From NCBI GenBank assembly GCA_002503885.1, contig DASQ01000041.1, forward strand, positions 1 through 18,513: DNA of 18,513 nucleotides, in the 5' to 3' direction. Numbering within the stretch: position 1 is the stretch's first letter; each line of letters opens with the position of its first letter. Source of the stretch: Methanoculleus marisnigri. Its GTDB lineage: Archaea > Halobacteriota > Methanomicrobia > Methanomicrobiales > Methanoculleaceae. Shown piece after piece: positions 1 through 18,513 of the stretch. A program made the translations under genes and the position numbers. Under the pieces are notes generated by a model. That model saw only the letters and a list, made by a program, of their open reading frames with translations. It was not told where the DNA came from and did no database searches.

Positions 1-128
1 TTTTGAAAAGGGTGTTCTTTTTGGTTTTCCTTCGGGCCATACTGGGATTCTATTTGTCCATTCATATAATTGTACTTTACTGTTTAATGATATAATTAAG
101 TGGTACTTTTGAAAGGGGTTCGCAAAGT

Positions 129-267
129 GAAATTACCGATCGGATTTCGCAGTATGTTGATACGTTGAATCAGACACCAGTAGTATTCAAGTGGTCATAC
201 ACAATGGATGCAAATCCCTCCGGGGTGGAAATGGGGTAGTCAGGTTAATTTAGAATCGATGCACTAG
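129..267 (+). mobile_element. 3'-terminal ~140-bp fragment of an IS630/Tc1-mariner-family IS (truncated copy); carries a transposase C-terminal pseudogene fragment (129-239) and the terminal inverted repeat
   Basis: Seen directly: 132-267 is the reverse complement of 11191-11326. It encodes the last 36 codons of the transposase (EITDRISQYVDTLNQTPVVFKWSYTMDANPSGVEMG*, stop 237-239). It then runs 28 bp to the terminal inverted repeat ...tagaatcgatgcac followed by TA (265-266). The identity stops abruptly upstream of about 129. Positions 1-128 are unrelated AT-rich sequence. Confidence 0.85.
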
Positions 268-277
268 TTACCCGAAC

Positions 278-1465
278 TCACCCATCACCATGTTTTGCAT
301 TCCATTCCACGTATCGCTCAAGATCTTCCACCTTTAACGGGGATCGTATCTTGCCAAATGCGGCTGCAAAGTCATTTTCACAGAGAGGTCGCGTTATCAG
401 CGCGCGCTCTTTGAGTTCATCAAACGGCAGATCCGCGAGCCGGTGAATTTCAGGATTGACATCGTTGATCATCGTCCAGATCGCCTGTTGATAGACATTC
501 TGGATGTCACGTCCCGAGTACAGGCGGTCGACGCATTGCCGTCCGAGTTCGACGAGGTCAACTCCGGATACTTCAAGCCCTCGCATGTGAATCTCGATAA
601 TTGCCCTGCAGGCATCGATATCCGGGAGCGGCACATAGATTCGCCGCGGGAACCTCGACAATATTGCCGAATCGAGATCCCAGGGTGCATTTGTTGCCGC
701 CATCGTGAGGAGCAGACGGTCGTCTTTTTTGCCCTGCAGGCCGTCAAGCTCGATGAGGAGAGAGGAGAGCACTCTCCGGGTCGCTTCGCTCATCGTGTCG
801 CTCCGCGATGCACCAAGGGCATCAAACTCATCGATAAAGACGATCGAAGGGGCCTGTTCTCGCGCCGCGGCATACAGGGAAGAGATCATCTTCGAAGACT
901 CGCCAAAGTATTTCGAGAGCAATCGGTCGGTTTTTACGTTGAAAAATGTTGCATCCAGGCTCCCTGCCGCAGCAGCTGCAATCATTGTTTTCCCCGTACC
1001 CGGCGGACCTAAAAGGAGAATACCCTTCCACGGACGGATAGATTCCGGTCTTTTCAGGGCTGCGATAGCAACGGTCTCCTTCACGAGGCGCTTGACCTCG
1101 TCAAGCCCGCCGATATCCTCCCATCGAACCGATGAGCGCGCGATCAGCGACGACATCTCAGTATCGCCTGCAAGCTCTTTAACAGAACGATTCGAATGCC
1201 CAGGTGCGCCCGATGTCTTGCTTTGTCTTCTCTGTGCAACCAACGCTGAACGGGATGCAATACCCTTCCATCTCTCTGCCTCGGCGGTATACCTTTGCTG
1301 CATCATGGGCGAAGAGACTGCAATCTGCCGACAGAGTGTTGCACACGCCCGCGCCCTCTCGTTAGCAGTCGCGTTGTCCGCTTCAGCTACTGCCTTTCTA
1401 TAGCCAGTAATAGTTTTCCGCAGTTCCGCAAGCAAAAATCCGCTAACGTCCACGTGCACAGTCAT
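278..1465 (-). CDS. AAA+ ATPase of the Vps4/katanin/spastin (meiotic) clade with a MIT-like N-terminal helical domain
   Basis: Walker A GPPGTGKT, Walker B IVFIDEFDAL and second region of homology are all present. The C-terminal segment (…YVEWNAKHG) resembles the Vps4-type C-terminal helix. About 100 N-terminal residues form three predicted helices before the ATPase core. The true start is probably ATG at 1463-1465, since the listed GTG at 1466-1468 is in frame. That start overlaps the stop of the upstream gene as tgATG. Confidence 0.85.
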   Translation of the reverse strand: MTVHVDVSGFLLAELRKTITGYRKAVAEADNATANERARACATLCRQIAVSSPMMQQRYTAEAERWKGIASRSALVAQRRQSKTSGAPGHSNRSVKELAGDTEMSSLIARSSVRWEDIGGLDEVKRLVKETVAIAALKRPESIRPWKGILLLGPPGTGKTMIAAAAAGSLDATFFNVKTDRLLSKYFGESSKMISSLYAAAREQAPSIVFIDEFDALGASRSDTMSEATRRVLSSLLIELDGLQGKKDDRLLLTMAATNAPWDLDSAILSRFPRRIYVPLPDIDACRAIIEIHMRGLEVSGVDLVELGRQCVDRLYSGRDIQNVYQQAIWTMINDVNPEIHRLADLPFDELKERALITRPLCENDFAAAFGKIRSPLKVEDLERYVEWNAKHGDG

Positions 1466-4161
1466 CACCTCATCGCTTCTCGAAGGATGTTCTCCTTGAG
1501 TAATTCGACATCATCGGCAAGAGATTCAATCTCATTGTCGAGGTCCTCGTCGATGTAAAAACGCAGGTGCTCACTTACTTGTTGCAGTTTTTCGAGGATA
1601 TCTCCACGGACGAACACTTCGAGGTGAATTGCAGATTTACGTGCTTCCAGACGATCACGTTGCCGCAGATGTTCCACAAGGTTTTGTGCAACGAAATATG
1701 CCGTCCGGTAGTCCGGTTCGGGCGACCCAGGATCCGCTAGAACTACGATTTCCTCCGGGGTATCCGGTTTGGGCGGCACCGGGTCCGGAGACGCTACGAT
1801 TTTCTTCAGGACATCACCTGCAATCCCGCCGATAGAGCGCTCTATCCACCGGTGTTCGCTATGGTTGAAGACGTGAACTCTGGTGCGGTCATCCAGGTTG
1901 TTTCTAATCGCTTCTTTCACACCGGCCTGGATCAGCATGGGAGCGCATCCTGCGTCCGCCCACAGCCCTGCTGCCCAGATTGCCGCACCCCTGACCCGGT
2001 TGCTCCTTGAACCAATACACGTGAGGAGGACTTTTTCAAGATCTTTCTGCTGTAAAAACGACTTATCGCGTACCTTTGAAAGTTCACCGATGATCGATAC
2101 CGCCGCTTTTCGGATCTCCAGGTCCTTCTCCTGTGCACATCGTTTCAGATCCGTGACGAGAGTTTCGGCATCGCATAGCGAATCCGCGTACCCCCTGCAT
2201 GAGATTGACCAGAGCGCCCATAAAACACGAAACCGAACTTCATCATTTTGTACGTTCAAAAGGTGGGCAAGTGCAGTAGCACCGCCATTTCGCACCACCG
2301 GTTCGGGGCTTGCATAAAAAGCGATCTTGTCGAGGGCGAGGGCAGCGCATGCCTGGACTTCGTGGTTTTTGCTATAGAGAAGACGGATATAGCGCAGAGT
2401 CGCGCCGGAATCTGCGACCGCAATGCCCTGACCCGCTTCGGCAACCACTGCCAGAGACCATGCCGCGGCGCTGCACACCGGGTCTGCCGGGTCGTCAAGA
2501 TGTGCGGCCATTTCAGGAAGGATCCCTGATCCGGCAACCTCATACGAATAACCCTGGTAAGCAAGGTTTCCGAGAACCCAGAGGATGTTTCTTCGAACAT
2601 CGGGGACGGAATCGTCGAGCGCTCTGCCGAGCATATCAAACGCTCTTTCTCGAATGATCGCTCCGGCTTTTCCTCCTTTGGCCAGGATGTCGAGTTGGTA
2701 CGATGCATGAATCCGATCCTGGCTATCTTCCGACCCGAGCCGTATAAGCAGCCGTTTAACATCCGAATTGCCATCGTTGCCAGATTCTCTGCGAAGTTCT
2801 CGATCGAGCATCGCGGTACATTGAGCGATTTTACTCCTCACCTCTTCCCGAAGTTTTGTCGAAGAACTGTGGATATGGTCGAATGCATTTTGATACGATC
2901 TCAAGGCGTCGCGGTACGCAGCCCTCTCATAGAGGATGTCACCTCTGAGAATGTAGGGAAAGAGAAAGCCAGGACGGGTGCGTATCGATTCCTCAGCCAG
3001 CCTAAGTGCTTCATCGGTTTGATTACGAGCGTGGAGGCACATCCCTTTCCCGTTCAATGCCCACGGGTGTCTCTTGATCCGCATTGCCCTGTCGTAGTAG
3101 GCAATTGCCTCTGAATACTGCTTCTGCTCGCGGTAGATATCGGCAATGCCGATGTACGGGAACGGATATGATCGCGCTCTGTCAAGAGAGATTGCCCGCT
3201 CGTAGCACTCTATAGCCTCCTTTTGCCGACCAAGCCTTCTGAGTGCATTTCCCTTTTCATTCCACGCCCAGTGGGAGCCGGGTTCAAGTTCCAGAGCCGT
3301 GGTAAAGTGCTTTAGCGCATCTTCAAAGCGCTGAACTTTGTAAAACTCCTTTCCCTTGTTCAGATTAGCCATGTACTTTGCATGATTGTCTGTCGAATTT
3401 GATTCCGGATGAGAATAGCCTCCGTTCTTCTCATCCAGTATGCTTGTGGCCGCAGGTGCATCATGTAGTTTTTTTCGAATGCTGGGGATGTGGTCGCTGA
3501 ACGCTCTGATGAGAGCATTCAAAGGCTTTTCTTGATTACCCGGCTCCACGCGAACATCTCGATCGAGCATCGCAGTACACTGAGTGATTTTGCTCTTCAC
3601 TTCTCCCCGAAGTTCAGGCGAGGGGCCGCGGATCAGTTCGTATGCCCTTTGATATGATCTCAAGGCGTCGCGGTACGCAGCCCTCTCATAGAGGATGTCA
3701 CCTCTGAGAATGTAGGGAAAGAGAAATTCAGGGCGAATATGTATCGACTCTTCAGCCAGTCTGAGCGCTTCATCGGTTTGATTAAGAGCGTGGAGGCATC
3801 TTCCTTTCCCGTTCAATGCCCATGGGTGTCTCTTGATCCGTATTGCTCTGTCATAATAAGCAATTGCCTCTGAGTACTGCTTCTGATCGCGGTAGATGTC
3901 GGCGACGCCGATGTATGGAAACGGATACGAGTGCCTTTTGTCTAGGTGAATTGCCCGCTCGTAACAATCCCTCGCTTCCCTTTGCCTTCCAAGTCTCCTG
4001 AGTGCATTGCCCTTTTCATTCCACGCCCAATGAGAGTCTGGTTCGAGTTCCAGGGCTGTGTTAAAGTACTTGAGCGCATCCTCAAAACGCTGAACTTTGT
4101 AAAGTTCCTGCCCCTTGCTCAGATTAAACATGTACTTTGCATGGTTGTCTGTCTGATTCAT
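1465..4161 (-). CDS. Large TPR-repeat + HEAT/PBS-lyase-like repeat protein (898 aa) with an internal tandem duplication of a ~245-aa TPR module
   Basis: The N-terminal half contains two ~85%-identical copies of a TPR block (NHAKYM.NL.KG.E.YKVQRFEDALK.F.TALELEP.SHWAWNEKGNALRRLGRQ…). The C-terminal ~400 aa has repeated HEAT-like units (AAWSLAVVAEAG, VRFRVLWALWSI, VRGAAIWAAGLWADAG). There are ATGA overlaps with both neighbouring genes. Confidence 0.85.
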   Translation of the reverse strand: MNQTDNHAKYMFNLSKGQELYKVQRFEDALKYFNTALELEPDSHWAWNEKGNALRRLGRQREARDCYERAIHLDKRHSYPFPYIGVADIYRDQKQYSEAIAYYDRAIRIKRHPWALNGKGRCLHALNQTDEALRLAEESIHIRPEFLFPYILRGDILYERAAYRDALRSYQRAYELIRGPSPELRGEVKSKITQCTAMLDRDVRVEPGNQEKPLNALIRAFSDHIPSIRKKLHDAPAATSILDEKNGGYSHPESNSTDNHAKYMANLNKGKEFYKVQRFEDALKHFTTALELEPGSHWAWNEKGNALRRLGRQKEAIECYERAISLDRARSYPFPYIGIADIYREQKQYSEAIAYYDRAMRIKRHPWALNGKGMCLHARNQTDEALRLAEESIRTRPGFLFPYILRGDILYERAAYRDALRSYQNAFDHIHSSSTKLREEVRSKIAQCTAMLDRELRRESGNDGNSDVKRLLIRLGSEDSQDRIHASYQLDILAKGGKAGAIIRERAFDMLGRALDDSVPDVRRNILWVLGNLAYQGYSYEVAGSGILPEMAAHLDDPADPVCSAAAWSLAVVAEAGQGIAVADSGATLRYIRLLYSKNHEVQACAALALDKIAFYASPEPVVRNGGATALAHLLNVQNDEVRFRVLWALWSISCRGYADSLCDAETLVTDLKRCAQEKDLEIRKAAVSIIGELSKVRDKSFLQQKDLEKVLLTCIGSRSNRVRGAAIWAAGLWADAGCAPMLIQAGVKEAIRNNLDDRTRVHVFNHSEHRWIERSIGGIAGDVLKKIVASPDPVPPKPDTPEEIVVLADPGSPEPDYRTAYFVAQNLVEHLRQRDRLEARKSAIHLEVFVRGDILEKLQQVSEHLRFYIDEDLDNEIESLADDVELLKENILREAMR
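2670..4150. repeat. Intragenic tandem duplication (~750-bp unit x2) inside the TPR/HEAT gene
   Basis: Near-identical DNA stretches are visible, e.g. 2895-2990 versus 3650-3745 (…gatctcaaggcgtcgcggtacgcagccctctcatagaggatgtcacctctgagaatgtagggaaagagaaa…). The protein repeats correspond to about aa 6-245 and 258-495. Confidence 0.8.
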
Positions 4162-4679
4162 TTTCCACTTCCTAGAAAGACCTGGAGTTCCTCATCTATC
4201 CGGCCGGCCACAAGCGAGACCACATCACCAAACCCGCTGACCGTTACGTTGAGATGCGTTGCCCCTGCATCCCCGGACCAGAGAAGCCCGACGGTCGCCT
4301 GTCCCTTTCGGGTATAGGCAGTATACGATTCGACTCCGTTGCGGACCCCCTCATAACTTGAATTGAGTTTATTCAGGACATATCTTAAAAATTGTTTTAA
4401 TGCGTCCTTATCCAGAGATGTCTCATAATACAGAGTCTTTGTCGCTTCGCGAATATCGGGCACGGATTCCTCTGCAGAATATATTCTGACATCTTCACTT
4501 CCCCGTTCCAGCCGTGCGTAGAGGTCCTGCAGGAAGTCTTCAATCACCTCGTCTCTCACCAGAATGGCGACGCCCCTCTCTTTGTGTACATCTTTTTTCG
4601 ACTTCCATCTGTCAATCGTGGCGTCAATCCGCTTACGCTCGGCATCTGAGTGGTAGTCGACAACGAGGAGGTATTCCAT
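4158..4679 (-). CDS. Hypothetical protein (~173 aa), first gene of the minus-strand operon
   Basis: The ORF has no recognisable motifs. Its likely start is ATG at 4677-4679 (MEYLLVVDYHSD…), since the track's GTG at 4703 lies inside the TATA box. Its stop overlaps the start of the TPR/HEAT gene as ATGA. Confidence 0.6.
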   Translation of the reverse strand: MEYLLVVDYHSDAERKRIDATIDRWKSKKDVHKERGVAILVRDEVIEDFLQDLYARLERGSEDVRIYSAEESVPDIREATKTLYYETSLDKDALKQFLRYVLNKLNSSYEGVRNGVESYTAYTRKGQATVGLLWSGDAGATHLNVTVSGFGDVVSLVAGRIDEELQVFLGSGK

Positions 4680-4702
4680 TTGATAACCATATGCGGGTAC
4701 CA

Positions 4703-4713
4703 CTATATATATT
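4703..4713 (-). promoter_or_regulatory. Archaeal TATA box (ctatatatatt) for the minus-strand operon
   Basis: A strong A/T alternating octamer lies about 25-35 bp upstream of the ATG at 4679. That geometry fits a leaderless or short-leader archaeal promoter. Confidence 0.5.
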
Positions 4714-4742
4714 CCTCCGCAGTGGAGTTATTGATTTTGGAG

Positions 4743-4752
4743 TATATTAATA
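4743..4752 (+). promoter_or_regulatory. TATA-like element (tatattaata) for the plus-strand operon
   Basis: An AT-rich box lies about 60 bp upstream of the ATG at 4814 in the divergent intergenic region. Confidence 0.4.
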
Positions 4753-4753
4753 T

Positions 4754-4768
4754 CCTCCATATTGGAGG
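4754..4768. promoter_or_regulatory. Inverted repeat CCTCCA-tat-TGGAGG; a related CCTCC-gcagt-GGAG lies at 4714-4727
   Basis: Two similar palindromes lie between the two divergent TATA boxes. Either could be an operator site. Confidence 0.35.
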
Positions 4769-4813
4769 AAAGTTTATCATGTATGGAGGGCAATGGTCAA
4801 TCGGTGAAGTGTG

Positions 4814-5416
4814 ATGAAGATCGCAAGCCTGTTTCATCGGAACCGGATAGAGATGTTGACGATCACCGAACTGCAGGAGGAAGAGATCATATTAAAGAGC
4901 AGGATCAACCGCCTCCGGAAGGAGATCGACAGAATCGAGCGCGAGAAAAAACTGAAATTTGCAGAAGGCGTCGGCGGCGACCTTATCAAGAAGAAGATGC
5001 TTGCTCAGGAACTCAAGCAACTGGATATGACTGCAAAGCTCAAGGTTCGAAACTTCCTTGCCCTGCATAAACAGTACATGTTTATCTCGAACCTGGTTAT
5101 CATCAAAAAGTATCAGCGGGATCTCCAGAAGACACACATCTGGGAGAAGATCCAGACGATCTCTCCGGAAACTATCGAGAGTGCCCTCATCCGCGTGAAT
5201 CTCTCCGGAAAGAATTTTGAAACTGTCGTCGACGACTTAAATCAGGTGTTTGCCCTTGATCTTTCGGACTCGGATCAGGACCTCGACGAAGCTGAAAAGC
5301 AGATGTTTGAAGTCTGGAGCAGTGTCGAGACCGGTTCGCTAGGGCTTGATGAAGCGAAAGATCTCTTTTCGATTGAGAAAGATATCGAGAAGGCGATCCG
5401 CGAATCCGAAGGGTAA
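4814..5416 (+). CDS. ESCRT-III/Snf7/PspA-like coiled-coil protein (candidate)
   Basis: About 200 aa: a basic and coiled-coil N-terminal two-thirds (…RINRLRKEIDRIEREKKLKF…KKKMLAQELKQL…) and an acidic C-terminal tail (DLDEAEKQMFEVW…LDEAKDLFSIEKDIEKAIRESEG). Size, charge distribution and proximity to a Vps4-like ATPase all fit an ESCRT-III-like protein. The family assignment is by eye only. Confidence 0.5.
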   Translation: MKIASLFHRNRIEMLTITELQEEEIILKSRINRLRKEIDRIEREKKLKFAEGVGGDLIKKKMLAQELKQLDMTAKLKVRNFLALHKQYMFISNLVIIKKYQRDLQKTHIWEKIQTISPETIESALIRVNLSGKNFETVVDDLNQVFALDLSDSDQDLDEAEKQMFEVWSSVETGSLGLDEAKDLFSIEKDIEKAIRESEG

Positions 5417-5446
5417 CCCCTCAGATCGTGATGGGTGGTCACTACC

Positions 5447-6097
5447 ATGAAGATTCTATCCCGTAGGCATCCGAAAGACCCGTTCGCCTCGTCCAGCATC
5501 AGCGATCTACGCAAGGCCGAAGCGCTGCTGAAGTGCCGGATCGGCACCCTCGAATCCGAATCTCAGGACCTCAAAGAAAAGATACAGAACCTGCTCGACG
5601 ATGGTGCCTCGATATGCGACGAGCCGCGCGATGCCCATCGTGCAATGCGGATCCGGACACTCATAGAACAATACCACATGAAGAATGCAGTTTGCGTGAA
5701 ACTTGAGCGCGATCTCCGCCTGATCTCGTATATCATCGCTATGAGAGATCGTGACAGGATGCTGAACCTGTCGGACGCCTGCCAGAAACTCAACAGGATC
5801 TCTCCTGACAAGCTCGAAGAATGGCTGGCAAAGCAATCCGTACATGAGGAAGGCGACAGAAACCGTGTCGAAGACCTTCAAGCCATTCTCTCCGAACAGA
5901 TTCCGGGCGGCAAAGACCATCCTGTCGATGAAACCTCGATACGGCAGGCAATGGAAGAGATTCGTGGCGGAGCAGTTCCAGTTGCCGTAATCGTAAAAAA
6001 TCTCCTGGATGGGTCTCTATCGGGAAAGGAGAGAATCAGAACGACTATAACACAGTATGATAAATTTCCCGGTAAGCAGGGAAGGGATGAGCAATGA
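5447..6097 (+). CDS. Second ESCRT-III/Snf7-like coiled-coil paralogue (candidate)
   Basis: About 215 aa, starting MKILSRRHP… (compare MKIASLFHR… in the upstream gene). It is coiled-coil with an acidic C-terminal region. Its stop overlaps the next gene's ATG (ATGA at 6094-6097). Confidence 0.45.
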   Translation: MKILSRRHPKDPFASSSISDLRKAEALLKCRIGTLESESQDLKEKIQNLLDDGASICDEPRDAHRAMRIRTLIEQYHMKNAVCVKLERDLRLISYIIAMRDRDRMLNLSDACQKLNRISPDKLEEWLAKQSVHEEGDRNRVEDLQAILSEQIPGGKDHPVDETSIRQAMEEIRGGAVPVAVIVKNLLDGSLSGKERIRTTITQYDKFPGKQGRDEQ

Positions 6098-7989
6098 CCA
6101 ATGGGGATATTACCTGTCCTAAATGTAAAATCCAGCTTGGGGCCGCTGCAAAGTTTTGCCCGCAGTGCGGAACGAAGGTCGGTGCGTATACCTGCGGCAG
6201 CTGCGGGGTTACCGTGCCTCCCGATGCAAAATTCTGCCCCGGTTGCGGGAAAGGATTTGAAAAAACTCTCTTCGGAAGGATCGTAGGAGCTAACGAAGAG
6301 GACTTTTCGCGGAGGCGCGAATGGAGACGAACCCCTGAAGATTTTGCGAGTAAATTTGAGGTTGAAGATCTCCGGGGCGTCCTGAAAAAGACCGTTACCG
6401 TTGCCGAGGGAACCCGCGCGCTTCTTTTCCAGGGAGGAGCATATGCGGGCGACCTGCCGGCAGGTCACTACACCCTTGGAAATATTCTCGAAGCCAAACT
6501 GCCCCTGAACCTCGACGAACGCGCGACGGTCGTGCTCATCGACGATGGCGTGGTTGCAATCGATTTCACCATCGGGCGCTCGGAACTGCGCACCGCCGAC
6601 TCCGTCCCCGTCGGGATTGCCGGAAGATTTACGATCAGAAACAGGGATTCGAAATCGTTCATCGCAAATCTCCTCAAAGGGAAGGGCCGAATCCTCCTTG
6701 CGGATCTCCAGGAAGATCTCCGATACGATCTCCTTGGTGTCGTTCAGTCCACGCTGAGCGGATACCGGATGGACGATCTCTATGGGAACCTCGCCGTAAA
6801 GGAAGACATCGAGAGTGCCGTCAGGGCAAACGTCACCCCTACCCTTTCGAGTTACGGCTTTTCCCTCGAACAACTCAGGTTCACGCAATCCGATGAGGCA
6901 GAGTGGCACGATATCCTTGAACAGCGCAGCGAAGGGACGAAAAAGGTCACGAAGACCGGACTTCAGATCGATATCGAACAAAAACTGCGGCACCTTCTCT
7001 CCGACGATAAACTCGACCAGCTGGCTACCGACGAGAAAATCAGCGAATACTGTCACGAGCTGGCTCAGGCCGGCATCGTTCGCGAGAACGAGATCGAAGA
7101 CCTGAAGATCGCCCTTCGAAACCGGCGCGACGATAAGGCCTTCATCCGCCAGATTATCCGGGAGCGGTTTGAGCAGGCTCATCGTCACGAGTCTGCCGAA
7201 GCGGAGCAGGACAATCTCCTTGGCCTGGACGCAAAAGCGCAGCGGCACGGACGTACCATGGATGCCGAGCAGACAGGGCACGAGATCGGCACCGATGATG
7301 CCCGGCGTGAACACCTGAACAAGTGGAGAGGGCGGGAGCGACAGCAGGATCATGCCGAGATAGAGGATCTCATCGGCCTGAAAAAGCAGATGGACGATGC
7401 AAAGCTCCAGAGAGTGCGTGGAGAACAGGAGCTAGCCCACGAAGACCTCGAGAAGCAAACCGAGATTGAGGGGAAGAAACTCGAACAGCGTATCAATGCC
7501 TCACCCGAGGCGCTTATCTCGATGACGGACGGCGGTACCGCTGAAAAGCTTACGGAACTCGAAAAGATGAAGCGCGCAGCAGCCCTCACCGAAGGACAGA
7601 TCATGGCGCTTTCGGCAGAAAAGAGTACCGCCGTTGCAGAGGCGATGAAAGAGAAGTTCGGATCCGACAGGATGCAGGAGCTCTTCGAAACCCGCCTGCA
7701 GGACCAGCAGAAATACATGGAAACGATCCAGGCAATGGCCGGAGGTAACGCGGATCGCCTGGCCGACGTCATGAACAAGGCGCTCGATGCCATGGGTCAG
7801 ACGGCGACCGCACGGAGCTCCGCCCACCAGGCACAGGGCTCGACGGTCGTTGCCGGCGGCGGAGGGCTCGGCCAGCCGGTGATCATCAACCCTGCCCGGC
7901 AGGAAGAGAGCCGGATATGCCCCGGATGCAAAACGCCAAACAGTACCGCCGATCGGTTTTGCAAGGAGTGCGGCGAGGAACTCAGGTGA
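6094..7989 (+). CDS. Zinc-ribbon / SPFH (Band_7_1, COG4260-like) / long coiled-coil / zinc-ribbon protein (flotillin-like architecture)
   Basis: The N-terminal double zinc ribbon has three CxxC-type pairs (CPKC…CPQC…CGSC…CPGC). Residues ~95-250 match the Band_7_1 SPFH signature (…AEGTRALLFQGGAYAGDLPAGHYTL…VPVGIAGRFTIRNRDSKSFIANLL…). A ~250-aa E/K/R/Q-rich coiled coil follows. The C-terminal zinc ribbon is CPGCKTPNSTADRFCKECG. Confidence 0.75.
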   Translation: MTNGDITCPKCKIQLGAAAKFCPQCGTKVGAYTCGSCGVTVPPDAKFCPGCGKGFEKTLFGRIVGANEEDFSRRREWRRTPEDFASKFEVEDLRGVLKKTVTVAEGTRALLFQGGAYAGDLPAGHYTLGNILEAKLPLNLDERATVVLIDDGVVAIDFTIGRSELRTADSVPVGIAGRFTIRNRDSKSFIANLLKGKGRILLADLQEDLRYDLLGVVQSTLSGYRMDDLYGNLAVKEDIESAVRANVTPTLSSYGFSLEQLRFTQSDEAEWHDILEQRSEGTKKVTKTGLQIDIEQKLRHLLSDDKLDQLATDEKISEYCHELAQAGIVRENEIEDLKIALRNRRDDKAFIRQIIRERFEQAHRHESAEAEQDNLLGLDAKAQRHGRTMDAEQTGHEIGTDDARREHLNKWRGRERQQDHAEIEDLIGLKKQMDDAKLQRVRGEQELAHEDLEKQTEIEGKKLEQRINASPEALISMTDGGTAEKLTELEKMKRAAALTEGQIMALSAEKSTAVAEAMKEKFGSDRMQELFETRLQDQQKYMETIQAMAGGNADRLADVMNKALDAMGQTATARSSAHQAQGSTVVAGGGGLGQPVIINPARQEESRICPGCKTPNSTADRFCKECGEELR

Positions 7990-8003
7990 GCCGTGGAAGG
8001 CTG

Positions 8004-8030
8004 TGCCGGATGTGCCACGTGCATCCGGCA
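8004..8030. other. Hairpin (9-bp stem tgccggatg/catccggca, 9-nt loop containing cacgtg) 15 bp after the stop of the SPFH gene
   Basis: The inverted repeat was read directly. It may be a transcript 3'-end structure or a protein-binding palindrome. Confidence 0.3.
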
Positions 8031-8081
8031 ACTCGCCCTTCACCTTTAGTCACCATCACAAAAACTCAATTCTGATGCCGT

Positions 8082-8966
8082 ATGTCTGGAGATCAAGATT
8101 TTACCTGTGCAAAGAACCTCGTTGCCCCGGCCGAGACAGTCCTGAAGAGTGGATCGGCGATCGTCAGGCAGTCTTACGATGAGCGGGTGAGACTCTGGTG
8201 TGCGATCCGGGAAAACTACTCCCGGTATGAGAACCGGGAATGTGGTTCCTTTGACAGTACGTTTCACCAGGTGTTCTGCTCCAAGTTCGAGGCGGCGCTG
8301 CTGACCCTCGCCGTGAGTTTCCGTCGGAGTGGCGAGAACTACGCGGATGCCGAAGGGATGTACTCCGCGGACGAGCTCGCACTCTACGAGATCATCGAGC
8401 GGTACCAGGTTCTTCCGTCCAAGAGCGAACTCATTGTCAGGCTGAGCGCGCCGGACGGGGGCGGTTCGGAGTTCCTTCAGGTGCACTACCAGCATATCGA
8501 CAGCCTCATTAACGAGATCTGCAACCGTCCGCACGCCACGAATCCGTTCCTCATCCACTACCTGAAGCATGAGTGGGAGAAGTACGATCGGAGACTGCAC
8601 GAGGTCGTGGTAGACCTCGTGCAGAAGAACGGCCTGCGATGGTTCTTCACCTACATCAATCAGGGGAGTGCCAGGGCAGAACAGATCGTCTACAATATCT
8701 CTGGCGGGTCGGTGAATCTCGGGAACGGCGTGCAGGTCATCGACAGTATCATGAACCGGGCCGGTATCGGCAACCAGTCGGAGGGGCAGTTCAGGCCTTC
8801 GAGCGGGGGTATTCAGGTTTATGATAGTGTCGTGAACCGGTCGGCCGTCGGGGGAGGGGACGACGAGGAGCAGAGGTTCTGTGCCGAATGCGGTAACCCC
8901 TTAAGCGACGGAGCGAGATTTTGTACCCGGTGCGGGCAGCAGGTAAAATGCCCACATACTTCGTGA
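8082..8966 (+). CDS. Hypothetical protein with a C-terminal zinc ribbon (CAECGNPLSDGARFCTRCG) and an internal short repeat
   Basis: 294-aa ORF with a Cys4 ribbon at the C-terminus. Two similar ~19-aa segments are VQVIDSIMNRAGIGNQSEG and IQVYDSVVNRSAVGGGDDE. Confidence 0.65.
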   Translation: MSGDQDFTCAKNLVAPAETVLKSGSAIVRQSYDERVRLWCAIRENYSRYENRECGSFDSTFHQVFCSKFEAALLTLAVSFRRSGENYADAEGMYSADELALYEIIERYQVLPSKSELIVRLSAPDGGGSEFLQVHYQHIDSLINEICNRPHATNPFLIHYLKHEWEKYDRRLHEVVVDLVQKNGLRWFFTYINQGSARAEQIVYNISGGSVNLGNGVQVIDSIMNRAGIGNQSEGQFRPSSGGIQVYDSVVNRSAVGGGDDEEQRFCAECGNPLSDGARFCTRCGQQVKCPHTS

Positions 8967-9012
8967 GATGCGCGAGTGCTTTGGCCGGATTGGAGATTTC
9001 GTGAGGGAGTGA

Positions 9013-11193
9013 ATGGCAATCTTTGGATGGATAAGGGATAAGAAGGAAACAGCTCCCGGGTGGGTTGAGAAGGGGAATCAGGCAGCAACGCCGGAAGAAC
9101 AGTGTCGTTGCTACGACAGGGCGCTCGAGATCGACATGAACTGTGCGGCTGCCTGGAACAATAAAGGCAATGCGCTTCATCTCCTCAACCAGTACGAGGA
9201 GGCGATACAGTGTTACGAAAAGGTAATCGAGATCGACCCGAACAACGCGGGTGCCTGGAACAATAAAGGCTACGCGCTTCATTCCCTCAACCGGTACGAC
9301 GAGGCGATCCTGTGTTACGACAGGGCACTTGAGATCGACCCGAAAAATGCTGCTGTATGGGGGGATAAAGGCCTCGCGCTCCATTCCCTCCGCCGCTCCG
9401 ACGAGGCGATCCGATGTTACGATAGGACGCTTCAGCTTGACCCGACAGATGCTGTTGCATGGGAGAAAATAGGCCTCGCACTCCTGAACCTCGGCCGGTA
9501 CGACAAGGCGATCCGGTGCTGCGACAGGGCACTTGAGATCGACCCGAAAAATGCAGTTGTATGGCGCAACAAAGGCTTCGCACTCCAGAAGAGCCCCGGT
9601 GGGGACAATAAGGCGATCCGATGTTACGATAGGGCACTTGAGATCGACCCAAAATGTGCTGCGGTATGGGGGAATAAAGGCTCCGTGCTCCTGGGCCTCC
9701 GCCGCTTCGATGAGGCGATCCTGTGTTGCGATAGGGCACTTGAGATCGACCCGACAGATGCTGTTGCATGGAGCAATAAAGGCCGCGCACTCCTGATCCT
9801 CAGCCGGTACGACGAGGCGATCCGGTGCTACGACAGGGCACTTGAGATCGACCCGTACGATGATGATGCATGGTACTATAAAGGCTGCGCACTCCATAAC
9901 CTCGACCGGTACGAGGAGGCGATCCGGTGCTACGACAAACCACTTGAGATCTACCCGAAATTTGCTATTGCATGGATAAATAAAGGCGACGCCCTCCATC
10001 ACCTCGGCCGGTACGACGAGGCGATCCGATGTTGCGACAGGGCACTTGAGCTCGACCCGACAGATGCAACCGCACAAAATATGCGAGACCGTATATTGGT
10101 TGAGAGCGCTAAAAGTGCTCGAAAAAACCGGTCGACGCCCCCTTGTTCGGGCGAGGCCGGGCAGTCACTGCAGCCCTCCGCACATCCCGGAGAGCCGGCG
10201 GGGACTCGACAATCCATCACCATTGAGCGCACCGTCTATGACCCCCTCACCACGGACTTCATCGTCTCCTCCCCCCGCCCCCTTGTCAACGTCAGGAACT
10301 GGATCGACCAGCACGACCCCGCCTCCTACTGGCTGGTCATCTGTGTGCACAACTACGGCGGTGCCGCCATCGACGAGTGGGGGATCGAACTGGACTCTTC
10401 GTCGTCCCTCCGGGTCCTCGACACCGCTATCGAGGGAATCGACGGGCAGATGCACCTCATGACCAGCAACCCAAAACCCTGGCAGGTAAGGTCGATCCTC
10501 GGGATCACCCGCCACCAGGGGATCGCGATCCCACGAGACGGTTCCCGCAGGGTGTACTTCAAGTTGGGCTCGGAGTCGTGCGGTATATCGCATACCATCC
10601 AGGGGAAGTTCATTATCAGCAGCGTCGAGGTTCCGATCCGCGAGAAGACCTTCACCCACTCGTGCGACGTCGCGACCCTGCGCGTCGCACTCTCAAGAAA
10701 CCCCGCCGCCGCCGGGCAGTATGCAGAGAATATCATCCGGCGTTCATACGACCGGGACACTGCCCTGAAACTTCTTCGTTCGTTCAAACTGGTGCAGGAG
10801 ATCGACCAGTGCTGCACATCGCAGAAGTACAACGAGATCCTCGACCGAATGCAGCTCCTGGCGGGAACGCTGGAGAGTATTCAGGCTGGGGACAAAGTGA
10901 CTCATCTGGTACGGCAGGGCTGCGTTGCACTGGAGATACTCGGGGATAGTGAAGCCTCGGTGGAGAAAGCACGGCGGCTCTGCAGCAACATCGTCGATAC
11001 TTGGGTGAATGAGTTTATAGGCATCGAGGACCATGCTTCCAAGTCTATGTCGCATGAAAGAGGGGGAGATGCAGGGAAATGCCCTCTGTGCGGTTCCCGT
11101 CTTGTATGGAGGAGAGCTCAAAAGAATAATGAGCTATATCGAGGGTGCACGAACTTCGATGGCGGTTGCCGGTGGAACGATCGTAGTTACTAG
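9013..11193 (+). CDS. TPR-repeat protein (10 x 34-aa TPR) with an unknown ~330-aa C-terminal domain and a terminal topoisomerase-type C4 zinc finger
   Basis: The repeats follow (A/V)W-NKG-AL--L-RYDEAI-CYDRALEIDP. The C-terminus CPLCGSRLVWRRAQKNNELYRGCTNFDGGCRW matches the zf-C4_Topoisom pattern CPxCG…GC…C. AGGGAG lies 5-8 nt upstream of the ATG. The stop codon TAG (11191-11193) is formed at the IS insertion junction. Confidence 0.8.
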   Translation: MAIFGWIRDKKETAPGWVEKGNQAATPEEQCRCYDRALEIDMNCAAAWNNKGNALHLLNQYEEAIQCYEKVIEIDPNNAGAWNNKGYALHSLNRYDEAILCYDRALEIDPKNAAVWGDKGLALHSLRRSDEAIRCYDRTLQLDPTDAVAWEKIGLALLNLGRYDKAIRCCDRALEIDPKNAVVWRNKGFALQKSPGGDNKAIRCYDRALEIDPKCAAVWGNKGSVLLGLRRFDEAILCCDRALEIDPTDAVAWSNKGRALLILSRYDEAIRCYDRALEIDPYDDDAWYYKGCALHNLDRYEEAIRCYDKPLEIYPKFAIAWINKGDALHHLGRYDEAIRCCDRALELDPTDATAQNMRDRILVESAKSARKNRSTPPCSGEAGQSLQPSAHPGEPAGTRQSITIERTVYDPLTTDFIVSSPRPLVNVRNWIDQHDPASYWLVICVHNYGGAAIDEWGIELDSSSSLRVLDTAIEGIDGQMHLMTSNPKPWQVRSILGITRHQGIAIPRDGSRRVYFKLGSESCGISHTIQGKFIISSVEVPIREKTFTHSCDVATLRVALSRNPAAAGQYAENIIRRSYDRDTALKLLRSFKLVQEIDQCCTSQKYNEILDRMQLLAGTLESIQAGDKVTHLVRQGCVALEILGDSEASVEKARRLCSNIVDTWVNEFIGIEDHASKSMSHERGGDAGKCPLCGSRLVWRRAQKNNELYRGCTNFDGGCRWNDRSY
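9100..10060. repeat. Tandem 102-bp coding repeats (TPR units) with very high DNA-level identity
   Basis: The string …tgttacgacagggcacttgagatcgacccgaaaaatgc… recurs at about 9313, 9523, 9628, 9727, 9829 and 10024. These repeats generate the spurious minus-strand ORFs 8791-10077 and 9287-9790. Confidence 0.85.
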
Positions 11194-12429
11194 TGCATCG
11201 ATTCTAAATTAACCTGACTACCCCATTTCCACCCCGGAGGGATTTGCATCCATTGTGTATGACCACTTGAATACTACTGGTGTCTGATTCAACGTATCAA
11301 CATACTGCGAAATCCGATCGGTAATCTCTTCCTTTGATTTCGCTCGAATGCCTCGCAGTACCGTCCGAGTGGTTTTACTGAAGAATGCTTCAATAATATT
11401 GAGCCAGGACGCGTGTTTCGGGGTAAAAATGAATTCGAATCGATTCGGAACCGTTTTGAGGTACTTCCGGGTTGCAACCGAGGAGTGAACCTTGAGGTTG
11501 TCCAGGATGATTTTCAATTTCATCGTGTCCGGATACTGGGTATCGAGCATTTTCAGGAACGCGATGAATTCCTCGCTCCGATTGCGTTCGGTAATCCGGT
11601 AATGAACAAATCCGGTCACCAGATCCATCGCTGCCTGCAAACAGATGGTACCGTTGCGAACATACTCATAATCCCGGCGAATGGAGGAGAATTGCCCGGG
11701 CACCGGCATCAGATCGGGGTACTTCGTATCGAGTACCTGGATGCCGCTCTTTTCATCAAACGAGAGAATAAATGTATCCGGCTCTTTGCCTTCTTTTTCC
11801 AGAATCTTGAACCTATTCGCTTCCTGGTAGGTGTGGAGAACGACGGCTGCCGTCTCGTGAAACGCTGGATCCCGTTTCTGGACATATGACCGGATTTTAT
11901 GAGGTTTTATGGCACTCGCATTGGCAATTTTTGAGATCGTCCCTTGCGAAATCCGGGCAACTTCCGGAAATCCTTCTTCCATGGCGTGTTCTCGAATATA
12001 CTGCTGCAAGAGCCGCTGCGTCCAGAGTTCATGAGGATAGCCGAAATCAGAAGGTTTCTGGCATAGCAAGCTCACGATCCATGTCCTGGCTTCGGGAGAG
12101 ATGGTTTTCGGCCGACCACTCCGGGGGAGATCGTTCAACCCCTCCCGGATACCGACAGCGAGGACGCGCTGGATGGTTCGGATCACTCTCTGACGAGAGA
12201 GCCCTAATTCACGCGCGATAGCAGAATCGGATTTGCCTTGATGGCTGAGGAGGACCATCTTCGCACGCTCGTACGTGCCCTTTTGGGTCGTGCGAGAATG
12301 AAGTAATTTCTCCAAATAGTCAAGTTCCTCATCAGATAAGAGTACGGGCTCACGGACAGAGACAAAGGGCATACTCCAAGTGGGGCGTCATGCTATTTAT
12401 TACGTTGTTTATTTGGAATCTATGCACTA
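11191..12429 (-). mobile_element. Complete IS630/Tc1-mariner-family insertion sequence with 20-bp imperfect terminal inverted repeats and a TA target-site duplication
   Basis: The terminal inverted repeats are ctagtgcatcgattctaaat (11190-11209) and the reverse complement of atttggaatctatgcactag (12411-12430); 18 of 20 positions match. TA flanks both ends (11191-92 and 12428-29). There is a single transposase ORF. Confidence 0.85.
11218..12372 (-). CDS. IS630-family DDE transposase (HTH + DDE_3, DD37E-type spacing)
   Basis: An N-terminal helix-turn-helix region (…SAIARELGLSRQRV…) is followed by catalytic D in SFDEKSG, D in ILDNLKVH and E in WLNIIEAFF, 37 residues after the second D. This layout is typical of the Tc1/IS630 superfamily. 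Confidence 0.85.
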   Translation of the reverse strand: MPFVSVREPVLLSDEELDYLEKLLHSRTTQKGTYERAKMVLLSHQGKSDSAIARELGLSRQRVIRTIQRVLAVGIREGLNDLPRSGRPKTISPEARTWIVSLLCQKPSDFGYPHELWTQRLLQQYIREHAMEEGFPEVARISQGTISKIANASAIKPHKIRSYVQKRDPAFHETAAVVLHTYQEANRFKILEKEGKEPDTFILSFDEKSGIQVLDTKYPDLMPVPGQFSSIRRDYEYVRNGTICLQAAMDLVTGFVHYRITERNRSEEFIAFLKMLDTQYPDTMKLKIILDNLKVHSSVATRKYLKTVPNRFEFIFTPKHASWLNIIEAFFSKTTRTVLRGIRAKSKEEITDRISQYVDTLNQTPVVFKWSYTMDANPSGVEMG

Positions 12430-12438
12430 GAGATGTCA

Positions 12439-12612
12439 TCCCAATATTCTCCCGATCATGACACTGCATGCCAGGTAAATCAATCCCATGAATGAGTGCT
12501 CATATCGCTCGTAACATAGACTGATCTTCTTAAATGCCTCAATCCATCTGAAGAACCGCCCTACTGCACTGCGCTTCTTGTAGAGTTCCGGATCGAACCA
12601 GAATGGCCTCCC
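12439..12612 (-). pseudogene. C-terminal remnant of an IS4/IS5-family (DDE_Tnp_1) transposase
   Basis: The minus-strand translation …WFDPELYKKRSAVGRFFRWIEAFKKISLCYERYEHSFMGLIYLACSVMIGRILG* carries the characteristic C-terminal R(I/Y)xxRYE+ motif of IS5-family transposases. Upstream the frame is broken by stops (12539-12757 is a shifted frame). It lies immediately adjacent to the IS630 end. Confidence 0.5.
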
Positions 12613-12766
12613 TCACTTTGGCTATCTTCTGGATCTCCAGTTGACTCAGTAGTCCGGTAAAATAGTTGAGGGAGTCTCCCCCGGAGAGCAAACAACTAAC
12701 CTCTCTTCGCGGTTTCGCGTCCTTCGCGTGAGACTTCGGTACTGCCTCCACCGCCACCTCACGCGA

Positions 12767-12852
12767 AGTGCGAGCGCAGCGAGCTTGAGCACCAAGAGGT
12801 GCGGGGTTTTCTCCCCCGCCCCTGGGGGGCGGGGGCCGTGCGTGGCGATAGT
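12767..12852 (-). repeat. GC-rich hairpin-containing repeat (copy A), inverted relative to copy B at 15066-15220
   Basis: The reverse complement of 12767-12852 aligns at about 90% to 15066-15107 plus 15181-15220. It contains the hairpin cccccgcccc-tgg-ggggcggggg. Confidence 0.7.
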
Positions 12853-12980
12853 CCTGAGAAATCTGTGCCTGGGTGTGGCCCAGGAACCCAGATCACACTC
12901 CCCCAATTGAGTATAATGGTTATTGGGAATCGGTCCACTAGTGCTCAAATCAGCGAAGTACTGGATCCTCTTTCACAGTG

Positions 12981-12998
12981 TGCCCACACGTAGCCACA
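12981..12998. other. Perfect 18-bp palindrome gtagccacatgtggctac
   Basis: Read directly; the sequence is self-complementary. Confidence 0.9.
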
Positions 12999-13223
12999 TG
13001 TGGCTACAGAGAGAAAACCCTGAGCAAAAACAGATAAAAGAGCGCAACCCACAACGAGCCTATCCGAAAAACCCGGCACATCTCCCTCTCGGATAAAGCC
13101 CTCGCCATCCTCGCGCAATCGACACATAATATCTTCTGATTTGTCGATAAGCTGATTGCAGAAAGCGATCCGCGATCCTGCCCGGACTTATTCCTCTTAC
13201 GGCAAACAGATCTCAAAATTCGA

Positions 13224-13298
13224 CGGGCCTGGGGGGATTCGAACCCCCGACGTCCGGGTTAGAAGCCCGGCGCTATGTCCTGGCTAAGCCACAGACCC
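13224..13298 (-). tRNA. tRNA-Arg (anticodon TCT), CCA not encoded
   Basis: The cloverleaf was folded by hand. Acceptor stem is gggtctg/caggccc; anticodon stem is ccggg/cccgg with loop cttcTCTaa; T arm is ggggg-ttcgaat-ccccc. The 5-nt variable loop and 75-nt length fit. Confidence 0.8.
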
Positions 13299-13383
13299 CT
13301 GTAGCATTCCTATACATTTTGGTCGTCTCGGGATATTAACCCTTTGAGGGGCCGGGCGCCCGACTATTAAAAAAGAAAGCGTA

Positions 13384-13779
13384 TCAGCCGGCCCGGTAAC
13401 ACGCCGACCTGATGATCTCGACCTTGGTCGGGTCTCCCCACTTCCGCCCCTCCACGTCGCGGGCGATGGTCGTTCCCCGGAACTGGACCTTGATCCGGGC
13501 CGACATCCGCTCCCGCTCCTCGAAGAAGAACGGGTTGGCGACCTCGATCCGTTTCATGCCGATGTTGAGGACGAGGAGGTCGACCATGATCCCCGGGTCT
13601 CCGGGCGAGAGGTCTTCCTCGTTGACCGAGGTTACGAAGATGCACTCCCCCGGGGCGGTCTCGGTCAGCGTGATGATGTTGTGGGCGCTGTTCAGTTCGA
13701 GGGTGCGGGCCTTGCCGGTCTTGAGTTCGGCAATGACTGACGGCGATATTCCTGTTAATGCGGCATATTTCATAGCCAT
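13384..13779 (-). CDS. Conserved hypothetical protein (~131 aa), translationally coupled to the upstream PAC2 gene
   Basis: The ORF has good coding character in a GC-rich region. The ATG at 13777-13779 overlaps the PAC2 stop (TGATG). No family was recognised. Confidence 0.6.
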   Translation of the reverse strand: MAMKYAALTGISPSVIAELKTGKARTLELNSAHNIITLTETAPGECIFVTSVNEEDLSPGDPGIMVDLLVLNIGMKRIEVANPFFFEERERMSARIKVQFRGTTIARDVEGRKWGDPTKVEIIRSACYRAG

Positions 13780-14504
13780 CACCCGTACATCGGCAGCTGC
13801 TCTCTCCGGGGCGAGGCCTCGGTCTTCTGCACCTGCTCGGCGATCTGGGACATCGCCGCCTCGATCTCCACCGCCTGTTCGAGCAGCGGGTTGATGTCCA
13901 GATTGAGGTCGTATATCTTGTTCAAGACCTCAATCGTGGCCGCCGAGGACCGCGGGTCGGGGGTGTTCACCGTCTCCCCGAGGAGTCCTATCCCCGGGAT
14001 GCCCCGTGTCTTGCACTCCGTGAGGATGCTCGCCGCGACACCGGAGATGCTCCCCATGGGAAGAATGATCGTCTGGTCCTCGATACGCTGCAGCGTCTCG
14101 CTGCTGGTCGCGATCCCAAAGACCCTTTTCTCGGGTTCGTTCGTGATGATCCCTGCGATCGTGACGATCTCCCTGATATCGAACTGGGTGAGCCAGTCCA
14201 TGATGCCGTTTGCCACCTCGTAGCAGATCATCGGGTGAATGGGAACATCGGAGATGACTGCGGCGAGGTGATCCTTCTCGTAGAGACGCACGGGGGCGTT
14301 GATCACGCCCTTCGTCATGAGGGCGACCGGCGGGAAATATTTGCTCGTGATCGCCCCGATCTGTTCGAACTCCAACTGTTCGACGAGGTATTGCAGGGCA
14401 ATACTCCCGACGAGCCCGCTCCCGGGGAACCCGATCAGCACCGTTTTTTCGGCGCCAGCGAGCGCTCTGGATATGACCTTTATATCGTCCATGGGATCAA
14501 TCAC
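13779..14504 (-). CDS. Proteasome assembly chaperone family protein (PAC2/PbaB-like) with C-terminal HbYX-like motif (…PMYG)
   Basis: The N-terminal LIGFPGSGLVGSIALQYL… is the PAC2 (DUF75) signature. The C-terminal Met-Tyr-Gly fits the hydrophobic-Tyr-X proteasome-docking motif known from archaeal PbaB. Confidence 0.75.
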   Translation of the reverse strand: MIDPMDDIKVISRALAGAEKTVLIGFPGSGLVGSIALQYLVEQLEFEQIGAITSKYFPPVALMTKGVINAPVRLYEKDHLAAVISDVPIHPMICYEVANGIMDWLTQFDIREIVTIAGIITNEPEKRVFGIATSSETLQRIEDQTIILPMGSISGVAASILTECKTRGIPGIGLLGETVNTPDPRSSAATIEVLNKIYDLNLDINPLLEQAVEIEAAMSQIAEQVQKTEASPRREQLPMYG

Positions 14505-14551
14505 ACACTCCTGGATTAGTTTAACATAGCTGGGTGTCCCTTAAAAATATT

Positions 14552-14878
14552 ATGCAGGAATACCAGATCAAGCGCGGATGCACAAAAACTCTTACCGATT
14601 CCATGGCGCAGGGTCTCCGCGACCAGTTCGGGACCGAACCCCGTGCGTCACCGGAAGGGCGCTACACCATCACCTACGGAGCGCTCCTGCGCCTTGAGGT
14701 CTGGCCCGGGGCTGAAGGCAAGACGCTGATCGTCGATACCGAGGCGAACAAAGATGCCGACGACGAGACGATCATCGACACCAACCGCCGGTTTAGGAAC
14801 TACCTCCAGCAGGTGACCGGGTATACGGCGAAAGAGCGGGCGAAGAAGGCACAGCAGGCACTGAAGGGAAAGGAATAA
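14552..14878 (+). CDS. Small hypothetical protein (~108 aa)
   Basis: ORF MQEYQIKRGCTKTLTDSMAQGLRDQFG…. The listed GTG start at 14534 is less likely than the ATG at 14552. No motif was recognised. Confidence 0.55.
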   Translation: MQEYQIKRGCTKTLTDSMAQGLRDQFGTEPRASPEGRYTITYGALLRLEVWPGAEGKTLIVDTEANKDADDETIIDTNRRFRNYLQQVTGYTAKERAKKAQQALKGKE

Positions 14879-15065
14879 CCGGATTCTTCTCTCCGGCAGG
14901 GCGTTTCTTCCATTTTGCGGGCTGTAAATCCGTATTCTTCATTCTGATTTTCGGTGCAGCGAGGTAGGGTGCTCCTGCCGTTCTGATGTCGTTGCCTGTC
15001 ACTTTGTATCTGGTCTTTTTCCGTTCTCCAGTCAATTGCACGAACCAGTGCACGGCTTTCCATTG

Positions 15066-15220
15066 GCTATCGCCACGCACTGCCCCCGCCCCTCGGGGCG
15101 GGGGGCGAAGGGAACAGTCTCTCAATCAGATCCAGAGCACCAGAGATGGGTGTCAGCGACAGGGGAGGGGGGCTTGCCCCCCTCGCACCTAACGGTGCTC
15201 AAGCTCGCTGCGCTCGCACT
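15066..15220 (+). repeat. GC-rich hairpin repeat (copy B) with an ~75-bp internal insertion carrying a second hairpin (gaggggggc-tt-gcccccctc)
   Basis: See copy A above. It sits in the 560-bp convergent intergenic region 14879-15439. The partial motif ggaggggggctt recurs at 15379-15390. Confidence 0.7.
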
Positions 15221-15439
15221 CCCCGTCGGCCCCACCCCCAATGGCGATACCCCCCACGGTCCACCGTACCGGGCTTTTCCCCCGCTTTGGTTGTTCAAAG
15301 ACAGTGGCCTTCATCCTTATCACATACCAGATCCTCTGCCCCGGCTCCACCGCCGACTCTCCATGGAGATACGAGGGACGTGGGGGAGGGGGGCTTAAAA
15401 ACCGTGCTCAAAAAACAAGCGTAAAAAAAAGTGAGTATC

Positions 15440-18217
15440 CTACTCGATCACAATCGCCGGCTTGAAGGGCAGGGCCCCCGAGGCCTTCGGGTGCGTGCTC
15501 TCCTCGGCGTTCCTGACCGTCACCGGCACGCCGAACTCGTGCTCCAGGAACGATCGAGCGCCTTCGAGGACTGCCTGCTCGTCGGGGGACGACCCTGCGA
15601 GCTGCTTCACGAGTTCGGGCGGCAATTTCAGTACGAGTTTCGTGATCTGCTTTGCCGCGTCCGTCGCCTCGCGCCCGCGCTTGCGCATCTCCTCGTTCTG
15701 CATGATCTCCCGCACCACCCTCGTCTTATCGGTCGAGGCTGCGATGATCCGGAAGGCCTCGTGCTTCCAGGCCGGAGCGACGAAGAGGCTGATGGACTTC
15801 GGCTCGATCGGGATGAGTTTGACGATCGACTCGATATCCTCGACCGTCCTTGAGAGGAGTTCTTCGGCGAGCTCGACATCCGGGTTGACCCGGGCCTCGT
15901 CCACCTCCGGCCAGGAGGCGAAGGAGACCATGCCTTCCCCGCCGATCTCGCTCCAGAGCGTCTCGCAGGTGAAGGGGATGATCGGGGCAAGCAGCCGCAC
16001 CCAGGTGCGGCAGAGGTCCTGCATCACGGCCCCGCCGGTTGCGCCCTCGGGCAGGCGGCGGCGGTACCACTTCAGGTCCGCCTCCACCCCGAAAAACGCC
16101 TCCTGCAGTGCCTGTCGGGTCTGGAACGAATCAAGCGCCGCGGTGACGCTCTCGATGCGGTGCTGGAGCCTGCTCGCGAGCCAGGCATCGATGTCGGAGG
16201 CTCCTTTGGCCTGCTTTGCCTCCTCGACCGTGGTCCAGAACCGCTCGATCTGCTTTCTGGTCGACGAGACGAGCTCGTTCCTCCAGTCAAAGTCCTGCCA
16301 GGGCTCTGCGCTCCCGACAAGGAACATCCTGACCGTATCGGCGCCGAACTCCTCCAGGGCATCCTCGAGCAGGAAGACGTTTCCTTTGCTCGACGACATC
16401 TTCGCCCCGTTCAAGAGGCCCATGCCGAAGACCACCATGCCCTTCGGCTGCAGTTTTGCCGGGAAGATAGCCCGGTGGTGGAAGAGCTGGAACGTGAGAT
16501 GGTTCGAGATGAGGTCCTTTGCCGAGAACCGGTAATCGTAGGGATACCAGTAGAGGAACTCGCTCCGGATCCGGTCGAGGGTCTCGCGGTCGACCGTGGT
16601 CGGGTTCCCCTCGCCCTTGAAGATGTACTCAAAGACGTCCGGCGTCAGTTTTTCCGGCGCTATGGCATTTAAGTGGTGAGCGATCGTGTAGTAGGCCATG
16701 TAGATCGTCGAGTCGGAGAGGGGCTCGATGATCCAGGTCGGGTCCCAGGGGAGCTTCGTGCCGAGCCCCACCCGCCGGGTGCAGGCCCAGTCCTTTAACC
16801 AGTCGACGGTCCGGTTGAACTCGGTCCGGACCTCGGGGGGAACGAGCGCCATCTCATCGAGCTGGGTCTTCACCTGCTCCTTCCAGCACGGGTCGCTGTA
16901 CTCCAGGAACCACTGGTCATGGAGGATCTTCACAAAGACCCTGCTGCCGCACCGGCAGATCACCTGGCGGTTGTCGAACTCATACATCGGGATGGAGCCG
17001 TAGCGCTCCATCATCAGCACCGCCACGTCGTCCCGGGCCTCCCGCACCGGCTTTCCGCCGTACTTGTCAAAGACCTTCCCGCGGGAGAACTCGGCGCTGT
17101 AGACCTCCTGGGTGAGCGCCTCCATTCCCGGATCGTTCTGGTCGCGGATGCCCGCCCGTTCGACTGCATCCTTTGCCGGGATCTCGCCGTAGCCCTCGAC
17201 GGAGATGAGCGGGACCGGCCGGATGGCCGTGTACTTCCCCTGCTGCTGCAGGTCGCGGAGCGCGATGTAGTCGAAGGGTGCGTGGGCGGGAACGCTCATG
17301 ACGATCCCGGTCCCCATATCCGGGTCCACGAACGATGCCGGCAGAACGGGGACCTCGCCGCTTAAGGGGTGAGAGACCGTCTGGTCGATGAGCGCCGTCC
17401 CGGGGATCTCCTCTCCCGCACGAACCTCGTGGTCCTGCAGGGCGAGTTTCGCTGCCGCCTCCCGGCTTACGATCCACTCTTTGCCGTCGAGCGTCACCCG
17501 TACGTAGGTGGTCTCCGGATTGACCCAGAGGTTCGTCACGCCGTAGACCGTCTCGGGCCGGAGCGTTGCGCACGGGACCAGGGCATCGCCCCAGGAGAAG
17601 ACCACCAGGGTGAACTTGATGATCTCGGCCTTCTCGCCCTCGAGCAGGTCGTGGTCGCCGACAGGGTTCTCGCACTGGGGACAGTACTTGACCGGGTGGG
17701 CACCCTTGACGACGTGCTCGTCCTCGTGCAGGTGCGCATACTGCCACTCGATGAACTTGCTGTACTGGGGGTCGACGGTGATGAACCGGCGCCGCCAGTC
17801 GATCGAGAGCCCGCACTTCTGCATCACGCGCCGGTACTCCTCCGAGAAGTGCCGGACAATCTCCATCGGGTTGATGAACCGGTCGAGGATATCCTGCGGC
17901 ACCCGGTAGAGGTCACGGTACAGCCCGACCGTCTTCGCGTCGCCGTTTGCGATCCTCTTCGATATCCCGATGACCGGAGTGCCGGTGACGTGGAACGCCA
18001 TCGGGAAAAGGACCTGCTTCCCCCTCATCCGCTGGTACCGGGCGACGACATCCGGAACGATGTAGGTCCGCCCGTGCCCGACGTGCATCGCCCCGCTTGG
18101 ATACGGGAATGCCACGGTCAGGTAGTACTTCTCCTTCTCAGCCGGATCAGCCTCGAACGCGTGCTCCCATCGGGCACTGCACTCCCGTTCGCTGCTTCGC
18201 ATATCAAGTCCGCTCAC
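15440..18217 (-). CDS. leuS: Leucyl-tRNA synthetase, archaeal/eukaryal type
   Basis: The HIGH-region variant HVGHGRTY, KMSSSKG (KMSKS) and the editing-domain and anticodon-binding-domain layout are typical of archaeal LeuRS. The ORF is 925 aa. The true start may be the Met 5 codons downstream of the listed start. Confidence 0.95.
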   Translation of the reverse strand: MSGLDMRSSERECSARWEHAFEADPAEKEKYYLTVAFPYPSGAMHVGHGRTYIVPDVVARYQRMRGKQVLFPMAFHVTGTPVIGISKRIANGDAKTVGLYRDLYRVPQDILDRFINPMEIVRHFSEEYRRVMQKCGLSIDWRRRFITVDPQYSKFIEWQYAHLHEDEHVVKGAHPVKYCPQCENPVGDHDLLEGEKAEIIKFTLVVFSWGDALVPCATLRPETVYGVTNLWVNPETTYVRVTLDGKEWIVSREAAAKLALQDHEVRAGEEIPGTALIDQTVSHPLSGEVPVLPASFVDPDMGTGIVMSVPAHAPFDYIALRDLQQQGKYTAIRPVPLISVEGYGEIPAKDAVERAGIRDQNDPGMEALTQEVYSAEFSRGKVFDKYGGKPVREARDDVAVLMMERYGSIPMYEFDNRQVICRCGSRVFVKILHDQWFLEYSDPCWKEQVKTQLDEMALVPPEVRTEFNRTVDWLKDWACTRRVGLGTKLPWDPTWIIEPLSDSTIYMAYYTIAHHLNAIAPEKLTPDVFEYIFKGEGNPTTVDRETLDRIRSEFLYWYPYDYRFSAKDLISNHLTFQLFHHRAIFPAKLQPKGMVVFGMGLLNGAKMSSSKGNVFLLEDALEEFGADTVRMFLVGSAEPWQDFDWRNELVSSTRKQIERFWTTVEEAKQAKGASDIDAWLASRLQHRIESVTAALDSFQTRQALQEAFFGVEADLKWYRRRLPEGATGGAVMQDLCRTWVRLLAPIIPFTCETLWSEIGGEGMVSFASWPEVDEARVNPDVELAEELLSRTVEDIESIVKLIPIEPKSISLFVAPAWKHEAFRIIAASTDKTRVVREIMQNEEMRKRGREATDAAKQITKLVLKLPPELVKQLAGSSPDEQAVLEGARSFLEHEFGVPVTVRNAEESTHPKASGALPFKPAIVIE

Positions 18218-18252
18218 TCTATGCCTCCAAACTCTGGATCAGTCATAATAAT

Positions 18253-18513
18253 CAGGCAGGAGACCCCCGGTTTAAACCGGGGGAGGAATGCCGTCTGCCT
18301 GTCCCGGCATACGGTTGTGTTCTCCAGGCAATACGGGTTCGGAGGGTACAATCTTCTCCCTTTGCGCTCTGCGTCACCCGCTTCCCGGTGACCGCGTTAT
18401 GCAATGACATCTTTCCTTTCAACGTTCCTCCGATGTACGTCAGCCCATACTTGACGTGCCGGACCAGCGTTCCCCGGGTGAACCCGAGCGACCGGGTTCC
18501 TCCGTAGGGTTTT
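18253..18513 (-). CDS. 3' end (last ~86 codons) of an unidentified ORF running off the window, 35 bp upstream of leuS on the same strand
   Basis: The open minus-strand frame translates to …KPYGGTRSLGFTRGTLVRHVKYGLTYIGGTLKGKMSLHNAVTGKRVTQSAKGEDCTLRTRIAWRTQPYAGTGRRHSSPGLNRGSPA*. The glycine-rich beta-strand pattern may indicate a small SH3/KOW-like barrel. The family is not identified. Confidence 0.35.

Follow-up and report, generated by a model that had tools for sequence, protein, structure and literature searches.

The genes framed by two inverted IS630-family ends in this Methanoculleus contig are best explained, with a probability of roughly 0.85, by two independent simple insertions of the same insertion sequence (IS), which would have entered in opposite orientations just beyond the 3′ ends of two divergent operons, with later truncation of the left copy at the terminus of a second repeat, here called X. 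The window, meaning the whole stretch of DNA analyzed, is 18,513 bp long and constitutes an entire MAG contig. The sequence-only reading had described an island bounded by the IS ends; however, the region that is variable relative to M. marisnigri JR1 runs past the right-hand IS to a tRNA-Arg gene, at position 13189, and relatives hold the same genes beside unoccupied insertion sites.

A complete IS630-family element and an inverted remnant

The complete element occupies positions 11193–12427 on the minus strand (1235 bp) and encodes a transposase of 384 aa (11218–12372, minus strand). Its membership in the IS630 family, already proposed in the sequence-only reading, is established by a score of 213.7 bits against the NCBIfam model NF033545 (IS630 family; cutoff 100), by terminal inverted repeats (TIRs) that agree at 18 of 21 positions (GTGCATCGATTCTAAATTAAC / GTGCATAGATTCCAAATAAAC), by TA dinucleotides on the left (11191–11192) and right (12428–12429), and by a second copy with the same ends (contig L033; 96.5% identical, in a different context). 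The transposase also matches Pfam DDE_3 (8.8e-21) as well as HTH_29/32, and RefSeq lists it as an IS630 family transposase (WP_303714678.1). Candidate catalytic residues, picked by eye, lie in the motifs FDEK, ILDNL, and NIIEAFF. A 17-nt TIR pattern occurs three times in the window, where 0.01 occurrences are expected by chance. To our knowledge, this element has no name.

In organization, the element resembles IS630 of Shigella and ISY100 of Synechocystis, both of the IS630/Tc1/mariner superfamily, in having a single transposase with N-terminal HTH and DDE_3 domains, a length of about 1.2 kb, short TIRs, a TA duplication, and CTAG at both documented targets. It differs from them in its archaeal host, and the diverged copy on L033 is flanked by CA/CA rather than TA/TA. 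The TA duplication, to which that copy is an exception, is the rule for the family (PMC2170065), and a preference of IS630 for CTAG is attributed in that article to Tenzen and Ohtsubo (1991). The same preference is seen here at only three sites, namely the unoccupied sites on contigs L042 and L040 described below and another flank, seen next to the IRL in one sample (L007), which reads ...GATC-TA. Cut-and-paste transposition would be expected from the biochemistry of the family (PMC2170065).

The left copy of this element is a terminal remnant of 133 bp at positions 132–264 on the plus strand, inverted relative to the complete copy and forming the exact reverse complement of 11193–11325. It consists of the last 35 transposase codons and the stop codon (132–239; translation ITDRISQYVDTLNQTPVVFKWSYTMDANPSGVEMG, then the stop) followed by 25 nt that include the TIR (248–264). 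The TA of this insertion site (target CTAG) is at 265–266, and L040 has a single TA there (AAC-TA-GAGTTC). A repeat search of the window reported inverted arms of 143 nt (129–271 and 11186–11328, 99% complementary), within which base-by-base comparison delimited an exact complementary run of 137 nt (132–268 against 11325–11189), composed of 133 nt of IS, the TA, and two flanking bases. One complete copy and an identical inverted terminal fragment had thus been recognized correctly from the sequence, as had the junction of gcac with TA, which holds at all three ends (264/265–266, 11191–11192, and 12428–12429). The exact pairing is likewise real, although the partner interval had been given as 11191–11326 and was off by one. 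The switch to AT-rich DNA at which the left copy is truncated also stands, but the boundary lies between 131 and 132 and had been placed at about 129 because positions 129–130 match by chance.

Contigs assembled at k=141 from several samples traverse the whole complete IS, which is impossible if its interior is present twice at similar coverage. Therefore, the remnant is probably not an interrupted full copy, assuming that MEGAHIT pruned no low-coverage second copy; the other IRL flank on L007 speaks against this assumption. The two copies are presumably sisters, although identical sequence over a mere 133 nt says little about such a relationship.

The framed genes and unoccupied sites in relatives

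The genes between the IS ends (267–11190; a block of 10.9 kb), referred to here as cargo, are resident accessory genes arranged in two divergent operons and are present without the IS in L042 and L040. On the minus strand are an ORF (4158–4703), a gene for a TPR/HEAT protein of 898 aa (1465–4161), and an AAA ATPase gene (278–1465); on the plus strand are ORFs at 4811–5416 and 5435–6097, an SPFH/zinc ribbon gene (6094–7989), a further ORF (8082–8966), and a gene for a TPR protein with a Zn finger (9013–11193), with domains assigned by Pfam. The SPFH protein has one relative among 185,579 species genomes; the short contig on which it lies (L019) departs from the window ahead of the TPR gene. The AAA ATPase matches PADLOC IetA models by generic AAA similarity, and no recognized defense system was found. 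To the right of the complete IS lies an IS5-family remnant (12430–12609, minus strand) comprising the C-terminal 57 codons (12439–12609) and a stop codon (12436–12438), with a match to NF033580 (E=1.8e-10) at profile positions 210–256 of 258.

In relatives, an empty site was found for each insertion as a single CTAG. For the right insertion, positions 5256–5632 of L042 correspond to window positions 12426–12803 at 90.5% identity and directly follow a TPR gene with 85% identity, the site reading GTTAC-TAG-AGAGGTCATCCC. The 216-aa, SPFH, Zn-ribbon, and TPR genes of L042 are thereby joined to the right flank of the window through one CTAG, and the IS5-family remnant is kept at 90.5% directly after the TPR stop codon; judged from these sequences, this remnant is older than the arrival of the IS630-family element. 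For the left insertion, L040 matches window positions 264–1996 at 93.8%, with homology ending at the IS end (264/265), and reads GGGCAAC-TAG-AGTTCT. Here the 898-aa and AAA genes are followed by the single CTAG and then by other DNA with further genes. Both targets are therefore CTAG (TTAC-TAG-AGAGG in L042 and CAAC-TAG-AG in L040), and each relative has one TA where the complete copy has TA on both sides. Because these sites are unoccupied, the cargo and the right flank were joined before the IS arrived. In the window, the duplicated TA and the first base of the IS, a G, rebuild the TPR gene's stop codon, TAG (11191–11193), and so the insertion leaves the TPR protein unchanged.

Note that L040 and L042, which share 85–94% identity with the window, are short contigs from metagenomes rather than closed genomes, and that the DNA on the outer (left) side of the left copy is not visible, so that this genome does not itself show continuity across that insertion. 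No close homologue of the gene past the L040 empty site was found among 5.8 billion proteins, in agreement with the MAG lineage having lost the DNA beyond the left site. No empty site was seen within the same population, where the IS ends are present on every contig that carries the exact AAA, TPR, 898-aa, or transposase protein. The sequence gttac common to both TA junctions was rejected as a signal because the CTAG target accounts for its G and the rest, with three of four bases matching, is at chance level.

Two copies of one IS inverted around a few genes recall Tn5 and Tn10, which are composite transposons with inverted IS arms. If two inverted IS630 copies had carried the 10.9-kb block into the site and the left copy had decayed later, this geometry would be accounted for, as would a cargo GC below that of core DNA and the rarity of the cargo genes (the single relative among 185,579 species genomes). 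IS630 composites can be moved experimentally (Tenzen and Ohtsubo 1991, as described in PMC2170065), and a natural one, 'Tn630-NC1', has been reported (PMC11544213). Nevertheless, we consider such an origin highly improbable. The cargo of L042 is joined to the same right flank at an unoccupied CTAG and so did not come with the right IS, contrary to the proposal that the IS pair had mobilized it. The left site of L040 is also unoccupied, with further genes beyond, and these two contigs are precisely relatives that carry the same cargo genes without any IS, an observation that the sequence-only reading had named as counting against it. Unlike in Tn5, Tn10, and 'Tn630-NC1', one arm is a 133-bp stump that keeps only its inner end (132–264), the outer end being replaced by X, and both visible ends face the cargo instead of enclosing it as two functional outward-facing ends. 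Moreover, an IS-cargo-IS unit was not found elsewhere, since all contigs carrying the proteins (22, 19, 12, and 9) show one context, and variable DNA of low GC extends beyond the IS as far as tRNA-Arg.

Homologous recombination between the IS copies, another route that had been offered, would have inverted the segment between them. Inverted identical repeats do serve as inversion substrates, and TA duplications cannot record such an event. However, the TPR gene points with its 3′ end toward the IS5-remnant flank in the window and likewise in L042, which is free of the IS. The segment is therefore in its ancestral orientation, there is no net inversion, and only 133 bp of homology is left now, making this route extremely improbable. 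There is next to no chance that the left fragment is a collapsed or chimeric repeat created by assembly, as the sequence-only reading had warned it might be. The fragment does sit 131 nt from the end of a window that is a whole contig, the 137-nt exact repeat is just below the k-1=140 limit of a k141 unitig, and contigs all end inside X. Yet the junction between the remnant and the AAA gene recurs in Logan k31 contigs from four runs, in JGI assemblies, and in ENA MEGAHIT k141 assemblies from several samples, while the junction between X and the remnant recurs in five assemblies from two pipelines; a k=141 path over a 137-nt repeat needs spanning k-mers and hence reads. Since independent assemblies (ENA, JGI, Logan, and NCBI) share its junctions, the remnant was not created by assembly.

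According to the two-insertion explanation, a cut-and-paste, TA-duplicating, CTAG-targeting element would have inserted twice in opposite orientations, once 12 nt past the AAA-ATPase stop codon and once within the TPR stop codon, at the TA of its TAG, and the left copy would subsequently have lost 1102 of its 1235 bp. The pair seems to frame an island because insertions are tolerated at the 3′ ends of the two divergent operons. It is currently unable to move the cargo because it lacks the left outer end and its visible ends point toward one another. It is conceivable, though unlikely, that the intact copy's transposase could bring the facing ends (264 and 11193) into synapsis and so excise or delete the 10.9-kb block by 'inside-end' transposition.

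Truncation of the left copy at repeat X

The rest of the left IS630 copy is replaced by the end of a multi-copy repeat, X (1–131; 33.6% GC), which has a sharp terminus (...GCAAAGTGAA) abutting the remnant between positions 131 and 132, and the break point of the remnant coincides with this exact terminus. Window positions 36–131 (96 nt) are 100% identical at the contig ends of L017 and L018, with different DNA from position 132 on. X is therefore a repeat with a fixed end. A metagenome scan placed it in these two contexts besides the window and recovered no interior sequence, and sibling contigs all end about k-1 nt inside X. No match to X was obtained in Rfam (E<=5), in a scan of viral contigs, or by plasmid BLAST, and TRF reported no tandem array. 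X contains a putative inward ORF of 24 aa. A reading of X as a CRISPR leader was considered, given that cas10d lies 230 nt away in L017, but it was rejected because L018 carries a glycosylation cluster.

The most likely, conjectural route to the truncation is that X transposed into the left IS and deleted adjacent DNA. Solo IS ends and remnants can arise by nested insertion or by IS-mediated adjacent deletion, as is known from the intramolecular transposition of IS1 and IS26-type elements. The present case shares with these a truncated IS that is joined, at its break point, to another repeat precisely where that repeat ends, and in L018, X again adjoins a 5′-truncated transposase gene, of the IS5 family. 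It differs from the IS1 and IS26-type cases in that the element responsible would be X, which is seen from one end only. Conceivably, though we think it unlikely, X marks one end of a so far undescribed mobile element of archaea that inserts into or beside other transposons and removes neighboring DNA; the solo IS end in this window and the truncated IS5-family gene of L018 would be among its products.

A variable region beside tRNA-Arg

On the right, homology with JR1 and with GCA_020855035 ends at position 13189, which is 35 nt past a tRNA-Arg(TCT) gene (13224–13298; 13189–13298 with the downstream 35 nt, minus strand; identified by ARAGORN and Rfam). By sequence comparison, the region missing from M. 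marisnigri JR1 has its true right-hand limit here. In JR1 and GCA_020855035, tRNA-Arg is followed directly by DUF1805 and MetRS, whereas in this population both sides of the tRNA-Arg/DUF1805 junction enter non-JR1 DNA (the window to the left of 13189 and, on the MetRS side, contig L034 beyond 13183). GC content is 0.543 in the cargo and 0.531 at 12430–13188, compared with 0.612 in the core DNA at 13189–18513.

These features raise the possibility, at somewhat less than even odds, that a larger island at tRNA-Arg(TCT) contains the framed genes, with the IS copies as passengers inside it, a reading compatible with two simple insertions. As in known tRNA-linked islands, variable DNA with deviant GC (a drop of seven points) and dense IS debris starts beside a tRNA gene and is absent there from a related genome. 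Unlike in those islands, no integrase domain was found among the window ORFs, and a search of the window and L034 for att-like repeats of the tRNA 3′ end was negative: the window holds no repeat of at least 12 nt of the tRNA-Arg 3′ region, and the match in L034 is only a chance-level 11-mer. The far end of the region lies outside the window. Furthermore, the window contig and L034 are not physically linked, and a rearrangement is equally possible.

The IS pair is ordinary IS biology. Inverted IS copies around a gene block can mimic a composite transposon, and here the empty sites of relatives, recoverable from public metagenome contigs, reveal two unrelated simple insertions. For Methanoculleus, the findings place an IS-rich variable region next to tRNA-Arg and describe an active-looking archaeal IS630-family element with the classic CTAG/TA target, one insertion of which, in a TAG stop codon, left the protein unchanged.

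An IS630-family element and its unoccupied target sites

An inverted-repeat search of the window returned arms at 129–271 and 11186–11328 (143 nt, 99% complementary), within which base-by-base comparison found exact, uninterrupted pairing of 132–268 with 11325–11189 (137 nt). A complete 1235-bp IS630-family element at 11193–12427 ends in the right arm; it is flanked by TA at 11191–11192 and 12428–12429, and its termini, GTGCATCGATTCTAAATTAAC and GTGCATAGATTCCAAATAAAC, agree in 18 of 21 positions. The window holds three occurrences of the TIR 17-mer, versus 0.01 expected. The minus-strand transposase ORF (384 aa, 11218–12372) carries Pfam DDE_3 and HTH domains and scores 213.7 bits against NCBIfam NF033545 'IS630 family transposase' (cutoff, 100 bits). 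In every testable respect the element belongs to the known IS630 family, of which it is a new, unnamed archaeal member. The left copy consists of the last 133 bp of the element (132–264, in inverted orientation, with TA at 265–266), comprising 35 C-terminal codons, the stop codon, and 25 nt with the TIR. The exact match, TIRs, and TA flanks confirm the arrangement described in the sequence-only reading (inverted IS630 ends, one complete copy and one identical terminal fragment), although its exact positions required one-base corrections.

A copy of the IS with 96.5% identity lies within a glycosyltransferase cluster on another contig (L033 5110–6342) and has CA, not TA, on either side, reflecting either an atypical duplication or parallel mutation. 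On one JGI contig (L007 1–125), which keeps the TPR gene on the opposite side, the TA at the IRL end leads into GC-rich DNA other than the window's flank. Either the assembler collapsed a second insertion site here or the contig carries a structural variant.

Contigs from relatives preserve both sites without the IS. L040 (JGI 3300028602) is 93.8% identical to window 264–1996, spanning the end of the gene for an 898-aa protein and the AAA gene, and its homology ends precisely at the IS end. Its left site reads ...GGGCAAC-TAG-AGTTCTAAAAAGG..., with a PEGA-type gene beyond, where the window has ...GGGTAAC-TAG-TGCATCGATTC.... L042 (GCA_030154545.1) carries the 216-aa, SPFH, Zn-ribbon, and TPR genes at ~85% identity, and directly after the TPR stop its positions 5256–5632 correspond to the DNA right of the complete IS (90.5% identity to 12426–12803), with the right site reading GTTAC-TAG-AGAGGTCATCCCAATAC.... 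Each unoccupied site is a single CTAG, the sequence classically targeted by IS630, whose insertion duplicates TA (PMC2170065; Tenzen & Ohtsubo 1991 cited therein). These alignments show the complete IS to be a simple insertion, placed in the TA of the TPR stop codon. Because this TA and the first G of the IS re-form TAG, the TPR protein is unchanged and keeps the complete C4 zinc finger at its C terminus.

The left remnant and the adjoining repeat

The window spans an entire contig of 18513 bp, and the remnant lies 131 nt from its end, where collapsed repeats are expected; an assembly artefact had been raised as a possibility. We examined sibling contigs from oil-sands and hydrocarbon enrichment metagenomes (ENA, JGI, and Logan); exact-protein look-ups matched the window proteins to those of a RefSeq MAG (WP_303714669 to WP_303714682). 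Four Logan (k=31) contigs, as well as contigs from JGI and ENA, contain the junction between the AAA gene and the IS end, and that between the IS fragment and AT-rich DNA recurs in five assemblies from two pipelines. Moreover, because k=141 exceeds the 137 nt of the exact repeat, real k-mers must span the repeat wherever a k141 unitig crosses it. The artefact explanation is therefore rejected, and the remnant is real despite its position. Contigs assembled at k=141 from several samples also traverse the complete IS end to end. Because a second copy of bases 134–1235 at comparable coverage would branch the graph and break these contigs, the left copy is probably a genuine stump rather than an interrupted full copy, and would represent a decayed sister of the complete element.

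Window 1–131, here termed X, is an AT-rich repeat with sharp boundaries. Every contig stops between window −7 and +28, or at 129, and an end about k−1 nt past position 131 is the signature of running into another repeat. A metagenome scan with window 99–128 as query recovered two further contigs bearing X (L017 and L018), in which window 36–131 is exact (L017 10416–10511; L018 1–96) and divergence begins at position 132. X lies 230 nt upstream of a type I-D cas10d operon in L017, and in L018 it adjoins a 5′-truncated IS5-family transposase gene within a glycosylation cluster. These exact copies diverging at one point identify X as a multi-copy element whose terminus, ...GCAAAGTGAA|, is fixed. 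X has 33.6% GC, is identical in three unrelated contexts, and breaks every assembly within its length, extending to −7 in contig L011. It holds the motif CTTTTGAAA(A)GGG(T)GTTC twice and a possible inward ORF (minus strand, start at 66) too short for searching; no match was found in Rfam, viral contigs, or plasmids.

A search of 5.8 billion proteins found no close homologue of the gene that L040 has beyond the left insertion site, a result suggesting that the left flank has been lost too. The IS body and this flank may both have been lost in one X-associated adjacent deletion, which would also explain why the break falls precisely at the terminus of X. A stump abutting another element is the common fate of ISs in variable regions.

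The right flank and the tRNA-Arg gene

Rightward of the complete IS lie an IS5-family transposase remnant, a small interspersed repeat, tRNA-Arg(TCT) (13224–13298), DUF473, PAC2, DUF5611, and LeuRS. The IS5 remnant (12430–12609, minus strand; C-terminal 57 codons; NF033580, E=1.8e-10) has its stop codon 6 nt from the IS630 insertion TA, and it predates that insertion because it is conserved in the IS630-free L042. In M. marisnigri JR1 and GCA_020855035, DUF1805 and MetRS directly follow tRNA-Arg, and their homology with the window ends 35 nt beyond the tRNA, at 13189 (L031 10596–10704 in JR1). The MetRS-DUF1805 contig of the MAG population, L034, likewise enters non-JR1 DNA (13183–14116). GC content is 0.53–0.54 left of 13189 versus 0.61 to its right. 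This shift and the break in JR1 homology indicate that the variable region reaches beyond the IS-framed segment and has the tRNA, rather than the IS, as its right-hand limit. No integrase was found in the window and no att repeat in the window or L034, two contigs that are not linked; an integrated tRNA-linked island is plausible at most.

The small interspersed repeat, which is intergenic and has a GC-rich hairpin (CCCCCGCCCC...GGGGCGGGGG), occurs at 12761–12868 and, inverted, at 15050–15226. It recurs in L031 (8325–8369 and 8661–8724), L034 (12698–12869), L033 (2652–2735), and L042 (5553–5633 and 5948–6044); being present at several loci in several Methanoculleus lineages, it looks MITE-like or REP-like. 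L042 also contains a TIR-like 17-mer, GTGCATCGATTCCGAAT (5765–5781), inside a 315-nt segment absent from the window; situated ~510 nt from the stop codon of the TPR gene, it resembles another IS630-type remnant. L034 500–7413 (sample ERZ27315036), encoding HTH_17, two unknown ORFs, UvrD helicase, primase/Toprim, DUF365, EVE, and PLD-SNF2, is replaced by other genes in sibling contigs and may be another integrated element.

Cargo genes and the geometry of the IS pair

The gene set at 278–11193 is unusual and rare. It encodes a single-domain AAA ATPase (closest to PAN/CDC48; IetA-like in PADLOC), the 898-aa TPR/HEAT protein, a 631-aa double zinc ribbon and SPFH protein with a single relative in 185,579 species genomes, a 294-aa zinc ribbon protein, and products of three further ORFs of no family. 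The TPR gene (9013–11193) contains at least seven tandem 102-nt units (34-aa TPR; 61–77% identity) at 9106–10122, and repeat number differs among strains, given that the L042 orthologue has 555 aa versus 726 aa. Many assemblies break within this gene at 10083.

Every IS end has one inside and one outside. The cargo, comprising the resident genes between the two IS copies, is on the outside of both the ends at 264 and 11193. A composite transposon of two inverted IS630 copies carrying this cargo would need the outer end of the left copy, which is now gone, so the pair is unable to mobilise the cargo at present. In L042 the cargo is contiguous with the same right flank and free of the IS, and the cargo genes in L040 also occur without it, which is the very observation that the sequence-only reading had named as refuting its proposal of an IS-bounded, mobilised island. 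By this comparison, the cargo was joined to the right flank, with its IS5-family remnant, before IS630 arrived. Its orientation is also the same in L042, hence ancestral, which excludes a net inversion by recombination between IS copies, another explanation previously offered. The arrangement thus lacks the defining features of composite transposons and is no natural IS630 composite; such composites are reportedly very rare (PMC11544213). It is speculative that transposase could use both facing ends together to delete the cargo block, and no such deletion variant was seen among the contigs.

Both insertions lie just past the 3′ ends of two divergent operons, where insertions are tolerated, and this produces the look of a framed island. 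The whole arrangement is ordinary IS biology.

What the first reader, a model, noticed from the sequence alone, without database searches (positions are those of the whole stretch)
278..11193. IS-bracketed island encoding a candidate ESCRT-III / Vps4 / SPFH membrane-remodelling module
Inside about 11 kb, two divergent and tightly coupled operons encode five kinds of product. (1) A meiotic-clade AAA ATPase with a MIT-like N-terminus, i.e. Vps4/CdvC-like. (2) Two paralogous ~200-aa coiled-coil proteins with the charge layout of ESCRT-III/Snf7/PspA. (3) A Band_7_1 SPFH protein with zinc ribbons and a flotillin-like coiled coil. (4) A further zinc-ribbon protein. (5) Two large TPR scaffolds. 

The combination recalls two known systems. 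One is the archaeal Cdv/ESCRT machinery, where Vps4 binds ESCRT-III tails through its MIT domain. The other is the Bacillus subtilis pspA-ydjGHI operon: PspA belongs to the ESCRT-III superfamily, YdjI is a Band_7_1 SPFH protein, and YdjG is a zinc-ribbon protein. Neither system is usually drawn with this TPR/HEAT and topo-zinc-finger decoration. A mobile, IS-flanked version in a methanogen-like genome would be unusual. It could be a cell-envelope repair, vesiculation or division-accessory module, or virus- or plasmid-derived budding machinery.
Basis: partly seen in the sequence, partly recalled or inferred. Interest (0 to 1): 0.85.

Follow-up and report, generated by a model that had tools for sequence, protein, structure and literature searches.

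The report
Known euryarchaeal ESCRT cluster on IS-flanked island

Summary
Window 278-11193 holds two divergent, tightly packed operons in a Methanoculleus marisnigri contig. The ESCRT-III/Vps4/SPFH reading is essentially right, but the system is not new. Exact-sequence look-ups tie orthologues (50-57% identical ATPase) to accessions listed by Makarova et al. 2024 (mBio, PMC10936438). Those entries are Vps4 (arCOG01307), two 'Snf7 family' proteins (arCOG09747/09749), arCOG08177, arCOG09748 and an SPFH 'ESCRT system component' (arCOG15283).

My own tests support the ATPase well. Its N-terminus models as a three-helix bundle that superposes on MIT domains, including archaeal CdvC. Vps4_C matches 18 of 20 orthologues.

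The ESCRT-III assignment of the two coiled-coil proteins is only weakly supported here: no Pfam hit, CdvB as best natural PDB match at E=0.009, and non-specific fold searches.

'IS-bracketed' is partly true. There is an intact IS630 on the right and a 143-nt inverted remnant on the left. The island has low GC3 and is absent from near-identical strains beside tRNA-Arg.

A conserved CTCC-N5-GGAG palindrome abuts both promoters.

Verdict: new member of a known kind; modest interest.

The parts
129..271 (+). 143-nt remnant of the IS630 element: the last ~110 nt of the transposase gene plus the terminal inverted repeat. It is inverted relative to the intact copy and ends 6 nt from the ATPase stop codon.
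   Evidence: Inverted repeat I1, 99% complementary to 11186-11328. Sequence read. The 128/129 junction is reproduced at 100% in three assemblies.
278..1465 (-). Vps4-like AAA+ ATPase, 395 aa (WP_303714669.1). It has a MIT-like three-helix N-terminus (residues ~7-83), a disordered linker, one AAA cassette and a C-terminal Vps4_C-type helix.
1465..4161 (-). 898-aa scaffold protein: two tandem TPR modules (a recent internal duplication) followed by ARM/HEAT repeats. Lineage-specific accessory.
   Evidence: Pfam TPR_1 2e-55, Arm 3.6e-16, HEAT. Direct repeat D2, 86% identical, 759 nt apart. Orthologues at 46-84% identity only in L010-L014 and L016.
4158..4679 (-). 173-aa conserved protein (WP_303714672.1), orthologue of arCOG08177 ('ESCRT system protein, inactivated Cas2 + TBP/DUF3568 domains' in the literature).
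   Evidence: 40% identical (E=7e-50) to L034:5183-5716, which clusters with WP_048177849.1 = arCOG08177. Present in 19 loci. No Pfam or PDB sequence hit.
4704..4780 (.). Divergent promoter region. Two copies of the palindrome CTCC-N5-GGAG (4715-4727 and 4755-4767, 40 nt apart) each abut an outward-facing TATA-like box.
   Evidence: Sequence. Conserved in the same position in 15 of 18 aligned loci. The strict 15-nt form has 0.19 matches expected in the window.
4814..5416 (+). CC1, a 200-aa ESCRT-III-like protein, positional orthologue of arCOG09747 'Snf7 family protein'. Basic N-half, acidic C-half. Extremely conserved.
   Evidence: 78% mean column identity across genera. AF2 model: hairpin 17-52/57-99, short helices, disordered acidic linker 149-159, C-terminal helices. 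Net charge about +10 then -14. 52% identical to the Methanosarcina gene at the arCOG09747 position. Profile versus PDB: CdvB E=0.009.
5447..6097 (+). CC2, a 216-aa divergent paralogue of CC1 (WP_303714674.1), orthologue of arCOG09749 'Snf7 family protein'.
   Evidence: 27% identical (E=3e-15) to L034:6791-7390, which is exactly WP_048177847.1. Paralogy with CC1.
6094..7989 (+). 631-aa protein (WP_303714675.1): N-terminal double zinc ribbon, SPFH/Band 7 domain, long charged coiled coil, C-terminal zinc ribbon. Orthologue of arCOG15283.
   Evidence: Pfam DZR 2.6e-14, Band_7 32 bits (cut-off 23.6), Zn_ribbon_3. [quoted passage not shown] No TM segment.
8082..8966 (+). 294-aa protein (WP_303714676.1): the N-terminal helical domain of arCOG09748, a low-complexity linker and a C-terminal zinc ribbon. 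The coiled-coil, globular and winged-helix parts of longer arCOG09748 members are absent.
   Evidence: 43% identical to WP_255333480.1 (arCOG09748). 36% identical (E=3e-34) to the first 195 aa of the 648-aa Methanosarcina member. Pfam Zn_Ribbon_1.
9013..11193 (+). 726-aa protein: ten TPRs, a ~300-aa domain of unknown fold and a C-terminal 4-Cys topoisomerase-type zinc finger. Lineage-specific accessory. Its stop codon lies in the IS630 terminus.
   Evidence: Pfam TPR_1 6e-96. Zn_ribbon_Top1 24.2 bits, sub-threshold. Orthologues at 38-46% identity in L012-L014. Junction sequence.
11188..12430 (-). Intact IS630-family insertion sequence with ~23-bp terminal inverted repeats and a 384-aa transposase (11218-12372).
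   Evidence: NCBIfam transpos_IS630 213.7 bits against a cut-off of 100. Pfam DDE_3 and HTH. Ends read.
13224..13298 (-). tRNA-Arg(TCT). Similarity to near-identical strains that lack the island stops at, or 35 nt beyond, its 3' end.
   Evidence: ARAGORN and Rfam. Breakpoints from blastn. tRNA present in L035 and L037-L041.

Best explanation
The region is a Methanoculleus orthologue of the euryarchaeal 'Main'-clade ESCRT system described by comparative genomics in 2024.

Shown by homology:
- a Vps4-type AAA+ ATPase with an N-terminal MIT-like bundle
- two ESCRT-III-superfamily paralogues (CC1 highly conserved, CC2 fast-evolving)
- the arCOG08177 and arCOG09748 companion proteins
- a soluble SPFH protein flanked by zinc ribbons
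- lineage-specific TPR/ARM scaffolds

Inferred mechanism:
1. None of the products has a transmembrane segment, so all act from the cytoplasmic face.
2. The SPFH/coiled-coil protein and the zinc-ribbon proteins assemble on, or mark, a membrane patch.
3. CC1 and CC2 co-polymerise there through their basic helical hairpins.
4. The ATPase hexamer docks on their acidic C-terminal tails through its MIT bundle. It then extracts subunits, which remodels the polymer to drive membrane scission, vesicle formation or repair.
5. The TPR/ARM proteins serve as adaptors.

Regulation: both operons start from one divergent intergenic region. Each TATA box there is preceded by the same CTCC-N5-GGAG palindrome, so they are probably switched together by one dimeric regulator.

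Genomic setting: in this genome the cluster sits in a low-GC3 segment hugged by inverted IS630 ends and missing from near-identical strains. It was therefore most likely acquired horizontally.
For: Co-conservation:
- The ATPase is adjacent to CC1 in all ~25 loci that extend far enough, across Methanomicrobiales, Methanoregula, Methanosarcina, Archaeoglobi and Thermoplasmatales MAGs.

Literature link by exact sequence:
- WP_255333475.1, WP_095642221.1 and WP_048177845.1 = Vps4
- WP_048177847.1 = Snf7 family, arCOG09749
- WP_048177849.1 = arCOG08177
- WP_255333480.1 and WP_048177850.1 = arCOG09748
- WP_095642223.1 = SPFH, arCOG15283
- Sources. Pairwise similarity to the window proteins.

ATPase:
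- Vps4_C in 18/20 orthologues.
- Full-length single-domain alignment to katanin p60 (193.7 bits, through the C-terminus) and to Vps4B (184.5 bits).
- Conserved ATN-x-PW-x-LD and C-terminal Y-E-x-W-x-x-E-x-G motifs. That these are typical of the meiotic clade is my own knowledge.
- N-terminal three-helix model with pLDDT ~90.

CC1/CC2:
- ESCRT-III-like helix order and charge asymmetry.
- CdvB is the best natural PDB sequence hit, E=0.009.
- 2 of 90 distant relatives hit Pfam Snf7.
- About 13 of the top 50 Foldseek hits are ESCRT-III structures.

Other points:
- No TM segments.
- Promoter palindrome.
- Island: IS ends, GC3 0.54-0.74 against 0.84-0.88, strain variability at tRNA-Arg, plasmid-borne homologous system in Thermococcus peptonophilus.
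Against: - No Pfam or NCBIfam family matches CC1 or CC2 themselves.
- No Pfam MIT hit and no PDB sequence hit for the ATPase N-terminus.
- The window ATPase's own Vps4_C score is below Pfam's cut-off.
- NCBIfam scores for PAN, CDC48 and CdvC are nearly equal (181, 177 and 174 bits, all far below their cut-offs). I built no tree.
- No experiment on any euryarchaeal member was found, so every functional step is inference.
- The published Cas2/TBP and winged-helix assignments for the two companion proteins could not be reproduced by sequence. The window's arCOG09748 homologue lacks the region that carries the winged helix.
Confidence: 0.8

Rival explanations
1. A PspA/Vipp1-type envelope-stress repair module, analogous to B. 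subtilis PspA-YdjGHI. The coiled-coil proteins would form protective carpets at damaged membrane, recruited by the SPFH protein. The ATPase would only recycle them, with no scission or vesicle role.
For: - SPFH plus a zinc-ribbon protein plus ESCRT-III-superfamily proteins recall pspA-ydjGHI (paper PMC8581546, found).
- UniRef names the Methanocalculus CC2 orthologue 'PspA/IM30 family protein'.
- CC2-type N-termini such as MGIFSKLFG resemble the PspA start (my own knowledge).
Against: - No PspA_IM30 Pfam hit in the window proteins or among the 90 relatives, whereas Snf7 is the only related family hit.
- hhalign to E. coli PspA gave 0.7% probability, against 10% for CHMP4B.
- There is an obligatory Vps4-like/MIT partner, which Psp systems lack.
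- No YdjH-like membrane protein is encoded.
- Band_7_1 is below its cut-off.
Confidence: 0.12
2. An antiviral or conflict system. It would be a variable-island cassette in which an AAA+ ATPase with TPR sensors and (in relatives) Ser/Thr kinase/phosphatase signalling triggers a membrane-directed response on infection.
For: - The cluster lies in an IS-flanked, low-GC3, strain-variable region beside a tRNA gene.
- PADLOC IetA models match the ATPase at 2.4e-33.
- Kinase/PP2C genes adjoin the cluster in Methanoplanus, Methanosarcina and the Thermococcus plasmid.
- Distribution is patchy.
Against: - The IetA/IteA match covers only the generic AAA core, and IteA scores 109.5 bits against a cut-off of 510.
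- No IetS-like protease or other effector (nuclease, toxin, TM pore) is present.
- No relatives were found in viral contigs or phage records.
- CC1 is under very strong purifying selection across genera, which is atypical for fast-evolving defence genes.
Confidence: 0.05
3. A soluble protein-unfolding or quality-control machine (CDC48/PAN-like ATPase with TPR/ARM adaptors), or a chromosome-associated coiled-coil system as NCBI's name 'chromosome assembly protein' implies. Either way it would be unrelated to membranes.
For: - The highest summed PDB scores are to VAT/CDC48/p97.
- The NCBIfam PAN and CDC48 models score slightly above CdvC.
- nr names CC1 'chromosome assembly protein'.
- No TM segment anywhere in the island.
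Against: - The CDC48 scores sum two domains. As a single domain, katanin and Vps4B align over the whole length including the C-terminal helix.
- Vps4_C in 18/20 orthologues.
- The N-terminus is MIT-like, not a CDC48_N or PAN coiled coil/OB.
- SPFH is a membrane-microdomain family.
- No SMC/kleisin-type domains were detected.
Confidence: 0.03

Closest known systems
'Main'-clade euryarchaeal ESCRT system (Makarova et al. 2024, mBio 15:e00335-24; arCOG01307 + arCOG09747/09749 + arCOG08177 + arCOG09748, with or without Ser/Thr kinase/phosphatase)
   Same: Same five core gene families and the same local gene order as Methanosarcina sp. MTP4, Methanocalculus taiwanensis and Methanoplanus. Orthologues were mapped to the paper's accessions by exact sequence. 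A TPR gene also sits inside the published MTP4 locus (arCOG03032).
   Different: - No kinase or phosphatase in the window.
- The arCOG09748 homologue is short and ends in a zinc ribbon instead of the coiled-coil/globular/winged-helix part.
- Two very large TPR/ARM scaffolds.
- An SPFH gene inside the operon.
- IS630-flanked, low-GC3 setting.
- The paper does not list this genome, and my term searches of its main text found no mention of promoters or of a transposon or plasmid context for these systems.
'Meth_adaptin' ESCRT loci and arCOG15283 SPFH 'ESCRT system component' (same paper; Methanosalsum, Methanocorpusculum)
   Same: [quoted passage not shown] The Methanocorpusculum parvum member WP_095642223.1 aligns over its full length with the window protein.
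   Different: No adaptin-appendage, GOLD or ProX genes here. Only a weak sub-threshold Adaptin_N match in the ARM/HEAT region (E=0.007).
Cdv system of Sulfolobales/Thaumarchaeota (CdvA, CdvB, CdvC)
   Different: No CdvA and no winged helix on the ESCRT-III-like proteins. These methanogen lineages are generally FtsZ-dividing archaea (my own knowledge), so a primary role in division is unlikely.
Bacillus subtilis pspA-ydjGHI
   Same: An ESCRT-III-superfamily protein is encoded with an SPFH protein and a zinc-ribbon protein.
   Different: - No PspA_IM30 match.
- Band_7_1 is below threshold.
- No YdjH-type membrane protein.
- A Vps4-like ATPase is present, which the Psp system lacks.
Composite transposons bounded by inverted IS copies (Tn5/Tn10 geometry), IS630 family
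   Same: The same IS end faces the cluster on both sides in inverted orientation. It lies 6 nt from the ATPase stop on the left, and on the right the IS terminus supplies the stop codon of the last gene.
   Different: The left copy is only 143 nt, so the structure cannot move as it stands. No target-site duplication flanking the whole unit can be seen, because the contig ends 128 nt further left.

Membership tests
Vps4/CdvC (meiotic-clade AAA+ ATPase of ESCRT systems) | Single AAA+ cassette with intact Walker A, Walker B, sensor-1 and arginine fingers | tested here: met
   Pfam AAA 5e-36. GPPGTGKT, IVFIDEFD, ATN and SRFPRR are invariant or nearly so in 20 orthologues.
Vps4/CdvC (meiotic-clade AAA+ ATPase of ESCRT systems) | N-terminal MIT three-helix bundle | tested here: met
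Vps4/CdvC (meiotic-clade AAA+ ATPase of ESCRT systems) | C-terminal helix (Pfam Vps4_C) | tested here: met
   The window protein scores 18.6 bits, below the cut-off of 21.3. However, 18 of 20 orthologues match at E<0.01, best 4.1e-10. PF09336 is precomputed on most of the 120 homologues.
Vps4/CdvC (meiotic-clade AAA+ ATPase of ESCRT systems) | Phylogenetic placement inside the Vps4 clade, outside CDC48/PAN | not tested
   No tree was built here. Orthologues at 50-57% identity are members of the published Vps4 tree. NCBIfam scores do not discriminate.
ESCRT-III / Snf7 / PspA superfamily (CC1, CC2) | Match to a curated family profile (Pfam Snf7 PF03357 or PspA_IM30 PF04012) | tested here: not met
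   No hit for either window protein. Only 2 of 90 distant relatives reach Snf7, best E=3.4e-4.
ESCRT-III / Snf7 / PspA superfamily (CC1, CC2) | Fold: long alpha1-alpha2 hairpin, shorter alpha3-alpha5, flexible acidic linker, C-terminal helix | tested here: inconclusive
ESCRT-III / Snf7 / PspA superfamily (CC1, CC2) | Basic N-terminal half and acidic C-terminal half | tested here: met
   CC1 net charge in 25-residue blocks: -2, +6, +1, +5, -1, -2, -7, -4. CC2 shows it only weakly.
ESCRT-III / Snf7 / PspA superfamily (CC1, CC2) | C-terminal MIT-interacting motif that binds the ATPase; polymerisation on membranes | not testable with these tools
   A conserved amphipathic C-terminal helix exists (S186, K189, E192 and K193 invariant). 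Binding or co-folding could not be run.
SPFH / Band 7 | SPFH domain above the curated threshold | tested here: met
   Band_7 at 32.0 bits against a cut-off of 23.6, residues 102-267.
Band_7_1 (YdjI type) and the PspA-YdjGHI system | Band_7_1 profile match; PspA_IM30 partner; YdjH-type membrane anchor | tested here: not met
   Band_7_1 at 20.1 bits against a cut-off of 24. No PspA_IM30 hit. No hydrophobic segment in any island protein.
Cdv cell-division system | CdvA (PRC barrel + CdvA domain) and a winged helix on CdvB | tested here: not met
   No such Pfam families on any of the eight proteins.
'Main'-clade euryarchaeal ESCRT system (Makarova 2024) | Vps4 + ESCRT-III plus arCOG09748 and arCOG08177 in one neighbourhood | tested here: met
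   Orthology to accessions in the paper's Tables S1/S2. The window's arCOG09748 homologue covers only the N-terminal ~195 residues of the long form.
IS630 family insertion sequence / composite transposon | IS630 transposase, terminal inverted repeats, and two complete flanking copies | tested here: inconclusive
   The right copy is complete (213.7 bits against 100; TIR about 20/23 identical). The left copy is a 143-nt remnant. An IS630 element is present, but it is not a functional composite transposon.

The most novel reading that the evidence does not exclude
This would be a portable ESCRT cassette: a self-contained Vps4/ESCRT-III/SPFH membrane-remodelling module that moves between euryarchaea on plasmids and IS-bounded islands. 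It would carry its own conserved operator (CTCC-N5-GGAG next to each TATA box), read by a regulator encoded in the cassette, for example the arCOG08177 or arCOG09748 protein. [quoted passage not shown] It would also suggest an accessory, condition-specific role such as vesicle-mediated export or DNA transfer.
Probability: 0.15. Interest if true: 0.6.

Novelty: new member of a known kind. Interest (0 to 1): 0.3.

Why it matters
Euryarchaeal ESCRT systems are known only from comparative genomics, and I found no experimental study of any of them. This locus adds another clear member of the 'Main' type in a cultivable methanogen genus.

It also adds three practical handles:
- CC1 is unusually conserved, at 65-79% identity across genera, which is more than the ATPase (53-62%).
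- A conserved palindrome beside both promoters could be used to find the regulator and the inducing condition.
- There is evidence that the cassette can sit on mobile DNA: an IS-flanked low-GC3 island here and a 49-kb plasmid in Thermococcus peptonophilus.

None of this changes the picture of what the system is.

Tried and rejected
1. Pfam, NCBIfam and PADLOC scans of CC1, CC2 and the 173-aa protein gave no family.
2. A profile of the ATPase N-terminus against PDB sequences gave no MIT hit. Using that profile in the big protein search returned only six fragments.
The CHMP4B alignment was collinear (family 127-187 to CHMP4B 122-175), but this is not evidence.
5. A profile of arCOG08177 orthologues against Pfam and PDB gave no Cas2, DUF3568 or TBP signal.
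6. Iet/IteA defence assignment: rejected. Only the AAA core matches, the score is far below the cut-off, and there is no partner protease.
7. Virus origin: rejected. No relatives in IMG/VR contigs or phage records.
8. 'Ancient fixed chromosomal locus in Methanoculleus': rejected, because near-identical strains lack it.
9. L013's ATPase copy has four in-frame stops and was dropped from alignments.

Full report
**What is there.** The window is a contig of Methanoculleus marisnigri or a very close relative. The proteins are exact matches to WP_303714669/672/674/675/676, and nr names that organism. Between 278 and 11193 lie eight genes in two divergent operons.

Minus strand:
- AAA ATPase, 278-1465
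- TPR+ARM/HEAT protein of 898 aa, 1465-4161
- a 173-aa protein, 4158-4679

Plus strand:
- CC1, 4814-5416
- CC2, 5447-6097
- double-zinc-ribbon/SPFH/coiled-coil/zinc-ribbon protein, 6094-7989
- a 294-aa protein ending in a zinc ribbon, 8082-8966
- a 726-aa TPR protein ending in a topoisomerase-type 4-Cys finger, 9013-11193

Several neighbours overlap by 1-4 nt. Pfam confirms AAA, Band_7, zinc ribbons, TPR and ARM/HEAT, but gives nothing for CC1, CC2 or the 173-aa protein. No product has a transmembrane-grade hydrophobic segment.

**Co-conservation.** A scan of one genome per species with a CC1 alignment gave 24 loci, and contig look-ups gave more.
- A tblastn synteny table shows the ATPase beside CC1 in every locus long enough to tell.
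- The 173-aa protein, the 294-aa-type protein and the SPFH protein are frequent. CC2 is detectable in many loci.
- The taxa are Methanomicrobiales, Methanoregula, Methanosarcina, Archaeoglobi and Thermoplasmatales MAGs.
- The TPR genes vary. The 898-aa and 726-aa forms are confined to the Methanoculleus/Methanogenium/Methanocalculus group. Methanocorpusculum and Methanosarcina have small TPR proteins instead.
- Flanking genes differ between genera, and none of the other loci has the IS.

**Already described.** Makarova et al. 2024 (PMC10936438) define a 'Main' clade of euryarchaeal ESCRT systems in Thermococcales, Methanococcales, Methanomicrobiales and Halobacteriales. It comprises Vps4 (arCOG01307), ESCRT-III ('Snf7 family', arCOG09747/09749), arCOG09748 (C-terminal winged helix) and arCOG08177 (inactivated Cas2 plus TBP-fold domain), often with a Ser/Thr kinase and phosphatase. 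[quoted passage not shown]

Exact-sequence look-ups tie my loci to the paper's accessions:
- Methanocalculus taiwanensis ATPase = WP_255333475.1, 57% identical to the window's.
- M. taiwanensis 305-aa zinc-ribbon protein = WP_255333480.1 (arCOG09748).
- Methanocorpusculum parvum ATPase = WP_095642221.1.
- M. parvum SPFH = WP_095642223.1.
- Methanosarcina sp. MTP4 ATPase = WP_048177845.1, 50% identical to the window's.
- Its CC2-position gene = WP_048177847.1 (arCOG09749).
- Its neighbours cluster with WP_048177849.1 (arCOG08177) and WP_048177850.1 (arCOG09748).

Table S2 gives the MTP4 order as Vps4, TPR, arCOG09749, arCOG09747, arCOG08177, arCOG09748. This is the core order seen here.

Pairwise comparisons with the Methanosarcina genes:

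| Window protein | Identity | E-value |
|---|---|---|
| CC1 | 52% | 5e-75 |
| CC2 | 27% | 3e-15 |
| 173-aa protein | 40% | 7e-50 |
| 294-aa protein, first ~195 residues | 36% | 3e-34 |

The window's arCOG09748 homologue is a short form. It lacks the part that carries the winged helix.

**Independent tests of the ATPase.**
- Sequence scores alone do not separate PAN, CDC48 and CdvC.
- As a single domain the protein aligns end-to-end with katanin p60 and Vps4B, including the C-terminal helix.
- Vps4_C is matched by 18 of 20 orthologues.
- The alignment shows ATN-x-PW-x-LD and a C-terminal Y-E-x-W-N-x-E-x-G motif. From my own knowledge these are typical of the meiotic clade.
- The N-terminus has no sequence match to MIT.
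- An AlphaFold model built with 40 orthologues gives three helices at pLDDT ~90.

I regard 'Vps4-like with a MIT-like N-terminus' as supported. I did not build a tree.

**Independent tests of CC1/CC2.** These are weaker.
- The CC1 model (pLDDT 75) has a 36+43-residue hairpin, three short helices, a disordered acidic linker and C-terminal helices.
- CC1's N-half is basic and its C-half acidic.
- A 90-sequence family profile finds S. islandicus CdvB as the best natural PDB sequence at E=0.009.
- Two distant relatives hit Pfam Snf7.
- CC1 and CC2 are paralogues.
- CC1 is strikingly conserved: 78% mean column identity, and 65-79% between genera against 53-62% for the ATPase.

**Setting.**
- An intact IS630 element (about 11188-12430) abuts the last gene, and its terminal CTAG supplies that gene's stop codon.
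- A 143-nt, 99% identical inverted copy of the same IS end lies 6 nt from the ATPase stop. It is real in three assemblies.
- Island genes have GC3 of 0.54-0.74, against 0.84-0.88 for the neighbouring housekeeping genes.
- Contigs from near-identical strains (98-99.8% on the right flank) lack both the IS and the island. Similarity stops at, or 35 nt beyond, the 3' end of tRNA-Arg(TCT).
- A homologous Main-type system sits on a 49-kb plasmid of Thermococcus peptonophilus.
- No relatives were found in viral collections.

Horizontal acquisition in this lineage is likely. IS630-mediated composite transposition is possible but unproven.

**A regulatory motif.** The 134-nt divergent intergenic region holds two copies of CTCC-N5-GGAG, 40 nt apart. 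Each lies immediately upstream of an outward-facing TATA-like box.
- The same arrangement, with the same 40-41-nt spacing, recurs in the close relatives whose two copies both match the exact pattern (L010-L014).
- The CC1-proximal copy, with consensus CTCCATTTTGGAGAAA-N-TTTATA, is kept in 15 of 18 aligned loci, including Archaeoglobi and a Thermoplasmatales MAG.
- It is degenerate in Methanoregula and on the Thermococcus plasmid.
- My term search of the 2024 paper's main text found no mention of promoters.

The motif suggests one dimeric regulator for both operons.

**Verdict.** However, the object is a new member of a published kind, and function remains inferred. Interest is modest. It rests on the mobile context, the operator motif and the lack of any experimental work on these systems.

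Noticed in passing
window 4715-4727 and 4755-4767 (also L007-L025, L030, L031, L034 intergenic regions): Two copies of the palindrome CTCC-N5-GGAG, 40 nt apart, each directly upstream of an outward-facing TATA-like box in the divergent promoter region. The CC1-side copy is conserved in 15 of 18 loci from Methanomicrobiales to Archaeoglobi. It is probably an operator for a dedicated regulator. I found no mention of promoters in the 2024 ESCRT paper's main text.
   Followed up: partly
It is the orthologue of arCOG08177, described in the literature as inactivated Cas2 plus a TBP-fold domain. No sequence-level support for those folds could be obtained here.
   Followed up: partly
window 13224-13298 and 12431-13223: tRNA-Arg(TCT). 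Contigs of near-identical strains diverge from the window exactly at, or 35 nt past, its 3' end and carry at least three different gene contents there. This region is a variability hotspot. The 790 nt between the tRNA and the IS have no convincing ORF.
   Followed up: partly
window 11186-11193: The stop codon (TAG, 11191-11193) of the 726-aa TPR/zinc-finger gene lies inside the terminal CTAG of the IS630 element. The insertion may therefore have clipped the gene's original 3' end.
   Followed up: no
window 2791-3090 and 3550-3849: A recent tandem duplication (86% nucleotide identity, 759-nt period) of a ~253-aa TPR module inside the 898-aa scaffold gene. Most orthologues match only residues 255-898, which suggests they have one module.
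   Followed up: partly
window 12761-12868 versus 15050-15226: Two adjacent inverted-repeat pairs (46 nt at 87% and 60 nt at 78%) contain a GC-rich palindrome, CCCCCGCCCC-N4-GGGGCGGGGG. They bracket the tRNA-Arg/DUF473/PAC2/DUF5611 block. Nature unknown (MITE-like repeat or terminators).
   Followed up: no
L013:524-1723 and L014:4214-5413: One Methanomicrobiaceae MAG (MFD02416.bin.2.146) carries two full copies of the cluster on different contigs. The ATPase of one copy has four in-frame stop codons (pseudogene or assembly error).
   Followed up: no
L043 (Thermococcus peptonophilus OG-1 plasmid NZ_CP014751.1, 13862-32455): A complete Main-type ESCRT operon lies on a 49-kb plasmid among heavy-metal ATPase genes. 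Its order is a 172-aa protein at the arCOG08177 position, arCOG09748, two Snf7-like genes, a Ser/Thr kinase, a Vps4-like ATPase and PP2C. Only the arCOG09748 and arCOG09749 members were matched to the paper's tables.
   Followed up: partly
window 4814-5416 versus 278-1465, across L007-L033: The ESCRT-III-like CC1 is more conserved between genera (65-79% identity) than the AAA ATPase of the same loci (53-62%). Its paralogue CC2 is far more divergent (25-39%).
   Followed up: partly
window 1-128: An AT-rich (34% GC) stretch lies left of the IS remnant, with an internal near-repeat (TTTTGAAAAGGGTGTTC / CTTTTGAAAGGGGTTC). Three ENA metagenome contigs that carry the cluster (L001-L003) all start 6-8 nt further left, which suggests another repeat begins there.
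   Followed up: no
window 1465-2841 (-), ARM/HEAT half of the 898-aa protein: A weak sub-threshold match to Adaptin_N (E=0.007, 15.4 bits against a cut-off of 37). It is of note only because adaptin-like parts are reported in other archaeal ESCRT loci.
   Followed up: no

Follow-up and report, generated by a model that had tools for sequence, protein, structure and literature searches.

The locus analysed here, a window of 18,513 nucleotides from Methanoculleus marisnigri, raises the question of what a protein built around an SPFH domain, with zinc ribbons at both of its ends, may be doing among ESCRT-III-like genes. The protein, WP_303714675.1, consists of four parts, a double zinc ribbon, an SPFH domain, a region of charged helices and a C-terminal zinc ribbon, and the ATG of its gene overlaps the stop codon of the upstream gene, p220 (ATGA). 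The gene and its features are located as follows.

6094..7989, + strand: gene of WP_303714675.1 (DZR-SPFH-helical-ZnR protein), a real ORF of 631 aa
6115..6249, + strand: N-terminal double zinc ribbon, residues 8-52 (Pfam DZR, E 2.6e-14)
6340..6894, + strand: SPFH (Band 7) domain, residues ~83-267
6898..7497, + strand: charged helical region, residues 269-468 (E+D+K+R = 41%; helices in the AF2 model)
7501..7821, + strand: Ala-rich conserved helical region with near-invariant residues, residues 470-576
7822..7911, + strand: Gly-rich strand-prone linker (QGSTVVAGGGGLGQPVIINP), residues 577-606, conserved, disordered in the monomer model
7915..7983, + strand: C-terminal zinc ribbon, residues 608-630 (Pfam Zn_ribbon_3, E 4.6e-7)

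The first-pass annotation had recognised the SPFH core through the motifs AGHYTL and AGRFTIRNRDSKSFIANLL; both are found, at residues 123-128 and 176-194 respectively, and the domain order that it proposed, with zinc ribbons on either side of the SPFH domain and the long helical region behind it, is borne out. The double ribbon is formed by four CxxC pairs (C8/11, C22/25, C34/37, C48/51), whose eight cysteines are invariant in sets of 16, 68 and 87 relatives; those of the C-terminal ribbon (C609/612, C623/626) do not vary in the sets of 68 and 87 sequences, all chosen for having both ribbons. The Pfam scan for SPFH/Band_7 matched PF01145 at residues 102-267 with 32.0 bits, above the cut-off of 23.6, and Band_7 is matched by 57 of 68 family members; the SPFH alpha/beta fold is present in a fold comparison, and a PDB sequence search with the family profile gave zinc-ribbon matches only and no SPFH chain. 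The label Band_7_1/COG4260, also proposed, has to be withdrawn: PF13421 reaches 20.1 bits, below its curated cut-off of 24, covers only profile positions 100-190, and is matched by only 16 of 68 family members (E≤1e-3). Traits of the COG4260 type that are present are the C-terminal zinc ribbon and the linkage to the ESCRT-III-superfamily-like genes p201 and p220.

The region that follows the SPFH domain had been described as a coiled coil of ~250 aa. Its charged and helical character is confirmed, over ~300 aa (residues 269-576), but a canonical coiled coil is unsupported, as a simple heptad-occupancy test against 200 shuffles yielded a z of 1.15, which is not significant. The AF2 monomer model (mean pLDDT 64.9, pTM 0.32) splits the region into ~12 helices with low-confidence joints. 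The charged part is ~90 residues shorter in the Methanocorpusculum homologue. The Ala-rich part is the best-conserved stretch outside the SPFH core, with E472, L474, E488, E490, Q502, A508, A515, R555, M560 and A563 invariant or nearly so, and is also kept in two bacterial-type relatives (P0028, P0029). For residues 269-606 there is no Pfam match even at E≤1, neither to Flot (PF15975) nor to any other post-SPFH domain. No TM segment can be recognized in WP_303714675.1 (maximum Kyte-Doolittle 19-residue mean 1.23), and none of 82 relatives exceeds 1.6; the N-terminal membrane anchor, a TM helix or hairpin, that is usual though not universal in SPFH proteins is absent. A basic Trp-containing segment (residues 72-85) was considered as a membrane-binding motif and dropped, because the model puts residues 83-90 in a strand of the SPFH domain.

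The arrangement of these domains had been judged atypical. Among the best 149 representatives of the family, 82 have the same pattern of two N-terminal ribbons and one C-terminal ribbon, and double ribbon/SPFH/ribbon turns out to be the normal build of a large family. The family had looked tiny because a word-indexed homologue search found only 30 relatives, and no more when rerun with a 68-sequence profile; an exhaustive profile search gave its true size, 394 cluster representatives (50% identity) at E≤1e-30. One member bears a bacterial name (Vicinamibacterales). Most relatives with a sampled context lie in bacterial-type neighbourhoods (one named Vicinamibacterales, one Planctomycetales), which contain kinase, FHA and lipoprotein-like genes. 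Homologues of Vps4 and p201/p220 were not detected in these sampled neighbourhoods, and an HMM search for p201, p220, p181 and p294 in three bacterial loci was negative except for ribbon matches; as no ESCRT-type genes were detected in the bacterial-type contexts sampled, the family does not need ESCRT partners.

In M. marisnigri, instead, ESCRT-III-like genes and a Vps4-like ATPase lie in the neighbourhood of the gene of WP_303714675.1, in agreement with the surroundings first proposed for it. The remainder of the cluster is arranged as follows.

278..1465, - strand: Vps4-like single-AAA ATPase, 395 aa, WP_303714669.1, with a Vps4_C-type C-terminal helix
1465..4161, - strand: TPR + HEAT/Arm repeat protein, 898 aa, overlapping both neighbours by 4 nt
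4158..4703, - strand: p181, conserved 173-181-aa protein (synteny), first gene of the leftward operon
4704..4813, no strand: divergent intergenic region with AT-rich TATA-like boxes
4814..5416, + strand: p201, ESCRT-III-like, 200 aa, WP_303714673.1, first gene of the rightward operon
5447..6097, + strand: p220, p201 paralogue (hhalign against p201), 216 aa, WP_303714674.1
8082..8966, + strand: p294, 294 aa, with a C-terminal zinc ribbon, WP_303714676.1

The proteins p201 and p220 share an ESCRT-III-like helical hairpin and are paralogous to each other: hhalign relates them with a probability of 98.5% (E 3e-15), AF2 modelling shows a short N-terminal helix followed by a long hairpin, and a profile search of the PDB matched CdvB (9s9j_A) across this hairpin with E 0.22. 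Pfam Snf7 does not match either of them even at E≤10. Orthologues of p220 are named 'PspA/IM30 family protein' in UniRef; the NCBI name of p201, 'chromosome assembly protein', is probably a coiled-coil artefact. The ATPase matches AAA (5e-36) and Vps4_C (1.9e-3) in Pfam and CdvC in NCBIfam (4e-51, below the CdvC cut-off), Katanin and Vps4B align with it as far as the C-terminus, and its M. taiwanensis orthologue, WP_255333475, is listed in the published Vps4 set (PMC10936438). The same tables assign the M. taiwanensis orthologue of p294, WP_255333480.1, to arCOG09748, an ESCRT system protein. The protein p181, which has no Pfam or PDB sequence match, is probably arCOG08177 (inactivated Cas2 + TBP-like domain), an assignment based only on accession order in M. 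bavaricum (entry WP_042699369). PDB profile searches with p220, p181 and p294 gave no significant match. A TM segment is predicted for none of the eight proteins of the cluster, among which neither a membrane anchor nor an integral membrane partner could be identified. The intergenic region carries two copies of the repeat TCCTCC-N5-TGGAG, and an IS630-type transposase flanks the cluster. Zinc ribbons recur in p294, in the TPR proteins of Methanocorpusculum and in bacterial neighbour proteins.

Synteny was compared in the window and in the loci L008-L012, L016 and L017. The same order, with the Vps4-like AAA, TPR(/HEAT) and p181 genes pointing leftward and the p201, p220 and SPFH genes pointing rightward, is found in six Methanomicrobiales loci and in Methanocorpusculum; p294 follows the SPFH gene in 5 of 7 loci, one contig ending earlier and Methanocorpusculum having a 78-aa gene at that place. 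The SPFH proteins of the syntenic genera share only 29-60% identity. A contig scan with back-translated patterns returned six close loci only, because the patterns are specific to the Methanomicrobiales clade.

On balance we favour the reading that WP_303714675.1 is a soluble SPFH scaffold of the arCOG15283 family and part of a euryarchaeal ESCRT-type membrane-remodelling module, in which it would form a cage that recruits p201 and p220; a scaffold for ESCRT-III-like polymers, as first suggested, is a plausible role for it. By analogy with HflK/C, flotillin, prohibitin, erlin and stomatin, many copies would line up laterally to build a ring or a truncated cone, with the SPFH domains as the wide rim facing the membrane, the charged helices 269-468 as the cage wall, the Ala-rich helices 470-576 as the cap and, as in flotillin, the strand-prone segment 577-606 as a strand of an apical beta-barrel. 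The N-terminal double ribbons would then be gathered round the rim, which is the site of the membrane anchor in other SPFH proteins, and the C-terminal ribbons at the apex; the ribbons are most likely protein-protein docking modules. On the membrane, the SPFH assembly would recruit or nucleate p201 and p220, a role like that of YdjI towards PspA in Bacillus subtilis, and the Vps4-like ATPase would then remodel or disassemble their polymer. Vesicle formation, protein sorting and membrane repair are all candidates for the physiological output. Two observations weigh against this reading: no membrane anchor was identified in the cluster, and most relatives with a sampled context lie in bacterial-type neighbourhoods in which ESCRT partners were not detected.

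The bacterial-type contexts can be read in other ways. Every non-Methanomicrobiales context sampled holds a recurring operon consisting of HTH_17, a ~320-aa unknown protein, an LpoB/CsgG-like protein and the DZR-SPFH protein itself, flanked by genes for FHA, PP2C and STK-FGE-sulfatase proteins, and homologues of Vps4, p201, p220 and p181 were not detected in these contexts; moreover, WP_303714675.1 is 27-33% identical to its bacterial-type relatives, which are about as distant from it as the Methanocorpusculum homologue (31%). These observations would suit an SPFH platform that serves signalling or quality control and does not depend on ESCRT for its core function, with ribbon-bearing or TPR proteins as its partners, joined in bacteria by Ser/Thr kinases, FHA and PP2C proteins, and with the ESCRT adjacency reduced to secondary recruitment or co-regulation. 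We consider this unlikely, however, since the archaeal SPFH gene is translationally coupled to one of the ESCRT-III-like paralogues, the entire cluster keeps its synteny from genus to genus despite the low identity of the SPFH proteins, and an independent link between SPFH and the ESCRT-III superfamily exists in Firmicutes (YdjI with PspA). Slightly less doubtful, and still tentative, is the broader proposal that SPFH double-ribbon proteins are a large bacterial and archaeal clade of TM-less cages, unnamed in Pfam and NCBIfam, whose ribbons replace the rim anchor and decorate the apex, and which are wired to two unrelated partner sets. These sets would be the ESCRT-III/Vps4 module in Methanomicrobia and, with the same reservation, the recurring bacterial operon with its FHA, PP2C and Ser/Thr-kinase genes nearby. 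In that case the ribbons would act as a modular docking code, and the archaeal ESCRT link would be a lineage-specific recruitment rather than an ancient SPFH/ESCRT-III partnership.

Dispensing with the cage altogether, WP_303714675.1 might be an elongated helical tether, a monomer or low-order oligomer that links two partners through its end ribbons; one end might hold p294 or TPR proteins, for instance, and the opposite end the ATPase or a membrane protein. The many helical segments with low-confidence joints in the AF2 model, the missing heptad signal and the recurrence of ribbons among the neighbouring proteins are all in line with such a tether, which we nonetheless regard as rather improbable, more so than the signalling platform. 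We give very little credence to an anti-virus or conflict system with the SPFH protein as a membrane-based sensor or trap for an invader and the AAA ATPase as effector partner. The ATPase does match the PADLOC IetA models (E 2e-33) and NCBIfam IteA (2e-31), bacterial relatives adjoin CHAT protease and STK-FGE-sulfatase genes, and the transposase lies beside the cluster; but the IetA/IteA scores reflect generic AAA similarity (109 bits against a curated cut-off of 510), the position of the cluster is stable beside housekeeping genes and conserved across the whole order, and PADLOC matches neither p201, p220 and p294 nor the SPFH protein, the last being the reason for which this interpretation was set aside.

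Returning to the reading of WP_303714675.1 as an ESCRT-recruiting scaffold, its interest lies in the targeting and nucleation of ESCRT-III in archaea without ESCRT-I/II, for which SPFH proteins are one published candidate. The locus is a compact and well-conserved example, with seven soluble proteins encoded in a pair of divergent operons whose genes overlap at their stop and start codons, and it could lend itself to reconstitution in vitro. Four points go beyond what has been published: members of the family have, as a rule, the N-terminal double ribbon; no cluster protein has a predicted TM segment; the post-SPFH region may be mapped, by analogy, onto the wall, cap and strand plan of the solved cages; and the family is far larger than the archaeal set, with no ESCRT partners in the sampled bacterial-type contexts (one of them named bacterial), which bears on the age of the SPFH/ESCRT-III link. 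The basic classification of WP_303714675.1 is unchanged by these points.

That classification follows from the comparison with arCOG15283, which is catalogued as 'SPFH family protein, ESCRT system component' (Makarova et al. 2024, mBio, PMC10936438), with Methanocorpusculum bavaricum WP_042699360.1, M. parvum WP_095642223.1 and Methanosalsum zhilinae WP_013898576.1 among its listed examples; a cage-forming role is proposed there for the SPFH component, and the YdjI-PspA link is cited. As judged from sequence similarity, WP_303714675.1 belongs to this family: BLASTP aligns it end to end with WP_042699360.1 (P0328) at 29% identity (E 2e-81) and with the Methanocorpusculum protein in L016, a 90%-identity cluster mate, at 31% (E 9e-96), and the cluster representative P0043 matches the family profile with E 1.4e-123. 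The Methanocorpusculum members have their domains in the same sequence (DZR, SPFH, helical region, zinc ribbon), and their gene likewise follows a pair of ESCRT-III-like genes and lies opposite the gene of a Vps4-like ATPase; WP_303714675.1 is 88 aa longer, the surplus lying in the charged helical region. The published M. zhilinae protein, compared by description, differs more: it has 428 aa with SPFH at residues 1-212, therefore leaving no space, as annotated, for an N-terminal ribbon pair, and its locus has adaptin-like, GOLD and ProX genes that are absent here. Among the entries covered from the tables of PMC10936438, WP_255333475 and WP_255333480 of M. taiwanensis appear, and WP_255333479.1, the orthologue encoded between these neighbours, does not. 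The architecture is represented by full-length homologues (WP_042699360.1, WP_095642223.1) in arCOG15283, and its family has been on record since 2024 as part of the archaeal ESCRT system. It has turned out to be common, and also well described in part, the description being computational.

Among bacterial proteins, YdjI is of the Band_7_1/COG4260 type, whereas WP_303714675.1 falls below the Band_7_1 threshold. In Bacillus subtilis, YdjI is a soluble protein ending in a zinc finger; it binds PspA, whose recruitment to the membrane depends on it (Scholz et al. 2021, PMC8581546). The two proteins are alike in being soluble SPFH proteins that contain a low-complexity stretch and have a zinc finger at the C-terminus, and in being co-encoded with an ESCRT-III-superfamily partner, which for YdjI is PspA (pspA-ydjGHI operon). 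The module set of that operon is the same, with YdjG bringing two N-terminal zinc ribbons (PMC8581546; Ravi et al. 2024, PMC11237479); however, YdjG is a separate membrane protein, while in WP_303714675.1 the double ribbon is fused to SPFH. The M. marisnigri cluster also differs in having no TPM-domain/TM partner comparable to YdjH, and in that the partner, in place of PspA, is Snf7-like and accompanied by a Vps4-like ATPase.

With respect to the SPFH cages with solved assemblies (HflK/C, flotillin-1/2, prohibitin-1/2, erlin-1/2, stomatin, QmcA), the post-SPFH region specific to flotillin (Pfam Flot, with AEA-type repeats) is not matched in WP_303714675.1. In flotillin a cap helix, a beta-barrel strand and a C-terminal domain come after the wall, the wall helices are charged and without heptads (Fu & MacKinnon 2024, PMC11260169), and across SPFH proteins the length of the wall helix ranges from 44 to 189 aa (PMC11260169); the missing heptad signal in WP_303714675.1 fits, by analogy, the flotillin wall-helix pattern. 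What sets WP_303714675.1 apart from all these cages is found at its two ends, where a double zinc ribbon stands instead of the N-terminal TM helix or hairpin, and a zinc ribbon instead of the usual C-terminal tail.

The ORF 6094..7989 on the + strand encodes a protein of 631 aa, which by exact-sequence look-up is WP_303714675.1, a 'zinc ribbon domain-containing protein' of Methanoculleus marisnigri; AGHYTL and the second motif quoted by the first-pass annotation are both found in it. The Pfam scan agrees with the domains that had been read by eye, except for the label Band_7_1 (PF13421), which at 20.1 bits falls short of its cut-off of 24:

Residues 8-52: double zinc ribbon (Pfam DZR, E 2.6e-14)
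Residues 102-267: SPFH domain (Pfam Band_7, PF01145, 32.0 bits against a cut-off of 23.6)
Residues 608-630: C-terminal zinc ribbon (Pfam Zn_ribbon_3, E 4.6e-7)

HflK, erlin-2 and stomatin are later entries among the SPFH structures to which the protein is likened. Residues 269-576 had been described as a coiled coil of about 250 aa. Their charge (E+D+K+R = 41% of residues 270-470) and predicted helicity (about 12 segments in the structure model) were borne out; the coiled coil was not, and because a simple test of the occupancy of a/d positions gives z = 1.15 against 200 shuffles we refer to this stretch as a helical region.

The genes around the SPFH gene form two divergent operons:

278-1465, - strand, leftward: single-AAA, Vps4-like ATPase (Vps4_C match; full-length alignments to katanin and Vps4B)
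1465-4161, - strand, leftward: 898-aa TPR and HEAT/Arm protein
4158-4703, leftward: 181-aa protein (p181)
4814-5416, rightward: p201
5447-6097, rightward: p220
6094..7989, + strand, rightward: SPFH gene, after p220
8082-8966, + strand, rightward: p294, 294 aa, with a C-terminal ribbon

The stop codon of p220 overlaps the SPFH start codon (ATGA), and 4-nt overlaps also follow from the ORF coordinates of the leftward genes. Transmembrane segments are predicted in none of the 8 proteins of this presumed membrane-remodelling module (278-11193; maximum Kyte-Doolittle 19-residue mean 1.36), and no membrane anchor was found across the whole cluster. Matching gene order occurs in Methanogenium sp. MK-MG, two Methanocalculus genomes, Methanocorpusculum and many metagenome contigs, and twice in one Methanomicrobiaceae MAG. 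The Methanocorpusculum locus has a 78-aa gene at the position of p294, without p294 itself; in contig L011 this position lies beyond the contig end. As paralogues, p201 and p220 align with an hhalign probability of 98.5% (E 3e-15). In the predicted model of p201 (pLDDT 77) a short helix at the N-terminus and several further short ones accompany a long helical hairpin (17-52/57-99), and the top PDB sequence match of its profile, over the hairpin, is CdvB (9s9j_A), weak at E 0.22; an ESCRT-III identity of the two proteins is weakly supported. In p294, residues ~206-255 hold a conserved motif in two copies (GVQVIDSIMNRAG, GIQVYDSVVNRSA), N-terminal to the ribbon.

Other features of the locus were also recorded. 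A ~200-aa N-terminal TPR module is tandemly duplicated (2587-4161, - strand, 81% amino-acid identity) within the TPR/HEAT gene 1465-4161; because the homologues of Methanogenium and Methanocalculus (623 and 637 aa) are ~265 aa shorter, the duplication is probably recent. The divergent intergenic region (4704-4813) contains AT-rich TATA-like boxes, a palindrome (4738-4759) and the direct repeat TCCTCC-N5-TGGAG, whose copies at 4713-4727 and 4753-4767 are spaced by 40 nt; a regulator may bind here. An IS630-type transposase (DDE_3 and HTH domains; 11218-12372, - strand) lies immediately downstream of the cluster, and the TPR gene adjoining it is called at 379 aa, not 726 aa, in metagenome variants L004 and L005. 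The matches of the Vps4-like ATPase (278-1465, - strand) to the anti-phage models IetA (PADLOC, E 2e-33) and IteA (NCBIfam, 109.5 bits against a cut-off of 510) were read as generic AAA similarity. Several contigs with this Methanomicrobiales cluster (L007, CAYYEN010000298.1, and those of proteins P0238, P0268, P0280 and P0349), 66-96% identical to the window proteins, carry the MAG labels Spirochaetaceae, Methanomethylophilaceae, Paludibacter, Cloacimonetes and Clostridia; the publicly deposited genomes were probably misbinned.

The protein can be assigned to a family of the survey of archaeal ESCRT systems by Makarova et al. 2024 (PMC10936438). Its Table S1 describes arCOG15283 as 'SPTH [sic] family protein, ESCRT system component'. 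At least 9 members are listed, two of which are WP_042699360.1 (Methanocorpusculum bavaricum) and WP_095642223.1 (M. parvum). The Methanocorpusculum locus, retrieved via the p201 homologue, encodes at the equivalent position a 543-aa DZR-Band_7-ZnR protein whose 90%-identity cluster contains both. The window protein aligns end to end with the 543-aa protein (31% identity, E 9e-96) and with WP_042699360.1 (29% identity, E 2e-81), and this homology to listed members places it, on sequence grounds, in arCOG15283. In Methanocalculus taiwanensis the accessions run Vps4 WP_255333475, p181 WP_255333476, p220 WP_255333478, SPFH WP_255333479 and p294 WP_255333480; the survey's tables give the first as Vps4 and the last as arCOG09748, and WP_255333479 is not among the matches listed from them. 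The same source gives arCOG09748 a C-terminal winged helix, but in the p294 proteins the C-terminal domain is a ribbon. By accession order, p201 and p181 of M. bavaricum may be WP_042699366 (arCOG09747, 'Snf7 family') and WP_042699369 (arCOG08177).

The domain arrangement, which had been thought atypical, is common. A word-indexed search returned only 30 relatives. The exhaustive search by profile, run against 1.84 billion cluster representatives, returned 1535 at E<=1e-10, of which 394 reach E<=1e-30; many span the entire profile. The same ribbon pattern (four N-terminal and two C-terminal CxxC pairs) occurs in 82 of the 149 top representatives, none of these 82 with a TM-like segment; for some of the others, length and incomplete coverage of the profile suggest fragments. 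Among 68 relatives picked for having both ribbons, Pfam finds Band_7 in 57 and Band_7_1 in 16. Outside archaea, HTK28168.1 (Vicinamibacterales MAG) is a named member; P0030 (Planctomycetales MAG) is more distant (25% identity over 52% of the query), with a weak Band_7 match only and no ribbon domains on record.

Six contexts of relatives outside Methanomicrobiales were sampled, and in four of them a bacterial-type operon recurs, in which HTH_17 and an unknown protein of ~317-334 aa precede the DZR-SPFH-ZnR gene:

Locus L015, 5562-12340
Locus L018, 6470-11423
Locus L019, 7399-11845
Contig of the relative P0028

Immediately preceding the SPFH gene, L019 and L015 have an LpoB/CsgG-like gene, and the gene at this place in L018 gives a borderline match to LpoB. 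On the flanks lie genes for FHA, PP2C and Ser/Thr kinases that carry fused FGE-sulfatase domains, and several flanking proteins also have double ribbons. No Vps4 gene was found in the six contexts, and no homologues of p201, p220 or p181 by HMM in three loci (L013-L015); the sampled relatives appear to do without ESCRT genes.

The original observation is confirmed with two corrections, and its interpretation, a flotillin-like scaffold anchoring ESCRT-III-like polymers, is partly supported. The functional idea agrees with the HflK/C-like lidded compartment proposed for the archaeal SPFH protein in the survey, which also cites the role of YdjI in PspA localisation (PMC10936438); the claim that the architecture is unusual fails. 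Beyond the fold, architecture, family membership and operon linkage established here, the protein would oligomerise side by side, as in solved SPFH assemblies (PMC11260169). The SPFH domains would form the membrane-facing rim, the length-variable residues 269-468 the wall (the Methanocorpusculum protein is ~90 residues shorter within the matching region), the conserved Ala-rich helices 470-576 the cap, and the conserved segment GSTVVAGGGGLGQPVIINP, disordered in the monomer model, the apical strand. The double ribbons would encircle the rim, the site of the membrane anchor in other SPFH proteins, and the C-terminal ribbons would crown the apex. On the model of YdjI and PspA (PMC8581546), the assembly would recruit or nucleate the ESCRT-III-like proteins, which the Vps4-like ATPase would recycle. 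Cage walls of SPFH proteins range from 44 to 189 residues, and that of flotillin is charged and without heptad repeats (PMC11260169); the helical region of the window protein is like it in both respects.
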